In this document: positions 1-64,000 of the stretch, one piece after another
How the letters are laid out: every line of letters starts with the position of its first letter
How positions within the stretch are numbered: position 1 is the stretch's first letter
NCBI GenBank assembly: GCA_963718375.1
Contig: CAVQZD010000005.1
Location: 186,614-250,613, forward strand
DNA from: an uncultured Actinomycetes bacterium
Lineage (GTDB): Bacteria; Actinomycetota; Thermoleophilia; RBG-16-64-13
Length of the DNA stretch: 64,000 nt
Direction of reading: 5' to 3'
The notes under the pieces: model-generated
Told to the model about the DNA's origin: nothing
Seen by the model: the letters and a program-made list of their open reading frames with translations, nothing else
Databases searched by the model: none
Made by a program: the position numbers and the translations under genes

Positions 1-1393
1 GCTCACGGCGGACGAGATGGCCAAGGGTCTGACAGCAGCGATCCTGGCGGGTTCGCTATCGCCAGTCATACCCGTGGCGTCCACCAAGAATATTGGGATC
101 GACAGGCTGCTGGACCTGCTACTCGAGACGCCATCGCCGGCGGATCGCGGGGCGATAAGAGTGCTCGCTGGCGCCAGCGGCGGCGACGAGACTGTACTTG
201 AGCCAGACCCCAGCGGGCCCGCTGTGGCGTTCGTCTTCAAGACGATCTACGACCAGTTCTCCGGACGTGTGAACCTGGTCAAGATACTCTCGGGCAAGAT
301 CGGCACCGACAGCCACCTGCTAAACGTGAGGGCCAACGAGAAGGAGCGCACGGGCAACATCCTTCTCATGCAAGGCAAGGAGACAAAGCCCGTAGAAGGA
401 GCCTCCGCTGGTGATATGGTCGCGCTGGCGAAACTCAAAGAGGCTAACACGGGTGACACACTCTGTGAGTCCGCTCATGTTGTCCGCTTCCCCAAGTACG
501 AAGTGCCGCCTCCCGCGATCTCGTTCGCGCTGACCCCTAAGACCAGGGGTGACGAGGAGAAGGTCAGCAACGGGCTGAAGCGCTTGGGCGAAGAGGACCC
601 AGCTATGCAGCTCAAGTTCAACCCGCAGACCAAAGAGATGCTCATCTCTGGCACCAGCCAAGTGCATGTCGAAGTTGTCCTGGATAAGTTGAAGAGAAGG
701 TTCGGGGTAGAAGTGGAGTTACACCCGCCGCAGGTGCCGTACAGGGAGACCATACGCAAGAAGGCTACGGCTCAAGGTCGGCACAAGAAGCAGACGGGTG
801 GACGCGGGCAGTTCGGCGATTGTTGGATAGAAGTCGAGCCGAGAGCGAGCGGCGAGGGCTACCTGTTCGAAGACGCGATCTTCGGAGGATCGATACCGCG
901 CAACTTCATCCCAGCCGTCGAGAAAGGCGTCGTAGAGGCAATGGAACACGGCGTGATAGCGGGGTATCCCGTCGTGGACGTCAAGGTGAAGCTCTATGAT
1001 GGTTCGTACCACAATGTCGACTCGTCGGAGTTGGCCTTCAAGCTTGCCGGCGTCCTCGCGTGGAACCACGCAATGACCCTGGCCCATCCCGTGCTTCTCG
1101 AACCCATCATGAACGTCGAAGTCATTGCACCCGACCAGAACATGGGCGACATCATGGGCGACCTCTCTGGGCGTCGCGGAAAGCCCCAGGGTAGTGAGAG
1201 CCTCGGGGAGTTGCAGGCCATCAGGGCCCAGGTGCCCTTGGCGGAGATGCTCAGCTACGCGCCGCAGTTGCGTTCGATGACGGCAGGCCGCGGGTCGTAC
1301 ACGATGGAGTTGGACCACTATGAGGAGGTCCCGTCGCATCTGGCCGACAAGATAGCGGCTGAGGTCAAGGCGCGACGCGAAGCAGAATCCTAA
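1..1393 (+). CDS. fusA: Elongation factor G family GTPase, C-terminal ~460 aa; the 5' end lies outside the window. It may be an EF-G paralog (fusA2-like), because the downstream gene is rpiR rather than tuf.
   Basis: ORF 17..1393 reads LTADEMAKGL...PVIPVASTKNIGIDRLLDLLLETPSP, matching the EF-G region ...PVLCGSAFKNKGVQ.LLDAV..YLPSP. Downstream EF-G domains III-V (GYPVVDVKVKLYDGSYHNVDSSELAFK) are present. The frame is open back to nt 2. Confidence 0.8.
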   Translation, partial: LTADEMAKGLTAAILAGSLSPVIPVASTKNIGIDRLLDLLLETPSPADRGAIRVLAGASGGDETVLEPDPSGPAVAFVFKTIYDQFSGRVNLVKILSGKIGTDSHLLNVRANEKERTGNILLMQGKETKPVEGASAGDMVALAKLKEANTGDTLCESAHVVRFPKYEVPPPAISFALTPKTRGDEEKVSNGLKRLGEEDPAMQLKFNPQTKEMLISGTSQVHVEVVLDKLKRRFGVEVELHPPQVPYRETIRKKATAQGRHKKQTGGRGQFGDCWIEVEPRASGEGYLFEDAIFGGSIPRNFIPAVEKGVVEAMEHGVIAGYPVVDVKVKLYDGSYHNVDSSELAFKLAGVLAWNHAMTLAHPVLLEPIMNVEVIAPDQNMGDIMGDLSGRRGKPQGSESLGELQAIRAQVPLAEMLSYAPQLRSMTAGRGSYTMELDHYEEVPSHLADKIAAEVKARREAES

Positions 1394-1442
1394 GTCTGAG
1401 CGGTACCAGCCCGCCCAAGACTCACTCCGGGACAGCAGCAGA

Positions 1443-1485
1443 AGAGCCGCCGGCGACCCACTCGGGTCGCCGGCGGCTCTTCTTG
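1443..1485 (+). terminator. Intrinsic terminator-like hairpin downstream of the EF-G gene
   Basis: Perfect GC-rich inverted repeat GCCGCCGGCGACCC-actc-GGGTCGCCGGCGGC followed by TCTTCTTG, 50 nt after the stop codon. Confidence 0.6.
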
Positions 1486-1543
1486 AGGGGGTGTGGGTGC
1501 CGGAGTTCTTCGCAGACTCTCTCCCTGAAATAGAGGATGGGTG

Positions 1544-1561
1544 CAACAAGTGTTGTATAGT
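1544..1561 (+). promoter_or_regulatory. Putative -10 box (TATAGT, 1556-1561) preceded by the palindrome CAACAagTGTTG; candidate promoter and operator for rpiR
   Basis: TATAGT lies 37 nt upstream of the TTG start at 1598. The same spacing and hexamer recur upstream of the DUF948 operon (24078-24083). The arms CAACA/TGTTG are exact reverse complements. Confidence 0.25.
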
Positions 1562-1597
1562 TGAAGTAATGCAACTCACGGCACCTGTGGAGGGGAG

Positions 1598-2461
1598 TTG
1601 GACGAGGGTCGGGCACATCGGCTGAGCGATCTGCTGCGTGAGGGCTTCGATGGTTTTTCGCGCTCGCAGAAGGCGATCGCTCGGTACATCATCGACCACC
1701 TTGAGGAAGTCAGCTACCTGAGCGCTGAGGAGTTGGGCGAGAAAGGCAGCACCTCAAGCTCTACGGTCGTCAGGTTCGCACAGTCGCTGGGCTTCTCCGG
1801 CTATCCGGAGCTCCAGAAGGCGGCACGTGATGAGCATCGACTCGGGGCTACGGCGAGGTCCGTGGTCCACGAAGACCAGATGGGCTTCTCCATCGAGGAG
1901 GATGTCCTGACGAGATCGCTGAAGACCGACGTCCTCAGTCTTGAAGAGACCATCAGCAAGAACACGATGGAACGTTTCAATCGCGCGGTGACTTCGCTGA
2001 CCGGGGCAAGACAAGTGCTGGCGGTGGGGCTCCATGAGGCGGCCATGGTCGCGGGGCATGCCTCTTACGTCTTGGAGCTACTTGGTATCCCCTGCAGTGC
2101 GGCGTTCGACGGTTCTGAGTCCAATGTGGCTCGGCTAAGCCGTCTCGAGAAGGGAGACGTGCTGCTTGCGGTCGGATTCCGCAAGGCCCACTCTGTCACC
2201 ATCTCCTTCTGCGAGGGTGCTGTCGCTCAAGGCGCGGAGGTCCTGGTCATCACCGACAATTCCCTGTCTGAACTTGCGGATAGGGGGACCGTTACGCTGT
2301 ACGCCGACATCGACTCCACTTTCTTCGCCCACTCGCTGGTCGGACCCATCGGGCTGGTGGGAGCCCTCGCCGCGGCAGTGTACGGGCGGAATAGGGACCT
2401 GCACGATACCCGGGTCCGGGGCATCCGGGACCGCTCGATCGAATCAGGCTGGCTGCGCTAG
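1598..2461 (+). CDS. RpiR/MurR-family transcriptional regulator (N-terminal HTH plus SIS domain)
   Basis: N-terminal HTH_6 motif ...SQKAIARYIIDHLEEVSYLSAEELGEKGSTSSSTVVRFAQSLGFSGYPELQ with a C-terminal SIS-like sugar-isomerase fold. TTG start preceded by GGAGGGGAG. Confidence 0.8.
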   Translation: MDEGRAHRLSDLLREGFDGFSRSQKAIARYIIDHLEEVSYLSAEELGEKGSTSSSTVVRFAQSLGFSGYPELQKAARDEHRLGATARSVVHEDQMGFSIEEDVLTRSLKTDVLSLEETISKNTMERFNRAVTSLTGARQVLAVGLHEAAMVAGHASYVLELLGIPCSAAFDGSESNVARLSRLEKGDVLLAVGFRKAHSVTISFCEGAVAQGAEVLVITDNSLSELADRGTVTLYADIDSTFFAHSLVGPIGLVGALAAAVYGRNRDLHDTRVRGIRDRSIESGWLR

Positions 2462-2565
2462 GCGTAGGAGAATCGTAGACCCGTTGAAGGGGTCCGTAGC
2501 CTCAGCTAAACTCGAAGACGCGATCAAAGGTATTCCTGAGGTGGGAACGGGCGGAGGGTAGCTGT

Positions 2566-3318
2566 ATGTCTGGACACTCAAAATGGGCGGGCATCAAGCA
2601 CAAGAAGGCGCTTGTCGATGCCAAGAGAGGCAATCTCTTCGGCAAGCTCGCCAGAGCGATCACCGTCGCGGCCAGGGAAGGCGGTGGTGACCCCGAGCAC
2701 AACGCGGCTCTGGGCACAGCGATCCTCAAGGCCAAGGATGCCAACATGCCGGGCGACAACATCGACCGGGCCATCAAGAAGGGTACGGGCGAGGGCTCGG
2801 ACGCCGAGACTTATCATCACCTCACCTACGAGGGGTACGGTCCCAACGGAGTCGCCATATATGTCACGGCGCTGAGCGATAACAAGAATCGCACCGCGGC
2901 CGACGTCCGTCACCTATTCGATAAGAGTGGTGGGAAGTTGGGCACCGACGGCTCCGTCAGCTGGATGTTCGAACGAAAAGGGGTCATTTTCGTTGATGCC
3001 GCGGGTCGCGACGAGGACACCGTGATGACCGCAGCGATCGACGCCGGGGCAGAGGACGTCCTCAGCGAGGGGGATATGTTCGAGATCCGGTGTGAAGTCT
3101 CAGACTTCGTCAGCGTGCGCAACAAGCTTCAAGAAGCGGGTCTGGCCTTCTCATCGGCGGAGCTCACGATGATTCCCAAGAACACCGTGGCTCTGGACGA
3201 AAGCGACGCGCGCAAGACGCTCAGGCTGCTTGACGCGCTGGAGGAGAACGACGACGTGCAAGAGGTGTTCGCGAACTTCGACGTGTCGGACGAAGTCATG
3301 CGCGCCTTGGCCGGCTAG
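2566..3318 (+). CDS. yebC: YebC/PmpR-family DNA-binding transcriptional regulator
   Basis: MSGHSKWAGIKHKKALVDAKRGNLFGKLARAITVAAREGGGDPEHNAALGTAI is the canonical YebC N-terminus. 250 aa, and located upstream of ruvC as in many bacteria. Confidence 0.92.
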   Translation: MSGHSKWAGIKHKKALVDAKRGNLFGKLARAITVAAREGGGDPEHNAALGTAILKAKDANMPGDNIDRAIKKGTGEGSDAETYHHLTYEGYGPNGVAIYVTALSDNKNRTAADVRHLFDKSGGKLGTDGSVSWMFERKGVIFVDAAGRDEDTVMTAAIDAGAEDVLSEGDMFEIRCEVSDFVSVRNKLQEAGLAFSSAELTMIPKNTVALDESDARKTLRLLDALEENDDVQEVFANFDVSDEVMRALAG

Positions 3319-3333
3319 AGGATCAGCCGCGAC

Positions 3334-3882
3334 GTGAACGAGCCGGCGGGCAGGGTGATACTAGGGCTCGATCCAGGCACGGCCTCCACCGGGTACGGCG
3401 TAGTGTCGGTGAGCGGCAATCGGTTCAGGGCTCTATCCTACGGCGTGGTAGAAACGCCTTCTCGCATGGCGCTGGAGCGGCGATTGGAGAAGGTGTTCGC
3501 AGAGATAACCGAGATCCTGAGGTCTCATCGCCCTGACGCCACCGCAGTGGAATCGCTCTTCTTCAATACGAACGTCAGCACGGCTCTGGCCGTAGGTCAC
3601 GCGCGAGGCGTAGCGTTGCTGGCGTGTTCTCAGGCAGGTTGCGAGGTGTTCGAGTACACTCCTCAGCAGGTGAAGAAGGCAGTGGTGGGCTACGGCAAGG
3701 CCACGAAGGAGCAGGTCATGGACATGGTAAGGGTGCTCTTGGGGCTGGTGGACACACCCAGACCGGATCATGCGGCCGACGCACTCGGGGTGGCCATCTG
3801 CCACGCGAACACACTGGGGTTGCGTGAGAGGATCGCAGCGAGCGAGGGTGGCCGGATGAACAAAGGGCGACAGGTCACGTGA
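3334..3882 (+). CDS. ruvC: Crossover junction endodeoxyribonuclease RuvC
   Basis: VILGLDPGTASTGYGVV...ESLFFNTNVSTALAVGHARGV...ADALGVAICHA. The ruvC-ruvA-ruvB order is intact. Confidence 0.92.
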   Translation: MNEPAGRVILGLDPGTASTGYGVVSVSGNRFRALSYGVVETPSRMALERRLEKVFAEITEILRSHRPDATAVESLFFNTNVSTALAVGHARGVALLACSQAGCEVFEYTPQQVKKAVVGYGKATKEQVMDMVRVLLGLVDTPRPDHAADALGVAICHANTLGLRERIAASEGGRMNKGRQVT

Positions 3883-4469
3883 TCGAGAGGCTACAGGGGT
3901 CCGTTGTCTCAAAAGCCGCTGACAACGTGGTTCTCAGCGTGAGCGGGGTCGGCTTTCTGTTGGAGGTCTCGGCTGTCACACTCAGGGATGTGCCGTCCGT
4001 GGGAGAGGAAGCGCTTCTCTATACGCATCTTCACGTGCGCGAAGATGTTCTGCAGCTCTTTGGGTTCTCCACGGAGGAAGAGAGGGAGCTCTTTCGGCTG
4101 CTGATCAGCGTGAGCAAGATAGGGCCCAGATTGGCGCTGGCTGCGCTTTCTAGCAGACGGCCGCCTGAACTCAAGAGGGCCTTGGCCAACGGGGATGTGG
4201 CCCTGTTCGCTTCAGTGCCTGGGATCGGCCGGAAGACTGCCGAACGCATCATCCTGGAACTGCGGGAGAAGATGGGTGATGCCGGCCTGGCGGGAGCAGG
4301 CGTGTCGGGAGAGGGTGCCGGTTCAGTACCGGACTCAGTCATGATCGCCCGATCCGCTTTGGTCGAATTGGGTTACTCCTTAGCGGAGGCCGACAGTCTC
4401 CTCGGACCTCTTGACCCAGGGCTACGGGTCGAGGATCTGGTGCGGAGTGCTCTCGGGGGTACTTCATGA
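3879..4469 (+). CDS. ruvA: Holliday junction branch migration complex subunit RuvA
   Basis: [10 protein letters not shown]...[44 protein letters not shown]. Start overlaps the ruvC stop (GTGA). Confidence 0.92.
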
Positions 4470-5572
4470 CGGCTGAGCAAGATGGAAGAGACCCAGGCGA
4501 AGGGATCGACCTATCAGCGGAGCATACATCCGTGGCTGATGCTGAGCGCCTGGCGGATCCGGAAGTCGACCTGCGAGAAGAAGACCTAGAGCGGACTCTA
4601 CGCCCGCGTTCACTGGACGCGTTCGTGGGACAGCCGGTTCTGAGGGAGCAGTTGCAGATCTTCATCGAGGCGGCTAGCTCGCGGGGTGAGCCGCTTGACC
4701 ACGTCCTGCTGGCGGGGCCGCCTGGTCTAGGTAAGACGACCCTCGCCAACATCATCGCTCTCGAAATGCGGGTGAACATAGTCACCACTTCGGGTCCTGC
4801 CCTGGAGCGCAAGGGGGATATGGCTGCCATCCTGACCCATCTGCAGGAAGGTGACGTCCTCTTTATAGACGAGATCCATCGTTTGAACCGAGCGATTGAA
4901 GAGATCCTATATCCGGCGATGGAGGACTTCGAGATAGACATAGTCATCGGCCAAGGGCCGAGCGCGCGTACCATCAGACTGGAGGTGCCTCGATTCACCC
5001 TCATCGGTGCGACCACCCGCTCGGGGCTGATCACGACGCCTCTGCGCGATCGCTTTGGGTTCTCGCACCGCTTGGATTACTACTCCGCAGATGATCTGGC
5101 AGAGATAGTGGGTCGGTCCGCCGAGATACTGGGCGTACGCATCGACGACGAGGGAGCGCGTGAGCTGGCCCTGCGCTCTCGAGGCACGCCTCGCATCGCC
5201 AATAGGCTGCTCAAGAGGGTGCGTGATTTTGCCCAGGTACGGCACCAAGGGGACATCACTGCCTCGATCGCGTTGGAGGCCCTGCAGTTGTTCGAGGTCG
5301 ACGATGAGGGCCTAGACAGGGTGGACCGCGAGATCCTGTCGCTAATACTGCACAAGTTCGACGGTGGCCCGGTGGGCCTCTCGACTTTGGCGGTGGCGAT
5401 AGGCGAAGAGCCCGACACGATCGAGGATGTATACGAACCGTTCTTGCTGCAGCGCGGGTTCCTCATGCGGACACCCAGGGGCAGAGTGCTCACCCGGCTC
5501 GGCTACCAGCACTTCGGGGTGGAGCCGCCTGGCCAGGCCCAGGCGAGCGAGCCGGACCGACTGTTCCCGTAA
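4466..5572 (+). CDS. ruvB: Holliday junction DNA helicase RuvB
   Basis: Walker [21 protein letters not shown] and the RuvB winged-helix C-terminus. 368 aa from the first ATG; the true start may be a little downstream. Confidence 0.93.
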
Positions 5573-5597
5573 TCGACCCGTCACCGAGCCAGAGACT

Positions 5598-6158
5598 ATG
5601 AGGGTGCTGCTACACGTGTGCTGTGGGCCTTGCGCGTGCGGGACGATCCCGTTCTGGCAGAAGCGCGGGTTGGAGCTGGTCAGCTTCTTCTATGACCCCA
5701 ACATCCATCCCTTCCTCGAATTCGCGCGACGTTTGCAGGGCATGAGGGAGGTGGCGGCTGGCACCAAGACGGACCTGGTCACCGATGAGTCCTATGATCC
5801 GGCGGCGTGGTTCGAGGCGGTGCGGGGCGGACCCGAACTGTCTCGCTGTCGCCGCTGCCTGGCTATGCGGCTGGAACGATCGGCCAGGGAAGCGGTTGCG
5901 CTGGGGTGCGACGGGTTCTCCACGAGCCTTTCCATCAGTCCCTGGCAAGACCACGATGCGATCCGAGCTGCAGGCTCGGAAGCGGGGGAGGCGCATGGGG
6001 TCGAGTTCTTGTATGAAGACCTGCGGAGCGAATACCCGCTCTCCCGGCGTCTCAGCCGCGAGCAGGGCATCTACCGTCAGAAGTACTGCGGCTGCTTGGT
6101 CTCGGAGTGGGAACGGTATCAGGACAATGCCCCCTCGCCCAACCCCACGGAGGAGTAG
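5598..6158 (+). CDS. queH: Epoxyqueuosine reductase QueH (DUF208 family)
   Basis: MRVLLHVCCGPCACGTIPF...CRRCLAMRLE...KYCGC conserved cysteine pattern of QueH. ATG at 5598; the longer ORF from 5427 overlaps ruvB. Confidence 0.8.
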   Translation: MRVLLHVCCGPCACGTIPFWQKRGLELVSFFYDPNIHPFLEFARRLQGMREVAAGTKTDLVTDESYDPAAWFEAVRGGPELSRCRRCLAMRLERSAREAVALGCDGFSTSLSISPWQDHDAIRAAGSEAGEAHGVEFLYEDLRSEYPLSRRLSREQGIYRQKYCGCLVSEWERYQDNAPSPNPTEE

Positions 6159-6165
6159 CCGGAGC

Positions 6166-7261
6166 GTGAGGATAGAAGAGCTCGAATTCGACCTTCTTCC
6201 GGAGGCCATCGCGCAGAGACCCACCGAGCCCCGGGACAGCTGCAGGCTGATGCGACTGACGGCGACTGGAGGAATAGAGCACGGCCAGTTCTTCGAACTG
6301 CAGCGGATGCTCAGGTCGGGGGACGCCCTGGTACTCAACGACTCCAAGGTGCTGCCGGCCCGAGTGCAGGCCAACAAGAAGAGCGGCGGCGCGGTGGAGA
6401 TACTTTTCATCAGGCCGGCGCCGTCGGGCGGGGATCAGGAAGGTGAGTGCTGGGAGGCGCTTGTCAGGCCGTCGCGGCGCCTGAAGCTCGACAGCGAGCT
6501 TCTGGTGGGCGGAGATCGCCTGAGGCTCAGGGAGTCGCTCGGCGACGGCCGCTGGGTGGTGTGCGCTGGCGCTGATCGTCCGCTGGTGGACGTTATGGAA
6601 CGAACACGGACAACTTCCGCTGCCTCCGTACATCCACACCTACCCAGAGGAGCCTTCGCAGTATCAAACGGTGTACGCCGCGACGTCGGGTTCAGCTGCG
6701 GCGCCCACTGCGGGCCTGCACTTCACCGAAGAGCTGCTTCTGAAGCTTCAGAGAATGGGCGTCGAGATCGCGAGGCTGACACTGCATGTCGGCCTGGACA
6801 CGTTCTTGCCCATACGAGAGGACTTGGTAGAACAACATCGCATCCATACCGAGTCTTACGCGGTGCCAGCCTCGACCATAGAGAAGTTGCGGGCGACGCG
6901 CTCTCGGGGAGGGCGGGTCGTCGCTGTCGGCACGACGGTCGCCAGGGTGCTGGAGACGTTGGGGCAGGAGGGGGCGTTGGCGATGAGCGGGCGCGCGAGC
7001 GCTGTTGTTGGGTGCACCGGGATCTTCATCACGCCCGGATATGAGTTTCTGGCGGTGGATGGCTTGCTGACTAATTTCCATCTGCCCAGGAGCACTGTTC
7101 TTGCCTTGACCATGGCGTTCGGCGGCGTTGAGAGGGTCAGGGCCGCATATGCGGAGGCACTCGCTGCGGGTTACAGCTTCTTCAGTTTCGGAGACGCCAT
7201 GCTGATCGAGAAGCTGGCGGGACTGAGCCCGGAGAAAGGCACGCCAATTGCAGTACCTTGA
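6166..7261 (+). CDS. queA: S-adenosylmethionine:tRNA ribosyltransferase-isomerase QueA. It is disrupted by a +1 frameshift near nt 6598-6610 in this sequence.
   Basis: The N-terminal part (VRIEELEFDLLPEAIAQRP...LNDSKVLPAR) is in frame 1 from the GTG at 6166. The C-terminal part (HGQLPLPPYIHTYPEEPSQYQTVYA...GTTVARVLET) is in frame 2 (ORF 6671..7261). Removing the extra A in cgaACac restores ...VDVMERHGQLPLPPYI. Confidence 0.85.
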
Positions 7262-8388
7262 CGGCCTCCCCGACTTCCCTTTCACCTTGGTGCGAGAAGA
7301 CGGCGGCGCTCGAGCCGGCGTCCTCGAGACGCCTCGGGGGCCGGTCCTCACCCCATGCTTCATGCCCGTGGGCACTAAGGGGACGGTCAAAGCCATGCCC
7401 CCGGAGCGGCTGAAGGCTGTCGGAGCGCAGATAGTCCTAGCGAACACCTACCACCTTGCGATGAGGCCGGGTAGCGACGTCGTCCGGTCTCTCGGCGGCC
7501 TTCACCGGTTCATGGGGTGGGAGGGACCGATACTGACGGACAGCGGGGGCTACCAGGTTTTCAGCCTCAGGGACACCGTCCGGGTGGACGATACCGGCGC
7601 CACGTTCCAGTCGGTGTACGACGGGTCGAAGCAGGTGTTCACGCCGGAGCGCGCGATGCGTGAGCAGCAGGCTCTTGGCGCCGATCTGATCATGTGCCTG
7701 GACCAGTGTCCGCCCGGCGGCTGCAGAGAAGGCCTCTCTCAAGGAGGCAGTCGAGCGTACGACCGCGTGGGCTCGGCGCTGCAAAGAGGCACATAGGGGC
7801 CAGGAAGGCATGGGCACCGATGGTCCGCAGATGTTGCTCGGCATAAGTCAAGGGGGCGTGGTCCCGGCGCTGCGGCAACGCAGCGTGGAGCAGCTGCTGG
7901 AGATCGGGTTTCCTGGATACGCCATCGGGGGGCTGTCGGTGGGGGAGGACCGAAGCGCGATGTTGGCGACGACGGAGCTGGCTGTCGCGGCTCTGCCAAA
8001 AGATAGGCTGCGGTATTTCATGGGCATCGGCGACCCCGCCGGCCTGCTAGATGTCATAGCCAGAGGGGTGGACATATTCGACTGTGTTCTGCCCACGAGG
8101 ACGGCCAGGATGGGCACGGCCTTCACCAGCGAAGGCAGTGTCAACCTGCGAAACGCCGAACACGCGCTGTCTGCGGCACCTTTGGAGGCTGGGTGCCCGT
8201 GTCCGGCGTGCACCAGATTCAGCAGGGGAGCCATCCGGCACTTCGTGATGCAGAAGGAGATACTGGGGGTCTATCTGCTGACGGAGCACAACCTGGTGTT
8301 CCTCATGCGCCTTATCACCGCGGCGCGTGAGTCCATACTCGCGGGGGGTTTCGCGGCCTTCTACAAGCAACAAAGAGACGCATGCTAA
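7248..8388 (+). CDS. tgt: Queuine tRNA-ribosyltransferase Tgt, split by a frameshift near nt 7711-7724
   Basis: ORF 7248..7796 reads ...TPCFMPVGTKGTVKAM...LANTYHL...LTDSGGYQVFSL...CLDQCPP. ORF 7810..8388 extended upstream reads AAEKASLKEAVERTTAWARRCKEAHRGQEG MGTDG...GFPGYAIGGLSVGE...CPCPAC. One extra G in cccGGcGGc joins them. The start could also be TTG 7286 or GTG 7289. Confidence 0.85.
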
Positions 8389-8455
8389 CATAGCGTCTCA
8401 CGCCAAAAAGATGCGCTCCGGTCGTGTGGAGCAGTACTGATATAAGGAGGATGCG

Positions 8456-8845
8456 TTGTCTCAGTCGTATTACATGCTGTTGATCTTCGTAGTGTTCATA
8501 GCCATCTTCTACTTCATGGCTATCAGACCTCAGTCCAAGCAGCGCAAGGCTCACCAGGAGATGATGTCCACACTCAAGCCGGGCGACCTGGTGATGACCT
8601 CCTCCGGCGTGTATGGCACGGTCAAGAAGGTGGATGAATCGGTGGTGGAGATCGAGATCGCCAAAGGCGTCAGCATGAAAGTAGTGCGCAGGGCGATCGC
8701 GGATATCATCAGAGACCCTGAGCGCGCCAAGGCGCTTGCCCCCTCGGGCACTAGCAGTGGATCGAGGGCGAGTCGCAAGAGCACGGTCGAGTCCAGCGAA
8801 GAGAGCGATGTATCCGTCGTGGACGACGAGGGCGACAGCAAGTAG
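8456..8845 (+). CDS. yajC: Preprotein translocase subunit YajC
   Basis: Single TM segment plus MSTLKPGDLVMTSSGVYGTVKKVDESVVEIEIAKGVSMKV and an acidic C-terminal tail. AAGGAGGA RBS before the TTG 8456. yajC-secD-secF order. Confidence 0.88.
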   Translation: MSQSYYMLLIFVVFIAIFYFMAIRPQSKQRKAHQEMMSTLKPGDLVMTSSGVYGTVKKVDESVVEIEIAKGVSMKVVRRAIADIIRDPERAKALAPSGTSSGSRASRKSTVESSEESDVSVVDDEGDSK

Positions 8846-8974
8846 TGACGAGTCGCGCTGCCCTGTCCGTTGACACACCTCTTCAGGTGACCTATTCTCG
8901 ACCATCGGGTTGGGGCGCCGCCCTGACCGGTCTCTGCTGTCTGCCTATCACTCTGTCTGTGGGAAGGTGGTCTG

Positions 8975-10419
8975 TTGTCCGCAAATAGGCGTGACGTACT
9001 CATCTTGGTCGTGGTGGCGATCCTTCTGGGGGTCATGGCGTACTTTGCCTTCCCTTTGTCGAACACCAACCTCGGTCTCGACCTGCAGGGTGGACTGGCA
9101 GTCACCCTGGAGGTGTCAGAGAAGGATAAGGCGACGAACGATGCGTCCGCATTGTCGGACAAGCTGGACCAGACCGTCGCCGTCATCCAGACTCGGGTCG
9201 AACGCGCTTGGTGTGTCGGAGCCAGAGATCCGAAGGCAGGGCGAGTATCAGATCAGCATACAGTTGCCGGGCATCGAGGACCCTGAGCGGGCGCTGGAGA
9301 TAATCGGCAAGACCGCCATCCTGCAGTTCTATCCTGTGGCGGACTTCGGAGAGAGCTACGCAAGCGCGGACGAAGCTCTAGCCTCCGTGAACGCGGACAG
9401 CGTTGATGAACTACCTGAGGGGACCGAACTCATCTACTGGCCGGCCGACGAGAACGCGACAGGCGCGGCCGACCGGTACTACATAGTCGAGACAGAGGCG
9501 CCGGTAGACGGCTCCATGTTGAAAGACGCCGATTTCGACAGCCAGGGACCCAACGGTACCTATCGGGTGACGATGGAGTTCAACGACGAGGGTTCACAGG
9601 GCTTTGCGGATACTGACGAAGGAATTGGCGGACATCGGGGTGGCGACCGGCGTGACGCAGCAGCTCGCGATAGTGCTGGATGGCACGGTCCAGTCTGCGC
9701 CGACGGTCAACGAGGAGATCGCGGGTGGGAGCGCAGAGATCACCGGCACGTTCACACTTCAGGAGGCAAAGGAACTGGCTCTGGTGCTACAGACCGGCGC
9801 GCTGCCTCTGACCATGGTGCCGGTAGCCCAGTACTCGATAGGCGCGACCCTGGGCAGCAACGCTCTGCGGCAGGCCCTGATCGCGGGAGCCGTGGGATTG
9901 CTCCTGATCATGGTGTTCATGATCGCCTACTACAGACTGCTGGGCCTAGTGGCCTCCGTGGCACTGATCATCTATGGGGTGTTGTTCTTGGGGCTCCTGA
10001 ACGCGATCGGTGCGACTATGACCTTGCCAGGCATAGCAGGCATCATCTTGACTTTTGGCATGGCGGTGGATGCCAACGTGCTGATCTTTGCGCGGATGCG
10101 AGACGAGGTGGCGGCGGGTAAGACCGTCGGGGCGGCTACAAGCGCCGGCTTCAAGAAGGCCTTCAGGGCGGTCGCCGACTGCAACATCACCACCATGCTG
10201 ACGGCGGTTGTACTGTTTGCCACTGCTACGGGTGGTGTCAAAGGCTTTGCCCTGACACTCCTCATAGGGGTTGCACTCTCGTTTCTTACGGCCGTGGCCG
10301 TGACGAGGTCGATGCTCAATCTTCTTATCCAGTGGCGTCCATTCAGGAACCTGAAGCTGCTCGGCCTGCACGTGCCAAAGAACAAGATGGCCCAGACTGA
10401 CGAGGGAGGTCGGTCATGA
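8975..10419 (+). CDS. secD: Protein translocase subunit SecD, disrupted by two single-base frameshifts near 9197-9206 and 9604-9612
   Basis: The three track ORFs 8975..9286 (frame 2), 8910..10121 (frame 3) and 9604..10419 (frame 1) together give a collinear SecD: N-terminal TM, LGLDLQGGLAVTLEV, IQTRV[N]ALGVSEPEIRRQGEYQISIQLPGIEDPERA, then ILTKELADIGVATGVTQQLAIVLDG and the C-terminal 6-TM bundle. Confidence 0.88.
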
Positions 10420-11481
10420 GGGTCTATCACTTCATGCGCTACAAATGGTGGTTCCTTGGCTCACTGACCGCCGTGACCATCTTCGCGTTCCTGGCCATCT
10501 TTGTGGTGGGGCTGGAGTTCGGTATCGACTTCAAGGGGGGCGTACGGATAGAGTTCACGCTGCAGACGGAGGCGAGCGTCGACGATATCCGAGGAGTCGT
10601 CTCAGATGCTGGGGTGATGGAGCCGGTGGTGCAGTCGGTGGGCACCGTCGAATCAGGCACTACCTTCCTGGTGACGGCAGATGCGATGAGCGATGCGCAG
10701 GTCGAGGCGATCGGTGCGGCGCTGGCTGCTGACTACGGTCTGGACAAGGCGGCAACGGGGGTGGAGAGGGTCGGGAGCCAGCTTCGGTGAGGACACTACG
10801 AGAAATGCTTTTATCGCTGTCGCCATAGCGATCGTGTTCATCGTCGCCTACATGTGGTTCAGATTCGGCCTCAAGTTCGCCATACCGGCCATCCTGGCTC
10901 TGATACATGACGTGGGTCTATCGCTCGGCATATATGCGGTCTCGGGCAGGCTTGTCACAGCCGCGACCGTGGCGGCGATCCTGACCATCCTGGGCTACTC
11001 AGTGCACGACACGATCATCGTCTACGACCGCATGCGCGAGAACACCCCCCTCATGAAGAAGGAGACCTATGGCGATATGGTGGATCTATCGATCCGCCAG
11101 ACCATGGGCCGCTCCATCAACACCACGATCGCCCTCTTGCTGCCCCTGCTGGCTATTCTTTTCTTCGGAGGCCCGACCCTGAGGGACTTCGCCATGGCGC
11201 TTACTATCGGCGTGATAGCGGGTACATACTCCTCGTTCTTCGTGGCGGCGCCACTTGTGACGATCTGGAAGGAGAGGGAGCCGCAATTCAAGAAGCGCCT
11301 CGCGGCCGCAGGCGCGGGTACCGGAGACGTGGGCTCGACGCCCGCCTCCGGCGTGACAGGGGATGCGGGCATGACGCCGTCTTCTCCGAAGGACACCGGC
11401 GGCACGAAACCGGCGCGAGAAGGCGGGACGTCCAAGTCTGCGAAGGCTGGATCATCCAAGGGGCGCTCGAAGAGGCGGTAG
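10416..11481 (+). CDS. secF: Protein translocase subunit SecF with a Lys/Gly/Ser-rich C-terminal tail. One frameshift near 10771-10782.
   Basis: ORF 10416..10790 (GIDFKGGVRIEFTLQ...) ends VERVGSQLR*. The frame-1 ORF continues ASFGEDTTRNAFIAVAIAIVFIVAYMWFRF...GYSVHDTIIVYDRMREN. One extra base fuses them. The ATG overlaps the secD stop (ATGA). Confidence 0.87.
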
Positions 11482-11514
11482 AACCGAGCTACGCCCCGAC
11501 GAGAGGAGGAGTCT

Positions 11515-11904
11515 GTGGCTGAGAACGCGGACAGCAAGTCCGATCAGTCGACTGAGACCGGCACCCAAGGTCTCAAGGAGCTGGTTGAGAGGGTGTTCAT
11601 GGCGGGGATGGGAGCAGCCGTCATGACTAAGGATCGCATCCAGGATCTGGTCGAAGAGCTGGTAGGCAAGGGACAGCTCAACGCCGACGAAGGCCGAGAG
11701 GTAGTTGACAAGTTGGTGGCGCGGAGCCGTGAAGAGGCGCGCACCATTCTGAAGAAGGCCGATTCGTCTCTGCAGAGCGCGTATCGCGGATTGGGCCTGA
11801 GCTCGAAGCAGGATCTGGATGAGATCGGCCTCCGCATGGAACAGCTGGAGCACAGGGTAAGACTGCTCGAGGGGCAAGCGGACGACAGCGGACCGAAGGC
11901 CTAG
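11515..11904 (+). CDS. Small coiled-coil protein, phasin-like (polyhydroxyalkanoate granule-associated family); function unknown
   Basis: 129 aa; KELVERVFMAGMGAAVMTKDRIQDLVEELVGKGQLNADEGREVVDKLVARSREEAR is typical of the phasin/TIGR01837-like helical family. GAGGAGGAG RBS precedes the GTG. Confidence 0.5.
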   Translation: MAENADSKSDQSTETGTQGLKELVERVFMAGMGAAVMTKDRIQDLVEELVGKGQLNADEGREVVDKLVARSREEARTILKKADSSLQSAYRGLGLSSKQDLDEIGLRMEQLEHRVRLLEGQADDSGPKA

Positions 11905-11947
11905 TCGGCCGGACTACTGGGCGCCTGTGTGACCAGGCCCTGCTCGG

Positions 11948-13640
11948 TTGGGGAGGGGAATGGAGACACCGCAGATCAGGCACCCGAGCTCCGTCACCAG
12001 ACTTCGAAGTCTGGAGCGGATGCGCGAGATCAGTGCGATCGCCGTCAAGCACGGCTTCGGCTACTTCTTCGAGCGCCACAGACTGCAGACGCTGCGTCCA
12101 CTGAGTAGGAAGCGTCCGCAGATGCCGGCGCAGCGTGGCCGACATGTGCGTGAGATGTTGGACGAGCTGGGACCCACGTTCGTGAAGTTCGGCCAGGTGC
12201 TCAGCACTCGCCCCGATATCATCCCCAAGGACATGCTGGACGAGCTGGTCATGCTCCAGGACAGGGTCTCGCCGATACCATTCACCGCGGTCGAGCAAGT
12301 GGTCAAGCAAGAGCTTGGCCTGAGCGTGGACAGGGTGTTTGAGAGCTTCGAAAGGGAGCCTCTGGCGTCGGCTTCTATCGGCCAAGTGCATGGAGCGGTC
12401 CTCCCTGGTGGCGAGAGGGTCGTGGTCAAGATACAGAGACCTGAGGCGGGCAAGGTCGTCCGTAGAGACATCGACCTCATGCTGCAGCTGGCTGAGGTCT
12501 TGGAGCACCGGGTCGATTTGGGCTTCTCGGGGGCCGCAGTGGTGCACGAGTTCTCACGCTCGATAAGCCGGGAGCTCGACTACGGACTCGAGGCGCGCAA
12601 CGCATCTCGTTTTGCCGTCAACCTGAAGGACAACGAGAACGCAGTCGTCCCGAAGGTGTACCCGAGCTACTCCACCACGCGGATGCTCACGATGTCTCGC
12701 ATCGATGGGCCCAAGCTGAATGCACCAGAGGTGGCCGCGCTTCCGGCCGATGAACGCAAGCTGCTCGCCGGGAACATCGCAGAGTGTTGGTTCCGGCAGG
12801 TGCTGGACGACGGGTTTGTCCACGCTGATCCACATCCGGCTAACCTCGTGTACCTGGGCGAGGGCAGGTTCGGCATCCTGGACTTCGGCATGACGGGCAC
12901 CTTGAGGTCCGGCGATCTGGAGCAAGGGACACGGCTCTTCAGGGCGGTGTTGAAGTCTGACCTGCCGGGGACGAAACGTGCCCTCAAGGGGCTGGGACTG
13001 CAATGGCCCCCCTCATCGGACGACCTCGTGACGGAGCTGATCGAAGAGAACTTCAGTCGATACTTCGGGGTTTCCGTGAAGGACGTCGATGCCAACGCCC
13101 TCTTCCACGATGTCTTCGATGCCATCTACTCGCTTCGTCTGCGATTGCCCACAAGGTTCATGATGCTCGACAAGGCCGCGATCACGCTGGAGGGCGTGGT
13201 GAGCCAGATTTCCCCGGAGCTCAACCTGTTCGACGTCGCGCGGAGGCTGTCGGCGTGACTTCCGCGCCAGGCTGGCTGACCCGCGTAGATTGGCAGCCCG
13301 AGTAGAACGACGGTTGATCGGAGTACGCCGTATATGATCGCCGACTACCCGGTGATGCTCCACGACATGATGGAGGAGATCAGGTCCGGGGAGCTTGGAG
13401 ATCAAGTATCGTCACACCGGTCTGGAGGACGTCACGCACCGCCTGGATCTCGTGATGAACCGCCTGGTGGTCGCTCTTGTCTCCATCGGGTTGGGCGCTA
13501 CAGGTACCGCCGCAGCCATCATGATCACGGAAGGGCCGCAGGTCGCCGGCATCTCGGTCTGGGGCCTGCCGGGGATCCTCGGGTCGCTGTTCTTCGGAAT
13601 CTGGCTGATCTGGGCGATCATGCGTTCGGGAAGGCTGTGA
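11948..13640 (+). CDS. ubiB: UbiB/ABC1 (AarF) family atypical protein kinase. The C-terminal ~120 codons are broken by about three frameshifts (13255-13420).
   Basis: GPTFVKFGQVLSTRPDIIPKDMLDEL...ASIGQVHGAV...VVVKIQRP...HADPHPANLVYL...GILDFGM is the ABC1 kinase core, intact to 13258. The C-terminal membrane-anchor segments continue in ORFs 13003..13305, 13334..13690 and 13395..13640 (EIKYRHTGLEDVTHRLDLVMNRLVVALVSIGLG...IWLIWAIM). Confidence 0.8.
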
Positions 13641-13692
13641 CAAGTCCAACGCTGTCTTCGCATGAAGAGCGTCCGCCCCGGCCGGTATAGTT

Positions 13693-16223
13693 GTGCAGAT
13701 GATGGACGCCTCAGCCCTCAGTGACGAAACGACCTGGTCGGTCAACCCGTGTTCTTGGCGGGATGCCGCCAAGATCGCGGCTGAGCTGGAGATACCGCAG
13801 GTTGTCGGCATGGTCCTAGCTGGGCGAGGGCTTTGCGACGCGTCGTCGGCTCGCCGATTCCTCGAATGCAGCGCCCCTCTACCTGACCCGTTTCTCTTCG
13901 AGGACATGGCGGGGGCCGTGGCCGCCGTGCTGAGCGCCGTTGACGAACGACGCAAGATAGTGGTGCATGGTGACTACGATGCCGATGGAGTCACCGCGAC
14001 GGCTTTGATGGTCGGTGGTCTGCGAGCCCTGGGGGCCGAAGTCGACTGGTACCTACCCACTCGCTTCAAGGAGGGTTACGGTCTGTCGGCTGCCGCTGTA
14101 GATGCCATAGCCGACGGTGGTGCCAGCCTGCTGATCACAGTCGACTGTGGGGTCAACTATCCGGCAGAGGTGGCTCTGGCGCGGCAGCGCGGACTAGAAG
14201 TAGTGGTGGTAGATCATCACCAGCCAGGGCCGACCCTACCGGAATGTCACGTGATTCATCACAGCCGCGGTCAATACCCTGACGGTGAACTCTGCGGCGT
14301 CGGCCTAGCCCTGAAGGTACTGCACGCGATACACATGAGGCGGTTCGGCGCTGAGCCCGGCACTTTGCCTGCAGACCTCGCGTCGTCACTCGACCTTGTG
14401 GCAATCGGCACGGTCGCTGATCTCTCGGCTCTGCGCGGCGAGAACAGGTACTACGTGAGGGAAGGGCTGAGGCTTCTGAATCTTGGGCAGCGCGTGGGTC
14501 TGAGGGCCCTCTCTGAGGTGTCGAGCTGCGCGGGTTCCATTGACTCTGGCGCTATCGCCTTCAGACTCGCACCCAGGCTGAACGCGGCGGGGCGTCTTGC
14601 CGACGCCACGCCACCTCTGCGACTTCTCCTCACTCAAGATGAACGGAGAAGCGAGACGTCTGGCTGCGGAGCTGCACGACATGAACGGCCAGCGACAAGA
14701 CCTGGAGAGGACGATGTTCGAGGCGGCCCAGCGCCAGGTCAGCGCTCTGACGACACTGCCGACAGTGTTGGTTCTAGCGGGTACCGACTGGCACGAGGGT
14801 GTGGTCGGCATAGTCGCATCCCGGATGGTGGATCTCTATCAACGTCCCACAATAATGCTGTCCCTGCACGACGGGGTGGCGAAGGGCTCGGGCCGAAGCA
14901 TACCGGCCTATGACCTGCTACGATGGCATCGACGCGAATGGGGCTCTCCTAACGGTGTATGGAGGTCATGCGCAGGCAGCCGGTCTAACGATGAAGGCCG
15001 AGTGTCTGGAGGACTTCCGCATGGGGATGGAGCAACACGCATCGTCTGTGCTGTCAGCGGCAGACCTTGTGCCGCGCTACCGAGCGGACGCCGTCATCAC
15101 CAGCGAAGAGCTGGGCGATGACACTGCGCGGGCTCTAGCCATGCTTGAGCCATTCGGTAGCGGCAATCCGCGCCCTCGCTTGATGGTCGTCGACGCAGTG
15201 TTGCAGAAAGCTGAGCCGACCAGGAACGGCCTACATCTCAGATGCACGGCGCAGGTCGGCGGGGTGCGTATTCCCGCGATAGGCTTTGGGATGGGGCACA
15301 GGTCAAACCAGATGGATGGCAGGCATGTATGCGTCGCCGGGGCGCAACTCAAGGCGGACGAATGGCGGGGGGCATTGCGGCCGCAGCTCATCCTCGAGCG
15401 CGTGGCCGCGTTGGGGCCGACCGTTGACGAGGGGCGCAAAGAGGTGTGTGTAGAGACCGGCATGGCGCCCGCGGCGGGCGCATGGGGCCAGAAGGAGTCT
15501 GGTTCTGCCGCCTTGCAGTGGCCGCGATCCGCGCGCGATCTTCGCGACCGACCCGGGCGATTGACCGCCGTGGCGCAAGTGCTCGCCAGTGGGGAATCGG
15601 TGGTGATGTTCACCATCTCGAGCGCAAGGACTCTAGAACTCTTGAGCGAGCGGTTGCCTATGCACGTCTTGGCCGGGGCGCAGCCGGTGTGCGTCAGGCC
15701 GGGACCCGACACGGTAGATGAAGAGGCTCTCCAAACAGCGAGGCTGACTCTAGTCGAGTGGGGGGCCGCTGCGGATGTCATTGGGAGGCTTGAGGATCGA
15801 GCGCACGTCGTGGTCTTCGACCCGCCTTATCGCAGAGACCAGGCGCTTGCCGTCTCGACTCTGGGTGTGGGGGGGGCCACACTGCATCTTCTGTACGGAG
15901 AGGCGGAGCGCAGAGAGTCCGCGGCGCTATTGCGATACTTGGTGCACCCACGTTTTGCGATGGTCTGCATGTACAACGCGATGCGTTCGGGGGCTGAGAG
16001 GGGAGACGGTGGCATAGTGCAAGGGGCCCGGACACTTGCCTGGGCACAGGCCCGGGTGGAGCTGGGGCCGGGAGAGTGGTGCAGGTCGCAGACCATACTC
16101 AGTGAACTCGGTTTGGCCACTTCGTCAGGAGGAAAGGCTAAACTGGATGCGCGGGCGATCCCTGCATATCAGGCTGCAGAAGCTGACTACGAGGAGTGTG
16201 TTAGGACTTGCCTGACCCTCTAA
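13693..16223 (+). CDS. recJ: Single-stranded-DNA-specific exonuclease RecJ with a ~270-aa C-terminal extension. Two frameshifts (about 14638-14650 and 14908-14922).
   Basis: DHH domain (VVHGDYDADGVTATAL, ITVDCG, VVVVDHHQ) in ORF 13693..14913. DHHA1 (EARRLAAELHDMNGQRQDLE...LVLAGTDWHEGVVGIVASR...GSGRSIPAYDLL) is in frame 2. The remainder (CYDGIDANGALLTVYGGHAQAAG...) is in frame 0, running to 16223 with no stop. Confidence 0.85.
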
Positions 16224-18484
16224 AGATCTCACGGCCATCGGCAGGCAAGAAGACCGGCAAGCCCGCCGAAGCATCCGGCTCCGCGTCGGAGGCCTCCAAG
16301 CTACTCCAGGAACTCCTGCAAAAGGTCGAATCGTACAACCCGTCGTTCAACCGCGAGCAGGTAGAGAGAGCGTTTGAAGTCGCGGAGAAGCAGCACTCGG
16401 GGCAACTGAGGGCCAGTGGTGAACCCTACGTCAACCATCCACTGGGCACGGCGCTCATCTGCGCTGAGCTGAGGCTGGATACCCCGACCCTGATGGCCGC
16501 GCTCCTGCACGACGTCGTCGAAGACACGGGCATGCCCATCGACGCGGTCCGCGAGGAGTTCGGGGAAGAGGTCGCCCTCCTTGTAGACGGCGTGACCAAG
16601 CTGTCGCAGTTGGCCTTCACCACTGCGGAAGAAGAACAGGCGGAGAACATCCGGAAGATGGTCATCGCGATGGCCAAGGATATCCGGGTGATACTGATCA
16701 AGCTGGCTGATCGGCTGCACAACATGCGCACCCTCAGCTACTTGGGTAAAGACAAGCAGATCAACAAAGCTAAGGAAACGCTGGAGATCTACGCGCCTCT
16801 CGCGCATCGACTCGGCATCGAGTCGATACGGTGGGAACTGGAAGATCTTGCGTTCGCGACTTTGCACCCGCGCAAGTTCGCAGAGATCCAACGGATGGTG
16901 GCCCAAAGACGCGCGGACCGTGAGCGCGACATGGAGGATGCTAGGGGCACCCTGATCGAAGAGTTACAGGGCTTCCACATCGACTCTGACATCGTCGGCC
17001 GTGCGAAACACTTCTACTCCATCTACGACAAGATGGTCCGCAAGGGCAAGGAGTTCAACGAGATATTCGACCTCATCGCTCTGCGCGTGCTGGTCGACTC
17101 GGTGAAAGACTGCTACGCAGCCCTGGGGATCATCCATTCACTGTGGAAGCCTCTGCCAGGACGTTTCAAGGACTATATCGCGATGCCCAAGTTCAACATG
17201 TATCAATCGCTACACACGACTGTGATCGGGCCTCATGGCAAGCCTCTGGAGATCCAGATACGCACTCGCGAGATGCACGAGACAGCTGAGTACGGCATCG
17301 CCGCCCACTGGATGTATAAAGAGAAGGGTGAACGAGCCGGCAAGGCGGCGGACCCGCAGAGCGAGCGATTGCTGTGGCTGCGACAGATCATGGACTGGCA
17401 ATCGGAGACCAAGGATGCGGGCGAGTTCATGGAGTCCTTGAATATGGACCTCCTCAAGGACGAAGTCTACGTATTCACGCCGAAGGGCGAAGTGAAGAGT
17501 CTGCCGGCAGGATCGACCCCTGTCGATTTCGCATACGCAGTGCACACTGACGTGGGCCACCACTGCATCGGTGCGAAGGTCGACAATCGGATGGTTCCGC
17601 TGACCTACAAGCTCCAATCGGGTGACATCGTCGAGATACTGACGTCCAGGGCGTCTCAGGGTCCATCCCGCGACTGGTTGCAGACGGTGCAAAGCTCCGG
17701 TGCTCGAAACAAGATCAGGCAGTGGTTCAAGCGCGAAAGACGTGAAGACGCTGAGCATCTGGGCAAGGAAGCTCTGCTGGAGGCGTTCCGCAAACAGGGA
17801 CTGCCGGCTCAGAGGCTCATGTCTTCTGAACTGCTGACCAAGGTGATGAAGGAGACCAATCACACCAAGCGTGAGGACTTCTTCGTGGCCTTGGGCACGG
17901 GCGCCCTGAGTGCTCAGCACGTAGTCACCAGAGTGATCCACGGTCTGAACACGGAGAGCGAAGCTGCGACGTCGACACTGCCTACCGGTGAGACGGTGGG
18001 CGAGGACGACGGCAAGGCCGGCATGTCGTCGAGCGAGTTGGGCATCCAGGTCGACGGAGTGGGCGACGTCGCCGTGCGCATCCCGCACTGCTGCCGTCCC
18101 GTGCCAGGTGACGACGTGGTCGGGTATATCTCGCTGGGCCGCGGAATAACCATACACAGACGCGATTGCCCAAACTTGAAGGCGTTGGAGAAGAACCCCG
18201 AACGCCTCGTGAGCGTGTCATGGGACCCGCTTGGCAAGATGCCACTGCGGGTGGAGATCCAGATCGAGGCCTACGATCGCAACCGGCTGCTGGAGGACAT
18301 CTCTCGCACTCTTAGCGAGAGTGGGATCAGCATCATCGGCGCGCAGATCACCACCGCCCGGGACAACATGGTCAAAGACAGATTCGTCTTTGAGGTCCCC
18401 AACATCGACTACTTGGAGACGGTCCTTCAGCACATCCGACGTATTGACACAGTCTACGACGCCTACAGGGTCACCCCGAACTAG
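16208..18484 (+). CDS. relA: Bifunctional (p)ppGpp synthetase/hydrolase (RelA/SpoT homolog)
   Basis: 758 aa with an HD hydrolase domain (HPLGTALI...LLHDVVEDT), synthetase domain (FDLIALRVLV...YQSLHTTVIGP), TGS (GDIVEIL) and C-terminal ACT. Intact. Confidence 0.95.
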   Translation: MPDPLKISRPSAGKKTGKPAEASGSASEASKLLQELLQKVESYNPSFNREQVERAFEVAEKQHSGQLRASGEPYVNHPLGTALICAELRLDTPTLMAALLHDVVEDTGMPIDAVREEFGEEVALLVDGVTKLSQLAFTTAEEEQAENIRKMVIAMAKDIRVILIKLADRLHNMRTLSYLGKDKQINKAKETLEIYAPLAHRLGIESIRWELEDLAFATLHPRKFAEIQRMVAQRRADRERDMEDARGTLIEELQGFHIDSDIVGRAKHFYSIYDKMVRKGKEFNEIFDLIALRVLVDSVKDCYAALGIIHSLWKPLPGRFKDYIAMPKFNMYQSLHTTVIGPHGKPLEIQIRTREMHETAEYGIAAHWMYKEKGERAGKAADPQSERLLWLRQIMDWQSETKDAGEFMESLNMDLLKDEVYVFTPKGEVKSLPAGSTPVDFAYAVHTDVGHHCIGAKVDNRMVPLTYKLQSGDIVEILTSRASQGPSRDWLQTVQSSGARNKIRQWFKRERREDAEHLGKEALLEAFRKQGLPAQRLMSSELLTKVMKETNHTKREDFFVALGTGALSAQHVVTRVIHGLNTESEAATSTLPTGETVGEDDGKAGMSSSELGIQVDGVGDVAVRIPHCCRPVPGDDVVGYISLGRGITIHRRDCPNLKALEKNPERLVSVSWDPLGKMPLRVEIQIEAYDRNRLLEDISRTLSESGISIIGAQITTARDNMVKDRFVFEVPNIDYLETVLQHIRRIDTVYDAYRVTPN

Positions 18485-18535
18485 CCTCCTCCTGTGCCCA
18501 GAAGCCCCAGAGACGCTCTGGTAGAATCTCTCGTC

Positions 18536-19168
18536 ATGAACATGCTGTGCATTCCCGTTGGACCTCTGCAGGCGAACTGCTACCTACTGTGGGACGAGAA
18601 CGCACGGGCCTGCGCAGTCGATCCCGGGGGAGAGCCCGAACGGCTGGCGGGCATCTTGGACGAGCGGGGCCTCGCGCTGGAGGCCGTGTTGGTCACTCAC
18701 GGCCATTTCGACCACATCGAAGGTGCAGCGGCACTTTCGCGGGCCACCGGGGCCGCGGTGTACTGCACAGAGACAGTGGTGCCGGTACTGACGGGTGCTG
18801 AGCAGTGCTCGGCAACTGGTCTGCCTGTCCCGGCGGCAGGGTCGGCAGTGACTACCGTGACGGACGGCTCCGTGGTGCGAGTGGGGGCACTGACAGCTAG
18901 AGTCATCGCCACGCCTGGCCACACTCCCGGAGACGTGACCTACGACATCGACGGCGCCTTGTTCTGTGGGGATCTTCTGTTTCGTGGCTCCGTGGGGCGG
19001 ACAGACTTCCCCGGAGGAGACTTCGGCGTATTGTTGGCATCGGTAAGGCACTTGGTGGAGACGTATCCACCCGAGACACGAGTCTATCCAGGGCACATGG
19101 AGGCTACGAGTCTGGGGCGGGAGATAGAGCAGAATCCCTTCTTGGGGGGGTTGCGAACCGGTGGGTGA
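18536..19168 (+). CDS. MBL-fold metallo-hydrolase (hydroxyacylglutathione hydrolase-like)
   Basis: NCYLLWDE...VLVTHGHFDHIEGAA...TPGHTPGDVTY...FPGGDF metal-binding motifs. The upstream GTG at 18494 is also possible; the homolog sits next to hisS as in mycobacteria. Confidence 0.85.
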   Translation: MNMLCIPVGPLQANCYLLWDENARACAVDPGGEPERLAGILDERGLALEAVLVTHGHFDHIEGAAALSRATGAAVYCTETVVPVLTGAEQCSATGLPVPAAGSAVTTVTDGSVVRVGALTARVIATPGHTPGDVTYDIDGALFCGDLLFRGSVGRTDFPGGDFGVLLASVRHLVETYPPETRVYPGHMEATSLGREIEQNPFLGGLRTGG

Positions 19169-20456
19169 GAAGATATCGGCGCCGAAAGGGACATATGATG
19201 TCCTGCCCGCAGACCAGCCGTTGCGGCGCTGGGTGATCTCCTGCGCCGAGGATATCTTTCAGCGGTACGGCTATCGAAGAATAGACACACCCATCTTCGA
19301 GGAGACGAGGCTGTTTGCCCGCGGGGTCGGCGGGTCTACCGATATAGTCCGCAAGGAGATGTACACATTCGAGGACATGGCGGGGCGGAGCATGACTCTT
19401 CGACCAGAGGGCACCGCTTCCGTGGCTCGCGCGTACGTGGAGCACGGCATGCATACGCTGCCGCAGCCCGTGAAGCTCTACTACCACAGCCCGATGTTCA
19501 GGTACGAGAGTCCGCAGTCGGGTCGGTATAGGCAGCATCACCAACTGGGGATTGAAGCGATCGGTTCGGACTCGCCTGAACTCGATGCCGAAGTCATCGG
19601 CGTGCTGGCCGCTCTGTACGCTCGGGTTGGCCTCGTGGGGACTACCCTCCGCCTCAACTCGATGGGTTGCCGTGAGTGCCGTCCGAAGTACGCTACAGCG
19701 TTGCGCGAATTCCTGACCACAGGTTCCGCAGTTCTCTGCGGAGACTGCAGGGAGCGGGCCGTCAGCAATCCGCTCCGGGTATACGACTGCAAGATCGCCT
19801 CGTGTCGGGAGAAGTTGGCGGAAGCGCCGTCCCTGACCGGATACCTGTGCGAAGCGTGCGAAGCCCATCATGAGCGCGTGCGCGCATGCCTCTCGGTGCA
19901 GGGGCTCTCGTTCAGTGAAGATCACACCTTGGTTCGGGGTATGGACTACTACACACGCACTACCTTCGAGTTCACCGCCAGTCAGTTGGGCGCTCAATCG
20001 GGTGTCGGGGGTGGTGGGCGGTACGACGATCTTGTGCAGGAAATTGGTGGTCCGGCCGTACCGGGAGTGGGTTTCGGCACGGGCGTGGAACGGATCGTGC
20101 TGGCGCTGCAACGCAGCGAGGGAGCGCATGGCCCCCAGAGGAGGCCGGGAGCATTTCTAGTCGCTCTCTCCGATGATGCACGGGGGAGAGCCTTCGCCTT
20201 GGCCCACGAACTCCGCACCATGGGTGTCGACACCGACCTCGACTATGTGATGAGAAGCCCGAAAGGGCAGATGACTCAGGCAGGTCGTTCGGGTGCAAGA
20301 TTCGCGCTCATCCTCGGCGGCCAAGAGGTTGCAGATGAAGCTGTGACCGCCCGCGATCTGGAGAGCGGCGAGGAGACGACGATACTGCTGAAAGATATGG
20401 CGGCGTTTGTCCGCGAAAACGATCTCACTCGGCGCCACGAGTGGCAGGACGACTAG
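19161..20456 (+). CDS. hisS: Histidine--tRNA ligase
   Basis: Class II motifs: KGTYDVLP, MYTFEDMAGRSMTLRPEGTASVARAY, YYHSPMFRYE, GGGRYDDL, and a C-terminal anticodon-binding domain. 431 aa. Confidence 0.95.
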   Translation: MGEKISAPKGTYDVLPADQPLRRWVISCAEDIFQRYGYRRIDTPIFEETRLFARGVGGSTDIVRKEMYTFEDMAGRSMTLRPEGTASVARAYVEHGMHTLPQPVKLYYHSPMFRYESPQSGRYRQHHQLGIEAIGSDSPELDAEVIGVLAALYARVGLVGTTLRLNSMGCRECRPKYATALREFLTTGSAVLCGDCRERAVSNPLRVYDCKIASCREKLAEAPSLTGYLCEACEAHHERVRACLSVQGLSFSEDHTLVRGMDYYTRTTFEFTASQLGAQSGVGGGGRYDDLVQEIGGPAVPGVGFGTGVERIVLALQRSEGAHGPQRRPGAFLVALSDDARGRAFALAHELRTMGVDTDLDYVMRSPKGQMTQAGRSGARFALILGGQEVADEAVTARDLESGEETTILLKDMAAFVRENDLTRRHEWQDD

Positions 20457-20465
20457 GAGCAGACA

Positions 20466-22220
20466 GTGGCATACCGGAATCAGTGGTGCGGCGAAGTCAC
20501 CAGCGCGTCAGTCGGCAGTCGCATCCAAGTGGCGGGCTGGGTCCATCGTCGTCGTGATCACGGGGGCCTTGTGTTTGTAGATCTCCGCGACCGCACCGGC
20601 CTTCTTCAACTGGTCGTATCGGCCGAGGGGCAGCCAGATATCCACAAGCGCGCGGAGGAAGTGCGGAGCGAGTATGTGCTCTCAGCGACAGGGACGGTCG
20701 TCGCTCGGTCGCCTGAGCGCGTGAACCCCAACATGGCGACCGGTGACGTCGAATTGGTCGTGGAGGAGCTAGACATCCTGGCGTCAGCCGACACCCCTCC
20801 GTTCTTGCCGGACGATGAGATGGACGTCGATGAGACTCTGAGGCTCAAGTATCGGTATCTAGACCTTCGCAGACCTCACATGTACGGCAACCTCAAGTTG
20901 CGCAGCGCGGTCGCACAGGCGGCGCGTCGATACCTGGACGGACTGGGGTTCATCGAGGTGGAGACGCCCATCCTGACCAAGAGCACTCCGGAAGGTGCGC
21001 GCGACTTTCTTGTTCCTTCACGCCTGCGGGCAGGTGAGTTCTATGCCCTCCCGCAGTCGCCGCAACTCTTCAAGCAGCTGCTGATGGTCGCTGGGTTCGA
21101 ACGCTACTACCAGATCGCTCGAGCGTTCAGGGACGAAGATCTGAGGGCCGACAGACAGCCGGAGCACACCCAGATCGACGTCGAGATGAGCTTCGTGGGA
21201 GAAGAGGACATCCAGGGCACCATCGAAGGCATGTTCGCGGCGGTCTTCAAACAGGCGCTATCTGTCGATATCAAGACGCCGTTCACTCGTATCAGCTACG
21301 CAGAGGCGATGGCAAAGTATGGGAGCGATAAGCCCGACCTGAGATTCGGCATGGAGATCGTGGATGTGTCCGACGTGGCCGGAAGCACGGGATTCAAGGT
21401 CTTCGCAGATGCGGTAGAGAACGGCGGAGTGGTGCGAGGCCTGCGCGCCGCAGGAGGGGCCTGCTTCTCGCGCAAGGACACAGATGACTTAGCTGCCGAA
21501 GCGGCGGTCTTCGGAGCCCGGGGTGTGCTGCCCGTTTGGATCGAGGACCAGGGCGTCAGATCTCCTATGCAGAAGTTCCTGAGCGAGTCGGAGTTGACGG
21601 CGATCATTGAACGGCTAGAAGGACGGCCTGGGGACCTGTTGCTGCTCGTTGCGGGGAGCAAGAAAGTCGCCGAGCTGAGTCTCGGCGCCCTCCGGCTGTC
21701 GCTGGCTGAGCGGCTGGGTATCGAGCGACAGGGATGGGCCTTCGCGTGGATCGTGGACTTTCCAATGTTCGAATTGGACGAGAAGGAGAACAGGCTGAAG
21801 GCCCAGCATCACCCCTTCACGAGGCCGCGCATGGAATCACTGACCGACCTGCAGACACGGCCCCTGGAGCTAGGCACATACGCCTACGACTTGGTGCTGA
21901 ACGGAGTCGAACTGGGGAGCGGGTCTCTGCGGATCTCCGATCCACAGACGCAGGAGGCGGTGTTTGCCGCCCTTGGCCTGACCGAGGATGAAATCAGGGC
22001 GAAGTTCGGTTTCTTGGTTGAGGCGATGGACTTCGGCATGCCGCCCCACGGTGGCATCGGGCTCGGTCTGGACCGCACAGTCATGCTGATGGCCGGCGAG
22101 TCCTCTATCCGCGATGTCATAGCGTTCCCGAAGACCCAAAGCGGGTCTTGTCCCCTTACTGATGCCCCATCTTTGGTGAGTCCTCTGCAACTGCGAGAAC
22201 TGCGCATTCGCACTCTGTAG
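20466..22220 (+). CDS. aspS: Aspartate--tRNA ligase
   Basis: N-terminal OB fold (RIQVAGWVHRRRDHGGLVFVDLRDRTG), motif 2 FRDEDLRADRQPEHTQIDVEMSF, the GAD insertion, and motif 3 GGIGLGLDR. 584 aa. Confidence 0.95.
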   Translation: MAYRNQWCGEVTSASVGSRIQVAGWVHRRRDHGGLVFVDLRDRTGLLQLVVSAEGQPDIHKRAEEVRSEYVLSATGTVVARSPERVNPNMATGDVELVVEELDILASADTPPFLPDDEMDVDETLRLKYRYLDLRRPHMYGNLKLRSAVAQAARRYLDGLGFIEVETPILTKSTPEGARDFLVPSRLRAGEFYALPQSPQLFKQLLMVAGFERYYQIARAFRDEDLRADRQPEHTQIDVEMSFVGEEDIQGTIEGMFAAVFKQALSVDIKTPFTRISYAEAMAKYGSDKPDLRFGMEIVDVSDVAGSTGFKVFADAVENGGVVRGLRAAGGACFSRKDTDDLAAEAAVFGARGVLPVWIEDQGVRSPMQKFLSESELTAIIERLEGRPGDLLLLVAGSKKVAELSLGALRLSLAERLGIERQGWAFAWIVDFPMFELDEKENRLKAQHHPFTRPRMESLTDLQTRPLELGTYAYDLVLNGVELGSGSLRISDPQTQEAVFAALGLTEDEIRAKFGFLVEAMDFGMPPHGGIGLGLDRTVMLMAGESSIRDVIAFPKTQSGSCPLTDAPSLVSPLQLRELRIRTL

Positions 22221-22413
22221 GGCGCTATTGGCGGGTCCAATGGGTTGTGCTACCCTCACGCTGCTCGACCTTGTGCGTGATCTGGCTCAAACTTGAGCCA
22301 ACACTCATCGCTTGGGAGGCTTGTTCAGCTGGACGGCGAATACCTTCCGGAGACAGCCACCCACCTGCTTAGGCAGGTTCAAGCGCCTGTCAGACACGGC
22401 AAGGTGGAGCACT

Positions 22414-22962
22414 ATGAACGAAGGGGAACATGTGATGCGACGAGTCTACGGCATGTCATTGGCAGCGCTGTGCATCGTCCTCGTATCCGGCCTAGGGGTC
22501 GGGTGCTTCTGGTCCAGCGACGAACCGACGACGGTTGCTTCGGAGACGACGGTCATCTCGTCTGAGAGTTCGAGCACCACCGAAGCGGGCACCACCGCAA
22601 CCAGCGCGGCGGTCACCACGACCGTTCCCTCCAACTTGGTAGACGGTCTTCCTCGGGAATACGTCGAGTCGCTCGGCGAGCGGCCCATGGTGATCCTGTT
22701 CTACGTTCCGGGTGGAGTTGACGATGAGAGGGTGCTGACGTCTGTGCGGGAACTGCAAAGCACGTACAGCAACTATACGTTTCTCATCTATCAGTATGAT
22801 CTGCCGGCGCAATATGGTGTGCTACCCACCGAACTGGGTGGCGTACAGTACCCGCCTCAGGTCATCCTTGTAGATAGGCAAGGTGCTATTCAGAGGGTAT
22901 GGACTGGGTATGTCGACAAAGCTACCCTGAACCAGACACTGCAGGATCTTGGGCGGTATTGA
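22414..22962 (+). CDS. Secreted/lipoprotein-like protein with a Ser/Thr-rich linker and a thioredoxin-fold-like domain that has no CxxC
   Basis: N-terminal signal peptide MRRVYGMSLAALCIVLVSGLGVGC, then a TTVASETTVISSESSSTTEAGTTATSAAVTTT linker and an ~110-aa domain (MVILFYVPGG...ILVDRQGAIQRVWTGYV). The start is uncertain (22312, 22414 or 22435). Confidence 0.45.
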   Translation: MNEGEHVMRRVYGMSLAALCIVLVSGLGVGCFWSSDEPTTVASETTVISSESSSTTEAGTTATSAAVTTTVPSNLVDGLPREYVESLGERPMVILFYVPGGVDDERVLTSVRELQSTYSNYTFLIYQYDLPAQYGVLPTELGGVQYPPQVILVDRQGAIQRVWTGYVDKATLNQTLQDLGRY

Positions 22963-23003
22963 GGGAGCAAGCTGAAGGGGGGCACCGGGCTCCGTCCACA
23001 GTA

Positions 23004-24026
23004 GTGGTCGGCTTGAGCGGCGGTGTCGACAGTTCGGTCGCTGCATGGCTCCTGAAGAAGCAAGGTTTCAACGTCATTGCCGTGACTTTGGCTCTCGCGG
23101 AACCAGGTGACCAGGAGACCTCGCGTTCTTGCTGCTCACCCGGCCTGATGGCTAGGGCGAAGGCGATCGCCGACCATCTCGGTATCCCACACTACGCGGT
23201 TGACAGACGAGACGCTTTTAGCAGGCTCGTGGTGGACTACTTTGTCTCAGAGTACGAAAGCGGCAGGACCCCGAATCCGTGCGCGAAGTGCAATGCTAGG
23301 CTTCGCTTCGCAGCTCTGCTCGAGGCTGCCGGGAGCCTGGGCGCGGGTCTCGTGGCCACCGGTCACTATGCCAGACTGCGAGGCGAAGCTCAGCGACTGT
23401 CTCGCGCCCGCGACGCCCTGAAGGATCAGTCGTATGTTCTCGCTGAGGTCGATCCACAACTTCTTGAGCGTTGCGTGTTTCCACTTGGCGAGCTCAGGAA
23501 GAGCGAGGTGCTTGATATTGCCGCCGAGGCGGGCCTTGCGTCCCTGATATCTGAGGAAAGCCAGGATATCTGCTTCATCCCGGGCAGCAGATATAGAGCG
23601 TTTCTCGCCGATAGGCTCGGGGAGAGGCCGGGGGATGTCGTTGATGAGCAGGGCAAGGTGATTGGGCGCCACACCGGCACCTACAACTACACCATAGGAC
23701 AGCGGAGAGGACTAAGCGCCGGCGGCGGTCCACCACTGTACGTGGCCCGGGTGGACGCTGAGCGCCAGCAGATCGTCGCAGGCCGGGAGGGTGAAGACGC
23801 TACGAGTGCCATACGCTTCAAGATCTCGGCGGTGCACAAGAACCAAGCGCGAGGGGCCGTGCGAGTGCAGTTTCGCTCGCTGGGGAGACCGGTCGGCGGG
23901 AGGTTGCATGATGGGAGCATGGTGGTCCTCGATGAGCCGGCCAGAGGTGTCGCCCCGGGACAGACGATAGTGATCTACGATGGAGACGAGGTAATACTCG
24001 GGGGGGTGATCATCGGAACCTCGTAA
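23004..24026 (+). CDS. mnmA: tRNA-specific 2-thiouridylase MnmA
   Basis: PP-loop VVVGLSGGVDSSVAAWLL, CSPGLMARA, NPCAKCN, HYAR and a C-terminal beta-barrel. The likely start is GTG 23004, just after the upstream stop; the longer ORF from 22899 overlaps the previous gene by 63 nt. Confidence 0.88.
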   Translation: MVGLSGGVDSSVAAWLLKKQGFNVIAVTLALAEPGDQETSRSCCSPGLMARAKAIADHLGIPHYAVDRRDAFSRLVVDYFVSEYESGRTPNPCAKCNARLRFAALLEAAGSLGAGLVATGHYARLRGEAQRLSRARDALKDQSYVLAEVDPQLLERCVFPLGELRKSEVLDIAAEAGLASLISEESQDICFIPGSRYRAFLADRLGERPGDVVDEQGKVIGRHTGTYNYTIGQRRGLSAGGGPPLYVARVDAERQQIVAGREGEDATSAIRFKISAVHKNQARGAVRVQFRSLGRPVGGRLHDGSMVVLDEPARGVAPGQTIVIYDGDEVILGGVIIGTS

Positions 24027-24074
24027 TCACCCAGTCGAGGGCATGAATCCGCCCCAAAGAGGGCAGATTCACCT

Positions 24075-24083
24075 ATGGTATAG
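24075..24083 (+). promoter_or_regulatory. Putative extended -10 promoter element (TGgTATAGT) for the DUF948 / YtxH-like / anti-sigma / sigma operon
   Basis: TGGTATAGT ends 37 nt upstream of the ATG at 24121. Same hexamer and spacing as upstream of rpiR. Confidence 0.25.
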
Positions 24084-24120
24084 TCATGCGTAGTTCGCCA
24101 AGGAACAAAAGGGAGGCGCG

Positions 24121-24501
24121 ATGGAGTGGGATGCCGACACCATCTGGAAGATCTCGTTGGGCATCTTCTTCGTGCTCTGCGGCGCTGGGGGCGCTTACGC
24201 GCTCTTCAGATTGGGGGACACGCTCAAACAAATGAGCAGCATACTGAGTAGCGTGGATTCCGAGATGTTGCCCCTGCTGACGCGGGTGGAGACCACCCTT
24301 GATGAGGTCAACGGTGAACTGAGCAAGATCGACAAGATCACTGGCTCGATCGCCGAGATCCTGAAGGTGGTAGAAAAGACGACGACAGCCCTGCACAATC
24401 TGTTCGCCGTGCCGCTTCGCAAGCTGGGTGAGCTAGCCGGAGGGGTTGGGGTGAGCGCGAAGTCTTTTGTCGCATCCAAGAACAAAGGGGAGACCTTATG
24501 A
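24121..24501 (+). CDS. DUF948-family membrane protein (stress-associated)
   Basis: 126 aa with an N-terminal TM helix (ISLGIFFVLCGAGGAYALF) followed by a coiled coil, matching the DUF948 architecture. Paired with a YtxH-like gene downstream. Confidence 0.55.
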   Translation: MEWDADTIWKISLGIFFVLCGAGGAYALFRLGDTLKQMSSILSSVDSEMLPLLTRVETTLDEVNGELSKIDKITGSIAEILKVVEKTTTALHNLFAVPLRKLGELAGGVGVSAKSFVASKNKGETL

Positions 24502-24758
24502 GCGCGTTGAAGTCGCTGGGTATTCTTGCCTCCGGCGTGGTGCTGGGCGCCGCAATAGTGATCGCCTATCGCGTCGCTCAGGACAAGGATAAGCCTTTGC
24601 AGGAGGCTTTTGCCGAGGTACCGGCCGAACTGGAGCGCCTCTACACTGGGCTGAAGGCCAAAGGTGCCGAGGCCTACGACAGGGCGCGGCCTGCGCGTGA
24701 GGAAGCACAACCGCAAGTCGCCGACGGGGGCGAGGAGTCCGGCGCAGCCCAGCAATAG
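24498..24758 (+). CDS. YtxH-like small membrane protein
   Basis: 86 aa with an N-terminal TM helix (LGILASGVVLGAAIVIAY) plus a charged helical tail. Start overlaps the upstream stop (ATGA). Confidence 0.45.
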   Translation: MSALKSLGILASGVVLGAAIVIAYRVAQDKDKPLQEAFAEVPAELERLYTGLKAKGAEAYDRARPAREEAQPQVADGGEESGAAQQ

Positions 24759-24771
24759 GAGGCTGCGGGAA

Positions 24772-25176
24772 TTGGCCAACGCTCCACAATCGGTTGTCCT
24801 GACTGTCCCTCGGGGGCCGTTCGCTCTTTCCGCCATGCGCTTGGTCGTGGGCTGGGTGGCGTCGTGTAACGACCTGCCGCTCGATAGGATCGATGATGTC
24901 AACCTCGCTCTGGAGACGCTCATATCGGGCGAGGTGGAACAAGGCGCAGCCCTGGAACTCAGGCTGTCCGCGTGGGATGGAGTCCTGGAGGTCTCACTAC
25001 AGGGTCTGTGCAGTTCAGGGCTCAGGGCAAATCTGCAGGAGAGTGAATCCTTCTCTCCGTCGTTCGAATGGCCGCTCGACATCCGTCTGTTTCTCGGCGC
25101 TCTGCTGGACGACTACAAGATGGTGGACCCTGACGCAGAGTCGTTCGGCGTATTGATGCAGAAGCGGATCCGATAG
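24772..25176 (+). CDS. Putative anti-sigma factor (RsbW/UsfX-position protein) upstream of the SigB/F-type sigma
   Basis: 134 aa from TTG 24772, 9 nt after AGGAGG. The longer 24664 ORF overlaps the YtxH gene in another frame. The stop is immediately followed by the sigma ATG (TAGATG). No clear HATPase N-box, so assignment rests on synteny. Confidence 0.4.
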   Translation: MANAPQSVVLTVPRGPFALSAMRLVVGWVASCNDLPLDRIDDVNLALETLISGEVEQGAALELRLSAWDGVLEVSLQGLCSSGLRANLQESESFSPSFEWPLDIRLFLGALLDDYKMVDPDAESFGVLMQKRIR

Positions 25177-26031
25177 ATGGGTCCGGTCGATGGTCGTGAG
25201 AAGCAGTCAGGCGGGGATTCTGTGCGCGGCGGCACCAAGAGGCGCTTGGAGGGCGTGCCAGAGCACGAGCTCATGGCGCGACACCGGCTGGAGAATGATG
25301 CGGCTGCCCGCGAAGAACTGATCACGAGATACTTGCCGTTGGTGCGCAGCCTGGCGCGTCGCTTCATCTCGCGTGGGCAGCCGCTTGAGGACCTGATACA
25401 GGTGGGGTCGATCGGTCTGATCAAGGCCATCGACCGTTTTGATATGGATAGGGGCGTGGAGCTGTCCACGTATGCGACCCCCACCATCCTTGGCGAGATC
25501 AAGCGCTATTTCAGGGACAAGGGCTGGGCTGTCAAGGTGCCCAGGGCTCTGCAGGACCTGAACGTCAGACTCAACAGGATCATCGAACACATGACTGTCG
25601 ACCTGCAGCGCTCCCCGACGATTGCTGAACTTGCGGCGGGAGCCCAAGTGACAGAAGAAGAGGTCGTGGAGGCTCTCGAGAGCGGTAGAGCCTACAGCTC
25701 TGTGTCCATCTTCTCCGGCGGTTCCGGTGAAGACGAAGAATCGCTTGAGTTGCTAGACTGCTTGGGCCAAGAGGAGAAGGCCTATGAGCTTGTAGAGCAA
25801 AGGCGTTTCTTGGCACCGGCTATGGAGCGTCTCGATCCGCGAGAGCGCCTCATTCTGCACCTACGCTTCTTTGAGGGTATGACACAGACGCAGGTGGCGG
25901 CACGAATCGGCATTTCGCAGATGCACGTGTCCAGACTCATCCGCAAGTCGATAGACAACTTGCGGGACACGATGATGCAGCAACAGGCCACTTCGGGGGC
26001 ACAGGGGAGAGAGGGTAGGAGTCCTAAGTGA
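25177..26031 (+). CDS. RNA polymerase sigma factor, SigB/SigF/SigG (group 3) family
   Basis: Region 2 (YLPLVRSLARRF...DLIQVGSIGLIKAIDRFD...STYATPTILGEIKRYFRD), region 3, and region 4 (LILHLRFFEGMTQTQVAARIGISQMHVSRLIRKS). 284 aa. Confidence 0.88.
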   Translation: MGPVDGREKQSGGDSVRGGTKRRLEGVPEHELMARHRLENDAAAREELITRYLPLVRSLARRFISRGQPLEDLIQVGSIGLIKAIDRFDMDRGVELSTYATPTILGEIKRYFRDKGWAVKVPRALQDLNVRLNRIIEHMTVDLQRSPTIAELAAGAQVTEEEVVEALESGRAYSSVSIFSGGSGEDEESLELLDCLGQEEKAYELVEQRRFLAPAMERLDPRERLILHLRFFEGMTQTQVAARIGISQMHVSRLIRKSIDNLRDTMMQQQATSGAQGREGRSPK

Positions 26032-28649
26032 AAACGGCTGAACTGCGCAGACTGTTTCTCGACTACTTCGTTCAGCAAGACCACCTTGTTGTGCCAAGCT
26101 CGTCGCTGGTGCCGGTCAAGGACCCGTCGGTCTTGCTGACCACGGCTGGCATGCAACAGTTCAAGCCATATTTCATGGGTCTGGCTTCGCCCCCGAGCCC
26201 CCGGATGGCAAGTGTGCAGAAGTGCTTTCGTACGTCCGACGTCGACAAGGTCGGCCTGACGGCCCGCCATTGCACCTTCTTCGAGATGCTGGGGAACTTC
26301 TCCATAGGGGACTACTTCAAGGAGGGAGCCATCAGGTTCGCCTGGGAGTTCACCATGGATCATCTGAGATTCGATCCGGACCATGTCTGGGTGTCGTACT
26401 TCGAAGGCGATGACACGATTGCGGCTGACGAAGAGGCGATCAGTATTTGGGAGAGCCTGGGCATGCCCAAGGAGCGCATGGTGGGGCTCCCCAGGAGCGC
26501 CAATTTCTGGGGGCCAGTGGGCAACAGCGGACCTTGCGGACCCTGCTCGGAGCTGTACTTCGATAGGGGGCCGAAGTTCGGATGCGATGACCCAGCCTGC
26601 AGGCCCGGCTGCGATTGCGACAGGTACGTGGAGTTCTGGAACCTCGTGTTCACCGGTTACAACATGGACGAAGAGGGAGTCCTGACCAGCTTGCCTGCGC
26701 AGAACATCGATACGGGCATGGGCCTGGAGAGGGTCGCTGCGCTAAAGCAGGATGTCGACTCGGTGTTCCTGGTCGACTCGTTCAGGCCTCTCATTGAACT
26801 CGGCGAACAGCTCTCCGGAAAGGCATTCGGCAAGCAAGAACAAGACGACATCGCTCTGAGGGTATTGGCGGATCACTCGAGAGCGATGACCTTTCTGGTG
26901 GGGGACGGAGTCAGCCCAGGCAACGAAGGTCGGGGATACGTGCTCAGGCGGATCATCCGGCGCGCCGCTAGGTATAGCCGTACTCTGGGGATACAGCCTC
27001 CATTCTTGAGTGCCTTTGCGGAGCGCGTGATCGAACTGATGGGGTCTGACTACCCGGAATTGCGGGAGCGCAGGGCAGGCATAGTCAGAGTCGCTCAGAA
27101 TGAGGAGGAGCGCTTCAACCGGACCCTTGACCAGGGACTAAGGCTCGTGGATGAAGCGGTGGCTGATGCAAATGCCGAGGGTAGCGGGGTATTCCCCGCC
27201 GACGCAGCCTTCCTGCTGCACGATACGTATGGGTTCCCGGTCGAGGTCACGAGAGAGATCGCAGAGGAACACGGATTGACGCTTGACTTCGAGGGTTTTG
27301 CGCGGGCCATGGACAACCAGAGGAAGCGGGCGCGCGGAGCCACCAAGGGATCCGACGCAGTCACGGAGGCGGTTATCCGCTTCGCCAGGGAGACCGTCCG
27401 GCCTACCGAGTTTCTTGGCTATGAGCGCGAGGATCTCTACACGGTCGTAGAGAACTTGGCGTCTTTGCCAGACGGAAGGCTAGCCATAGCGTTGCGGGAG
27501 AGCCCGTTCTACGCGGAATCTGGCGGGCAGACTGCGGATGTCGGCCGCATAGAGTCTGAGGACGGCAAGGTGGCGGTGGACGATGTACAACAGCATGGCC
27601 AGGTGCAGGTAGCCATCGGAAGGTTGCTTGAGGGACGCATCGAGAAGGGCACACGTGTGAAGGCCGCCCTGACTCTGGTGCATCGCCACGATGTCGCCGC
27701 GAACCATACGGCGACTCACCTGTTGCACTACGCTTTGCGCACCAGGCTCGGCAATGACGTGACCCAGGCGGGCTCCGCGGTGAGATCTGAGAAGTTGAGG
27801 TTCGATTTTGCCTATCACGAACCCCTAGGGTCCGAACGCCTTGCAGAGGTCGAGGATCTGGTGAATCGGCGCATAGTTGAGAACCATCCTGTGCGCACCT
27901 TCACGACGACCCAGGACCATGCCCGCGATCTGGGGGCCATGGCACTATTCGGGGAGAAGTACGACGACTTCGTGCGCGTGGTGGAGATCGACAACTTCAG
28001 TAGAGAACTCTGCGGGGGCACTCACGTTGCCTCGACGAGCGAGCTCGGGATCTTCAAGATCACCTCAGAGAGCAGTGTAGGGGCGAACGTGAGAAGGATC
28101 GAGGCGATCACCGGCCGCTCCGCAGTGCAGTACTACCGCTCTCGCGATGAACTTGTGACACGAGTGGCTTGCTCGGTCCCGACTCCAGCGAGCGAACTTG
28201 TGGAGGGCGTCGACCGATTGGTCGCACGGATCGCTGAGTTGGAGGCAGAACTGGGCACCTTTCGGCGCGCGAGAGTCGGCGGCTTGGCGGACGAACTAGT
28301 GGGGAGCGCGGAGCGAGTGGGGAAGGTCTCCATTGTCGCCGAGGTTGTGCAAGTGCCTGATGCCGACGGACTTATGTCCTTGCTCGACACCGTCAGGGAC
28401 CGGCTTGCACCCTCTGCGGTGGCTCTTGCGACCGAATTGGGGGGCAAGGGTACGTTGGCCATCGGTGTGTCTTCGGATATGAGGGGATTACACGCGGGTG
28501 ACGTCACTAAGGCCGTCGCAGTCTCGCTGGGCGGAGGAGGCGGCGGCAATGCCAACCTTGGCCGGGCCGGCGGAATCGACCCTGCGAGACTTGGAGATGT
28601 CGTTGCGAAAGCCCGACAGACCTTGATGGACTGGGCTGTAGCCAAGTGA
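26028..28649 (+). CDS. alaS: Alanine--tRNA ligase
   Basis: 873 aa: catalytic core (FTTAGMQQFKPYF, WGPVGNSGPCGPCSELYFD), the editing-domain HxxxH/CxxxH motif (HTATHLLHYAL...CGGTH) and a C-terminal DHHA1-like domain. Confidence 0.95.
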   Translation: MKTAELRRLFLDYFVQQDHLVVPSSSLVPVKDPSVLLTTAGMQQFKPYFMGLASPPSPRMASVQKCFRTSDVDKVGLTARHCTFFEMLGNFSIGDYFKEGAIRFAWEFTMDHLRFDPDHVWVSYFEGDDTIAADEEAISIWESLGMPKERMVGLPRSANFWGPVGNSGPCGPCSELYFDRGPKFGCDDPACRPGCDCDRYVEFWNLVFTGYNMDEEGVLTSLPAQNIDTGMGLERVAALKQDVDSVFLVDSFRPLIELGEQLSGKAFGKQEQDDIALRVLADHSRAMTFLVGDGVSPGNEGRGYVLRRIIRRAARYSRTLGIQPPFLSAFAERVIELMGSDYPELRERRAGIVRVAQNEEERFNRTLDQGLRLVDEAVADANAEGSGVFPADAAFLLHDTYGFPVEVTREIAEEHGLTLDFEGFARAMDNQRKRARGATKGSDAVTEAVIRFARETVRPTEFLGYEREDLYTVVENLASLPDGRLAIALRESPFYAESGGQTADVGRIESEDGKVAVDDVQQHGQVQVAIGRLLEGRIEKGTRVKAALTLVHRHDVAANHTATHLLHYALRTRLGNDVTQAGSAVRSEKLRFDFAYHEPLGSERLAEVEDLVNRRIVENHPVRTFTTTQDHARDLGAMALFGEKYDDFVRVVEIDNFSRELCGGTHVASTSELGIFKITSESSVGANVRRIEAITGRSAVQYYRSRDELVTRVACSVPTPASELVEGVDRLVARIAELEAELGTFRRARVGGLADELVGSAERVGKVSIVAEVVQVPDADGLMSLLDTVRDRLAPSAVALATELGGKGTLAIGVSSDMRGLHAGDVTKAVAVSLGGGGGGNANLGRAGGIDPARLGDVVAKARQTLMDWAVAK

Positions 28650-29047
28650 GGGTGCTGGGCGTAGACTACGGTGGGAGCCGGACGGGGCTTGCGATCTCCG
28701 ATGTTGAAGGGGTCACATGCAGACCCGTCAAGGTCATAGCGGAGCGAGATATGGACAAAGTGGTGCAGGCCATCATGGCAGTCGCAGCAGAGGAAGGTGC
28801 GGGCGCCGTGGTGGTCGGTCTTCCTCGTCCACTGTCCGGAGGAACCAACCGTCAGATGCAGGACGTCCTTTGTTTTGTAGATGGACTGCGGACGGAGTGT
28901 TCTCTGCCGGTGGAAACGTGGGACGAACGCTTCACGAGCCGCCTGGCAGAAAAGGGAAGCCACGGCGTCGGTTCGCGCGACGCAGTGGCCGCCTGCTATA
29001 TGTTGCAGAACTATCTGGATAGACTGTCCGCCGAGAATCGGGGGTAA
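28646..29047 (+). CDS. ruvX: Putative pre-16S rRNA nuclease / Holliday-junction-resolvase-like YqgF (RuvX)
   Basis: MRVLGVDYGGSRTGLAISD...AVVVGLP. 133 aa; alaS-ruvX-mltG order is conserved. Confidence 0.88.
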   Translation: MRVLGVDYGGSRTGLAISDVEGVTCRPVKVIAERDMDKVVQAIMAVAAEEGAGAVVVGLPRPLSGGTNRQMQDVLCFVDGLRTECSLPVETWDERFTSRLAEKGSHGVGSRDAVAACYMLQNYLDRLSAENRG

Positions 29048-29049
29048 TT

Positions 29050-30192
29050 GTGTCCCGCAAGAAGCGAAACGATCGACCATCTTGGGAATCTGGCAGCAGC
29101 GACGCACAGGGTTCGCCGACGACCACAGGCCAGAGGCCCAAACGCGGATGGACGCGCACGACCGGCCTTGTAGTGCTGGGTTTCGCCGCCTTTCTCGTGA
29201 TTGTGATCGTGGGTCTAAGTTTTGCCATCAGATGGTATGACTCCCACTCGACGGATACCACGGTGGCCACAGGGGAAGGTGCGTCAGGGACGCTCGACGT
29301 CACGGCTGGCATGACGGCCTCGCAGATAGGTACTCTGCTGGAGGAGCAGGGGATCATCGCTGACTCCGCCGACTTCCTGGACTTGGTCACCGAGCGTGGT
29401 AGTGAGAACAAGCTTCAGCCCGGCGTGTACCAAGTCAGCGAGGGCATGAGGCTGATAGACATAGTGGACATGCTCGAACAGGGTCTGTCTTCGGCTCGCT
29501 ACAAGGTGACGATACCGGAGGGCTGGGCCATATCTCAGATCAAGGCCGACCTTGATAAGGACGGCAAGATCTCGGGCTCAGAATATGAACAGATGACCAC
29601 CAAGATCGCGGATTTTGAGATGCCATACCTCGCGGGACAGCAGGTGACGGATGTCACCACCATGGAGGGTCTTCTTTTCCCAAGCACGTACTTCGTGTCA
29701 GAGGGCCAGTCGGCGAGTGAGCTGATCAAGCAGCAGTTGCTGGCCTTCACGAACAAGACCTCTCCGTTGCCTTGGAGCAATACGGCCGATCTGGGCGTTT
29801 CCCCATATCAGATAGTCACAATCGCTTCGATCATAGAGAAGGAATGCAGGGTGCCGGAGGAGCGGGCCATGGTGGCTCGTGTGATCTACAACCGTCTGGC
29901 GCAGGACATGCCACTGCAGATAGACGCCACTGTGCGGTATGCGGTCGGCAAATGGACGGGGGATATTACCCAGGCCGATCTGTCTGCGGACTCCCCGTAT
30001 AACACCTATGTGTACAAGGGCCTTCCGCCAGCTCCTGTGTCAAACCCGGGGGAGGCGGCACTGCGCGCGGCGCTCGAGCCGGCCGATGGCGATTGGCTCT
30101 ACTACGTTCTCAAGGACACCGAAGGAAACCACTTTTTTACAGCCTCCTACGAGGAATTCCTACAGGCGAAGGAGAATCAACCTAGTCAGTAG
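29050..30192 (+). CDS. mltG: Endolytic murein transglycosylase MltG (YceG family)
   Basis: N-terminal TM anchor (LVVLGFAAFLVIVIVGLSFAI) and the YceG domain (LLFPSTYFV, VTIASIIEKE, PLQIDATVRY, YNTYVYKGLPPAPVSNPG). Confidence 0.88.
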   Translation: MSRKKRNDRPSWESGSSDAQGSPTTTGQRPKRGWTRTTGLVVLGFAAFLVIVIVGLSFAIRWYDSHSTDTTVATGEGASGTLDVTAGMTASQIGTLLEEQGIIADSADFLDLVTERGSENKLQPGVYQVSEGMRLIDIVDMLEQGLSSARYKVTIPEGWAISQIKADLDKDGKISGSEYEQMTTKIADFEMPYLAGQQVTDVTTMEGLLFPSTYFVSEGQSASELIKQQLLAFTNKTSPLPWSNTADLGVSPYQIVTIASIIEKECRVPEERAMVARVIYNRLAQDMPLQIDATVRYAVGKWTGDITQADLSADSPYNTYVYKGLPPAPVSNPGEAALRAALEPADGDWLYYVLKDTEGNHFFTASYEEFLQAKENQPSQ

Positions 30193-30306
30193 GATTTCGA
30201 TTCTACCGGCCAGAGGACACCAATCTCATCCCTACGGTGTCTTCTCGGTCACCATGGCTATGCGCTAGGGTCATGAGGTCGCTGTCGCGGGAGTGAGTAT
30301 GGAGGT

Positions 30307-31170
30307 ATGTGGTTGCCCAATCGAAGAAATGCCGACGCTGCTGTTCAGGTCGTCTGGCTCTTCGGACATCCGATCGGTCACTCACTGTCGCCTACGATGC
30401 AGAACGCGGCCTTCCTGCATGCGGGATTGGCGCTCCGGTATGTCGCGCGGGACGTTGGGCCTGGGGTACTGGCGGAAGCGATAGAGGCCTTGCATTCTCA
30501 GTGCGCCAAGGGCGCCAACGTGACTGTGCCTCACAAACAGGCTGTTCTGTCGATGTTGGATGAGATTGAACAGCAAGCGGCGACAATCGGGGCGGTAAAC
30601 ACTATCGTTCATGAGAACGGACGGCTGAAAGGCCACAATACGGACGTAGGTGGATTTCGGAGGTCGCTTGAAACCGTGCTGCCCGGGGGTGCGAACGGTC
30701 GAAAGATCCTGGTGCTGGGGGCAGGGGGAGCTGCTCGTGCGGTTCTGGCCGCACTGCAGCAGGACGAAGCATCTTTGATACTGGTCGCCAACAGGACCAT
30801 GGAACATGCGCAGGGGCTTTGTCAAGTCGCTGGCGGGTGGGGCCCGGCCAAATGTGCTGCGCTGGGCCTCGACGAGGTGGAGACGGCGGTCGCAGACTGC
30901 ACGGTGATAGTGAACGCCACGTCGCTGGGAATGGTAGGGTCGGTCAAGGAGTTGCCCATCGATGTCGATATTCTGAAGAGCGGCCAGGTGCTGGTGGACC
31001 TTGTCTACGGTGCCGACGATACAGCGCTCGTCAAGGCGGCGCGGGGGGTAGGCTTGGTTGCCATTGACGGCAGGGAGATGCTGGTGCAGCAAGCCGCGCT
31101 GTCCTTCAAATTGTGGACGGGCCTCGAAGCGCCCGTCGATGTTATGCGAGGTAGCCTAATTGGCGGTTAA
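30307..31170 (+). CDS. aroE: Shikimate dehydrogenase
   Basis: LFGHPIGHSLSPTMQNAAF...NVTVPHKQAV...GAVNT...GHNTDVGGF...ILVLGAGGAARAV. 287 aa. Confidence 0.9.
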   Translation: MWLPNRRNADAAVQVVWLFGHPIGHSLSPTMQNAAFLHAGLALRYVARDVGPGVLAEAIEALHSQCAKGANVTVPHKQAVLSMLDEIEQQAATIGAVNTIVHENGRLKGHNTDVGGFRRSLETVLPGGANGRKILVLGAGGAARAVLAALQQDEASLILVANRTMEHAQGLCQVAGGWGPAKCAALGLDEVETAVADCTVIVNATSLGMVGSVKELPIDVDILKSGQVLVDLVYGADDTALVKAARGVGLVAIDGREMLVQQAALSFKLWTGLEAPVDVMRGSLIGG

Positions 31171-32914
31171 GGGCGACACTTCAGACGCACCTGTAGCAGG
31201 GCAGGAGAGCCTCCAGAGAAGGCTTTCCGGCAAGCGTACGGGCGAAGTCCTCGTAGAGATGGGCCTGCTGACCTTGGAGCAGGTGGATCAGGCAATCGCT
31301 GAGCAGCGGGTATCGCACCAGCGCATCGGCGATATCGCCCTCGAGAAGGGCTGGGTCACCAAGTCCACCCTGATGGAAGCACTTGGTCTGCGTCTGGGCG
31401 TGAAATACCTTGACTTGGCTTCCACTCGCATCGACCCGATCACTGCTGACCTCATATCAGAGCGCGATGCTCGTCGCTACGCCGCTGTGCCGGTGAGTTT
31501 CGTTGACGACCACACGCTGCTTGTGGCCATGGCCGATCCGTCGAACATAGTGGCGGTCGACGACCTACGCATACTTACAGGGTTCGACATAGAGCCGGCT
31601 ATCGCGACCAACGAAGACATCACGGCGATGCTCGCGAAACTGAGGTCGGCTCAGGACGACATGTCTGAGGGCACCGACCTGACGACGACCACTGACGACG
31701 ACGAGGCCAATGCGGTAGAACTTCGGGACATCAGAGAGCAGGTGGATGCCGCCCCGGTGGTCAAGCTGGTGAATGGTGTCCTCGCAAGGGCGGCGGACGA
31801 GGGAGCGTCTGATATCCACTTCGAGCCACAAGCGAAGGATCTGATGGTCCGCTTTCGACACGACGGGGTGCTGCATGAGATCATGACTATCCCCAGGCGT
31901 CTGCAGCCCGGCGTGCTATCTCGTCTCAAGATCATGGCGGACCTGGACATCGCTGAACGCAGGGTCCCGCAGGACGGCCGCATAGGCCTGGTCGTTGGTG
32001 GTCGACCGATCGACATGCGCGTGGCCTCCTTGCCCACCGTATATGGGGAGAAGATCGTCATTCGCCTGCTGGATCGAGGCAACGTGATGCTGCATCTGGA
32101 GCAGCTTGGGTTTTCTGATGTCGCCTTGAGCCGCTACACCAAGTCTTTCACCAAGCCCTATGGAGCCATATTGGTCACGGGGCCTACCGGTTCGGGCAAA
32201 TCGACGACCCTGTACGGAACGCTCAACATCCTCAATACCGCAGACAAGAACATCATCACGGTCGAGGACCCGGTCGAGTATCGTCTACAGGGCATCAACC
32301 AAGTGCAGATCAACCAGAAAGCAGGCTTGACCTTCGCCTCGGGCCTCCGTTCTATCCTACGTTGCGATCCAGACATCATCATGGTCGGTGAGATCCGCGA
32401 CCGGGAAACCGCGCAGATTGCTGTAGAATCCGCCCTGACTGGCCATTTGGTGCTATCGACCCTGCACACCAACGACGCCCCGGGCGCACTCTCGCGCCTC
32501 ACTGAGATGGGAGTGGAGCCCTTCTTGACGGCTTCTGCGGTCGACTGCGTCATAGCGCAGCGCCTAGTGCGGAAACTCTGCGAATATTGCCGGGAGGCAT
32601 ACCCTGTAACCAAAGAGATGCTCGAGCGACTTGGGTTCCCGCGGGGAGCGGTGGATGACTGGAAGGACACTCAGTTGTACAAGCCGACTGGATGTACTCG
32701 CTGCAACGGCACGGGCTACAAGGGCCGGCTGGGCATCTACGAGATAATGCCCGTCACTGAAGCTCTCGAGAGGCTTATAGTAGAACGCAAGAGCGCCGAT
32801 GAATTGATGAGAGTGGCTGTTGCGGAGGGCATGGTATCGCTGAGGCACGACGGGTTGCAGCGGGTGTTGGAGGGTGTGACCTCGGTCGAGGAGATATCGC
32901 GGGTCATCGTATGA
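31160..32914 (+). CDS. pilB: Type IV pilus assembly ATPase PilB (GspE family) with an N-terminal GSPII_E_N domain
   Basis: GSPII_E_N domain (GLLTLEQVDQAIAEQ..., LDLASTRIDPITADLIS), Walker A ILVTGPTGSGKSTTLY, and a tetracysteine motif CEYC...CTRCNGTG. 584 aa. Confidence 0.9.
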   Translation: MAVKGDTSDAPVAGQESLQRRLSGKRTGEVLVEMGLLTLEQVDQAIAEQRVSHQRIGDIALEKGWVTKSTLMEALGLRLGVKYLDLASTRIDPITADLISERDARRYAAVPVSFVDDHTLLVAMADPSNIVAVDDLRILTGFDIEPAIATNEDITAMLAKLRSAQDDMSEGTDLTTTTDDDEANAVELRDIREQVDAAPVVKLVNGVLARAADEGASDIHFEPQAKDLMVRFRHDGVLHEIMTIPRRLQPGVLSRLKIMADLDIAERRVPQDGRIGLVVGGRPIDMRVASLPTVYGEKIVIRLLDRGNVMLHLEQLGFSDVALSRYTKSFTKPYGAILVTGPTGSGKSTTLYGTLNILNTADKNIITVEDPVEYRLQGINQVQINQKAGLTFASGLRSILRCDPDIIMVGEIRDRETAQIAVESALTGHLVLSTLHTNDAPGALSRLTEMGVEPFLTASAVDCVIAQRLVRKLCEYCREAYPVTKEMLERLGFPRGAVDDWKDTQLYKPTGCTRCNGTGYKGRLGIYEIMPVTEALERLIVERKSADELMRVAVAEGMVSLRHDGLQRVLEGVTSVEEISRVIV

Positions 32915-32956
32915 GCGACTGCCACGGCAGAGTGGGTCGCGGAGAGGCTTACAGAT

Positions 32957-34021
32957 ATGGACATCACTGAGATTCTGAAGCAGGTAGTGGCCGTTGGAGC
33001 GTCCGATTTGCACCTATCGGTCGGTGTGCCGCCCGTTGTGCGCGTCGACGGACACTTGGAGGCCTTGGACTACCCGCCCCTCGAGCCGATCGGCATTCGG
33101 GAGATGGTGTATAGCATCCTCTCGCAGGATCAAAGACAGAAGCTTGAGACAGACTGGGAGCTTGACCTGGCGTATTCGCTATTCGGCGTGGCTCGCTTCC
33201 GTGTGAACGCCTTCTTCCAACGAGGGGCGCTGGCCGCAGCATTCAGGATGGTCCCCATAGAGATCAGATCCATTGATGAGTTGGGACTCCCCAAAGTCCT
33301 TCACTCTTTCTGTCACAAACCACGCGGTTTCGTGTTGGTCACAGGCCCGACGGGGTCCGGCAAGTCGACCACCCTCGCTGCGGTGATCGATGAGATCAAT
33401 CAGACACGCTCCAACCACATAGTCACCATCGAAGACCCCATCGAGTTCTTGCACATGCACAAGCGTTGCGTCGTCAACCAACGGGAGTTAGGCACTGACA
33501 CGAAGTCGTTTCCGGCGGCACTGCGGGCAGCTCTCCGTCAGGATCCCGACGTAGTGCTGATCGGCGAGATGAGGGACATCGAGACCATGCAGATAGCCCT
33601 CACTGCGGCGGAGACGGGCCATCTGGTCTTCGCCACGCTGCACACGCAGGATTGTCCGCAATCTATCGATCGCATCATCGACGTGTTCCCACCGCATCAG
33701 CAGGAGCAGATCCGAGTACAGATCGCCGCGACTCTCGAAGGGATTGTGTCCCAGCAGTTGCTGCCAAAAGTGGGCAGCAAAGGTCGCGTGGCGGCTTGTG
33801 AGGTCCTCATTCCGACGCCGGCCACGCGCAACCTGATACGCGAGGGCAAGACCCATCAGCTCTACACCGTGATGCAGACTGGTAGCCAGCAGGGCATGCA
33901 GACCATGAACGCAGCGTTAGCCGAGCATGTGAAGCGTGGCCGCATATCCAAGGATAACGCGATGCGCAGGACTGTCGCCCCCGAAGAGCTGGAGCGGCTT
34001 CTGCTGGTAGGAGCCGCGTGA
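32957..34021 (+). CDS. pilT: Twitching motility retraction ATPase PilT
   Basis: VAVGASDLHLSVGVPPVVRVDG...FVLVTGPTGSGKSTTLAAVIDEIN...ITIEDPIEF...AALRQDPDVVLIGEMRD. 354 aa. Confidence 0.9.
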   Translation: MDITEILKQVVAVGASDLHLSVGVPPVVRVDGHLEALDYPPLEPIGIREMVYSILSQDQRQKLETDWELDLAYSLFGVARFRVNAFFQRGALAAAFRMVPIEIRSIDELGLPKVLHSFCHKPRGFVLVTGPTGSGKSTTLAAVIDEINQTRSNHIVTIEDPIEFLHMHKRCVVNQRELGTDTKSFPAALRAALRQDPDVVLIGEMRDIETMQIALTAAETGHLVFATLHTQDCPQSIDRIIDVFPPHQQEQIRVQIAATLEGIVSQQLLPKVGSKGRVAACEVLIPTPATRNLIREGKTHQLYTVMQTGSQQGMQTMNAALAEHVKRGRISKDNAMRRTVAPEELERLLLVGAA

Positions 34022-34148
34022 CAGTCGGCGAACACTACTCTTGGTGAAGAATCTGACAAGCCGCTCGTACATGTGGGCATTTGTGCCGATATTGAACACA
34101 GGGACCTATTAGCAGCGGTGTCTGCAGGCTAGGGTAAGAGGAGTCAGC

Positions 34149-35363
34149 GTGGCGACATACGTATACACGGCGCGCAAGGACCGGGGTGGAATGTTGACCG
34201 GCGAGGCGTCGGGTGATTCCAAGCAAGCTGTGGTCGCTGATCTCAAGCGCAAGGGAATGACAGTCCTGAAGCTTGAGGAGAAGCGCGGGGCGCTGAGCAT
34301 CCAGTCGCTTCTGGAGAGCTCAACAAAGATCAAGACACGCGACAAGGCTGTGTTCGCGCGCCAGTTCGCCACTATGATCCAGTCGGGTCTAGCTGTGCTC
34401 CGAGCTCTGTACGTGCTCGAAGAACAAACGCAGAATCCGAGATTCAAGAAGATCATTGCCTCGCTGAGGGGTGATGTCGAGGCCGGTATGTCGCTTTCAG
34501 ACGCTATGGAGCGCTATCCAGTCGCCTTCGACAAGCTATACGTGTCCATGGTGCGAGCAGGCGAAGTGGGTGGTTCGTTGGACCAGTCACTCAACCGTCT
34601 CGCGACACAGCTTGAAAAGGATGACAGCATCCGCCGCACCGTAAAGTCCGCCATGGCCTATCCGGTGATGATAGCGTCGTTCGCCATATTGGTGGGTGTC
34701 GGCATGTTGCTTTTCATCATACCGATCTTCGCGAAGATGTATGACGACCTCGGAGGTCAGCTTCCCCTTCTGACGCGCGTTATGATGGGCCTGAGCAACT
34801 TCATGAAGAGTTACTGGTTCATCATCATCCCGATGCTGATTGGGCTCGTCTGGGGCTTCCGCAAATGGAAGGCCAGCGATCAGGGCCGGCGCACGTGGGA
34901 TCGCATCAAACTGAGGCTTCCTATGAAGCTCGGCCCGGTCGTCCAGAAGATCGCGGTATCTCGCTTTAGCCGTACCATGGCGACGCTTGTGAGTTCTGGT
35001 GTGCCCATACTTCAAGCGATCGACATCACCGGCAAGACTTCGGGCAACTCGGTCATCGAAGATGCCATGGTGGACGTCAAGGAGAGTGTGCGAAGTGGTG
35101 AATCGATTGCCAAACCGCTGAGCCGCGTATCTGTGTTTCCCCCGATGGTGACCCAGATGATCTCCATCGGTGAAGAGACCGGCGCCTTGGACAGCATGCT
35201 CAACAAAGTGGCCGACTTCTATGAGGACGAGGTCGACACCACGATCAAATCGCTGACCTCGATCCTAGAGCCCATCATGATGATCTTCGTCGGCGGCATG
35301 GTAGGTCTGATCGTCATCTCCATGTACTTGCCGATGTTCAGCATGATGAACCTCGTCCAGTAG
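34149..35363 (+). CDS. pilC: Type IV pilus platform protein PilC (GspF family)
   Basis: Two T2SSF repeats (FARQFATMIQSGLAVLRAL... and FSRTMATLVSSGVPILQAI...) with three TM helices. 404 aa; GTG start after GGTAAGAGGAG. Confidence 0.9.
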   Translation: MATYVYTARKDRGGMLTGEASGDSKQAVVADLKRKGMTVLKLEEKRGALSIQSLLESSTKIKTRDKAVFARQFATMIQSGLAVLRALYVLEEQTQNPRFKKIIASLRGDVEAGMSLSDAMERYPVAFDKLYVSMVRAGEVGGSLDQSLNRLATQLEKDDSIRRTVKSAMAYPVMIASFAILVGVGMLLFIIPIFAKMYDDLGGQLPLLTRVMMGLSNFMKSYWFIIIPMLIGLVWGFRKWKASDQGRRTWDRIKLRLPMKLGPVVQKIAVSRFSRTMATLVSSGVPILQAIDITGKTSGNSVIEDAMVDVKESVRSGESIAKPLSRVSVFPPMVTQMISIGEETGALDSMLNKVADFYEDEVDTTIKSLTSILEPIMMIFVGGMVGLIVISMYLPMFSMMNLVQ

Positions 35364-35501
35364 GAAGCCGGCTGGCAGAACTGCAGTTGGCCTATGGAGT
35401 GCGCTCGCGAAACCGCTGAACGCTGGATGGAAACCGCTAGTCTATAGTGGCACACCCAATGCACGATAATGTGCATTATGTCTACTCGATAACAGGGCGG
35501 T

Positions 35502-36020
35502 TCATTCCTCGTACTTCAGCAGACTGAAGACCTCATGACCAGAGAGCTTGTCCCTACCCCCGAGGGCAGTCAATTCAATCAGGAAGGCGAGTCCCGCCAC
35601 GACGCCGCCCGCGTCCTCGACAAGCTTGACGTTCGCGGCTGCTGTGCCACCGGTCGCAAGCAGATCGTCATGGATGAGTACGCGCTGCCCAGGTTTCACC
35701 GCATCTGAGTGGATCTCAAGGGCGTCCGTGCCATACTCGAGGTCGTATTCGCAACGGCTGACCGTCCAAGGCAGTTTGCCGGGCTTACGAGCAGTCGCAA
35801 ACCCAACACCCAGCTTGTAGGCTAGCGCAGCGCCAATAATGAAGCCTCGAGCCTCCGCCCCCATGACCAGGTCGATCTCGCGGCCTTGGGCGAACTCCGC
35901 AAGTCGGTCGACCGAGTAGCGCAGTGCGTCGCCATCTTGCAGAAGCGGCGTGATGTCGTGAAAGAGGATGCCCTCTTTCGGAAAACCTGGAATATGGCGG
36001 ATATACGTGTCGAGTTCCAT
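35502..36020 (-). CDS. apt: Adenine phosphoribosyltransferase
   Basis: PGFPKEGILFHDITPLL...VMGAEARGFIIGAALAY...VLIHDDLLATGGTAAA PRPP-binding motif. 172 aa. Confidence 0.92.
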   Translation of the reverse strand: MELDTYIRHIPGFPKEGILFHDITPLLQDGDALRYSVDRLAEFAQGREIDLVMGAEARGFIIGAALAYKLGVGFATARKPGKLPWTVSRCEYDLEYGTDALEIHSDAVKPGQRVLIHDDLLATGGTAAANVKLVEDAGGVVAGLAFLIELTALGGRDKLSGHEVFSLLKYEE

Positions 36021-36096
36021 CTCTCTCCTTCTGGTAGTCAGCGCGCGCCGTGTCGTAAAGGTCAGCGACTACGTCGCCCAAGTGGCCTTCTGACGC

Positions 36097-36837
36097 TTAT
36101 GAGATGACGCGGCGCAGCTCGCGGCGAAGTAGCAGCCGCGTCAGTTGCGCGAAGAGCATGCCAAGTTCCTCAGCCGTCCGCAGACCGTATTCCTTCCTGT
36201 CGGCGTGGCCAGAGCGGAGGTCGGGAGTCGCTATCTGCTCGATCAGGCCGGCTTCGCGTTCAGCGGCTGAACTCAAAATGCGAAGGTGGCGCGGTTCGAC
36301 TTGGAAGTGGCCGAGCCTCTGACATATGCGGGCGGTCTCCAAGTCACTCTCGGTGAAGGAGGGTCCCGAGTCTGCGGCGCTCTCCACCAGTCTGAACTCC
36401 ACGAGACCGTTCACAAACTCCTCCTCTACCCCAAGCGCCGTGCAGAATTCGTCCAGGGTATAGACAGGCGTTTCCCGTCCAAGAGACATCGTCTGTGTGG
36501 CTGCATAGACTGAAGGGTCAGGACTACCTCCCCCTGCGGAGCCGTAGGCGTCCATCCGCTGGCGGATCACATCGAGTGGTAGGTATTCATCCCTTTGCAT
36601 CGAGAGCACGCTGCGCAGTCTCTTGGCGTCAGCTCTGGAGTACTTCCGATACTTACCCCGGGTACGCTGAGGATCTACAAGCCCTCTGTCCTCAAGGTAC
36701 CGTACTTTGCTTATCGACAGATCGGGAAAGTCTGGCTGCAGTTCTCTCACCAGCTGTCCTATGCTGATCAGCCTGTCCGGGCTATCCTCCGAGCGCCTCT
36801 GGGGGCTTGCAGCCAAACCGGTCGCAGCGTCAGCCAT
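36097..36837 (-). CDS. MerR-family transcriptional regulator with a duplicated MerR-like domain (Rv1828-type)
   Basis: N-terminal HTH ISIGQLVRELQPDFPDLSISKVRYLEDRGLVDPQRT..YRKYS plus a second degenerate MerR-like repeat (YTLDEFCTALGVEEEFVNGLVEFRLV). Sits downstream of the GarA-like and gcvH genes, as in actinobacteria. Confidence 0.75.
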   Translation of the reverse strand: MADAATGLAASPQRRSEDSPDRLISIGQLVRELQPDFPDLSISKVRYLEDRGLVDPQRTRGKYRKYSRADAKRLRSVLSMQRDEYLPLDVIRQRMDAYGSAGGGSPDPSVYAATQTMSLGRETPVYTLDEFCTALGVEEEFVNGLVEFRLVESAADSGPSFTESDLETARICQRLGHFQVEPRHLRILSSAAEREAGLIEQIATPDLRSGHADRKEYGLRTAEELGMLFAQLTRLLLRRELRRVIS

Positions 36838-36846
36838 ACCCCTACC

Positions 36847-37326
36847 TCACTGTGTGATGTTCTGTTGGAGAAAGACCAACTTGAACTTCCCGATCTGTAG
36901 CTCGTCTCCGTCGAACAACTGGTGCCGCTCGATGCGTCTCCGGTTGACGTACGTGCCGTTCAGGCTGCCCTCATCTTCTATCATGTAACCGCTTGCATCC
37001 ACGAGAATGCGAGCGTGTCGCCGTGACACCGTGACGTCATCGAGAAAGAGGTCGCTTTCCGGCGTGCGACCGATGGTCACCACCGGTCCGACGACACCTA
37101 TGAGCTCCCCCTCCCTGTCATTCGGTGACCGGACTTGCAGCACCGTGCCTTGGGCCGGAAGCAAGTCAGCTGGGGTGGGCACGTTGCGCGCGGCGCGGAC
37201 GGAGTATCTCTCAGTGGTCTCATCAGGAGATCTGTGCGTTTCGAGATGGCAACCGCACCGTCTGCAGTATGCAGAATCAGCGGTGTTTTCGACGCCGCAC
37301 TCTTGGCACTTGACCATAGCCCCCAC
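36847..37326 (-). CDS. GarA/OdhI-like FHA-domain protein with an N-terminal C4 zinc ribbon
   Basis: The C-terminal FHA domain is near-identical in motif to GarA (TIGRTPESDLFLDDVTVSRRHARI...GSLNGTYVNRRRI...DELQIGKFKLVFL). N-terminal CQECG..x12..CRRCGC zinc ribbon; an ETTERYS stretch resembles GarA's phospho-acceptor ETTS motif. Confidence 0.8.
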   Translation of the reverse strand: MGAMVKCQECGVENTADSAYCRRCGCHLETHRSPDETTERYSVRAARNVPTPADLLPAQGTVLQVRSPNDREGELIGVVGPVVTIGRTPESDLFLDDVTVSRRHARILVDASGYMIEDEGSLNGTYVNRRRIERHQLFDGDELQIGKFKLVFLQQNITQ

Positions 37327-37343
37327 CCCGATGCTGATCAGTA

Positions 37344-37628
37344 CTATTCCTCTGGCGTGCCTGCGTTACACCCCTTGGTCGCCAATATGTCTGCTAGGCC
37401 TGCCACATCCCCGTCCACCACTAAGCTCTTGGGCGCGGCGCTGCTGTCGCGAAGCCTTCTCACCAACTCAGCCCTCACGATGTCCAACTCGCCCTGCAGT
37501 AGACGACGCTGTTTGGATACCGCTGCTTCTTGGTCAGCAAGCGATCTAGCGAGGTCCTTCAGTTCGTCATCCGAGTAAGCCTGGATGTTGACTAGACGTT
37601 CGAAAGAAGACTCGTCCACAGCGTTCAC
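37344..37628 (-). CDS. Small conserved hypothetical coiled-coil protein (94 aa)
   Basis: Codon usage consistent with its neighbours. GTG start at 37628 lies about 6 nt downstream of a TATAGT box, suggesting a leaderless mRNA. Charged helical sequence (LADQEAAVSKQRRLLQGELDIVRAELVRRL). Confidence 0.4.
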   Translation of the reverse strand: MNAVDESSFERLVNIQAYSDDELKDLARSLADQEAAVSKQRRLLQGELDIVRAELVRRLRDSSAAPKSLVVDGDVAGLADILATKGCNAGTPEE

Positions 37629-37633
37629 ACTTT

Positions 37634-37662
37634 CACTATAGCCGTTAGCAACGAAACCTTCA
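37634..37662 (-). promoter_or_regulatory. Sigma-70-like promoter (TTGAAG-17 nt-TATAGT) for the small ORF, probably leaderless. The palindrome ACTAGTCTAGAC lies just upstream.
   Basis: On the minus strand: ttgaag gtttcgttgctaacggc tatagt, then gtg start 6-7 nt later. Local GC is well below the window average. Confidence 0.35.
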
Positions 37663-37730
37663 ACTTGAGGTCTAGACTAGTATCCCCCCAATTGCGACGC
37701 TTCACACACCGGGCATCGGCTCGCGGTGCG

Positions 37731-38114
37731 TCAGTCTTCAGCTGCCAGGATCGCGTCGTATTCCTCTACGCTCAAGAGCTCGTCGGCCTCGCTTGAATCT
37801 CTCATCTTGATCTTGATGAGCCAGCCATCTTCGTACGGGCTCTGGTTGAGGGTCTCGGGCGCGTCAATGATGTCCTCGTTGATCTCTATGACGGAACCAC
37901 TCATGGGTGCGTACACGTCAGACACGGCCTTCACCGACTCCACCTCTGCGTATGGCGTCCCAACTGTGACGTCCGCGCCTACCTCTGGGAGTTCGATGAA
38001 GACGATATCACCGAGGGTCTTCTGGGCATAGTCGGTGATGCCGAACACGGCGTTATCACCGTCTAGGCGTACCCAGTCGTGCTCCCTGTGGTACTTGAGG
38101 TTCTTAGGGTTCAC
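37731..38114 (-). CDS. gcvH: Glycine cleavage system H protein
   Basis: YHREHDWVRLDGDNAVFGITDYAQKTLGDIVFIELPEVG...AEVESVKAVSDVYAPMSGSV with the lipoyl-lysine motif. 127 aa; GTG start with AAGGAG RBS. Confidence 0.93.
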   Translation of the reverse strand: MNPKNLKYHREHDWVRLDGDNAVFGITDYAQKTLGDIVFIELPEVGADVTVGTPYAEVESVKAVSDVYAPMSGSVIEINEDIIDAPETLNQSPYEDGWLIKIKMRDSSEADELLSVEEYDAILAAED

Positions 38115-38253
38115 CTGCGCTCCTTTCTTGCCATACCCGGCTGCGCGTCATGATAGCACAGCAGTATTCACAGCCACGGTCGCTAAAGTCCGCGCCTTCG
38201 GTCCCCGACTTGTATACTGTTGGTGGCAACGACGAAAGCTGAAGGAGGGCACA

Positions 38254-38757
38254 GTGGCCCGACGCAAGGGACTCGTCATCAGTGACGAGCAGATGAAGGT
38301 TATTGATGGCGTGCTCTCGAAGCTGCAGCATGTGACCGGTTCGCATTTCGTCGCTCTCATCTCCACAAGCGGTCAGCCCATTACGGTATCTCCGGCCGAC
38401 GCTCAATCAGACACGCTGTCGCTGGCCGCGCTCGCTGCGGGTTCTTTCGCGGCCACACGACAATTGGCTGAGGTCCTCAAAGAGCGCGAGTTCACACTCC
38501 TCTTCCACGAGGGCAAGGAGTCGAACCTGCATGTGATCCAAGTCACGGACCAGATCCTCATGCTGCTGACTTTTGGACACGAGACTCAAGTGGGATTGGT
38601 CCGTCTCTACACCACTCGCGCGCTTGCGGTGTTGAAGCCCATCTTTGAGCGTTCCGAGGACAGTGACGGGGAGGCCCGGCTTATCGACCAGGAGTACTCT
38701 CTTGAGGCCGGGACTGCGCTCGATGACCTGTTCAACGAACAGGACTCGGAACAGTAA
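38254..38757 (+). CDS. mglB: Roadblock/LC7-domain protein MglB (GTPase-activating protein for MglA)
   Basis: From GTG 38254 (GAAGGAGGG RBS): KGLVISDEQMKVIDGVLSKLQHVTGSHFVALISTSGQPIT...LSLAALAAGSFAATRQLAEVL...LVRLYTTRALAVLKPIFE, collinear with Myxococcus MglB. An acidic C-terminal tail follows. Confidence 0.8.
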   Translation: MARRKGLVISDEQMKVIDGVLSKLQHVTGSHFVALISTSGQPITVSPADAQSDTLSLAALAAGSFAATRQLAEVLKEREFTLLFHEGKESNLHVIQVTDQILMLLTFGHETQVGLVRLYTTRALAVLKPIFERSEDSDGEARLIDQEYSLEAGTALDDLFNEQDSEQ

Positions 38758-38770
38758 CGGGGGAGCTACT

Positions 38771-39355
38771 GTGGCACTCATCAACCTAGCGGCCAGGGAG
38801 ATCAACTACAAGATCGTCTACTATGGCTGCGGTCTCTGCGGGAAGACTACGAACATCCAGTACATCCATCGACGGGTCAACCCTGCCGCTCGGGGTCGCC
38901 TAGTCAGCATCGCTACGGAAGAAGAGCGCACCCTGTACTTCGACTTCCTTCCGCTCTCACTGGGGACGGTGAAGGGCCTTCGTACCAGGTTCCATCTGTA
39001 CACCGTTCCAGGTCAGTCGTTCTACAATGCATCGCGAAAGCTGGTGTTGCAGGGCGTCGACGGTATCGTCTTCGTCGCGGACAGCCAGGTATCGAGGCTC
39101 GATGAGAACGTGGACAGCTATCTGAACCTGTGGGACAACCTGCGATCGCAGAATGAGGACCTCTCGAGCCTGGGGATGGTCCTGCAGATGAACAAGCGTG
39201 ATCTAGGCAACATATTCAGCGTGAGCGATCTAACAGAACTCCTCAACCACACGGGATCTCCTGTGTTGGAGGCGTGTGCGCTCACAGGGGTGGGTGTGTT
39301 TGAGACGCTGAAGACCGTCTGCAAGCAAGTGATAGCCAAGAGTTCTCGCTCCTGA
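38771..39355 (+). CDS. mglA: Ras-like small GTPase MglA (motility/polarity regulator)
   Basis: From GTG 38771: [24 protein letters not shown]...[53 protein letters not shown]...NKRDL...GVGVFETLK aligns essentially residue-for-residue with M. xanthus MglA ([19 protein letters not shown]...[33 protein letters not shown]). Confidence 0.9.
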   Translation: [194 protein letters not shown]

Positions 39356-39393
39356 CCTAGCGGCCTCGTGTAGGGCTCGCTGGAGATAGTAAG

Positions 39394-39467
39394 TCGGGAC
39401 GGCCGGATTTGAACCGGCGACCTTCCGGCCCCCAGCCGGATGCGCTACCAAACTACGCCACGTCCCG
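39394..39467 (-). tRNA. tRNA-Pro (anticodon GGG)
   Basis: Minus-strand sequence CGGGACGUGGCGUAGUUUGGUAGCGCAUCCGGCUGGGGGCCGGAAGGUCGCCGGUUCAAAUCCGGCCGUCCCGA. The 7-bp acceptor stem CGGGACG/CGUCCCG closes the usual four-arm cloverleaf, with T-loop TTCAAAT and anticodon loop CU-GGG-GG. No encoded CCA. Confidence 0.9.
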
Positions 39468-39505
39468 ATGCGCTGCCAGATTATAGCGCGCCCTCAGCGG
39501 TCGCA

Positions 39506-40196
39506 CTACAGGGCGCCGGCGTCTGTGTCGGAGCCGGGCAGGTCCGCAGTGTCCTCGTCCTTCGGACTCCACGGGAACACCACCTTCGGTTCGGTCCCCT
39601 GCAGGAGGCGCTTCATGTTCCCACGATGAGCCCACAGCACCACGGCAGCCATGAGCGTGCACGCGACGACGTAGGCCAGCGGAACCGCCCAGACTCCAGT
39701 GCCATAGCGGTAGAGAAGGCCCGCCAGTACGGGCAGTGAGATCGTGCACGTGATCGACGCTATAGAGACTGTACGTGTCACCAGCAGGATGACAACGAAG
39801 AGCACTAGCAGACAGGCCATGGGCAAAGGCAGCATGGCGACGGCAGCGCCGGCACCGGTGGCCAGCCCCTTCCCTCCCCTACCCCTGAGAAAGACAGAGA
39901 ACGTGTGCCCGATGACCGTGGCGAACGCCACGAGCACGGTGACCACAGGGTTGCTGAGATATCGGGCGAGGACCACCGGGATCACTCCCTTGAGCACGTC
40001 GCACACTAGGACTACTATGCCCAAGTCGTTTTCCCAGCACACGAAAGGCGTTGGTAGTACCTGGGTTCCCGCTCCCATGTTCTCGAAGGTCGATGCCTTT
40101 GATCGCTTTGCCCAGGAAGACACTGGGAGACAACGAGCCCATCAGGTAGCCGAACAACACGAGGCCTACGGCTGTCAAAACGGACTCCTGGCTCAC
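39506..40196 (-). CDS. plsY: Glycerol-3-phosphate acyltransferase PlsY, with one frameshift near 40016-40024
   Basis: ORF 39879..40196 reads MSQESVLTAVGLVLFGYLMGSLSPSVFLGKAIKGIDLREHGSGNPGTTNAFRVLGKRLG. ORF 39506..40123 continues IVVLVCDVLKGVIPVVLARYL...FLRGRGGKGLATGAGA. An extra G in the run cttGGGcat fuses the two. Confidence 0.85.
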
Positions 40197-41512
40197 GAAT
40201 ACCTCTCCTCTTTACCCTCGAAGTCGATGACCAACGGCACACCCTCGAGCGCGTACTCTTGTCGCAGCTGGTTCTCCAGGAAGTATGCGTAAGGCTTGTT
40301 CACTAATGCGCGTGCGTTGACCATGATCTTGAAGCGTGGTGGCGCTTGCCCATATTGGACCACGTAGAAGGTCTTGATGGCTTTGCCGCCCTTGGACGCC
40401 GAGGGGTGCTTGCCTTGCAGTGAACTGAGCCAGCGATTGAGTTCCGCCGTGGGGATCCTGCCCGCGTACTTGTTGTAGAGACCCCTGGCCAGCGGCAGTA
40501 TGCGGTCGATACCGCGCCCGCTGACAGCGGATACTGTCAGATGTGGGGGCTTCATCTGCACACGTGCCCCGACGCGTTCGACAGCCATATCAAGGTCGAT
40601 GGTCGCGATGTCCCATTTGTTGAAAAGGATCGCTGTGGCGCACTTCGCCCTCTGTGCTTCGTAAGCGACCTGGAGGTCGAGGTCGGTGAGACCTTCGCTG
40701 GCGTCCACTACTACCAGGGCCACATCGCTGCGTTCCAGTGCTTTGAGAGCCCGGAGCGAACTGAAGTACTCGACGTCGGTAGTCGTTCTCTTGCCCGGCC
40801 TCCGCAGTCCCGCCGTGTCCACCAATACGAGCGGCTCACCCTCGTGTACCAACCCTGTGTCTATGGCGTCCCGGGTGGTACCAGGGATAGCCGAGACTAT
40901 CGTGCGCGAGTTCCCCAGAAGCGCATTGAGCAGTGAGCTCTTGCCCACATTAGGTCTGCCAACGATGGCGACGCGCATGGGCATGGTCTCTTCGTCTTCG
41001 TCAGTCTCGGGCGGCAAGGCGTCCACGATCTTGTCGAGCAGGTCCCCCACGCCCAGTCCGTGCTCGGCTGAGATACCAACCGGCTCTCCTAGGCCCAGAC
41101 CCCAGTAGTCGTGCAGCATCCCTTGCGCGACTTTCGTGTCCTGCTTGTTGACAGCCAGCAGCACGGGCACGCCGGAGCGCCGCAGCAGGTCAGCGATCTC
41201 CTTGTCTTGGGGCACCACGCCCGTCTTGCCTTCGACTACGAACACCGCGACGGCCGCATCGGTGACCGCAACGCGGGCCTGCGTCCTCACTTCATCGCTC
41301 AGCGGTTGATCGCTCTGCAGATCGATGCCTCCGGTATCGACAGTGATGAACCGGCGACCATTCCACTCCCCCACTCCCTCTTTGCGATCACGAGTGACAC
41401 CAGCCTCTGGAGCTACAACTGCGTCGCGAGTTCCGGTGATGCGGTTGTATAACGTGGATTTGCCCACGTTGGGGTAACCGATTATGGCGACACGAGGCAT
41501 CCCACTGGTCAT
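40193..41512 (-). CDS. der: Ribosome-associated GTPase Der/EngA (tandem GTPase domains plus a KH-like domain)
   Basis: Two G domains (VAIIGYPNVGKSTLYN...DTGG; VAIVGRPNVGKSSLLN...DTAG) and the C-terminal KH-like domain. 439 aa, intact. Confidence 0.95.
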   Translation of the reverse strand: MTSGMPRVAIIGYPNVGKSTLYNRITGTRDAVVAPEAGVTRDRKEGVGEWNGRRFITVDTGGIDLQSDQPLSDEVRTQARVAVTDAAVAVFVVEGKTGVVPQDKEIADLLRRSGVPVLLAVNKQDTKVAQGMLHDYWGLGLGEPVGISAEHGLGVGDLLDKIVDALPPETDEDEETMPMRVAIVGRPNVGKSSLLNALLGNSRTIVSAIPGTTRDAIDTGLVHEGEPLVLVDTAGLRRPGKRTTTDVEYFSSLRALKALERSDVALVVVDASEGLTDLDLQVAYEAQRAKCATAILFNKWDIATIDLDMAVERVGARVQMKPPHLTVSAVSGRGIDRILPLARGLYNKYAGRIPTAELNRWLSSLQGKHPSASKGGKAIKTFYVVQYGQAPPRFKIMVNARALVNKPYAYFLENQLRQEYALEGVPLVIDFEGKEERYS

Positions 41513-42357
41513 GCTTGCGTCTCCTCAAGGGCTTGCACCACTGCATCTATCTGGTCGGATGGCGTTGACGCGCCGGCCGTCACCCCCACTACGTTCGCTC
41601 CGTTGAACCAAGCGGCTTGGAGTTCGTCCGCTGACTCCACATGGTGAGTGCGCGGTTGGCGCTGCTTACAGAGCTCGGCGAGTCTGCGAGTATTGCCCGA
41701 CTCCCTCCCACCCACGACGACGACCACATCGACGTCAGAGGCCATTTCCAGGGCCGCACTCTGTCGCACCTCGGTGGCATTGCAGATGGTGTTGTGCACC
41801 AGCAACTGCCTGGCCACCGGGGCCAGGGTGGCTACCAGCTCGGCCAGTCGCTCCTTGGACTGCGTCGTCTGTACCACTACACCCAGCTTGGAGCTCGGCA
41901 GACTCTCCGGCAGGTCGGCGGCAGACTCAACGACCAACGACTTCTCGCCCGCGTATGACTTCAGGGCCAGGACCTCCGGATGGTCCCGATCACCGAGGAT
42001 GATGACGTAGTAGCCATCCTGGGAGAGGCGAGCGGCCTTATCCTGGGCCGAGGTGACGAAAGGACAAGTCGCGTCGACTAGACTGACGGACGAGAGCGCG
42101 AGCTCCTCTCGCACTGACTTCGGCACCCCGTGCGAGCGAAGTATCACCGTTCCCTCAGGCGCTTGCGCCGGCTCGGACACTACCCCGACGCCCTTGTCGT
42201 GCAGGTCTGACACCACGCTGGGGTTGTGGATGAGCGGTCCCAGGGTGTTGACGGGCTTCTGCGCCCCAGCCGCAGCATCCAGTGTGAGTTGGAGTGCCCT
42301 TTCCACTCCGGGGCAGAAGCCGGCGCTGTCAGATACGCGAACGATCAGTGGACTCAT
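41509..42357 (-). CDS. ispH: 4-hydroxy-3-methylbut-2-enyl diphosphate reductase
   Basis: MSPLIVRVSDSAGFCPGVERAL...GPLIHNPSV...HGV...ATCPFVT...TICNAT conserved-Cys and His pattern. The ATG at 42357 shares one base with the stop of the upstream cmk::plsC ORF. Confidence 0.88.
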   Translation of the reverse strand: MSPLIVRVSDSAGFCPGVERALQLTLDAAAGAQKPVNTLGPLIHNPSVVSDLHDKGVGVVSEPAQAPEGTVILRSHGVPKSVREELALSSVSLVDATCPFVTSAQDKAARLSQDGYYVIILGDRDHPEVLALKSYAGEKSLVVESAADLPESLPSSKLGVVVQTTQSKERLAELVATLAPVARQLLVHNTICNATEVRQSAALEMASDVDVVVVVGGRESGNTRRLAELCKQRQPRTHHVESADELQAAWFNGANVVGVTAGASTPSDQIDAVVQALEETQA

Positions 42358-43682
42358 CACCTTTCTACCGGAGTCGCCAAGAGCGTCTCTAGCGCTGCCT
42401 GCACTCGTTCCGTGACTATGCGCGCTTTGTCGGCGCGCGACACCTCGGGCCCCGGCATCACGATGGGCGGCCCAAAGAGTAAGTCCACTTTCGGGAAGTG
42501 TGGGTAGCCATGCTTGAAGCACAGATCGGTGCCGCGCAGCACGGCCGGCACAGTGACCACACCCTCCCTCAGGGAGAAGAGGCTGATCCCGGGCCTCAGT
42601 TCTCCAAGGCCCGGCCCCTTATGGCAGTGCCCTTCGGGGAAGAGCCCGAGGACTCCTTCCGCGTCCAGGATCTCGATAGCCTTCTTGATCGCAGCGCGGT
42701 CCACCTCTCCCCTACTCACCGGAAAGGTGCCGAATCTCTCCATCGCCCAGGCCAATGGCTTGAACTTCCAGAGTTCCACTTTGGCCATGTAGTGGATCTG
42801 CCGAGGGGCGTTGATGCCAAGAAAGAAAGGGTCGGTCATGGCCTTGTGATTGCAGGCCACGATGACCGGTCCGGCTAAGGGGAAGTTCTCCACCCCGACC
42901 ACCCGCATACGGTAGAAGAACCGCCAGGTCGGGCCCAGTACCGCGTAGATCATGCGGTAGAGGAAGGTGTCCAGGGGACCCTTCTGCAGGTGCGACAGTC
43001 TCCATCGGGGATATCTCTTCTGTTGGGACTGGCGCGCGATGCCGCACACGGTCTCAATGACCTCTTCGATGGCCATAGAGGTCGTATCCACTTCAATGGC
43101 GTCCTCCGCCTTGCGGAGTGGCGCGGTCTCTCTTCCCGAGTCCAGAGCATCCCTGGTCATAATCTCCTTGGCCAAGTCTTCGGCGGACGTGTGAACGCCC
43201 TGGGCTTCGAGCTGCGCCTGGCGCCTGCGTGCTCTCTCCTCAACGCTCGCCGTCAGGAATATCTTGACCTCAGCGTCAGGGACTACCACGGTGCCTAGGT
43301 CTCTACCTTCAAGCACCACGTTGCCCCGATGCGCCTCATCACGCTGTCTGACTGTCAGCACGTCTCTCACTGACGGCTCCGCGGAGACCGCCGACACATT
43401 CTTGGAGACGACCGGACCTCGGATCTCCAGACTGATCTCTCTGTCACCCACGAATGCCTTGGTCAGATCATCATCCTGAACTTGGAACCGTAGATCAGCC
43501 GCGTCAGCAAGCGAGGCGACCTCCGCAAGGCGATCGGGCACGAGCCCAGCCTCGAGCGCCAGTAGGGTCACGGCTCGGTACATCGCACCCGTATCCAGGT
43601 AGCGCATACCCAGCCTCTTGGCCACTTCTCTCGCGATGGTGCTCTTGCCCGACCCGGCTGGGCCGTCTATGGCGATGATCAT
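42357..43682 (-). CDS. cmk: Apparent in-frame fusion of cytidylate kinase (N-terminal ~222 aa) and 1-acyl-sn-glycerol-3-phosphate acyltransferase PlsC-like domain (C-terminal ~200 aa)
   Basis: N-terminus MIIAIDGPAGSGKSTIAREVAKRLGMRYLDTGAMYRAV...EGRDLGTVV...KIFLTASVEERARRR (Cmk). C-terminus LAGPVIVACNHKAMTDPFFLG...GTFPVSRG...GVLGLFPEGHCH has acyltransferase motifs I-III. 441 aa in one frame with no internal stop. Confidence 0.75.
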   Translation of the reverse strand: MIIAIDGPAGSGKSTIAREVAKRLGMRYLDTGAMYRAVTLLALEAGLVPDRLAEVASLADAADLRFQVQDDDLTKAFVGDREISLEIRGPVVSKNVSAVSAEPSVRDVLTVRQRDEAHRGNVVLEGRDLGTVVVPDAEVKIFLTASVEERARRRQAQLEAQGVHTSAEDLAKEIMTRDALDSGRETAPLRKAEDAIEVDTTSMAIEEVIETVCGIARQSQQKRYPRWRLSHLQKGPLDTFLYRMIYAVLGPTWRFFYRMRVVGVENFPLAGPVIVACNHKAMTDPFFLGINAPRQIHYMAKVELWKFKPLAWAMERFGTFPVSRGEVDRAAIKKAIEILDAEGVLGLFPEGHCHKGPGLGELRPGISLFSLREGVVTVPAVLRGTDLCFKHGYPHFPKVDLLFGPPIVMPGPEVSRADKARIVTERVQAALETLLATPVER

Positions 43683-43707
43683 AAGCGCATTGCTCCTGAG
43701 TCGGGTT

Positions 43708-45057
43708 TCAGCTCTCGGGCGCCGAGCGCCCGCCCAGTTCGCCGAGAGTCTCGCGGAACCCTGGAAACGAGACAGCCATACACTCCAGGTCGTCGATGCG
43801 GACCGATGCAGACGATGCGCAGCCGGCTACCGCACCGACCATGGCCAGGCGGTGATCGGCGTAGGTCCGCACGTCTCCCCCCTCCCAGCCCTGCGGTCTA
43901 CCTTCGATCTCGAGGCCGTCAGGGCGTTGTCCCACCTTTACCCCCAGGGATACCAGAAGATGTGCCATCGCGTTCAGGCGGTCGCTCTCCTTGACCCTGA
44001 GTTCCTGGGCACCAGTGACGGTCGACTTGCCCCTCGCTTTGGCCGCCGCCAGCATGAACGCTGGCAGCTCGTCTATGAGGTTCGGGACTTCGGAGGGGTC
44101 TATGTCAGTAGCCGCCAACTGAGAGTACCGGGCAGTGATGCGCCCGACCGGCTCTTCGGCCATAGGATCAGAGACCTCCACGGTCAGGTCAGCACCCATG
44201 CGCCCCAGCGCCATCAAGAGCCCCGTACGAGTCGGATTCAGGCCGACTCCCTCAACCGTCACTTCCGACCCAGGCACCAGCAGAGCCGCAACCAGTAGGA
44301 AAGCCGCAGAACTGAAGTCCCCGGGCACGTAGATTCTGGACAGCGCAAGCTTCTCCACCGGCCACACGCGGACAGTCCCGGGGCCGCCCTGCTCCCCCTC
44401 GCGTTCGACACGGCCTCCACCTTGTCTGATCATGCGCTCCGTATGATCTCGCGACGAGCCTGGCTCGCTGACGCTGGTCGGGCCGTCGGCACGAAGTCCG
44501 GCCATCAGGAGACATGACTTCACTTGGGCTGAGGCGACCTCCAACACGTGGTCGACGCCTCGAGGGCGACCCCCTCTGATGGTGATAGGCGGTAGAGTGT
44601 CGGACGCCCGACCCGCGACATGGACCCCCATGGCCGCAAGTGGCCTCAGCACCCTGCCCATCGGTCGGCGCCTGATGCTCCCATCGCCCGTCAATATGGT
44701 GAGAAAGTCGCGACCGGCCACGACCCCTGGCAACAGCCGAATGAGCGTTCCGGAGTTGGCTACGTCGATGACATCCTCTGGCTCCTTCAGCCCCTCCCAT
44801 CCGGCTCCGTCGACAGTCAGGCCTGCGTCGTGCTCGCATATCGCCACGCCCAGTGTGCGAACGGCTCTCAGCGTGGCAAGGGTATCGGCGGAACGCAAGA
44901 AGCCCGTTATCTCGACAGGGCCATCGCTGACGGCACCCAGCAGCACGGCACGGTGCGAGATCGATTTGTCACCCGGCACTCGGACGGTCCCCCGAAGCCC
45001 ATCCGTGGCGGGCAAGAAGACCCCTGAGGATGATGTCTCGACTGTGGATGCTCTCAT
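43708..45057 (-). CDS. aroA: 3-phosphoshikimate 1-carboxyvinyltransferase (EPSP synthase)
   Basis: VPGDKSISHRAVLLGAV...LRSADTLATL...LVANSGTLIRLL...DHRLAMVGAVAG. 449 aa. Confidence 0.93.
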   Translation of the reverse strand: MRASTVETSSSGVFLPATDGLRGTVRVPGDKSISHRAVLLGAVSDGPVEITGFLRSADTLATLRAVRTLGVAICEHDAGLTVDGAGWEGLKEPEDVIDVANSGTLIRLLPGVVAGRDFLTILTGDGSIRRRPMGRVLRPLAAMGVHVAGRASDTLPPITIRGGRPRGVDHVLEVASAQVKSCLLMAGLRADGPTSVSEPGSSRDHTERMIRQGGGRVEREGEQGGPGTVRVWPVEKLALSRIYVPGDFSSAAFLLVAALLVPGSEVTVEGVGLNPTRTGLLMALGRMGADLTVEVSDPMAEEPVGRITARYSQLAATDIDPSEVPNLIDELPAFMLAAAKARGKSTVTGAQELRVKESDRLNAMAHLLVSLGVKVGQRPDGLEIEGRPQGWEGGDVRTYADHRLAMVGAVAGCASSASVRIDDLECMAVSFPGFRETLGELGGRSAPES

Positions 45058-46220
45058 TCGACCGTATCCCTGCTGTCGGCTACTCTGGATGGATATCCGA
45101 GGCTTGTGAGCAACTTCTCGGCTCTCTCTGCCACATCCTCACCGGATACGAATATCTCGAGATCTCCACCGACGCTGCGGCTCATGTGATGCAGAGTGAG
45201 ATCCTCCACGTTGATGCCGGCTTCGCCCAGAGCGGCCAACACTTCGGCAATGACCCCCGGCACGTCGGAAACGCGCACGGTCACCCTGTATAGAGTACCC
45301 GGAGCGATGTCGGCGAGCTCAAGCATCTCTTCCCGATAGCCGGCCGCGGACTCGATCGATCTCATGAGCTCTTCGGTGTCGCAGGATTCCAGACTCATGG
45401 AGAAATCCCTGAGCATGTCAGAGACAGCCCGCGCAGACTCGGCCAGGGCCTCTCTGTTCTCCAAGAAGATATCCCGCCACATGGGCGGATTGGCCCCCGC
45501 CACCCGCGTGAGGTCGGTGAAGCTGGGACCGACCCATTGAAGTGCTCGTTTGCCTCCGACGTCGAAGCGTCCCGCGTGCTGCATGAGCGTGTTGGCGAGC
45601 ACGTGAGGCAAGTGACTGATCACCGCCAATAGACGGTCATGAACCGCCGCATCGATGTGAGTGGCTCGCGCCCCCACGTCTGACACGAACGCCTGGAGCA
45701 TCGCATAGAGTTTGGGAAAGGCTTCTTCAGTGCTGCACAAGAAGTACGTGGCGTCCTCGAAGAGATCGGCGCGGGCGTACTGCACCCCTGAGTCGGCCGC
45801 ACCACATATCGGGTGGCCGCCGATGAAGATGGAACGCGCTTCCGCAGACAAGGCTCCCATGATGGCCGACTTGGTGCTGCCCATGTCGGTGATGAGCCGA
45901 GGGCGTGGCTCTGCGCCGGCGCACTCCTCAACGAGCGCAGCGATACTGCGCACTGGAGTCGAGACGACCACAAGGTCCGCATAGGCCGCAGCTTCCGCAG
46001 GGCTCGAAGCCGCCTCGGTTATGACGCCCGCTGCAATAGCTTGCTCAAGCGCTTGGGCATCAGTGTCAAACCCTATGACCTCATCGACCGCGGCGCGGGC
46101 CTGAGCGGCCATGGCCAGGCTCCCGCCCATCATGCCTACACCTACTATGGCAAGTCTGTGAACCCCGCTATGTCCGCGATCGCTCGTCACTCGGCCTAGC
46201 CCAGGGTCTTGCCGACCCAC
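45054..46220 (-). CDS. tyrA: Prephenate dehydrogenase with a C-terminal ACT domain
   Basis: Rossmann fold LAIVGVGMMGGSLAMAA and the PDH core (MGSTKSAI...GHPICG). C-terminal ACT (YRVTVRVSDVPGVIAEVLAALGEAGINVEDL). The 5' end overlaps the aroG stop, so the start is uncertain. Confidence 0.88.
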   Translation of the reverse strand: MGRQDPGLGRVTSDRGHSGVHRLAIVGVGMMGGSLAMAAQARAAVDEVIGFDTDAQALEQAIAAGVITEAASSPAEAAAYADLVVVSTPVRSIAALVEECAGAEPRPRLITDMGSTKSAIMGALSAEARSIFIGGHPICGAADSGVQYARADLFEDATYFLCSTEEAFPKLYAMLQAFVSDVGARATHIDAAVHDRLLAVISHLPHVLANTLMQHAGRFDVGGKRALQWVGPSFTDLTRVAGANPPMWRDIFLENREALAESARAVSDMLRDFSMSLESCDTEELMRSIESAAGYREEMLELADIAPGTLYRVTVRVSDVPGVIAEVLAALGEAGINVEDLTLHHMSRSVGGDLEIFVSGEDVAERAEKLLTSLGYPSRVADSRDTVE

Positions 46221-47233
46221 TCGACCATGGCCTTGACACGGGCAGTGACCGCCGTGAATTGGCGCGGGTCGAGCGATTGGGCGCCGTCCGAAAGCGCTGT
46301 CTCCGGCGTCGGATGCATCTCGATCATCAGGCCATCGGCGCCGGCAGCGATCGCTGCCAGAGAAAGCGGTTCGACCAGGTCGGTCTTTCCCGCCGCATGG
46401 CTGGGATCGACAACCACAGGCAGATGACTCCGCTGCTTGATGATAGGGATGGCGGATATGTCCAGGGTGTTGCGAGTCGCCGTCTCGAACGTGCGTATTC
46501 CTCGCTCACACAAGATGACTTGTTCGTTGCCCTCTTTGACGATGTACTCGGCAGCCATGAGCAGCTCTTCGATGGTGGCGGCAAGACCCCGCTTCAACAG
46601 TATCGGCCGGTCGACCTCGCCGACGGCTGAGAGCAGCTGGAAGTTCTGCATATTGCGGGCACCTATCTGGATGATGTCGGAGTACTCCGCAACAGCGGCC
46701 AAGTGACGCGGGTCCATGAGCTCAGTGACTATCGGAAGCCCGGTGGACTCACGAGCTTCGGCGAGTATCTCGAGCCCCTCCACGCCCAACCCCTGGAAGG
46801 CGTAGGGTGAAGTCCTCGGCTTGTAGGCACCACCGCGCAGCATGGTGGCCCCCGCGGCCTTGACCTGAGCGGCCGCGAGCAACAATTGCTCCTTGCTCTC
46901 CACCGAGCAGGGTCCGGCGATCAGCCCCACGTGTCCGCCGCCCAGGCTGGTACCTCCCACGGTGACTACCGTGTCGCTGCGCCGAAACTCTCTGCTGACC
47001 AGCTTGTAGGGCTTGAGGATCGGCACGACCTTGTCGACGCCGGGGTATGCCTCCAAGGGAAGTCCGGCGATGACATCACGTTCCCCCACGACACCTATCA
47101 CCGTCACAACATCACTGGTGGACACACGACCTGCCGCGCCGGCCTCCTCCAGGAGTTCGATGATGCGAGCGACGTCCTCCGACGAAGCGGTCTCTTGCAT
47201 GACGATCATCATCTCGGTGCTTGCACCTTCCAT
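46196..47233 (-). CDS. aroG: 3-deoxy-7-phosphoheptulonate (DAHP) synthase, type I-beta, with an N-terminal ferredoxin-like/ACT regulatory domain
   Basis: ~70-aa N-terminal regulatory domain (MIVMQETASSEDVARIIELLEEAG), then the KDO8PS-like core: GPCSVES...KPRTSPYAFQGLG...NMQNF...DPSHAAG. Confidence 0.88.
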   Translation of the reverse strand: MEGASTEMMIVMQETASSEDVARIIELLEEAGAAGRVSTSDVVTVIGVVGERDVIAGLPLEAYPGVDKVVPILKPYKLVSREFRRSDTVVTVGGTSLGGGHVGLIAGPCSVESKEQLLLAAAQVKAAGATMLRGGAYKPRTSPYAFQGLGVEGLEILAEARESTGLPIVTELMDPRHLAAVAEYSDIIQIGARNMQNFQLLSAVGEVDRPILLKRGLAATIEELLMAAEYIVKEGNEQVILCERGIRTFETATRNTLDISAIPIIKQRSHLPVVVDPSHAAGKTDLVEPLSLAAIAAGADGLMIEMHPTPETALSDGAQSLDPRQFTAVTARVKAMVEWVGKTLG

Positions 47234-47234
47234 C

Positions 47235-48395
47235 TCAGCTCTCCGGGCTCAGGGACCCAGCGTCGATCGCGGTGTCCTCCACTTGCGCTTCTACGTGCGC
47301 CTTACCAGCGCTGATGTCCTCCATCGCGCCTATGAACGTGTCATTGTCTTGCTTGCTGCCAATGGTAACGCGAATCCAGCCGGGGCAGTCCATCGCATAG
47401 CCCGATCTTGTCAGTATCCCGCGTCTAAGCAGTTCTTGACCTACCTCCGGGCCAGGTATGTCGAATCCCTCAACACCGACCAACAGGAAGTTGGCCTGCC
47501 CGTTGTGGGAGGTGATGCCAAGCTCCTGTAACGCAGCAGCCATCCTCTCCTTTTCGGACGCGATCACAGTTCGGCGCTCCGCCACAAGCTCGGGATGTCT
47601 AAGGGACTCTGCCGCGGCCACCTGGGCCAAAGAGTCGACGTTGAAAGGTTGACGCAGTTTATCCAAAGCCTTCATGAGCTCCGGATCTCCGATGGCATAC
47701 CCTATCCGGAGGCCGGCGAGGCCGTAGATCTTCGAGAAGGTGCGCAATACGACGAGGTTGGTGAAGTCCTTCACCCAGCTCGCGGTCTCCTCATGCAGTG
47801 GTGCAGTCACAAATTCAACATAGGCTTCGTCCAATGCCACCACCACGTCGCCAGGTATTCGCTCCAAGAACGCGCGTATCGAGGCCGTCTGCAGGTAGCC
47901 TCCGGTGGGATTGTTGGGGTTGCATATGAGCAGAAGGCTTGTGTCGGGCGTGATGGCCGCCTCCATCGCCTCGAGATCGAGTTGCAGGCCATCCAACGGG
48001 ACAGCCGTGAATGGACCACCGTGCGCGACCGCTATGGCCCTGTACATGACGAACGATGGGTGCGGGAACACGAAGTGCTGCTCAGGGTTGAGCAGGGCCT
48101 GGCCAAGAAGCATCAGGAGCTCGCAGGACCCGTTACCGAAGCACAAGTGCTCAGAGTCCACACCCAAACGACTAGCCAGAAGCGCCTTGAGACCTGAGCA
48201 AGAGCCGTCGGGGTAGCGGTTCAGATGCTCCAGCGCAGACGCCAGAGCCTCCACTACCTCAGGAAAAGGGCCCCACGCTACCTCGTTGGCCGCCATCTCG
48301 TTGATATGGTCTTGACCATAGCGCTCTCTTATCTCTGCCAAAGAGGGGCCGGCCCGATAGGGCTTCATCTTCTCCAGCGCAGGATCGAACTTCAT
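47235..48395 (-). CDS. hisC: Histidinol-phosphate/aromatic aminotransferase (HisC family) embedded in the aromatic operon
   Basis: Class II aminotransferase motifs: NPNNPTG, the PLP-lysine region (RTFSKIYGLAGLRIGYAIG) and NANEVAWGP. 386 aa. hisC-tyrA-aroA adjacency as in the Bacillus aromatic supraoperon. Confidence 0.85.
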   Translation of the reverse strand: MKFDPALEKMKPYRAGPSLAEIRERYGQDHINEMAANEVAWGPFPEVVEALASALEHLNRYPDGSCSGLKALLASRLGVDSEHLCFGNGSCELLMLLGQALLNPEQHFVFPHPSFVMYRAIAVAHGGPFTAVPLDGLQLDLEAMEAAITPDTSLLLICNPNNPTGGYLQTASIRAFLERIPGDVVVALDEAYVEFVTAPLHEETASWVKDFTNLVVLRTFSKIYGLAGLRIGYAIGDPELMKALDKLRQPFNVDSLAQVAAAESLRHPELVAERRTVIASEKERMAAALQELGITSHNGQANFLLVGVEGFDIPGPEVGQELLRRGILTRSGYAMDCPGWIRVTIGSKQDNDTFIGAMEDISAGKAHVEAQVEDTAIDAGSLSPES

Positions 48396-48448
48396 AGCGT
48401 TGCTCCGCTCGGCAGGATCGACTACAGGAGCAACAAGTATAGAGCACC

Positions 48449-49177
48449 CTAGAGCAGGCCAGCCACGGACCGGAGCTCTCTGAGCTCACCATCCGTAAGT
48501 CGACGCACCTGGCCCATCGCAAGTCCCTCGTCAGTAAGGGATGCGAAGCGCCCCCGATGCAGCGCGATCACCCGATGACCCATCGCATCGAACATGCGTC
48601 GGACCTGACGCTTGCGACCTTCGCGTATCGTGACCGAGATCGTGGTGACGTTACCGTTGTCTCCACTTGGCTCCGACATCCGAGTCACCATAGCAGGCGA
48701 TGTGACCGCTTCCTCCAACTTCACGCCGCGCCGCATGCTCTCCAGGTGCGATTCGGAGACAGCGCCGCGCACTTTGACGACGTACTCCTTTTCCACGTGG
48801 TAGCGAGGATGAAGTAGACGCTCCATCAGTAGTCCGTCGTTCGTGAGCAGCACTAGTCCAGTGCTGTTGAGGTCAAGGCGGCCCACAGGGAACACCCGTG
48901 CCTCGGTGGGAACGTGGTCGGTGACAGTCGGCCTGTTTCGCGCATCCACCACAGCGCTGAGTACCCCCAGTGGCTTGTTCAGCAGCCAATACTCCTTCGG
49001 CTGGATCTCCACCGGCCGCCCGTCCAGATAGACCTGGTCTTCTTCCGGGTCTACCGTAGCTCCCAGTGTGGCTACCTGCTCCCCCACAGCCACACGACCG
49101 GCCCGTATCAACTCTTCGCAGTTGCGCCGAGAACCCAGCCCGGCTTCGGCGAGCAGCTTCTGCAGCCTTACTCTCAC
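48449..49177 (-). CDS. rluB: 23S rRNA pseudouridine synthase (RluB/RsuA family) with an N-terminal S4 domain
   Basis: S4 domain (MRVRLQKLLAEAGLGSRRNCEELIRAGRVAVG) plus the catalytic motif VFPVGRLDLNSTGLVLLTNDG. 242 aa. Confidence 0.9.
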   Translation of the reverse strand: MRVRLQKLLAEAGLGSRRNCEELIRAGRVAVGEQVATLGATVDPEEDQVYLDGRPVEIQPKEYWLLNKPLGVLSAVVDARNRPTVTDHVPTEARVFPVGRLDLNSTGLVLLTNDGLLMERLLHPRYHVEKEYVVKVRGAVSESHLESMRRGVKLEEAVTSPAMVTRMSEPSGDNGNVTTISVTIREGRKRQVRRMFDAMGHRVIALHRGRFASLTDEGLAMGQVRRLTDGELRELRSVAGLL

Positions 49178-49803
49178 TCCGGCGTGGTGAGTAGGCCCAG
49201 TCGGCGTCTGAGTTCCGCCTTGGCATCGTCAGTCAGTTCGAAGTCCTCCAGGGGCGGCAGCGCGCCCAGGTCAGCGAGACCGAACATCGCCTCGAAACGA
49301 CCCGTGGTCGCGTAGAGCACCGCCCCACCCTTGGTCTGCGTGCGTCCGACGTCCTGGATGAGCTGCCTATCCAAAAGACTCCGCATCGGAGAGTCCGAGT
49401 TGACTCCGCGGATCTCCGCGATCTGAGGCCTCGTCACAGGCTGCAGATAGGCGATGATCGCCAGGCATTCAACCGCCGCCGGTGAAAGTCGACCGGCTTC
49501 ACATGGGATCTCGAACAAGGCTTTCACAGCACTTTCGGACAACGGATTCGTCCGAAAGGCCCACCCTCCAGCCAGCCGCACAAGCTCGAAGCCCCTGTCG
49601 CCCTCGGGCGGGAACTCCCTGCCGAGCTCTTCTAGGGTCTGCTCCACAACACGCCGTGCAGAGCCGTCGGTCACCCCAACAGCCTGGAGGATGGTGTCGA
49701 CAGTCAGCGGCTCCCCAGCAGCGAATAGCAGAGCCTCGACGTCTCGCCTGAGATCCGCCAGGCGCAAGCCCGTCGGTGCCTGTGTGGACGTTTCCTCGAT
49801 CAT
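49174..49803 (-). CDS. scpB: Segregation and condensation protein B
   Basis: VEALLFAAGEPLTVDTILQ... winged-helix repeats. scpA-scpB-rluB order as in actinobacteria and Firmicutes. Confidence 0.88.
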   Translation of the reverse strand: MIEETSTQAPTGLRLADLRRDVEALLFAAGEPLTVDTILQAVGVTDGSARRVVEQTLEELGREFPPEGDRGFELVRLAGGWAFRTNPLSESAVKALFEIPCEAGRLSPAAVECLAIIAYLQPVTRPQIAEIRGVNSDSPMRSLLDRQLIQDVGRTQTKGGAVLYATTGRFEAMFGLADLGALPPLEDFELTDDAKAELRRRLGLLTTPE

Positions 49804-50562
49804 GCTCCCTCTCCGCTATGTGTCCCATTACCGCTCTTCACCAGGATATCTCCGAAGACGCGAGCCTGTTGTACCTTTATTTCTCCGCGAGAAAGCATGT
49901 CCAGAAGAGCGAACACTGACAGAGCCTGCACTAGTGGCTGCTCGGCCCCGAACACTTTGTTGAACGAGAAACCGCCCTCTGAGGAAAGAAGACCCTTGAT
50001 AAGGCTGATCTGTCTGCGAAGCTCGACCTTGGTCTCCGCGAGATGGGAGGTGTCTGGGGGCGAGTGGTTGCTCAGCACCCTCTGTAGGCTGTCTCTGAGT
50101 TCGGCAGGATCACCTGTGCCCGCTATGTCCTGCACTGAGGGGAGCATCATTCTCGCTTGACCGAGAGCGCCCCGCATCATGGAGGCGGAGCTGGCCTCAC
50201 CACGCTCGCGAATATGCAGGGCTGCAGCCTTGAACTGGCTGTAGACGAACAGTCTCTCCAGGAGTTGGTCGCGGGCCTGCTCGGGGGTGAGCTCCTCTTC
50301 TTCGAAGGGCAAGAAGGCTTCAGGCAGCAGCATGCGCGACTTGATCTCGATCAGAAGGCTCATGAGCAACAGGAACTCGGTCATGTCGTCCCAATAACCG
50401 ATGACGCCCGCCGCTTCCATGTCCTCCAAATAGGCGGTGATCACCTCCACGAGAGGTACTTCTAGAAGATCGACCTCTTCCCTCATGATCAGCGAGAGGA
50501 GCAGGTCAAACGGGCCCTGGTAGACCTCAAGATCGAGCTCTGGAGATCTCAGGGAGAGTCAC
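49800..50562 (-). CDS. scpA: Segregation and condensation protein A. The N-terminus is probably frameshifted, and the start is uncertain.
   Basis: ORF 49800..50486 begins MREEVDLLEVPLVEVI. In-frame upstream codons read ELDLEVYQGPFDLLLSLI (a typical ScpA N-terminus) with no ATG/GTG. The neighbouring frame holds GTG-TLPEISRARS*, suggesting a single-base indel near 50520-50560. Confidence 0.75.
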
Positions 50563-50597
50563 CTGCCTCGGGGCGTTCGAAACCGGCCATGCAGACT

Positions 50598-51239
50598 CTA
50601 GTAGTTGGTCAGGAACACATCGGCGAGACTGTTGATGACCCCGGCCACCATCCGACCGAACGGCCCCCAGAGGAAGACGATGAAGGCGATCACGAGGATC
50701 ATGCCGTATTGGTCCAGCGCCATCCATCTCTCATACGCGCTCCGCGGAAGGAACGCCCCCAGGATCCTGGAACCGTCCAAGGGAGGAATGGGGACGAGGT
50801 TGAGCAGCCCCAGAACGATGTTTACCTGGAATAGCAGGAACACCAGGTCGAAGGTCCGTCCATCGACCGGCGGATGGGCTGCATTGAGGGCGACTATGGT
50901 GATGATGGCCAGGGCGAAATTCGTGAGCGGTCCGACGACAGCGACCGCCGCCATCCCCCACTGCCGATTCTTGAAGTAGTACGGACTCACGGGTACCGGC
51001 TTCGCGTAACCGAACAAGAAGGTGCCTTGGCTCAGGAGGTAGGTGACGAAGAACATCGCCGTGCCCACCACATCCAGATGCTTGATCGGATTGAAGCTGA
51101 GTCTGCCCGCCCTCTTGGCGGTCGGGTCTCCCAGCTTGTACGCGACGTAACCATGCGCCAGCTCATGGAACATCATGGAGACGAGCAGCACAGGCACCAA
51201 GGTGAGTAGGCCAATAAGCATCTGTGTGTCGAACTTCAT
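50598..51239 (-). CDS. Site-2 protease family (peptidase M50) membrane zinc metalloprotease
   Basis: HExxH in a TM helix (MMFHELAHGYVAYKLGD) and the second ligand motif (LNLVPIPPLDG). 213 aa polytopic membrane protein. Confidence 0.8.
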   Translation of the reverse strand: MKFDTQMLIGLLTLVPVLLVSMMFHELAHGYVAYKLGDPTAKRAGRLSFNPIKHLDVVGTAMFFVTYLLSQGTFLFGYAKPVPVSPYYFKNRQWGMAAVAVVGPLTNFALAIITIVALNAAHPPVDGRTFDLVFLLFQVNIVLGLLNLVPIPPLDGSRILGAFLPRSAYERWMALDQYGMILVIAFIVFLWGPFGRMVAGVINSLADVFLTNY

Positions 51240-53950
51240 CTACCCTTCTCCAGTAGTCCTCGCACCGCATCCAACTCCTCTTCGCGCCCGTGCACTTTCT
51301 CCTCCACACGCAATTCTCGCACGCGCTCCAGTATCCGCCCCACCGCAGGGCCCTTCTTGACCCCCAAGGCCAAGATGTCTTCGCCTCCGACGCTCAGCGT
51401 CCTGAACCTGAGCTCAGTCAAGTAGCGGCGAAGTCGTGCCTCCGCTGACCCCGGTGACATCTTCGCCAAGCCGAAGACAAGGGCCTCGGTGGAGACGTTG
51501 TGCAAGGCCCTATAGATATCCCAATCGCTCATGTTATCGCGTCCCAGGCTGGTATCAAGGTGTGAGCCCAGCACCACGCCTTCTCTGATGACGCCGCTGT
51601 CAGACTGCCTCAGCTTCAATTGCTCCAGCCAGAGGTACAGCTCATCGTGGGGGATTCTGCATGTCATAGCGGCAAGTCGCAGGCGCCAAGGCACGACCTC
51701 GTCGCTTAGGCCCAGCTCTTCCACCAAGGAGTCCACCCTCGTCACCAGCGTGATCGTGGCGTCGTCGGTGGCAAGATTGGGGTGTACTTCCTGCGCAACG
51801 CCCAACTCGCACAGGCGCTTGAGCGACCAACTGACGTCTTGCTCACTGAGCAGGGCCACCAATTCGTGTCGAAGTCTGACGCTCGAAAGGTCCCCCACCA
51901 GGTGCATCTGCACGCAGCTCTTGGCCAGCGCGTGCGTGTGCTCGTCCATGCGAAAACCGTAGCGGTTCTCGTAGCGGACTGCTCGAAATATCCTGGTGGG
52001 GTCTTCGATGAAGCTCAGGTTGTGGAGCACCCTTACCACGCGGCCCCGCAGGTCCCTGTACCCTGCAAAGAAATCCACCACCGTGCCGAAATCGTGGCCG
52101 GACAGCGAGATGGCCATGGCGTTGACCGTGAAATCCCTGCGGAAGAGGTCCTGGCGGATGGAGGCGTGCTCCACCCGCGGTAGCGCGGCCGGATGGTCAT
52201 AGAACTCCGTGCGTGTGGTCGCCACGTCCAAGTGAAAGGGCTCACTGCCGACCCGTAGAGCGGGGGGCGATTCTCCGAGTGCCTTGGGAGGAAGCAGCAC
52301 CACGGCTGTCTTGAACTTCGGATGCGTACGCACCCTTCCTTTGAGCTGCGCCGCTAGTCGCTTGGCGAACTCGATCCCGTCCCCCTCGACGGCGATATCG
52401 ACATCGACGTTCGGTTGATCGAGCAGCAGGTCGCGCACGAACCCGCCCACCAAGTAGACACCGGCGAAGTCATCCGACAGAGCCGAGCATGTGGTGAACA
52501 GATGTCCAAAGAAGGGATGCTCCGCCAAGGCGTCCAGCGCATACACCTGAGGTGAGACAGCGTCTGGCGTCTCCTTCTCCCACTGACCTTGATAGGCCGC
52601 GAGGACGTCGGTGCGAGTCGCAATGCCGATCACTGCTTCTACAAGGGCTGATCCGCTCTTGCTGGCTTCTTCATACGCATCCGCCGTGACTATCGGCACC
52701 CGTCCGACGTTGGTGGTGACCATTATCCGCCGCAGGTCGTCGACCGCGGTGGACGTGTCGGCGAAGGTGATCTTGCGGGTCATGACCCCTTTGACGGGTG
52801 CACCTCCGAGCCCGTGCCGGAGGGCTTTGTCCAGATCACGCCGGGCGACAATACCGACGACACGCCCGCCCTCCCGCACGCAGATGCCTGAGTGCCCGTA
52901 GCGTTGAGCCGTTATGAGAGCGTCAGTGACGGACGTCTCCGCATCGACGAAGCGGACCGGTCGGCTCATGATCTCGCCCGCGGTCGGCACGCCCACCTTC
53001 TCCTCAGCAAGCGCATCCAGAAGTTGTCGCAGCACCTGGGCGCCGTCCGCGTCGTTCACAACTGCCGCCGCCGCCTGCGGGTGACCGCCTCCGCCCACAG
53101 ATCGCACCAACGCAGCCACATCTACCGCCCCGGTACGCGACCGAGCTGTCACGAACACCCGCTTGTCGAAGGTGATAGCCTGCAGCAGAACATCTGCGTT
53201 GATCAGCTCCATCAGTTTGTGCGCGACCACGCTCAGTCCGTCCACGTATTTGGGGAGTTCCAGAGAGACGACGTGCACGTCCCACCCCCGCACTCGCTCG
53301 ACGCGCACAGCGTCCGCCAGGCGCATCAGGACCTCGCGCTGCTCCTCTCCCAGGGCGCTGTGCAGATACCTCTCTATGAGCGCCTGAAAGGCTCCTAGGC
53401 GCATACACGCCGCCAGCATCTCTGCATCCCGTATGGTGGTCCGCGGATAGGTCAGGGACCCCGTATCTTCGTGGATGCCGAGTGCGAAGATGCTCGCCTC
53501 CAGTCTGGAGATCTCAAGACCGCGCTCCAGAAGCAGATACACCATGGAGCTCGACTGCGCGCCGTCCGATGACACGATCCAGTTGCTACCCTTCACGAAC
53601 GGAGGACGAGTCTGGCCCTCCGAGCCGTGGTGGTCCATGATGACAGTCTCAACACCCTCCGCACCGAACAGGCGTCCGAGGTCCCCCAGGCGTCCCGCGT
53701 TCGCAGTGTCGACCACGACCAGCCGCTTGATCTTATCCTGGTCGATCAGCCTCAGGGCTACTATAGGCAGGCTCTCCCCATGAAGCGACACGAACTCTCG
53801 CACGTTCGGATTGAGAGACCCGGTGAGGACGATACGAGATTCGGGGTAGAGCCTCGCAGCGCCCACCGCGGCAGCGAGGGCGTCGAAGTCCGCGTTCTGA
53901 TGGGTGGTGACGACTGTCGCCACCTCCGTAAGTGAGGGCTGAATCGTCAT
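51236..53950 (-). CDS. cca: Multidomain DHH/DHHA1 phosphoesterase, CBS pair and CCA-adding tRNA nucleotidyltransferase (poly(A)-polymerase head domain) fusion protein
   Basis: N-terminal NrnA-like region (THQNADFDALAAA...IMDHHG...GGGGHPQAAAAV). Tandem CBS domains (VRFVDAETSV.../MTRKITFADTSTAV...). Then the pol-beta-type NTase (VYLVGGFVRDLLL..DVDIAV) with its RNA-binding and HD-like domains. Likely ATG at 53950; the longer ORF starts at 54010. Confidence 0.82.
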   Translation of the reverse strand: MTIQPSLTEVATVVTTHQNADFDALAAAVGAARLYPESRIVLTGSLNPNVREFVSLHGESLPIVALRLIDQDKIKRLVVVDTANAGRLGDLGRLFGAEGVETVIMDHHGSEGQTRPPFVKGSNWIVSSDGAQSSSMVYLLLERGLEISRLEASIFALGIHEDTGSLTYPRTTIRDAEMLAACMRLGAFQALIERYLHSALGEEQREVLMRLADAVRVERVRGWDVHVVSLELPKYVDGLSVVAHKLMELINADVLLQAITFDKRVFVTARSRTGAVDVAALVRSVGGGGHPQAAAAVVNDADGAQVLRQLLDALAEEKVGVPTAGEIMSRPVRFVDAETSVTDALITAQRYGHSGICVREGGRVVGIVARRDLDKALRHGLGGAPVKGVMTRKITFADTSTAVDDLRRIMVTTNVGRVPIVTADAYEEASKSGSALVEAVIGIATRTDVLAAYQGQWEKETPDAVSPQVYALDALAEHPFFGHLFTTCSALSDDFAGVYLVGGFVRDLLLDQPNVDVDIAVEGDGIEFAKRLAAQLKGRVRTHPKFKTAVVLLPPKALGESPPALRVGSEPFHLDVATTRTEFYDHPAALPRVEHASIRQDLFRRDFTVNAMAISLSGHDFGTVVDFFAGYRDLRGRVVRVLHNLSFIEDPTRIFRAVRYENRYGFRMDEHTHALAKSCVQMHLVGDLSSVRLRHELVALLSEQDVSWSLKRLCELGVAQEVHPNLATDDATITLVTRVDSLVEELGLSDEVVPWRLRLAAMTCRIPHDELYLWLEQLKLRQSDSGVIREGVVLGSHLDTSLGRDNMSDWDIYRALHNVSTEALVFGLAKMSPGSAEARLRRYLTELRFRTLSVGGEDILALGVKKGPAVGRILERVRELRVEEKVHGREEELDAVRGLLEKGR

Positions 53951-53987
53951 GCGCTCTAGTATAGCCGCGAAGAACCAGAGAGCGTGT

Positions 53988-54659
53988 CTAAGTCCAAGCC
54001 CGGCACACAACCCGGACCGCCTCCGTCAAGGCGTCCCGCGTGCGTCCCGCTGTCTCCAGAACCTCCGCGTGCGCCACTTCACCCACGTTCGTGACCGCCA
54101 CGAGAACGGCACTCCGCATGCCCTCGGAGAGGGCCGCGCGCAACTCCCCAGAAGGGCTCATGCTCACCGTGTCTACTCCTGCCGACCTCAACATCTCGAG
54201 CTCTGCACTGGTCTCGTATTGAGGGCCCGGGACGCAGGCGTGGACGAACCCCTTGGCCCCGCCGCACCCGAGCGTCGCGGGCTCGGACATAGCGGCTCGC
54301 GTCTCTATGTCAGTCGCTTCCAGAAGGGGCGGCCTGCCGTCGAGTCCCCGATGCTGCAGGTCTACAACCGCTTCCGCCAGCACGACTTGCCCCGGCAACA
54401 CTGCAGGAGAGACACCTCCGGCCGAAGTGGTCAGGATGATGTTTCGCACACCCCATGCAGACAGAGACTGGATGGGCATCTGCACCTCACTCAGGTCTGC
54501 CCCTTCGTACTCGTGGACTCTGCCCCGCAGCACCGCCAGACGCAGGCCCTCCAAGCAGGTCACCGACAACCGACAAGGGTGGCCTGGGATCTCGCTCCCC
54601 CGCCAGTGAGGCACTTGCTCGAACGTGACCTCACACTCCGGGGTCTCCGTCGAGCGCAA
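53988..54659 (-). CDS. punA: Purine nucleoside phosphorylase (PunA/DeoD-II family). The N-terminal ~30 codons lie in the upstream deoB frame, so it is frameshifted or fused here.
   Basis: SEIPGHPCRLSVTCLEGLRLAVLRGRVHEYEG...ILTTSAGGV...VLVAVTNVGE matches PNP from about residue 35. The missing N-terminus (IASTWLQAHLGATPDVAVVLGSGL) is encoded in frame with the end of the deoB ORF. Confidence 0.78.
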   Translation of the reverse strand: MRSTETPECEVTFEQVPHWRGSEIPGHPCRLSVTCLEGLRLAVLRGRVHEYEGADLSEVQMPIQSLSAWGVRNIILTTSAGGVSPAVLPGQVVLAEAVVDLQHRGLDGRPPLLEATDIETRAAMSEPATLGCGGAKGFVHACVPGPQYETSAELEMLRSAGVDTVSMSPSGELRAALSEGMRSAVLVAVTNVGEVAHAEVLETAGRTRDALTEAVRVVCRAWT

Positions 54660-56004
54660 GGGAAAGACCGGAGCCCAGGACGACGGCCACGTCAGGTGTG
54701 GCGCCCAGGTGGGCTTGCAGCCAGGTACTCGCGATCTTGGCCTCAGTCGGGCCGACCCGGCCCGGCGCCCCCGCGACCGTGCCTGCCTGCGGCGGCTGGG
54801 TAGACGTGTATGCTCTCCAACCGCGCTCAGGGGCGAGTCTCAACAGTGACCTGCCGGCCAGGTCAGCCACGTGCCCGGTCAGATACTCGAACGTGAACGC
54901 ACCGGCGTCTGCGAACGCGCCCTCATATACAGCGTCCGGGCATGCTTCGGGTCTCGGATAGACCAGCACCGGGACGTACTCCCGGCTGTGGTCAGTCCCC
55001 GGCGTGGTCGGGTCGACACCATGGTCGGCGGTGACTACAAGTCTGTCCTCCGCACCAAGAGCGTCCGCTATTCTCCTTAGCCCGGCATCGGCAACGGTCA
55101 GTCCTCTAGCGAACGCCTCAACATCGTTCCGGTGCCCCCAGGCAGTGTCGAAATCCACCAGGTTCGAGAATACCAGGGTGTCACGACCATCCCCGGGGTC
55201 TCCCCCCTGCGCAAGTTCCTCGAGCAGAGCAAGGTTGTCTTCGTTAGTCCCCACCTTCTGACTGACATCGATGCCTCGGTGGCCGAATAGATCCGCGATC
55301 TTGCCCAGGGCCAAGACCTGGACCCCTGTCGACTGCAGCCTGTCCAAATACGTGGGACCCGGAGGGCGGACAGAGTAGTCCTTGCGGTCTTGGGTCCGTA
55401 CGTAGTGACCTGACTCCCCCGAAAAGGGTCTCGCGATCACCCGTGCCACCATGTGCGGCCCGACCAGCAAGCCGCGTGCAACCTCGCACCACTCGTACAA
55501 AACGCTCAGAGGGACCACGTCGACATGCGCAGCTATCTGGAACACGCTATCAGTCGACGTGTACACGATAGGATTGCCGGTCAAGCGGTGCTCGTCGCCA
55601 AGTCGGGTGATGATCTCGGTGCCTGAGGCGGTGTGATTGCCCAGTACTCCCCTTCCGATCTCCAGGGAGAAAGCTTCGATGATGTCCCACGGAAAGCCAT
55701 CCGGGTACGTTGGGAAGGGGCGCGAGGTTACCAGCCCCATCTGCTCCCAGTGCCCCACGGTCGAGTCCTTACCCAGAGAGACGGTCGCGAGCCTGCCCAC
55801 GAAGCCGGCCGGCCGCGCCGCGGGAGGCACGCCTGTCAACGGCGCGATGTTCCCAAGCCCCAGACGTTGAAGGAAGGGCACATCCAGAGCGACGGCCCTA
55901 CTGATGTTGCCCAGAGTATCCGCGTCCTCGTCGCCATACTCGTGAGCGTCCGGCAAGGCGCCGATGCCCACGCCGTCCAAGACCACGTATATGACCCGCC
56001 GCAC
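54631..56004 (-). CDS. deoB: Phosphopentomutase DeoB. The ORF runs ~45 codons past the expected C-terminus into the punA N-terminus.
   Basis: MRRVIYVVLDGVGIGALPDA...LGNHTASGT...VYTSTDSVFQIAAHVD...VFSNLVDFDTAWGHRND...VTADHG matches alkaline-phosphatase-superfamily DeoB. The expected end is near FADAGAFTFEYL...LAGRSLL, but no stop occurs until 54631. Confidence 0.82.
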   Translation of the reverse strand: MRRVIYVVLDGVGIGALPDAHEYGDEDADTLGNISRAVALDVPFLQRLGLGNIAPLTGVPPAARPAGFVGRLATVSLGKDSTVGHWEQMGLVTSRPFPTYPDGFPWDIIEAFSLEIGRGVLGNHTASGTEIITRLGDEHRLTGNPIVYTSTDSVFQIAAHVDVVPLSVLYEWCEVARGLLVGPHMVARVIARPFSGESGHYVRTQDRKDYSVRPPGPTYLDRLQSTGVQVLALGKIADLFGHRGIDVSQKVGTNEDNLALLEELAQGGDPGDGRDTLVFSNLVDFDTAWGHRNDVEAFARGLTVADAGLRRIADALGAEDRLVVTADHGVDPTTPGTDHSREYVPVLVYPRPEACPDAVYEGAFADAGAFTFEYLTGHVADLAGRSLLRLAPERGWRAYTSTQPPQAGTVAGAPGRVGPTEAKIASTWLQAHLGATPDVAVVLGSGLSLALDGDPGV

Positions 56005-56007
56005 GAT

Positions 56008-56916
56008 CTACTCCTCCACTCGGGCTCGCGGATGAGCTTCCTGGTATACCTTCTGCAGGTGTGAGGAACTGACGTGGGTATAGATCTGGGTGGTAGAGAG
56101 ATCGGCGTGGCCCAACATCTCCTGTACCGCTCGGAGGTCAGCGCCCCCCTCAAGCAGGTGTGTCGCGAAGGAATGCCGCAGGGTGTGTGCCGACACATCG
56201 TCCGAGAGCCCAGCCTCGCGGGCGTAGCGCTTCACGATCAGGTGAAGCCCCTGCCTCGACAGCCGGCGTCCGTGCTCGTTCAGGAAGAGTTCTGGTGACT
56301 TTAGGCGCCCAGCGCCGCCAAGTAGACGGCGGCCACGCTCGTTGTAGGCCTGTAATGCCTCGACCGCCATCCGTCCCAGGGGTACCACCCTCTCCTTATC
56401 GCCCTTGCCTATTGTGCGCACGAAGCCCACCTCAAGGTCTACATCCTGGATGCGCAGAGCGAGCAACTCGGAGGCTCGTAGTCCGGCGCCGTACAGTGTC
56501 TCCAGTAGAGCTCTGTCCCGCAGCCCACGGGGGTCCGACTTGGGAAGAGCCAGCATCCTTTCCACTTCGGCGATACTGAGCACCCTCGGCAACGTTGCCT
56601 CCAAGCGCACCCCGGCAAGCGACTTCGTCGGGTCCGCGGCAATGAGTCCCCCCAGGACGGCGTACCTGTAGAACGATCTGATCGCGGCAGCCTTTCTTGC
56701 CCTAGTCGACGGACGCCACTCCTCGGCTCCGAGGAAAGCACGCACGTCCTCACTTGACGCCGCAAGCAGGCGCACATCTCTCGACTCCAGGAACTCACCG
56801 AACTGAGTCAGATCTCTTCCATACGCAGCCGTCGTGTTGTCAGACAGCCCCTTCTCGAGCCGAAGGGCGCGCAGGTGGGCGTCTATCAGACTACGATTCT
56901 CAGGCTTCAGTCCCAT
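56008..56916 (-). CDS. xerD: Tyrosine recombinase XerD (chromosome dimer resolution)
   Basis: N-terminal SAM-like domain ([22 protein letters not shown]). Catalytic R...HxxR...Y residues ([52 protein letters not shown]). ATG at 56916; the longer ORF starts at 56979. Confidence 0.88.
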   Translation of the reverse strand: [302 protein letters not shown]

Positions 56917-57490
56917 AGCCTGGCTCCTCCTGAAGGAGGCGTAGCGCTGCAAGTGTCTTGGCGTCGGGAATCTCTGCAAGCCGATGGCGAAGCTCCATCA
57001 GCGGGATGCGCTCCACTGCGAGTTCTTCGTCGATGTCGGGGTCAGCGTCTTGCTGCGTCAGACCCCACGCCAGGAACACATGGAGCTCTTCGTTCAGAAA
57101 GCCAGGTGATGAGAAGAAGGAACCTAGCGGCCTCCAGTCGTCGGCGATCAAACCGACCTCTTCGCGCAGCTCACGTTTCGCGGCTGCCAACGGCTCCTCC
57201 CCGGGCTCGAGCGTGCCGGCGGGGAGTTCGATCAATGACTGACCTACCGCATGGCGATATTGCCGCACGAAGTACACATGCCTGTCATCATCGAGCGCTA
57301 TGATCACCACTGCGCCGGGATGATCCACGACTTCGCGGACGGCCTTGGTCCCATCGGACAGCACGATCTCATCCACCCTCAGCGAGATGATCCGGCCCTC
57401 ATATACCTGCCGAGAGCTCAACACTTCTGGAAGTGTGCCCGAGTTGCCGGCCGAGTCAGGATCAGTTCCGTGCGCGGGCGTCATGCTCAT
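56900..57490 (-). CDS. NUDIX hydrolase (ADP-ribose pyrophosphatase-like)
   Basis: Nudix box GTLEPGEEPLAAAKRELREEVG. 196 aa; sits between pyrG and xerD as the Rv1700 homolog does in mycobacteria. Confidence 0.85.
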   Translation of the reverse strand: MSMTPAHGTDPDSAGNSGTLPEVLSSRQVYEGRIISLRVDEIVLSDGTKAVREVVDHPGAVVIIALDDDRHVYFVRQYRHAVGQSLIELPAGTLEPGEEPLAAAKRELREEVGLIADDWRPLGSFFSSPGFLNEELHVFLAWGLTQQDADPDIDEELAVERIPLMELRHRLAEIPDAKTLAALRLLQEEPGYGTEA

Positions 57491-58650
57491 GCCACTGCTC
57501 CGTCGAAGGACGGCCGCGCCTCGGCCGCTGCGAACACCAGGTGCAGGACCAGCCTGCAGAGCCGTTCCAGCTCGTCCAACTCGATGAATTCGTCGGGGCT
57601 ATGTACGCGCATCATGCCGGCAGTGAGATTCACGGTCGGCATGCCCGCCGCGTTCAGGACGTTCGCGTCTGACCCGCCCCCGGCCACCTGGAGTTCAGGA
57701 ACCAAGCCCATGGCGGACATGGCCTTCTTTGCCACCTGGACGACCGGAAGCTCTTCGCTCAACCGGAAGGCCCGAAACTCATCCACCAGCTCGATGTCCA
57801 CGTCAAGGCCCATCTGACCAGCTCCTAGCTGAAGCGCATCGACCATATCCGCCGCGACTCCGGCCAGCCGGGCCTCGTCGTGCCCACGGCACTCACCGGA
57901 TACCTCGCACGAGTCCGGCACCACATTGGTCGCTGATCCCCCTCGGATGATCCCTATGTTGGCTGTGGTCTCTTCATCAAGGCGCCCCAACTCCATCGAG
58001 GCCACCGCTTTGGCGGCGGCCTGCACCGCATTTCTGCCGAGCTCGGGCTCCAGTCCAGCGTGTGCCGCTCTACCCTTGAAGTGGGCGTGAATGATCTTCT
58101 GGCTGGGGGCAGCAATGACTATTCCACCTACCCGCCCGGTCGAATCAAGTACAGCTCCCATCGGGCTCCGCAGCGCTCCGGCCGCCAGATGCTTCGCCCC
58201 CACCAAGCCGTTCTCTTCGCACACAGTGAAGAAGAGTTCATACTTGGGAATGTCCCGCCCGCTCTGAACCAGTAGTTCAGTCGCGTGCAGGAGCGCTGCT
58301 ATCGCCGCCTTGTCGTCCGCCCCAAGGATGCCCTTGCCCGCATTCCTGAAGTGTGTGCCACCCTCCAGCACCGGTTCGATCTCACCGGCCGGAGGCACCG
58401 TATCCAAGTGCGCCCCCAGGGCTAGACACGGTCCCATGTCATCGCTACCCACCGTGCACACGAGATTCCCGCAATCCCCTCCGATGGCCTCTCCCGTGAG
58501 GTCCTCGGTAGCGTGGATGCCCAACCCCTCGAGAACCGAGATGATCGCATCGGCGACCGATCGCTCGTTACGAGAAGGGCTTGCTATGCGCGTCAGCATC
58601 ACAAAGAGCTCGCTCAGCCGCTCGCGCGAGGGCTTGGGGATACGCGTCAT
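57487..58650 (-). CDS. M20-family metallopeptidase (peptidase T / ArgE/DapE-like)
   Basis: LALGAHLDTV, GADDKAAIA, and the TVCEENGLVGAKHL metal-binding motifs with a dimerisation insert. ATG at 58650 (MTRIPKP), 9 nt after the pyrG stop; the longer ORF from 58776 overlaps pyrG. Confidence 0.8.
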   Translation of the reverse strand: MTRIPKPSRERLSELFVMLTRIASPSRNERSVADAIISVLEGLGIHATEDLTGEAIGGDCGNLVCTVGSDDMGPCLALGAHLDTVPPAGEIEPVLEGGTHFRNAGKGILGADDKAAIAALLHATELLVQSGRDIPKYELFFTVCEENGLVGAKHLAAGALRSPMGAVLDSTGRVGGIVIAAPSQKIIHAHFKGRAAHAGLEPELGRNAVQAAAKAVASMELGRLDEETTANIGIIRGGSATNVVPDSCEVSGECRGHDEARLAGVAADMVDALQLGAGQMGLDVDIELVDEFRAFRLSEELPVVQVAKKAMSAMGLVPELQVAGGGSDANVLNAAGMPTVNLTAGMMRVHSPDEFIELDELERLCRLVLHLVFAAAEARPSFDGAVA

Positions 58651-58658
58651 GCGGATAC

Positions 58659-60290
58659 CTACGCTTTGCGGCTCTTGCTCGCCTGCGCGCTCCCGGCTAC
58701 CGCCGCCCCGATGAAGTCTCTGAACAGTGGATGAGGTCGTGTCGGACGACTCTTGAACTCTGGGTGGAACTGACAAGCGACGAACCAGGGGTGGTCTGGT
58801 AGTTCGATGACCTCGACCAACTGCTCATCTAGGGTGGTGCCGCTGATGACCAAGCCTGCTTTGACCAGAGCTTCCCGGTAGTCGTTATTGACCTCGTACC
58901 GGTGTCGGTGGCGTTCGTGTATGACCTCTGTGCCGTAGGCCGCGTAGGCCTTGGTCCCCGCCACCAGCTTGCTGGGCGACGCGCCCAACCGCATGGTGCC
59001 CCCCTTGTCACACACGCCTTCTTGGTCCGGCAACAGGTCGATCACCGGGTACTTGGTGTCAGGGTCGAACTCAGACGAATTCGCGCCCTCCATGGAGCCC
59101 ATGCTGCGCGCGAATTCCGCCACCGCGACCTGCATACCAAGGCAGAGCCCCAAATACGGCACACCGTTCTCCCGCGCATATCGGACTGACTTGATCTTGC
59201 CCTCGGTGCCGCGCACCCCGAAGCCACCCGGCACGAGGATGCCGTCCGCGGCCTGCAGTTCAGTCTTCAGCTCGTCGTCCTTGAGAGACTCAGCATCCAC
59301 CCAGAGTATCTCCAGGTCGCGGCCGTGGTAGATGCATGCGTGTCGCAGGGCTTCTATGACACTCAGATACGCATCTCTGAGCTGGACATACTTGCCAACC
59401 AATCCTATCTTGACAGTGCCCTTGGCCTCTTTGATGCGCCGCACCAGTGCTATCCACTCGTCGAGCTTGGGCCCACGGGCATCAAGCCCGAGCTTGTCCA
59501 CCACCAAACCATCCAGTCCCTCGTCTCGCAGCATCAAGGGCACTTCATACAGGTGCGCCGCGTCGACGCAGCTCACCACAGCGCGCGCCTCTACGTCCGT
59601 GAATAGGGAGATCTTCTCCTTGAGCTCGGGAATGATCTGGCGATCCGACCGGCACACGATGATGTCGGGTTGGATACCTATGCTGCGCAGCTCGTTGACG
59701 CTGTGCTGCGTCGGCTTGGTCTTTAGCTCGCCTGAGGTACTGATGAAAGGGATCAACGTCACGTGGATGTAGAGTACGTGCCTGCGGCCGATGTCGTTGC
59801 GGAACTGCCGGATGGCCTCCAGGAAGGGCAGGCTCTCGATGTCGCCTACCGTCCCCCCGATCTCGGTGATGACTACGTCGACGTCGGGGTCTTGGGCGAC
59901 CCTTGAGATCCGCTCCTTTATCTCATTCGTGACGTGAGGTATCACCTGCACCGTGCTGCCGAGGTAGTCACCGCGGCGTTCTTTGCTGATGACATGGTTG
60001 TAGACGGATCCGGCGGTGACGTTCGAATCTCGTGTCAGGCTCTCATCGACGAAGCGCTCGTAGTGGCCCAGGTCGAGGTCTGTCTCCGCGCCGTCGTCCG
60101 TCACGAATACTTCCCCGTGTTGATACGGGCTCATGGTACCGGGGTCTACGTTCAGATAGGGGTCGAACTTCTGGATGATGACGCGCAAGCCACGGCTCTT
60201 GAGAAGACATCCGAGCGAGGCGGCCGTGATGCCTTTGCCTAGCGAGGATACGACACCACCTGTAACAAACACATGCTTCGCCATCGTCAC
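58659..60290 (-). CDS. pyrG: CTP synthase
   Basis: [19 protein letters not shown]... synthetase domain and the C-terminal glutamine amidotransferase domain ([15 protein letters not shown]). 543 aa, intact. Confidence 0.95.
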
Positions 60291-60346
60291 CCCTGCCGCA
60301 TGAAATGGATCCTGGGTGGCGCATGGCTGTCCGGCCCGCGCCCCAC

Positions 60347-62053
60347 CTAGTCTAGCAGCCCCGCCGCCGCCCTGTCGCGCATTTCTCTGGCCAAAGCCAT
60401 CGTCTCTGCATCATCAGGCCGGCCACCGAGCATTCGACACAGCTCTTCTGTGACTACCTCATCCTCGAGAGCGAAGAGCCTCGCCACAGTGTCAGTCGCG
60501 CCAGCAACCTTGTCGATCATGAAGTGTCGCGCGGCCACGGCGGCCACTTGAGCGAGATGCGTGATCACGAGCAGTTGTGAGCCGGAAGACAGTTCTCGTA
60601 GCTTGCTGCCCACCAGTACGGCTGTCCGTCCACCGATACCGGCATCGATCTCGTCGAAAACCAAGGTCTCACTGCCTCCGGCACCGGCCAGTGCGCACTT
60701 CATGGCCAAGAGGACGCGCGACAGCTCACCGCCAGAGGCGGTCTTGGCCAAGCTTCTTGGAGGCAATCCAGGGTTGGCGGCCAGCATGAACTCCACACGG
60801 TCTCCACCTGTCTCGCTCAGCGATTGCCAGTCCGATCTCGAATCGATCGCGATGGAGACCCTGGCCTCCGACATCCCCAAACCTGCCAATTCGACCGCTA
60901 CCGCCTGCTCAAGGCGGGGCACGGCTTCTTGGCGGGCCTCACTCAATCGCCCCGCGAGACCGATCGCCCGCTCTGTCTCGATCGCCCGTGTCTCTTCGAG
61001 CCTGGAGAGGTCTTCTTCGCCCCCCTCAAGAAAGGCCAGCCGTTCGCGCCCGTCCGCCAGGATCGTGAGCGCCGCTTCCGTTGTGCCTCCATACTTGCGT
61101 CCCAACTCGGTGTACAGCCGAAGACGCTCATCGATCATCTCCAGACGCGCAGGATCCACAGAGACTGTCTCAGCATATGAATGCAGCTCTCGGGCCAACT
61201 CGCCCAGCTGACAGCTGACATCCGTCAGAGATGACTCCATCGCGTCCAGGTCAGGGTCGATCCCACGCAGCCCGACAAGCAACGAGGCCGCCTGGCCTAG
61301 AAGGGTGCCAGCGTCGCCTCCCTCGCCGTCACTGTTCAGCATTTCCGCCGCACCCGCGGTCGCTCTCAGCAGGTCCTCGGCCCGCGCGAGCCTCTTCTGC
61401 TCCGCGAACAGCTCATCCTCCTCAGCGACGGAAAGCCCCGCTTCTCCCAGCTCTTTGACTTGGAAGCGGAGTAGCTCGATCTCGCGAAGCCGTGCTTGCT
61501 CGTCCTTGAGTCTCTCTTCCAGACGTCTGGCCGCATCGCGCGCCTTGCGGTACGCGTCACGGAACTCACCCAACAGTTCAAGTGTCTCGACCCCTGCCCA
61601 TCTATCAAGGACCGACAGTTGATACTGAGGCTCCAGGAGCCGTCTGTACTCGTGTTGTCCGGCGAACGACAGTAGCGCGCCGACCGCGGTGCCTATGGTA
61701 CTCAGGGTGACCGCCGATCCGTTCAAGAAGCAGCGATTTCTCCCCTCCCTGCCGAGCCTTCTGGCAACGATGAAGGGGCCCGGATCCACACCACCCAGAA
61801 GGTCCGAGACTTCCACCGGTATGTCGGCGATGCTTGCCTCGTCCAGCTCAAAGACCGCCTGGATCAAAGCATCTGCCCCTCTGTTACCGACGAGACCGTC
61901 CTCGGCGCGCTCTCCCATGAGCAGTCCGAGCGCCTTTGTGAGGAGCGTCTTGCCGGCCCCTGTCTCTCCGGTCAGAACATTCAGTCCAGGCGCGAATTCG
62001 AGCTCCGCGTCCTCTATGAGAACGAAGTTCCTTATCGTCAGACCTGACAGCAC
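60347..62053 (-). CDS. recN: DNA repair protein RecN
   Basis: Walker [15 protein letters not shown], a long coiled coil, and the C-terminal signature/Walker B ([15 protein letters not shown]...[12 protein letters not shown]). 568 aa. Confidence 0.93.
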
Positions 62054-62063
62054 TGCTCGCCCC

Positions 62064-62918
62064 TCACAGAAGCCTATCGCGAAAATGATGGTAAAGACTG
62101 TCGCCCTCCAGCAGGGCTAGCGAGGTCATGCTCGGTATCGTCTGGATGCGCACCACGGAGTCGGGCGGCAATTGCCTGACCCTCTGGCCGTCCACGTCCA
62201 GGTAGCAGTCTCGATCACCGTTGATCGTGATCTCAAGGATGTCGCCAGGGCCTGCGACCACAGGTCTCACCCCGACTGCGTGCGGGGCGACCAGGCTGAT
62301 CACATACGCTTCCACCTCGATCCCCAGCAGAGGCCCACCCGCTGCCAAGCTATATGCTGAGGAACCAGCTGGGGTGCCGACCACCACTCCATCACATGAG
62401 ACTTCGAAGAGGGTTATCCCGTTGATTCGCAGGGCCAGCGAACAAGCCGTTGCCTGATCGCCCTTGCTCACTACAACGTCATTGGTGGCTCGAAAAGCGG
62501 ATCCTTGGCAGTGTGCCTCCAGACCCAGTAAGGGGTATTCCCTCATGTCCCCTGCTAGGAGTCGCGCGACCCCCTGTTTCACGTCATCCCGGTCCACAGT
62601 GGTGAGAAAGCCTACCCTGCCGAGATTGACCCCAGCGACCGGTATCTCGTGGCCGAGGACCATATGAAAGGCCCTGAGCATAGTCCCATCTCCGCCCAGG
62701 ACGATGCAGAGGTCTATCGCCTCTAGACCGGCGTCTGCCTCTAGCGCAGTGACCCCAGCCCCTGTCAGGAGCCCACCGTGCTTGCTGAATTCGGTGACCG
62801 GGGCAATCACCTCCACCCTGTTCACCTGGCAGGTCAGCAGAGTCTCGCGAAGGGCCTGGCCGGCAACCCTCGCGTCGCTGTGGGTCACAATGATCACTCT
62901 TCCTGCTCTCTGGCCCAT
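62064..62918 (-). CDS. nadK: NAD(+) kinase
   Basis: GGDGTML, NLGRVGFLT and the DGVVVGTPAGSSAYSLAAGGP motifs. 284 aa. Confidence 0.92.
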   Translation of the reverse strand: MGQRAGRVIIVTHSDARVAGQALRETLLTCQVNRVEVIAPVTEFSKHGGLLTGAGVTALEADAGLEAIDLCIVLGGDGTMLRAFHMVLGHEIPVAGVNLGRVGFLTTVDRDDVKQGVARLLAGDMREYPLLGLEAHCQGSAFRATNDVVVSKGDQATACSLALRINGITLFEVSCDGVVVGTPAGSSAYSLAAGGPLLGIEVEAYVISLVAPHAVGVRPVVAGPGDILEITINGDRDCYLDVDGQRVRQLPPDSVVRIQTIPSMTSLALLEGDSLYHHFRDRLL

Positions 62919-63743
62919 CTACTCGCTCCCCCGGCGGTCGCATCCGGCTAGCACCCGCTCGCCAACGATCTCCTCCAGCGTACCAAGAGAGAGACCTTCC
63001 TCTCTACCCCGCATTACATGTACGAAGAACTCTATGTTGCCCCCCACCCCTGGCAGGTGAGACCGCGCTACTCCCATCACAGCAAGGCGCATGTCCGTGA
63101 CCACGAAGCGGACCACGTCATTCAAGACCTGCTGATGCACGGCGGGGTCCCTGACTATGCCCTTCTTGCCGACCTGTTTCGGCCCTGCCTCGAACTGTGG
63201 CTTCACCAGGATCACACCCTCGAACGACTCGGCCATGCTCTCAGCTACGGCGGTCAGCACCTTACTCACCGATATGAACGAGACATCCATGGTAACCAAG
63301 TCGGGCGCATACGGCAGGTCGCCCTTTTGGAGTAGCCGGGCGTTCACGCCCTCTATCACTGTGACTCGGGAGTCGTTCCTGAGCTTTGCATCCAGCTGTC
63401 CTCGCCCCACGTCCAGGGCGATCACTTGCTCAGCACCCCTTTGCAGAAGGCAGTCCACGAAGCCGCCGGTCGACGCACCCACGTCCAGGCCCATCCTCCG
63501 ATGCACATCGATTCCGAAGTCATCGAGCGCTGCCGAGAGCTTCTCTCCAGCCCTCGACACAAAGGGCGGTCTCGCTTTCACCGCGATCTCCGCCGTGACG
63601 GGTACAGCCGACCCAGCCTTGTCGAGTACACGCCCCTCGACCTTCACAAGCCCCGCCATTATCAGACCGCGGGCCGCGCTGCGCGTGGTGGCCAGATGGC
63701 GATCGACGATCAACTCGTCAAGGCGCTTGCGTTCTACGCCCAT
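62919..63743 (-). CDS. tlyA: TlyA-family rRNA 2'-O-methyltransferase (hemolysin A-like; S4 plus FtsJ domains)
   Basis: S4 domain (RLDELIVDRHLATTRSAARGLIMAGLV) and the SAM-binding motif LDVGASTGGFVDCLLQRGA. dxs-tlyA-nadK-recN order. Confidence 0.9.
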   Translation of the reverse strand: MGVERKRLDELIVDRHLATTRSAARGLIMAGLVKVEGRVLDKAGSAVPVTAEIAVKARPPFVSRAGEKLSAALDDFGIDVHRRMGLDVGASTGGFVDCLLQRGAEQVIALDVGRGQLDAKLRNDSRVTVIEGVNARLLQKGDLPYAPDLVTMDVSFISVSKVLTAVAESMAESFEGVILVKPQFEAGPKQVGKKGIVRDPAVHQQVLNDVVRFVVTDMRLAVMGVARSHLPGVGGNIEFFVHVMRGREEGLSLGTLEEIVGERVLAGCDRRGSE

Positions 63744-63752
63744 CGGCGCGTA

Positions 63753-64000
63753 TTACACCCGCCTTCTCTCAGGCAGACCGAGGAGACATCTGACGTCCTC
63801 CACTATCCCCTCGGCCGTGAGCCCGTGCTCTTTTCTCAGACGTTCAACAGGACCCTGGCCGACGAACCTGTCAGGAAGGCCGATACGCTTCAACGGCAAC
63901 CCAACACCGTGGTCGGCCAGGAGCTCCAACACCGCAGACCCGAATCCTCCCGCCATGACGTTGTCCTCTACCGTGATCACGGCTCTGTGTTTGTCCGCTA
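63753..64000 (-). CDS. dxs: 1-deoxy-D-xylulose-5-phosphate synthase, C-terminal end only; the gene continues beyond the window
   Basis: ITVEDNVMAGGFGSAVLELLADHGV...RIGLPDRFVGQGPVERLRKEHGLTAEGIVEDV is the conserved Dxs C-terminus. The reading frame is open to the window edge. Confidence 0.85.
   Translation of the reverse strand, partial: ADKHRAVITVEDNVMAGGFGSAVLELLADHGVGLPLKRIGLPDRFVGQGPVERLRKEHGLTAEGIVEDVRCLLGLPERRRV

Follow-up and report, generated by a model that had tools for sequence, protein, structure and literature searches.

A zinc-ribbon-capped GarA/OdhI-like FHA protein encoded between RsiG and FtsR in early-branching Actinobacteria

Organisation of the locus

The window, by which we mean the whole 64,000-nucleotide stretch of DNA that was analysed, carries four co-directional genes on its minus strand, encoding the glycine-cleavage protein GcvH, a 94-residue protein, a protein with a single forkhead-associated (FHA) domain and a MerR-type regulator (Table 1). 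The original prediction of a gcvH, FHA and MerR-type gene arrangement is borne out, with the FHA gene lying downstream of gcvH and upstream of an orthologue of FtsR. GcvH scores 163.5 bits against the NCBIfam equivalog TIGR00527, for which the cutoff is 115.9.

Table 1. Genes and sequence features of the locus, with positions in the window
Feature	Position	Strand	Basis
gcvH, glycine-cleavage H protein, 127 aa	37731..38114	(-)	Pfam GCV_H 5.9e-44; NCBIfam TIGR00527
Sigma-70-type promoter TTGAAG-17-TATAGT	37635..37663	(-)	Promoter scan
rsiG, single-motif RsiG-like, 94 aa	37344..37628	(-)	Pfam RsiG-like PF22802
Predicted c-di-GMP-binding motif E34-x3-S38-x2-R41-x3-Q45-x3-D49 (EAAVSKQRRLLQGELD)	37482..37529	(-)	Sequence
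Zn-ribbon / GarA-OdhI-like FHA gene, 156 aa	36847..37317	(-)	Pfam FHA 1.3e-20
C4 zinc ribbon, residues 1-27 (C4, C7, C18, C21)	37237..37317	(-)	Cys conservation, AF2
E33-T34-T35, predicted regulatory phospho-acceptor	37213..37221	(-)	Alignment with GarA/OdhI ETTS
FHA domain, residues ~58-152	36862..37146	(-)	AF2, Foldseek
ftsR, MerR-family regulator, 246 aa	36097..36837	(-)	Pfam MerR_1 + MerR_2; NCBIfam NF050798
apt-like phosphoribosyltransferase, 172 aa	35502..36020	(-)	Pfam Pribosyltran

Between positions 35900 and 38400 there is a sole promoter-like site, just downstream of gcvH, and the -10 hexamer of this site ends 6 nt ahead of the GTG start codon of the 94-residue ORF, implying that the mRNA is leaderless. 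The hexamers and the GTG are identical in the window and in four related loci (L081, L082, L086 and L087), whereas the flanking intergenic DNA differs, and in Rubrobacter loci a TATACT is located 7 nt before the ATG of the corresponding gene. The leaderless-type promoter predicted for the 94-residue ORF is thus retained in five diverged genomes; the ORF itself, taken at first for an anonymous coiled coil, is an rsiG gene, as described below. It is separated from the FHA gene by 26 nt, compared with a 4-nt overlap in Rubrobacter, and ftsR starts 9 nt past the stop codon of the FHA gene. The stretch from ftsR to apt shows no terminator-like site, and apt is probably the last gene of an operon that runs from rsiG through the FHA gene to ftsR. 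This operon would be transcribed from the housekeeping-type promoter described above.

RsiG and FtsR

The 94-residue protein matches the Pfam family RsiG-like (PF22802) with an E-value of 2.9e-15 and 56.2 bits, against a cutoff of 27, and among solved structures it matches RsiG from Streptomyces venezuelae (6pfj_T, 1.3e-8) and from Rubrobacter radiotolerans (7lq2_B, 1.8e-6). Its N-terminus aligns with those of its homologues. [quoted passage not shown] We conclude from these matches that the protein is a single-motif RsiG, predicted to act as a c-di-GMP-dependent anti-sigma factor of WhiG. [quoted passage not shown] It differs from the Thermoleophilia proteins in having Q rather than H in the motif, and it lacks their T-F-P-D N-terminus, a possible pT-x-x-D site. 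The lineage of the window is a further group beside the known hosts of single-motif RsiG, its FHA protein being ~55% identical to the best matches from Thermoleophilia metagenome-assembled genomes (MAGs). The exact 94-residue ORF has no entry in the public protein collection, and it may therefore be unannotated in the source genome. Apparent matches to a second RsiG in loci L045 and L060 were rejected as spurious Arg-rich read-through.

No WhiG gene is found in the 64-kb window. The only sigma factor encoded there (25177-26031) was considered as a WhiG partner and rejected, since it is of the SigB/SigF/SigG type (291 bits against TIGR02980). Promoters of the WhiG/flagellar type (TAAA, 14-16 nt, GCCGATAA, with at most two mismatches) are not enriched in the window, with four found compared with 5.5 expected. 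Two-hybrid assays of RsiG with WhiG have been run earlier for Rubrobacter, Conexibacter and Patulibacter (PMC8325347).

The MerR-type gene, originally described as duplicated, is one ftsR gene with two MerR-type Pfam matches; an internal duplication was rejected, as BLASTP of the two halves of the protein finds no similarity between them. The protein scores 210.4 bits against the FtsR equivalog NF050798 (cutoff 150), covering model positions 2-223 of 223, and its C-terminal half (residues 140-244) matches the Rv1828 structure 5ydc at 3.6e-8. Judged by these matches, it is a single orthologue of FtsR (C. glutamicum cg1631) and M. tuberculosis Rv1828, with which it shares a MerR helix-turn-helix, the Rv1828-type C-terminal domain and a gene position directly downstream of a garA-like gene. 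It differs from them in that their classical downstream partner genes are absent from the locus. The 64-kb window does not contain ftsZ, whose promoter is among the DNA targets of this regulator.

The FHA protein and its relationship to GarA and OdhI

The ATG at 37317 (MVKCQEC...), preceded by an SD-like GGGGTGGGGG, is the most likely start of the FHA gene, as in the public gene call (156 residues) and in all homologues; the alternative GTG at 37326 would lengthen the protein by three residues. Its FHA domain, modelled by AlphaFold2 (AF2) with pLDDT ~90, had been likened to GarA and OdhI, and this likeness is supported. Among solved structures, OdhI (2kb3) and GarA (6i2q) are the best matches at ~1e-24 (2.7e-24 to 1e-22), with roughly 50% identity over the FHA domain (46-50% in Foldseek alignments), whereas the next-best FHA domain in the PDB sequence search reaches only 7e-13. 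The top 13 Foldseek matches are OdhI or GarA only (including 8p5x_G and 6i2p, with TM ~0.9 on the target), and the best are from OdhI-OdhA and GarA-PknB/KGD complexes. The best NCBIfam family is likewise the OdhI equivalog NF041660, with model positions 23-129 of 130 matched; the score, however, is 107.8 bits against a cutoff of 200, and the protein thus fails curated membership of that family.

The residues that form the phosphothreonine pocket, R84, S98, R99 and N120, are invariant in 107 sequences. Three basic residues of OdhI, R53, K132 and R134, contact OdhA in the cryo-EM complex (PMC10415282); their equivalents are R63, found in 95 of the 107 sequences, K144, found in all, and K146, which is K or R in all. 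The odhI or garA gene lies directly upstream of ftsR as a conserved actinobacterial pair (PMC6683498), and the FHA gene of the window has the same position. By sequence and by gene position, the FHA protein is the counterpart of GarA (M. tuberculosis Rv1827) and OdhI (C. glutamicum cg1630), which resemble it in being ~150 residues long with a single FHA domain of the same fold, in their pocket and OdhA-contacting residues, and in having near the N-terminus a disordered segment with a T-T-x-x-aromatic phospho-motif. In M. tuberculosis, garA lies downstream of gcvH, as the FHA gene does here. There are differences, however. Where GarA and OdhI have an unstructured leader of 12-18 residues, the window protein has an invariant C4 zinc ribbon; their motif is ETTS and that of the window protein ETTE; rsiG is inserted upstream in the window operon; and the locus lacks two members of the classical four-gene cluster, the bifunctional nuclease and the second MerR gene.

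A conserved zinc ribbon precedes the predicted phospho-site

The four cysteines of the ribbon, spaced C4-x2-C7-x10-C18-x2-C21, are invariant in 107 of 107 homologues, as are D14, S15 and G22, and the cysteines are also present in orthologues from Rubrobacter, Thermoleophilia and a sister lineage. AF2 models the segment as paired beta-hairpins (pLDDT ~75), in keeping with the ribbon originally proposed, and gives no fixed contact between ribbon and FHA domain (pTM 0.58). The ribbon, which is predicted to bind zinc, appears to be genuine and is not a mis-called upstream extension. A reading in which it is an annotation artefact, or a degenerate remnant without metal, could point to the Pfam match of the window protein to Zn_Ribbon_1, which at 20.6 bits falls below the gathering cutoff of 25. 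Against this, relatives exceed the cutoffs for both Zn_Ribbon_1 and DUF7577 (26.9 and 30.0 bits, respectively, for P0098), the CxxC-x10-CxxC pattern is invariant and its cysteines occur in three classes or lineages, and between the ATG at 37317 and the FHA domain there is no in-frame start used by homologues. The original prediction had allowed for a true start at MVKCQE... or later and no metal site; a start at MVKCQE... is probably the true one, but the first cysteine is residue 4 of the resulting protein, the shortest credible ORF, and the site is kept with either start. We regard the artefact or remnant reading as exceedingly improbable and close to refuted.

The ribbon had also been thought to replace the phospho-site region while an ETTE stretch was kept. 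The stretch is present as E33-T34-T35-E36, but the ribbon is directly followed by a T-T-x-x-[Y/F] motif, which aligns column for column with the ETTSVF of OdhI and GarA. In this alignment of nine orthologues with OdhI and GarA, T35 is invariant and appears to correspond to T15 of OdhI and T22 of GarA, and Y38 to the Phe of ETTSVF; of the reference sequences used, residues 32-139 of OdhI were cross-checked against a PDB alignment. Over the 107 sequences, T35 is a threonine in 99 and T34 in 79, and the residue three positions after T35 is Y, F or L in 87. Such conservation, like that of the cysteines, is not expected by chance. Judged from the alignment, then, the ribbon replaces only the short leader and not the phospho-site region. 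The linker that follows (residues 32-55) has pLDDT below 50 and is predicted to be disordered. The ETTS motif of GarA and OdhI is given in PMC12321487.

Conservation of gene order

We compared 87 related loci, drawn from Rubrobacteria, Thermoleophilia and the lineage of the window: 85 of them have the order rsiG, zinc-ribbon FHA gene (hereafter ZnR-FHA), ftsR, and in 86 ftsR lies directly downstream of the FHA gene. The same block occurs in Patulibacter medicamentivorans (L045), a Conexibacter species (L069) and Rubrobacter (L083-L085). Its surroundings are more variable: upstream of rsiG, 7 of the 87 loci have gcvH, Rubrobacter has der or a GlmU-like gene, and Solirubrobacterales have yet other genes, and apt follows ftsR in 41, Rubrobacter included. 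In two loci (L027 and L039) the ribbon is retained although rsiG is not its neighbour. Spacers within the block range from a 4-nt overlap to ~50 nt, and these short spacers, together with the single conserved promoter, point to co-transcription and selection for linkage. We conclude that rsiG, ZnR-FHA and ftsR form a real, conserved operon of early-branching Actinobacteria. In the literature searched we found no report of this linkage, no mention of FHA, GarA or FtsR in published RsiG work and no paper that brings together RsiG and the term forkhead-associated.

Could the order have been preserved without any functional coupling, as an old arrangement near the replication terminus whose genes belong to separate pathways? 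Judging from Streptomyces gene numbering, rsiG and garA are not known to be adjacent in Actinomycetes, which would be in keeping with this. The genes around the triad (der, plsY, apt, aroE, yceG and others) are, as a whole block, likewise syntenic in relatives, and the cause of the garA-ftsR adjacency is unexplained even in well-studied species (PMC6683498). The triad persists, however, where its flanking genes have changed, and the spacers and promoter point to selection for linkage, making mere inherited synteny an improbable explanation.

Discussion

We consider it reasonably likely that the ZnR-FHA protein encoded by this conserved operon is a GarA-type adaptor, controlled by threonine phosphorylation, in which the ribbon serves as a second docking surface. 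The protein would then have three parts: the ribbon, the disordered linker with its T34-T35-x-x-Y38 motif, and a GarA-type FHA domain. In the unphosphorylated state, the phosphothreonine-binding face of the FHA domain would bind target proteins; in other Actinobacteria, GarA and OdhI target glutamate dehydrogenase, glutamate synthase and the E1o part of 2-oxoglutarate dehydrogenase. T34 or T35 would then be phosphorylated by a Hanks-type Ser/Thr kinase, and the phosphothreonine would fold back into the pocket of its own FHA domain, switching the protein off. Only ~8 residues separate the ribbon from the predicted phospho-site. Once pT35 was bound by its own FHA domain, the ribbon would be pulled onto that domain. 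The ribbon itself probably provides a phosphorylation-independent docking surface, by analogy with the ArnA zinc finger and its partner ArnB; in ArnA a disordered linker joins a zinc-finger ribbon to an FHA domain, and the zinc finger is a phospho-independent tether (PMC12852372).

The T35 motif, the invariant pocket, the OdhA-contact residues, the synteny with ftsR and the upstream gcvH all support a GarA-type protein. Against it stand the OdhI equivalog score (108 against 200 bits), the near-universal linkage to rsiG, which a purely metabolic role leaves unexplained, and the lack of a fixed ribbon-FHA contact in the AF2 model. The expected Ser/Thr kinase, moreover, is not encoded within the 64-kb window: 62 of the 63 ORFs were scanned and include no Ser/Thr kinase, PP2C or other phosphatase, GGDEF/EAL protein, E1o, glutamate dehydrogenase or glutamate synthase, the sole kinase-like protein being an atypical kinase of the ABC1/UbiB type (11948-13258). 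GarA and OdhI have been described as specific to Actinobacteria and co-evolved with the fused OdhA (PMC12321487). In contrast, among the hosts of ZnR-FHA, Rubrobacteria are reported to lack an OdhA-type fused enzyme (bioRxiv 10.1101/2020.07.24.212647), and Thermoleophilia are reported to have a different, E2-E1o fusion. The presence of ZnR-FHA in Rubrobacteria implies that its ancestral target may not be OdhA.

The reported lack of OdhA in Rubrobacteria, and the position of rsiG directly upstream in 85 of the 87 loci, closely spaced or overlapping, with ftsR 9 nt beyond the FHA gene, could also mean that ZnR-FHA works more as ArnA does. It would bind RsiG, WhiG or FtsR constitutively through its ribbon and, after phosphorylation, through its FHA domain, joining kinase signals to the c-di-GMP control of type IV pili and division, with 2-oxoglutarate regulation secondary or absent. 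The neighbourhood contains pilB, pilT, pilC and an MglA/MglB-like pair, and in Rubrobacter type IV pili are under RsiG-WhiG control (PMC8325347). ArnA (Sulfolobus acidocaldarius Saci_1210) offers a close architectural parallel, as its C4 zinc-finger ribbon at the N-terminus is connected by a long disordered linker to an FHA domain at the C-terminus. It is an adaptor under kinase control that regulates a type-IV-pilus-related organelle; its zinc finger tethers weakly and independently of phosphorylation, whereas its FHA domain grips tightly and depends on phosphothreonine. ArnA is archaeal, however, it has a RanBP2-type zinc finger, no self-inhibitory TT motif is described for it in the literature found, and its FHA domain is only distantly similar (4.5e-11, compared with ~1e-24 for GarA/OdhI). 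Its partner ArnB is a vWA protein, whereas no vWA domain was found in the 62 of 63 window ORFs scanned or in the called genes of L081-L087. The conserved OdhA-contacting residues, the two loci with a ribbon but no adjacent rsiG and the missing T-F-P-D site in the window RsiG also count against it, and adjacency of genes is not interaction. We regard an ArnA-like role as somewhat unlikely.

A related proposal, in which the ribbon tethers the protein to a neighbour while the FHA domain reads a kinase-written phosphothreonine, so that c-di-GMP and phosphorylation are integrated, we judge unlikely. If it were true, c-di-GMP, Ser/Thr phosphorylation and possibly 2-oxoglutarate status would meet in one operon-encoded module of early-branching Actinobacteria, controlling type IV pili and cell division, and GarA as found in Mycobacterium and Corynebacterium, without ribbon or linkage, would be a derived remnant that has specialised in metabolism.

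GarA, OdhI, RsiG and FtsR are themselves known; what this locus adds is a predicted zinc-ribbon-capped GarA/OdhI-like switch encoded between RsiG and FtsR. To our knowledge, work on GarA and OdhI has been confined to Corynebacteriales and their close relatives. In the basal classes the protein takes a structurally different, ribbon-capped form, and its presence even in Rubrobacteria bears on what GarA did ancestrally. ZnR-FHA and FtsR, moreover, are encoded in one operon with single-motif RsiG, a structurally characterised protein. This linkage gives a handle on a possible kinase input to the c-di-GMP/WhiG switch and on why garA and ftsR always adjoin, for which it has been said only that 'a functional link ... 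might exist' (PMC6683498).

Finally, the family shows some variation in length. In the sister lineage, ZnR-FHA variants of 260 residues carry an N-terminal extension of ~90 residues, for which no Pfam, NCBIfam or PDB sequence match was found; the AF2 model built from 10 aligned sequences reached pLDDT 50, which is not good enough for searching by fold. Database searches with the full window protein are dominated at the top by multi-FHA proteins, whose scores add up; in an exhaustive search of cluster representatives only ~15 are full-length, single-stretch ZnR-FHA proteins, and the family is thus modest in size. The closest labelled relatives of the window protein are from MAGs assigned to Thermoleophilia and 'Actinomycetes', at ~55% identity.

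Gene organisation

The 2-kb interval contains four co-directional genes, all on the minus strand, with an apt-like gene beyond them; their coordinates are collected with those of the other features in the table. No terminator-like sites were found in 35900-38400. The forkhead-associated protein with an N-terminal C4 zinc ribbon, here called ZnR-FHA, is 156 residues long if translated from its ATG (MVKCQEC...), which is preceded by a Shine-Dalgarno-like GGGGTGGGGG, and 159 residues long from the alternative GTG; we number residues from the ATG. G+C content of the window is ~60%, and the remaining genes encode core housekeeping functions.

Positions of features in the window and, where a locus is named, in related loci
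Feature	Position	Strand	Remarks
gcvH	38114..37731	-	Pfam GCV_H 6e-44; passes NCBIfam gcvH equivalog
rsiG (94-aa ORF)	37628..37344	-	102-nt gap after gcvH
ZnR-FHA gene	ATG 37317, alternative GTG 37326	-	26 nt beyond rsiG
ftsR (MerR-type, 246 aa)	36837..36097	-	9 nt past ZnR-FHA stop
apt-like gene	36020..35502	-	76 nt past ftsR
dif-like site	35461-35488	+	ATGCACGATAA-TGTGCA-TTATGTCTACT
pilB, pilT, pilC	31160-35363	+	
WhiG/flagellar-type promoter-like sequence	32776-32802	+	TATA-15-GCCGATGA, 2 mismatches
Roadblock/LC7 (MglB-like) and small Ras/Arf-like GTPase (MglA-like) genes	38035-39355	+	divergent from gcvH
XerC/D-type recombinase gene	56008-56979		
SigB/SigF/SigG-family sigma factor	25177-26031	+	TIGR02980, 291 bits
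295-aa ORF	24195-25082	-	divergent, adjoins sigma factor
Apparently split or truncated housekeeping genes	7248-8388, 13693-16223, 9604-10419, 5785-7044		tgt in two ORFs; DHH-domain and RecJ_OB-domain ORFs resembling recJ halves; secD and queA partial
Tandem RsiG ORF, L020	5440-5990	+	Thermoleophilaceae MAG CAYVWQ010000010.1
ZnR-FHA/ftsR pair lacking rsiG, L027	5989-6471		
260-aa ZnR-FHA form, L087	4923-5708		

A GarA/OdhI-like FHA domain behind a zinc ribbon

The best solved relatives of the FHA domain are OdhI (2kb3, 8p5x) and GarA (6i2q, 8p5r, 2kfu), at roughly 50% identity and with E values from 2.7e-24 to 1e-22; Rv1747, the family next in line, follows at 7e-13. An AlphaFold2 model built from 107 homologues has a pLDDT of ~90 over this domain (residues 58-152), and in Foldseek it is matched best by chains of OdhI and GarA, some of them from the OdhA, KGD and PknB complexes. 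The canonical phosphothreonine-pocket residues R84, S98, R99 and N120 are invariant across the family. This evidence bears out the original prediction of a GarA/OdhI-like domain. In the OdhA-OdhI cryo-EM structure, OdhI contacts OdhA through Arg53, Lys132 and Arg134 (PMC10415282); the counterparts in ZnR-FHA are R63 (conserved in 95/107 homologues), K144 (107/107) and K146 (K or R in 107/107). OdhI is also the best-matching NCBIfam equivalog, yet the score is 108 bits against a cutoff of 200, over model positions 23-129 only, so that by the NCBI criterion ZnR-FHA is not a member.

Ahead of this domain C4, C7, C18 and C21, together with D14, S15 and G22, are invariant in all 107 homologues, and the cysteines are found in orthologues from Rubrobacter, Conexibacter, Patulibacter, Gaiellaceae and Thermoleophilaceae. 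The Pfam zinc-ribbon score of the window protein is sub-threshold (20.6 against 25 bits), with relatives scoring above threshold, and the structure prediction suggested for this region gives hairpins in residues 1-30, with a pLDDT of ~75. The public 156-aa gene call (P0001) and all homologues begin M-[IV]-K-C or equivalent. A mis-called start, with the true start lying later and no metal site, was the scenario set against the ribbon; it fails because the shortest credible start already includes the first cysteine. We conclude that the N-terminus is a genuine zinc ribbon, predicted to bind zinc.

The sequence E33-T34-T35-E36-R37-Y38 lies C-terminal to the ribbon, within residues 32-55, the sole long low-confidence segment of the model. 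In an alignment of OdhI and GarA with ZnR orthologues of three lineages, T35 occupies an invariant column with T15 of OdhI and T22 of GarA, and Y38 falls in the column of the Phe of ETTSVF; the residue-level check of the two reference sequences covers only the OdhI FHA region, residues 32-139. The ETTS motif of GarA/OdhI is itself confirmed (PMC12321487). Of the 107 homologues, 99 have Thr at position 35 and 79 at position 34, and 87 have Y, F or L three residues after T35. The ribbon had been proposed to replace the ETTS region while an ETTE stretch was kept; the ETTE is indeed present, as E33-T34-T35-E36, but the motif is retained after the ribbon rather than replaced. What differs is the 12-18-residue unstructured leader of GarA/OdhI, and since the TT phospho-motif is retained, ZnR-FHA can be described as a GarA in which a ribbon stands in place of that leader.

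RsiG, its promoter and FtsR

The 94-aa ORF scores 56 bits against Pfam RsiG-like (cutoff 27); among solved structures it matches RsiG from S. venezuelae (6pfj_T, 1.3e-8) and from R. radiotolerans (7lq2-7lq4, ~2e-6). It carries the exact c-di-GMP-binding signature defined for RsiG (PMC8325347), as E34-x3-S38-x2-R41-x3-Q45-x3-D49. With 94 residues and one motif it is, judged on these matches, an RsiG of the 'single-motif', homodimeric class, whose members known in 2021 came from five genomes of Rubrobacteria and Thermoleophilia; the single-motif protein of R. radiotolerans sequesters WhiG, and the type IV pilus genes are under its control (PMC8325347). The exact ORF was not found in the public protein collection, so that its annotation may be missing from the source record.

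The rsiG promoter, TTGAAG-17-TATAGT, stops 6 nt short of the GTG start; in Rubrobacter loci TATACT lies 7 nt ahead of an ATG. Five diverged genomes that differ in the surrounding intergenic DNA have the two hexamers and the GTG unchanged, and this phylogenetic footprinting supports the leaderless-type promoter originally proposed. The accompanying description of a coiled-coil ORF gives way to RsiG.

At L020 one ORF, directly upstream of the ZnR-FHA gene, contains, one after the other, two full single-motif RsiG units (..EQEISYSRRILHGKIDLLRAEL.. and then ..EREISYQRRILHGKIDILRAEL..). Twin-motif RsiG is proposed to have originated by intragenic duplication (PMC8325347), and the tandem ORF looks like an independent event of that kind.

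The MerR-type gene encodes FtsR: its product scores 210 bits on the FtsR equivalog of NCBIfam, above the cutoff of 150, and the C-terminal half matches the Rv1828 structure 5ydc. It had been taken for a duplicated MerR, but there is one gene, the pair of MerR_1 and MerR_2 Pfam matches is the usual FtsR architecture, and no similarity was detected between the two halves of the protein. In contrast to the classical odhI-ftsR-nuclease-merR cluster (PMC6683498), the window has neither the bifunctional nuclease nor the second MerR gene, and apt is found there instead.

Conservation of the operon

A genome scan with the family alignment gave 80 loci, nearly all from Thermoleophilia (Solirubrobacterales, Gaiellaceae and Thermoleophilaceae, including Patulibacter medicamentivorans and a Conexibacter isolate). 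Exact-protein look-up added seven, from closer relatives of the window, a sister lineage, Rubrobacter indicoceani and Rubrobacter MAGs. An RsiG-like gene lies directly upstream of the ZnR-FHA gene at 85 of these 87 loci, with the [Q/H] motif in 85/85, and FtsR directly downstream at 86, the remaining locus being cut short by the end of its contig. The Rubrobacter genes for RsiG and ZnR-FHA share 4 nt. By comparison, apt follows FtsR at 41/87 loci and gcvH precedes rsiG at 7/87; since the genes further upstream vary by lineage, the triad is maintained as its surroundings change. RsiG of the R. indicoceani block shares 87% identity with the one crystallised from R. radiotolerans, and the P. medicamentivorans locus has its single RsiG gene at this position, from which it follows that the experimentally studied RsiG proteins are encoded in this operon. 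The RsiG papers make no mention of FHA, GarA, FtsR or MerR; in the literature searched 'RsiG' was not found together with 'forkhead-associated', nor, among the best-ranked matches, GarA or OdhI with 'zinc ribbon'.

Only L027 and L039 have the ZnR-FHA/ftsR pair without upstream rsiG. The genes upstream at L027, identified by eye, are a membrane protein and a prolyl-tRNA-synthetase-like gene; its contig is labelled 'MAG: Bifidobacterium breve' though its genes are of Thermoleophilia type, which looks like a binning or labelling error.

The sister lineage (L001, L002, L074, L086, L087) has a 260-aa form of ZnR-FHA (P0053, P0067, P0087, P0089, P0096, P0098, P0106, P0110, P0114, P0116), in which a strongly conserved, all-helical extension of ~90 residues precedes the ribbon (..GIQKRFRDLSVDVREERVIRYIV..). 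Nothing in Pfam, NCBIfam or the PDB matched this extension, no separate gene for it was found in the window or the other loci, and its AlphaFold2 model was too poor for use.

A proposed mechanism

How might such a protein work? The best-supported reading is a GarA-type phospho-switch, for which the structural prerequisites are all conserved and the biochemical steps predicted. Unphosphorylated ZnR-FHA would hold its targets on the FHA face; after phosphorylation of T34/T35 by a Hanks-type kinase, the phosphothreonine and its +3 aromatic residue would dock in the protein's own FHA pocket, releasing the targets.

The only studied protein with the same layout of zinc-finger ribbon, disordered linker and FHA domain is the archaeal ArnA, whose FHA domain is also a detectable relative. 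In ArnA the zinc finger tethers the partner weakly and independently of phosphorylation, and tight binding by the FHA domain depends on pThr (PMC12852372). By analogy, we propose that the ribbon may act as a second docking surface. Because it lies only ~8 residues from T34/T35, self-binding by pT35 would reposition the ribbon too. The ribbon might bind the kinase or a metabolic enzyme, or else its operon neighbours, RsiG/WhiG or FtsR.

The near-universal linkage to rsiG leads us to keep under consideration an alternative, a regulatory module in which the partners of ZnR-FHA would be RsiG, WhiG or FtsR rather than metabolic enzymes. Rubrobacteria are reported to lack OdhA, and Thermoleophilia to have an unusual E2-E1o fusion (bioRxiv 10.1101/2020.07.24.212647), which also speaks for this alternative. 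However, the FHA domain is more similar to GarA than to ArnA, the OdhA-contact residues are conserved, no ArnB-like vWA gene lies near the locus, and the ribbon is kept at the two loci without adjacent rsiG.

The components, GarA/OdhI, single-motif RsiG and FtsR, are all of known kinds. New relative to the literature searched are that the standard GarA of Rubrobacteria, Thermoleophilia and the window's lineage is the one capped by a zinc ribbon, that it retains the TT phospho-motif, and that it belongs to a conserved, probably leaderless rsiG, ZnR-FHA, ftsR operon. The locus should interest specialists in actinobacterial signalling and is directly testable; on present evidence it changes no paradigm.

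Surroundings of the operon

The apparently split or truncated housekeeping genes of the window suggest frameshift errors of long-read assembly and not real pseudogenes; at L082, der, pilC and yceG are split in a similar way. For the sigma factor no anti-sigma or anti-anti-sigma partner was identified, and neither Pfam nor NCBIfam gives a match to the ORF adjoining it.

A dif-like chromosome-dimer resolution site lies between the convergent pilC and apt, exactly at the point where the sign of the GC skew reverses and the genes switch orientation; the operon therefore abuts a probable replication terminus. The core, GATAATnnnnATTATGT, occurs once in the window (0.01 expected), again in the apt/pilC gap of L081, where its position was checked, and once each in L001, L002, L074, L082, L086 and L087. 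The window also encodes a XerC/D-type recombinase.

A WhiG-type promoter-like sequence inside pilB, at its 3' end and ~155 nt ahead of pilT, may be a chance match since such sequences are not enriched in the window (4 against 5.5 expected). The pil genes and the MglA/MglB-like pair flank the operon on opposite sides, an arrangement conserved at L001, L002, L074, L081, L082, L086 and L087 and one that fits the control of type IV pili by RsiG-WhiG known from Rubrobacter.

Follow-up and report, generated by a model that had tools for sequence, protein, structure and literature searches.

Described MglA/MglB systems and the pair reported here

The closest described relatives of the locus reported here are the MglA/MglB systems of Myxococcus xanthus (PDB 6izw, 6h5b, 5ymx) and Thermus thermophilus (PDB 3t12, 1j3w). 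In M. xanthus mglB lies before mglA, MglA is a single-domain protein of ~195 aa, and it stimulates pilus formation (PMC7519303). The Thermus pair is minimal, two genes with neither Frz nor RomR, and type IV pilus localization is its sole known output; Salzer 2015, as cited in PMC12024867, is the source for altered pilus localization at the cell pole after deletion of mglA or mglB. There are two further kinds of locus to be considered. Conservons (CvnA-D; MfpB/MfpD), with a Group-2 MglA, belong to the same phylum as our locus and likewise encode a Roadblock protein together with a small GTPase (PMC4316618), and some MglA/MglB loci are linked to PATAN/DUF4388 genes (Makarova 2006; Wuichet 2014). 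A 2014 survey, whose criteria for Group-1 and Group-2 MglA are followed here, recorded Group-1 MglA across many phyla; Actinobacteria were not among them, and from these it reported only Group 2 (conservon-type) and Group-5 proteins (Wuichet and Sogaard-Andersen).

The DNA analyzed is a 64-kb stretch from an uncultured actinobacterium, hereafter the window. Positions 38254–39355 hold exactly two ORFs, mglB (38254–38757, plus strand, GTG start, 167 aa) and mglA (38771–39355, plus strand, GTG start, 194 aa), so that the gene order is that of M. xanthus. The predicted MglA is a single-domain Ras-like GTPase with a match to Pfam Arf, 57% identical to MglA of both M. xanthus and T. thermophilus and aligned without gaps over residues 1–190 to the solved structures (E=6.5e-71 and 8e-64, respectively). 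A P-loop of the GxxxxGK[ST] type is present at G1 (G19-C-G-L-C-G-K25-T26-T27), and the intrinsic Arg finger, E-E-R53-T54, aligns without gaps to both proteins and is invariant in 80 related loci. G3 reads T78-V-P-G-Q82 in place of DxxGQ, and G4 reads N141-K-R-D144, which is the NKxD type and not the NxFD of Group 2. With M. xanthus it shares the catalytic set G21, T26/27, R53, T78VPGQ82 and NKRD, and a pocket of L64, V67 (I67 in M. xanthus) and the alpha5 lysines K181 and K185. The actinobacterial clade differs from both reference proteins in P-loop Cys20, where they have Pro, and in PGQS, where they have PGQV. The original prediction had put this protein close to Myxococcus MglA in P-loop and switch region and had asked whether residues critical for GTPase activity were substituted; the resemblance held, with all Group-1 hallmarks present, and every catalytic residue is intact. 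Judged on these motifs, the protein is a Group-1 MglA, and by analogy with its studied relatives it would be expected to bind and hydrolyze GTP and to localize to a pole in a nucleotide-dependent manner.

The upstream gene, anticipated to encode a roadblock/LC7 MglB, does carry that domain (Pfam Robl_LC7, PF03259; 1.8e-10, 40.8 bits against a cutoff of 23), and its best PDB sequence matches by phmmer are M. xanthus MglB (2.3e-16) and Thermus MglB (1e-10). An AF2 model built on a 50-sequence alignment had pLDDT 65 and pTM 0.62 (a single-sequence model, with pLDDT 36, was unusable), with alpha-beta-beta-alpha-beta-beta-beta-alpha topology followed by a helix at 146–159. The top 30 Foldseek matches to this model were all MglB, the best being 6hjm and 6izw (E 1e-10, TM 0.82, ~31% identity), as opposed to E 5e-6 and 18% identity for the Streptomyces Roadblock-domain structure 3kye and 4e-5 for MglC (7ct3); as modelled, the protein is thus closer to MglB than to other Roadblock proteins such as these and Ragulator. 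Its score against the NCBIfam equivalog for Thermus-type MglB (NF052242), 66.5 bits and below the cutoff of 200, reflects a narrow model and indicates divergence from the Thermus type, and is no argument against family membership. With M. xanthus MglB it shares an acidic C-terminal helix in spite of the low overall identity. It carries A-L-D-D-L-F at residues ~155–160, a motif conserved as A-[ILM]-D-D-L-F in MglB of 78 loci. The C-terminal peptide searched against PDB gave no meaningful match. The D/E-rich Ct-helix of MglB is known to co-evolve with lysines of MglA alpha5 (PMC6785124), and in sequence the acidic helix and K181/K185 appear to match this published pairing. MglB is predicted, by analogy, to be the GTPase-activating partner of MglA.

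The host being actinobacterial, and conservons combining the same two kinds of protein, the genes could be thought a piece of a conservon of the Streptomyces type (cvnB/cvnD, with Group-2 MglA), and the presence of cvnA and cvnC nearby had been named as the sign of this. Neither the cvnA histidine kinase nor cvnC (DUF742) is found among the main ORFs scanned in the 64-kb window, and the locus is a two-gene operon. The motifs of MglA are those of Group 1 (Arg finger, TVPGQ and NKRD), its identity with the Myxococcus protein is more than half, and the MglB model fits MglB far better than 3kye. A conservon origin therefore has next to no probability.

The mglB-mglA operon and its upstream DNA

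The two genes form a genuine two-gene operon. They are separated by 13 nt in the window and by 1–19 nt in most of 78 loci, mglA is coupled to mglB in 78 of the 80 related loci, both ORFs are unbroken in all of them, and each gene in the window has a Shine-Dalgarno sequence 6–7 nt upstream. The 139-nt spacer between mglB and the divergent gcvH contains the element CTTGTATACT (38209–38218, plus strand), with a -10-like core TATACT, about 36 nt before the mglB start. This element occurs once in the window, and in nearly all of 27 closer loci it is found at a constant offset from mglB while the spacer around it varies, which suggests that CTTGTATACT is the mglB promoter.

A WhiG/FliA-type promoter, TAAA-N16-CCCGA, was considered at 38184–38208, overlapping CTTGTATACT. 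It fits the published rule, yet it is found only in L002 and L003 among 79 loci, so there is no conserved WhiG-type promoter before mglB in this set, and the rule matches the window three times against 1.4 expected by chance. The sigma factor encoded at 25177–26031 belongs to the SigB/F/G family and is not WhiG. In simple consensus scans neither a two-hexamer sigma-70 promoter before mglB nor a terminator behind mglA came up, the two terminator-like sites being inside coding sequences, and intergenic regions held no inverted repeats. Genes 3′ of mglA were considered as additional members of the operon, but at this position the relatives have a convergent NTP-transferase/PMM fusion, VanW, DUF881, pgsA and gpsA, which are housekeeping genes outside the module.

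Genomic position and inheritance

The pair lies on the plus strand inside a minus-strand block and is divergent from gcvH (37731–38114, minus strand); coordinates and strands here agree with the original prediction. That prediction had also placed the pair in actinobacterial synteny, which is borne out on both flanks: gene order is typical of the phylum and includes an FtsR equivalog that scores higher than the NCBIfam cutoff and an FHA neighbor of the OdhI/GarA-like type, and related loci are from Actinomycetota MAGs without exception, labeled Thermoleophilia, Gaiellales or RBG_16_64_13. There are at least 197 related species-level genomes. In 80 species-level MAGs the pair occupies the same position, the order apt-ftsR-FHA-rsiG-(gcvH)|mglB-mglA occurs in approximately 70 of these 80, and in the relatives the pair sits inside an actinobacterial cell-envelope/division cluster, pgsA-DUF881-gcvH-FHA-ftsR.

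Two features might suggest a recently acquired island, namely the orientation opposite to the surrounding block and a tRNA-Pro(GGG) gene 38 nt downstream of mglA. Horizontal acquisition, which was to be sought in base composition and codon usage, finds no support there: GC, GC3 (0.71 and 0.74) and codon-usage distance are all within the range of neighboring genes. Moreover the site is the same in the 80 related species even though flanking proteins have diverged to 40–70% identity, most relatives have 3–7 kb of housekeeping genes between mglA and the tRNA, and integrase and repeats are absent. Recent arrival is very improbable, and vertical inheritance with long residence at an ancient position is the best explanation.

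The genes are under strong purifying selection. MglA is 80–99% identical across the 80 loci, with a median of 82% against 42–77% for neighboring proteins, so that no protein of the neighborhood is better conserved, and its conserved set comprises G19, G21, K25, T26, T27, R53, T54, T78-V-P-G-Q82, N141-K-R-D144, K181 and K185. In sister lineages this site also has a DUF4388/PATAN gene, oriented divergently from mglB; there is no DUF4388 gene anywhere in the 64-kb window, and in this respect it differs from the PATAN-linked loci described earlier, which the sister lineages resemble. The gene has been lost from the mglB site in the lineage of the window. This loss, and the absence of RomR/RomX, PATAN and pilin genes from the window, would be compatible with a decaying relic that no longer functions, but the identity of MglA among relatives, the intact ORFs in all loci and the invariant catalytic residues make such decay extremely improbable.

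Type IV pili and other possible outputs

The reading we favor, with a probability of roughly 60%, is that the pair is a functional, vertically inherited Group-1 switch that most likely selects the pole at which type IV pili work. If it acts as its counterparts do in Myxococcus and Thermus, one cell pole would be marked by MglA-GTP. GTP hydrolysis would be promoted by an MglB dimer that brings Arg53 and Gln82 of MglA into position, its acidic C-terminal helix docking on the lysine-bearing alpha5, and MglA-GTP would thereby be kept from the opposite pole. The output would be the pole at which a type IVa pilus motor of PilB, PilT and PilC works, in twitching or in surface attachment. GAP activity, polar localization and pilus output are all predictions from the studied systems.

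The genes for such a motor are close by. The extension ATPase PilB (31160–32914, plus strand) has a Pfam T2SSE domain and an N-terminal MshEN c-di-GMP-binding motif (52.9 against a cutoff of 38), its score against NCBIfam type_IV_pilB being 653 against a cutoff of 676; the retraction ATPase PilT (32957–34021, plus strand) scores 498 bits with NCBIfam pilT_fam, for which the cutoff is 319; and the platform protein PilC (34149–35363, plus strand) has Pfam T2SSF. The distance of about 3 kb first proposed between this cluster and the mglBA pair was measured at 2.9 kb, from the end of the cluster to mglB, and Pfam and NCBIfam support the identities of the genes. A conserved dif-like terminus site (35464–35481) lies between the two groups of genes, and since they are on opposite sides of it, their adjacency could be historical.

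Further pilus genes had been proposed as support, and within the 64-kb window there were no genes for pilin, prepilin peptidase (pilD) or PilM/N/O; because of this, we infer rather than observe a role in pilus polarity. A search for the prepilin motif (GFTLIE-type) likewise gave nothing in the window and, among the loci, was positive only in the sister locus L065, in which a pilin gene adjoins apt. RomR/RomX, SgmX-like and response-regulator genes were also absent from the window. Neither of two further ORFs is RomR-like: the minus-strand one at 24195–25082 looks spurious, and the product of 22312–22962 is a thioredoxin-like membrane protein. The locus thus differs from that of M. xanthus in its actinobacterial host and in that RomR/RomX, MglC, Frz and SgmX are not seen in the window, from which the Agl-Glt gliding genes are absent as well. 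From Thermus, with which it has the minimal two-gene form in common, it differs in genomic context, in phylum and in the MglB equivalog score.

Alternatively, the pair may be a genuine switch that acts at the pole on something else than type IV pili; candidates are polar growth, the identity of the division site or pole, or an unrecognized gliding or adhesion system. Members of the Actinomycetota grow at their poles. Linkage of the pair is more conserved with apt-ftsR-FHA-rsiG, and in sister lineages also with DUF4388/PATAN, than with pilus genes: the former and not pilBTC are its universal neighbors, the envelope/division cluster surrounds it in relatives, and pilBTC adjoins the mglBA block in approximately 30 of the 80 loci while about half of related loci keep mglBA with no pilBTC within 10 kb. 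However, the same cluster, which we take to correspond to the Mycobacterium Rv1822–Rv1828 order, is presumably conserved across Actinobacteria without mglBA, so that the linkage may simply reflect the site of insertion. In Myxococcus MglA also drives gliding, and in Bdellovibrio the invasion of prey (PMC4316618), but both free-living MglAB systems studied experimentally act on type IV pili, the pair, on the opposite strand from the cluster, has a promoter-like element to itself, and in sister lineages mglB is linked to a PATAN gene. A non-pilus output is possible but doubtful, and pilus pole choice remains the preferred output.

A gene for a single-motif RsiG-like anti-sigma factor (37344–37628, minus strand; Pfam RsiG 2.9e-15) lies 0.6 kb from mglB, with its c-di-GMP motif intact as read from the translation (E34-x3-S38-x2-R41-x3-Q45-x3-D49), and rsiG is upstream of mglBA in 71 of the 80 loci, mostly with H replacing Q in this motif. 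Such a switch governs the genes for type IV pili in Rubrobacter (PMC8325347), and in Synechocystis PATAN regulators bind PilB (bioRxiv 10.1101/2021.06.11.447907). It is conceivable, if rather unlikely, that a circuit in the common ancestor of these Thermoleophilia-like lineages combined MglA/MglB with a PATAN adaptor and c-di-GMP sensing through RsiG and the MshEN domain of PilB, choosing the pilus pole or being co-opted for pole identity or polar growth; in either case no earlier polarity system with a Group-1 MglA would be on record from Actinomycetota.

The locus adds a phylum to the range of a well-known system, without being a system of a new kind, and the view of how MglAB works is unchanged by it. 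It shows that a canonical mglBA operon is of long standing, and under strong conservation, in a large and uncultured actinobacterial lineage of soil and sediment that keeps the PilB/PilT/PilC motor, and from this combination polarized twitching or attachment is predicted in these uncultured organisms. As a minimal polarity module, with no Frz or RomR seen, it offers an actinobacterial case for comparison. Databases already name these actinobacterial proteins MglA. Representatives of MglA at 50% identity were mostly unnamed multidomain fusion proteins (52–62% identity), a profile search with three MglA sequences returned almost only Myxococcota, and the single taxon name given by a cluster look-up was Gemmatimonadaceae.

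The MglB–MglA pair and its family

The interval 38254-39355 consists of exactly two open reading frames, both on the plus strand: mglB (38254-38757, GTG start, 167 aa, with GAAGGAGG 7 nt upstream) and mglA (38771-39355, GTG start, 194 aa, with GGGGGAG 6 nt upstream), with 13 nt from the mglB stop to the mglA start. This spacing was 1–19 nt in most of 78 loci and 34 nt in one, and so short a gap across loci is consistent with a single transcript. Longer mechanical reading frames beginning at 38035 and 38645 overlap gcvH or mglB and are contradicted by the N-termini conserved in relatives. Matches to PDB sequences far beyond chance show that the MglB–MglA pair of the original prediction is real.

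MglA was assigned to Arf/Ras by Pfam and, against all PDB sequences, aligned ungapped over residues 1-190 with MglA of M. xanthus (6.5e-71) and T. thermophilus (8e-64); after the MglA structures, its next matches were Arf proteins at about 1e-5. Identity was 57.4% to the M. xanthus and 56.8% to the Thermus protein, which are 63% identical to each other. The motif likeness to Myxococcus that had been predicted, including the P-loop, was found throughout, and the catalytic residues are intact: with numbering identical to both proteins, the P-loop retains G19, G21, K25, T26 and T27, the intrinsic arginine finger R53-T54 is present, G3 has the Group-1 form T78-V-P-G-Q82 in place of DxxGQ, and N141-K-R-D144 is retained. 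Also kept are L64, V67 (I67 in M. xanthus), K181 and K185, positions that in Myxococcus make up the pocket receiving the C-terminal helix of MglB (PMC6785124; PMC4316618). The whole clade differs from M. xanthus and T. thermophilus in having Cys20 rather than Pro in the P-loop (GCGLCGKTT) and PGQS rather than PGQV.

Among PDB sequences, MglB (Robl_LC7 by Pfam) matched its counterparts from M. xanthus (2.3e-16) and Thermus (1e-10). Its Roadblock core leads into an acidic linker of low conservation; near the C-terminus stands A-[I/L/M]-D-D-L-F, conserved among relatives. AF2 gave pLDDT 36 from the single sequence, and pLDDT 65 and pTM 0.62 from a 50-sequence alignment, with a predicted alpha-beta-beta-alpha-beta-beta-beta-alpha fold and a separate helix at 146-159. 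In Foldseek against the PDB, the top 30 matches of this model were MglB chains only (6hjm, 6izw, 6h5b, 1j3w, 3t12; best E 1e-10, TM 0.82), followed by archaeal Roadblock proteins, the Streptomyces Roadblock-domain structure 3kye (5e-6) and MglC (4e-5). The sole failed test was the narrow Thermus-type NCBIfam equivalog, at 66.5 bits with a cutoff of 200. By every sequence-level criterion tested the pair belongs to the Group-1 MglA/MglB family, and its identity as MglA and MglB is nearly certain. A Streptomyces-type conservon fragment (cvnB/cvnD) is refuted by these Group-1 motifs and by context: neither cvnA nor cvnC was found nearby, and no histidine kinase, DUF742 or response regulator turned up among the ORFs scanned across the 64 kb.

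A 2014 survey reported Group-1 MglA in many phyla, Actinobacteria not among them (PMC4316618), and our full-text literature searches found no paper tying MglA to Thermoleophilia or related genera. Some of these proteins are already named “gliding-motility protein MglA” or “Roadblock/LC7/MglB family” in public records, so the pair is an addition to a type of system already described. Many 50%-identity cluster representatives (P0121-P0269) join an N-terminal MglA domain (52-62% identity) to a long C-terminal extension, for a total length of 300-890 aa.

Conservation and inheritance

One genome per GTDB species was scanned, and 197 stretches encoded close relatives, of which the best 80 (MglA identity 80-99%) were compared by mapping 21 window proteins onto them. 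All of these 80 loci are from Actinomycetota MAGs, with labels including Thermoleophilia, Gaiellales, Actinomycetes, RBG_16_64_13 and UBA2241; together with FtsR, an actinobacterial equivalog at 210 bits (cutoff 150), this bears out the predicted actinobacterial setting. The best locus, L001, has 99% identity in MglA and only 56-93% in neighbouring proteins, so the window comes from another species than L001. Median identity in related loci was 82% for MglA, 64% for MglB, 73-77% for PilB/T/C and 42-51% for ftsR, FHA, rsiG, plsY and aroE, making MglA the most constrained protein of the region; it is under strong purifying selection.

The pair is old and inherited vertically within this lineage. 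Recent horizontal acquisition, raised with the original prediction, is unsupported: position is kept among relatives, GC3 is ordinary (0.71 and 0.74 for the two genes) and codon-usage distance is unremarkable. After mglA the minus strand carries tRNA-Pro(GGG), plsY, der, ispH, cmk-plsC, aroA, tyrA, aroF, hisC and onward. Most relatives carry housekeeping genes on the minus strand between mglA and tRNA-Pro, 3-7 kb in all (an NTP-transferase/PMM fusion, VanW, two DUF881 genes, pgsA, gpsA); the adjacency in the window therefore reflects a local deletion and no integration scar. The cmk-plsC fusion ORF (42357-43682, minus strand, 441 aa; cytidylate kinase plus a PlsC-like 1-acylglycerol-3-phosphate acyltransferase) may have a misplaced start codon, since the ORF as listed shares about 165 nt with ispH.

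Pilus motor, replication terminus and the output of the switch

On the plus strand lie alaS, mltG, aroE, pilB, pilT and pilC, in this order; the last three are a nearby T4aP motor set including a retraction ATPase (PilT exceeds the PilT/PilU family cutoff). PilB (31160-32914, plus strand) has an N-terminal MshEN-type c-di-GMP motif at residues 28-75 (NCBIfam NF053729, 52.9 bits, cutoff 38), and the overlap of its start with the end of aroE suggests co-transcription. Type IV pilus polarity, as originally predicted, is in our view the probable output of mglBA (probability about 0.55–0.6). The ORFs scanned in the 64 kb included no pilin, no prepilin peptidase and no PilM/N/O, and a prepilin-motif search of the window was likewise empty. 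By analogy with Myxococcus and Thermus (PMC3199381, PMC2910265, PMC6785124, PMC7519303, PMC12024867), an MglB dimer would bind MglA-GTP and position R53 and Q82 for hydrolysis, with alpha5 of MglA as the docking place of the MglB C-terminal helix; MglA-GTP would hence be confined to one pole and pilus extension promoted there. Unlike in Myxococcus, no RomR/RomX, MglC, Frz or SgmX was seen near mglBA, and the host phylum differs, besides the small clade signatures.

After a 139-nt convergent gap beyond pilC come, on the minus strand, apt, ftsR, an FHA gene (OdhI/GarA-like product), an RsiG-like gene (94 aa) and gcvH. Within the gap is a dif-like XerC/D site, AATGCACGATAATGTGCATTATGTCTAC (35459-35486, core 35464-35481), coinciding with the cumulative GC skew peak and the flip in gene orientation; 24 related loci share its core at the corresponding junction, and shuffles gave zero chance matches. 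Together these features place the replication terminus within the window; transcription of mglBA, about 2.8 kb from dif, runs head-on against replication. The main rival, that the switch serves a polar process other than type IV pili, draws on this arrangement: the terminus separates pilBTC from mglBA, and it is the ftsR/FHA/rsiG cluster, not pilBTC, to which the pair is invariantly linked, with apt-ftsR-FHA-rsiG upstream of the pair in about 70 of the best 80 loci, gcvH in 38 and pilB-pilT-pilC in about 30. We regard that reading as rather unlikely and favor pilus polarity. The only prepilin motif among the best 80 loci is in a type IV major-pilin-like gene (MKAAAARRQQGFTLIEILIVV...) directly upstream of apt in L065, a sister-lineage contig (about 1915-2530, plus strand). 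A xerD-like integrase gene lies at 56008-56979 on the minus strand.

The gcvH–mglB spacer and other observations

Aligned over 27 loci, the gcvH–mglB spacer has two conserved islands, the remainder being variable: CTTGTATACT (38209-38218), about 36 nt upstream of the mglB start and occurring once in the window, and GCTGTGCTATCATGAC (38143-38160, minus-strand reading), on the gcvH side and conserved in most related loci. These are putative back-to-back -10-type promoter cores, the gcvH one of extended type. The first island also overlaps a WhiG-type match, which was rejected as limited to the three closest genomes and near chance expectation; WhiG, the partner sigma factor of RsiG, is absent from the window. 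The RsiG homolog (37344-37628, minus strand, between the FHA gene and gcvH) has a single, intact c-di-GMP motif, E34-x3-S-x2-R-x3-Q-x3-D49, with H rather than Q at the fourth position in 67 of 78 relatives.

More than 40 loci have a DUF4388/PATAN-domain gene on the minus strand between rsiG (or gcvH) and mglB; it is divergent from mglB and, in sister lineages, replaces or adjoins gcvH. Examples are L045 (8814-9368, minus strand; Pfam DUF4388, 6.4e-18) and L062 (9023-9355, minus strand), where a 110-aa stand-alone domain sits between gcvH and mglB. At this position only 139 nt are present in the window and in its nearest relatives, and no DUF4388 gene was found elsewhere in the 64 kb. PATAN genes were previously noted near mglA/mglB loci (PMC4316618), and in Synechocystis the PilB motor is bound by PATAN response regulators (bioRxiv 10.1101/2021.06.11.447907).

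Finally, queA (5785-7261), tgt (7248-8388), secD (8910-10419) and recJ (13693-16223) each fall into two ORFs, overlapping or adjacent, whose matches cover consecutive segments of one Pfam model; the apparent frameshifts, e.g. near a four-G run at about 7796, are probably assembly indels rather than signs of pseudogenes.

Follow-up and report, generated by a model that had tools for sequence, protein, structure and literature searches.

Does a single reading frame that runs from a cytidylate kinase (Cmk) into a PlsC-like acyltransferase encode one genuine protein, is such an architecture new, and what could be gained by joining these two enzymes? These questions are raised by an ORF in the 64-kb stretch of DNA analysed here (the window). 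The cmk::plsC gene very probably encodes a genuine, evolutionarily conserved bifunctional protein, with predicted activities, which arose by fusion of adjacent, co-transcribed cmk and plsC genes.

One reading frame and its two domains

The earlier note had described an ORF carrying both domains without giving its strand; the ORF is present on the minus strand (Table 1). Direct reading of the sequence bears out the two motifs named for it, one in each domain, and agrees with the statement that no frameshift is needed, there being zero stop codons or frameshifts between the Cmk and acyltransferase domains. A Shine-Dalgarno sequence, AGGAG, precedes the ATG at 43682 by 10 nt, and the N-terminus MIIAIDGPAGSGKST is common to 13 of the 14 homologues in a 14-sequence alignment. 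A protein of 100% identity (P0001) can already be found in NCBI/ENA. In Pfam, Cytidylate_kin (PF02224) covers aa 3-216 (E 8e-72; 241.8 bits against a gathering score of 26; profile positions 1-209 of 211) and Acyltransferase (PF01553) covers aa 258-381 (E 3.7e-19; 69.3 bits against a gathering score of 23; profile positions 1-130 of 132).

Table 1. The fusion gene, its domains and motifs, and the neighbouring genes (nt, position in the window; aa, residue of the fusion protein)
Feature	Residues	Position	Strand	Basis or remark
cmk::plsC fusion ORF	441 aa	42357..43682	-	ATG start, TGA stop
Cmk domain	aa 1-220	43023..43682	-	PF02224, TIGR00017, PDB Cmk matches, Foldseek
P-loop GPAGSGKST	aa 7-15	43638-43664	-	Read directly from sequence
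Linker, QSQQKRYPRWRLSHLQKGPLD	~aa 221-239	42966..43022	-	Alignments, pN/pS, AF2
PlsC/LPLAT-family acyltransferase domain	aa 240-441	42360..42965	-	PF01553, 5KYM match
Amphipathic helix	aa 241-258		-	Start of acyltransferase domain
NHKAMTDP	aa 278-285	42831-42848 (H-x4-D codons)	-	CAC AAG GCC ATG ACC GAC
FPEG block	aa 348-351	42630-42641	-	
aroA (EPSP synthase)		43708..45057	-	PF00275 8.4e-110; upstream neighbour of fusion, 25-nt gap
ispH	282 aa	41509..42357	-	PF02401 3.2e-89
der (engA) GTPase		40193..41512	-	Two MMR_HSR1 domains and a KH_dom-like domain
plsY (acyl-phosphate:G3P acyltransferase)		39506..40196	-	PF02660 8.6e-30; 1-nt frameshift

The proposed neighbourhood, with aroA before the fusion and ispH, der and plsY after it, was recovered with Pfam, and all of its genes lie on the minus strand. 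The ispH ATG and the TGA stop of the fusion have one base in common (TGATG at 42355-42359), and this overlap suggests translational coupling of the two genes. Similarly, der begins with an ATG that overlaps the stop of ispH (ATGA), and plsY with a GTG that overlaps that of der. A promoter and terminator scan of 39300-45200 returned near-chance consensus matches only, which fits one long operon and is uninformative. In a close relative (L081, 75% identity) the cluster has an identical gene order, and its ispH, too, is called with 282 aa at the corresponding place.

Judged by sequence, the fusion begins with an orthodox (d)CMP kinase, predicted to convert ATP and CMP or dCMP to ADP and CDP or dCDP. 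The fusion protein scores 233.3 bits with the Cmk equivalog model TIGR00017 of NCBIfam, above the cut-off of 135.55, and PDB Cmk chains match this half at E 1e-41 to 1e-55. In the AF2 model (pLDDT 88), Foldseek superimposes it on 2h92, 3r20, 4die and 1kdo with TM 0.90-0.93 and an rmsd of ~2 Å; this is the NMP-kinase fold with its Cmk-specific insert. Across 69 fused homologues there is no variation in the P-loop G7-T15 or at R36, S97, R106, R127, D128, R177, D181 and R184. The CMP-binding residues of Escherichia coli Cmk, R41, S101, R110, R131, D132, R181, D185 and R188, are displaced from these by +4/+5, and this offset to 1kdo numbering agrees with the alignment of residues 2-219 to 7-223. 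Residues 1-220 are thus alike in sequence and fold to the standalone enzymes (TIGR00017; 1KDO from E. coli, 2H92 from Staphylococcus aureus, 3R20 from Mycobacterium smegmatis and 1Q3T from Streptococcus pneumoniae), with which the P-loop and the CMP-binding Arg and Asp residues are shared. However, the solved Cmks are single-domain soluble proteins of ~210-250 aa, whereas the fusion runs on into the acyltransferase without a stop.

The C-terminal half is, from its motifs, a PlsC/LPLAT-family acyltransferase with a putatively catalytic HX4D dyad that is intact and an FPEG block; N278, H279, D284, P285 and F348-G351 are invariant in the 69 fused homologues. PlsC of Thermotoga maritima (5KYM) is the sole solved relative by sequence (3.5e-6; NHKAMTD against NHQSLMD, FPEG against FPEG), and its chain B is also the closest acyltransferase structure by fold in Foldseek (E 2.5e-7, probability 1.00, 203 columns, TM 0.60 when target-normalised). 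The alpha/beta LPLAT core, HX4D and FPEG align between the two proteins, but identity is only 22-25%, and residues 1-57 of 5KYM are without a sequence counterpart, their place being taken in the fusion by the linker and one amphipathic helix. Taken together, the two halves look in both sequence and fold like active enzymes, and both are predicted to be active.

The specificity of the acyltransferase has to be considered separately. With the LPAAT-specific model TIGR00530 the protein scores 69.3 bits, below the cut-off of 102.95, so the domain is filed here as LPLAT-family and its LPAAT role is drawn from the operon shared with plsY. From this gene context we infer that it is the cell's lysophosphatidate sn-2 acyltransferase, acting after PlsY, whose gene lies three genes downstream. 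Another LPLAT activity, such as an actinobacterial PlsM-like G3P sn-2 acyltransferase or a lysolipid-remodelling or aminolipid acyltransferase in place of the housekeeping LPAAT, would accord with the sub-threshold score, with comparable partial matches to acyl-ACP:phospholipid acyltransferase (Aas-type) models, with a weak match to OlsA and with the many specificities spanned by PF01553; unusual acylation orders are, moreover, known in Actinobacteria. We nevertheless regard it as rather improbable. The operon also encodes PlsY, whose presence implies that sn-1 LPA is made and has to be acylated by a PlsC; 5KYM, the top solved match in sequence and in fold alike, is a bona fide PlsC; and phyla that use the PlsX/PlsY/PlsC route have kept this gene beside cmk. 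Nor does the 64-kb window hold a further PF01553-like ORF; domain HMMs run at maximum sensitivity found no second plsC or cmk in it.

Integrity of the junction and spread of the fusion

A fusion read from one assembly might be spurious: if the long-read assembly is error-prone, the cmk stop could have been lost to a sequencing or indel error, joining what are really two genes. The window itself gives reason to ask, as a 1-nt homopolymer frameshift, evident on three-frame translation, interrupts its plsY, where a GGG run near 40020-40024 has gained one G. Related MAGs are frameshifted too, L081 in plsY (at positions other than those of the window) and L011 in cmk, and in other lineages a single in-frame stop is the sole difference between two genes and a fusion. 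Against this, more than 25 homologues of 67-76% identity from independent assemblies are exactly 441 aa long and without a stop. The linker also behaves as coding sequence under purifying selection. Compared with L081, aa 217-257 align without gaps and give pN/pS 0.217/0.684, similar to the flanking Cmk (0.164/0.625) and acyltransferase (0.148/0.759) domains, so the junction appears to be kept in frame under protein-level constraint. Within the linker, D238 is invariant and P236 nearly so in the 69 fused homologues; the 14-sequence alignment shows no variation at W227. The AF2 pLDDT of the linker is ~81-90, and in some homologues up to ~60 aa are inserted just upstream of its conserved stretch. 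Judged by these sequence comparisons, the fusion is not an assembly artefact, and we consider an error at the cmk stop extremely improbable.

The earlier note had taken the Cmk-PlsC arrangement for a non-standard architecture and had named frequent occurrence in the lineage as the outcome that would speak against this. The fusion is common in the lineage, and the claim is overturned. The 120 best matches among 5.8 billion proteins share 51-76% identity with the window protein and stem from independent JGI, ENA, NCBI and Logan assemblies; each one is full length and carries PF02224 as well as PF01553. A similar picture emerged from the best 150 matches of an exhaustive HMMER search against 1.84 billion representatives clustered at 50% identity. 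In ~115 of them, proteins of 400-550 aa, a single alignment stretch starts at the N-terminus of Cmk and extends far into the acyltransferase; for a further 26 the alignment is in two stretches, with P0254 among these confirmed as two-domain, and only ~6 are single-domain proteins. The named relatives among the best matches include 'Thermoleophilia bacterium' and 'Actinobacteria bacterium RBG_16_64_13'; together with L001 and L011 they place the lineage in an uncultured clade of Actinomycetota.

Species-representative genomes, scanned by domain HMMs on stop-to-stop ORFs, extend the range. Single-ORF fusions occur in Actinomycetota MAGs (L001, L007, L013 and L018, and L011 with its frameshift), in Atopobium (L057), in Krumholzibacteriota (L016), Phycisphaerae (L051, L056) and Fibrobacteraceae (L068), and in unclassified bacteria (L012, L059). 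An Atopobium-seeded search of RefSeq and UniRef added cultured Atopobiaceae, namely Olegusella massiliensis, Olsenella intestinalis, O. urininfantis and Atopobium fossor, whose fusion proteins are named only "(d)CMP kinase". The Cmk::PlsC fusion is therefore ordinary and widespread, with hundreds of examples already in public databases.

The Atopobiaceae '(d)CMP kinase' proteins (475-517 aa) count among the nearest known counterparts. They carry the same PF02224 and PF01553 domains in a single ORF and in the same place upstream of ispH. However, the L057 protein shares only ~32% identity with the window protein over the matched region, the linker is much longer than that of the window protein (~80 aa in L057), and the N-terminal motif of the PlsC part is of the Coriobacteriia type, DDYYDTALVDFPAP. 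From these sequence features, the Atopobiaceae fusion is probably an event independent of the one in the window. Three NCBIfam families, PanC/Cmk (NF010004), AroA/Cmk (NF008816) and Cmk/Der (NF007071), likewise join Cmk to a chromosomal neighbour. The Cmk half of the window protein matches their Cmk portions, but their partner domain is other than an acyltransferase, and none of the NCBIfam models matched by the window protein covers the Cmk::acyltransferase combination. Foldseek found no solved chain spanning both domains. A literature search turned up no description or characterisation of a Cmk-PlsC fusion; in the Propionibacterium papers that it returned, the two enzymes simply appear as products of separate genes. 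Catalogued in databases, the architecture is thus unstudied and under-annotated.

Probable recurrent joining of neighbouring genes

Where the two genes are separate, they often adjoin directly and in the same order. This is so in Collinsella (including C. aerofaciens), other Coriobacteriia, Clostridia and Peptoniphilus, and again in Poribacteria, Planctomycetota, Zixibacteria, Omnitrophota and Ignavibacteriales. Collinsella, other Coriobacteriia and related Actinomycetota share the order cmk-plsC-ispH-der-plsY, Clostridia share cmk-plsC-ispH, and the larger cluster (tyrA-aroA-)cmk-plsC-ispH-der-plsY recurs widely. Other lineages have cmk without an adjacent plsC (L062, L069-L074, L076-L077 and L080).

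The unfused junctions are minimal and in frame, consisting of a stop, 0-1 codon and a start, as in "...LINQRR*PMRLF..." (Collinsella) and "...EERDG*VFYRF..." (L004). One substitution would therefore suffice to fuse cmk and plsC, and recurrent fusion in different phyla would follow from the fact that the unfused genes adjoin, some of them one in-frame stop apart. Among the non-Collinsella loci whose junctions were examined, 18 of 21 unfused junctions are in frame. Programmed read-through was considered in view of this excess, but the excess was rejected as evidence for it, as it probably stems from the ranking of loci, which would enrich in-frame pairs strongly: the out-of-frame pairs L066, L075 and L079 rank low among Cmk-only matches despite good E-values, which indicates ranking by the best single tblastn segment.

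A neighbour-joining tree on the concatenated domains, which is crude, follows taxonomy, and in it fused forms fall into about six clades, each with unfused sisters. The Atopobium fusion retains the Coriobacteriia-type PlsC N-terminal motif of the unfused Collinsella genes. Both the tree and this retained motif point to recurrent fusion. The most likely course of events would be the fusion of adjacent, co-transcribed cmk and plsC within an old conserved cluster, tyrA-aroA-cmk-plsC-ispH-der-plsY, in which loss of one in-frame stop by a single substitution would join the two genes, and this has probably been repeated across phyla. Cmk has also fused with other neighbours, as AroA::Cmk in L017 and TyrA::Cmk in L076.

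Possible membrane attachment and coupling of the two activities

No transmembrane segment is predicted in the fusion protein. The highest hydrophobic moment in the protein (0.59) is found at aa 241-258, and the AF2 model places one helix, aa 240-256, between the linker and the acyltransferase core. T. maritima PlsC, by contrast, reportedly has a two-helix N-terminal membrane motif, according to the 5KYM study. Since a transmembrane segment is lacking and the strongest amphipathic helix stands at the entry to the acyltransferase, monotopic membrane binding through aa 241-258 is suggested by prediction and model, which would tether the kinase to the membrane. The acyltransferase half would then lie on the cytoplasmic face, with the kinase held there at a fixed 1:1 stoichiometry. 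The relative orientation of the Cmk and acyltransferase domains is left undefined by the model, as its pTM is 0.60.

Phosphatidate, the product of PlsC, is converted with CTP to CDP-diacylglycerol by CdsA; PgsA and PssA release CMP, which Cmk phosphorylates to CDP and Ndk to CTP. The earlier note had linked CMP/CDP supply to phospholipid synthesis, including CDP-diacylglycerol, through the gene cluster. The cluster is as described there, while the link to CDP-diacylglycerol supply is a reasonable supposition. The Cmk and PlsC reactions do not follow one another directly, and any benefit would therefore come from co-expression or co-localisation and not from direct channelling. CMP released by enzymes that consume CDP-diacylglycerol would be re-phosphorylated near the site where phosphatidate and CDP-diacylglycerol are made, and such pathway-level coupling is the likely selective rationale. 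That the fusion brings a metabolic benefit is, however, conjecture, and it may be selectively near-neutral.

A stronger reading would make the protein part of a dedicated membrane metabolon, a strongly adaptive and unrecognised coupling in which PlsC-docked Cmk regenerates CDP, and hence CTP, directly for CdsA. Several independent fusions, the adjacency of cmk and plsC across many phyla, and a linker with conserved residues and a fairly confident structure are consistent with this. But the Cmk and PlsC reactions are at least three steps apart, and ndk and cdsA are absent from the cluster, here as in L081. Fusions of Cmk to AroA, TyrA, Der and PanC point instead to opportunistic joining of neighbours, and in many lineages cmk stands without plsC beside it. 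A dedicated metabolon is possible, though we think it doubtful. Much the same tentative standing is given to an undescribed module in which membrane-tethered Cmk would recycle CMP from the CDP-diacylglycerol-consuming synthases at the site of phosphatidate, coupling the CTP supply of CdsA to membrane growth.

The fusion reveals no new enzyme, mechanism or system; with the architecture itself already known, it matters mainly for annotation. In RefSeq, UniRef and JGI the fusion proteins go by '(d)CMP kinase' or 'cytidylate kinase' only, and naming by the kinase alone makes the acyltransferase half invisible by name. Reconstructions that rely on product names may score plsC as missing in these lineages. 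For the biology of the family, the recurrent fusion gives a modest "Rosetta-stone" hint of co-regulated CMP salvage and phospholipid synthesis.

The minus-strand gene string and its surroundings

The cmk::plsC fusion lies within a long string of minus-strand genes, in the order scpA, scpB, rluB-like, hisC-like aminotransferase, DAHP synthase, tyrA, aroA, cmk::plsC, ispH, der and plsY, in which the stops and starts of the genes overlap or nearly overlap. A scan of part of the string (39300-45200) revealed neither a convincing internal promoter nor a convincing internal terminator. The string is closed by a tRNA-Pro (GGG) gene directly downstream of plsY, and L081, a 75%-identical relative, is fully syntenic with it. 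The window also contains a 6S RNA gene and a gene pair that resembles a Roadblock/LC7 protein and a small Ras/Arf-like GTPase of the MglB/MglA type; L081 has a matching pair in the same place, with recorded Pfam matches to Robl_LC7 and Arf (weak).

Features of the window and of homologous loci in other genomes (L numbers)
Feature	Sequence	Position	Strand	Remark
6S (SsrS) RNA	window	22260-22414	+	Rfam RF00013, 62.8 bits vs gathering score 46.4
Roadblock/LC7-like and small Ras/Arf-like GTPase genes	window	38035-38757 and 38645-39355	both +	divergently oriented
tRNA-Pro (GGG)	window	39393-39467	-	
plsY	window	39506-40196	-	two frames; shift near 40020-40024
Gene string	window	39506-50486	-	about 11 kb
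AroA::Cmk	L017	4660-6642		
TyrA::Cmk	L076	1701-3266		
Der::PlsY	L063	9535-11736		
Long ispH ORFs	L005, L015, L064, L066, L067			about 2 kb
In-frame cmk/plsC pairs, single-stop gap	L019-L055 (Collinsella), L003, L004, L005, L010, L014, L015, L017, L060, L061, L063-L065, L067, L071			

The break in plsY

One surplus G within a GGG run breaks plsY in the window (CTT GGG CAT... vs the expected CTT GGC ATA GTA...), which looks like a long-read homopolymer indel error and not pseudogenisation. The plsY gene of L081 has frameshifts of its own, at positions unlike those in the window, and in L011, an Actinomycetota MAG, the frameshift falls in cmk.

Junctions and fusions between neighbouring genes

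Many lineages with separate cmk and plsC genes have both in one frame, the gap consisting of one stop codon plus 0-1 codons. The surplus of such pairs among the best 80 loci, from which the junctions were sampled, is probably an effect of locus ranking, because these loci were apparently ranked by their best single tblastn segment. The same cluster yields further fusions between neighbours, namely AroA::Cmk, TyrA::Cmk and Der::PlsY. The IspH ORFs of several Clostridia-type loci are long, probably through the joining of ispH to a gene downstream. In one homologue, P0118 (542 aa), the C-terminus is followed by what resembles the N-terminus of IspH (MTIRISTSAGFCWGVERALELA).
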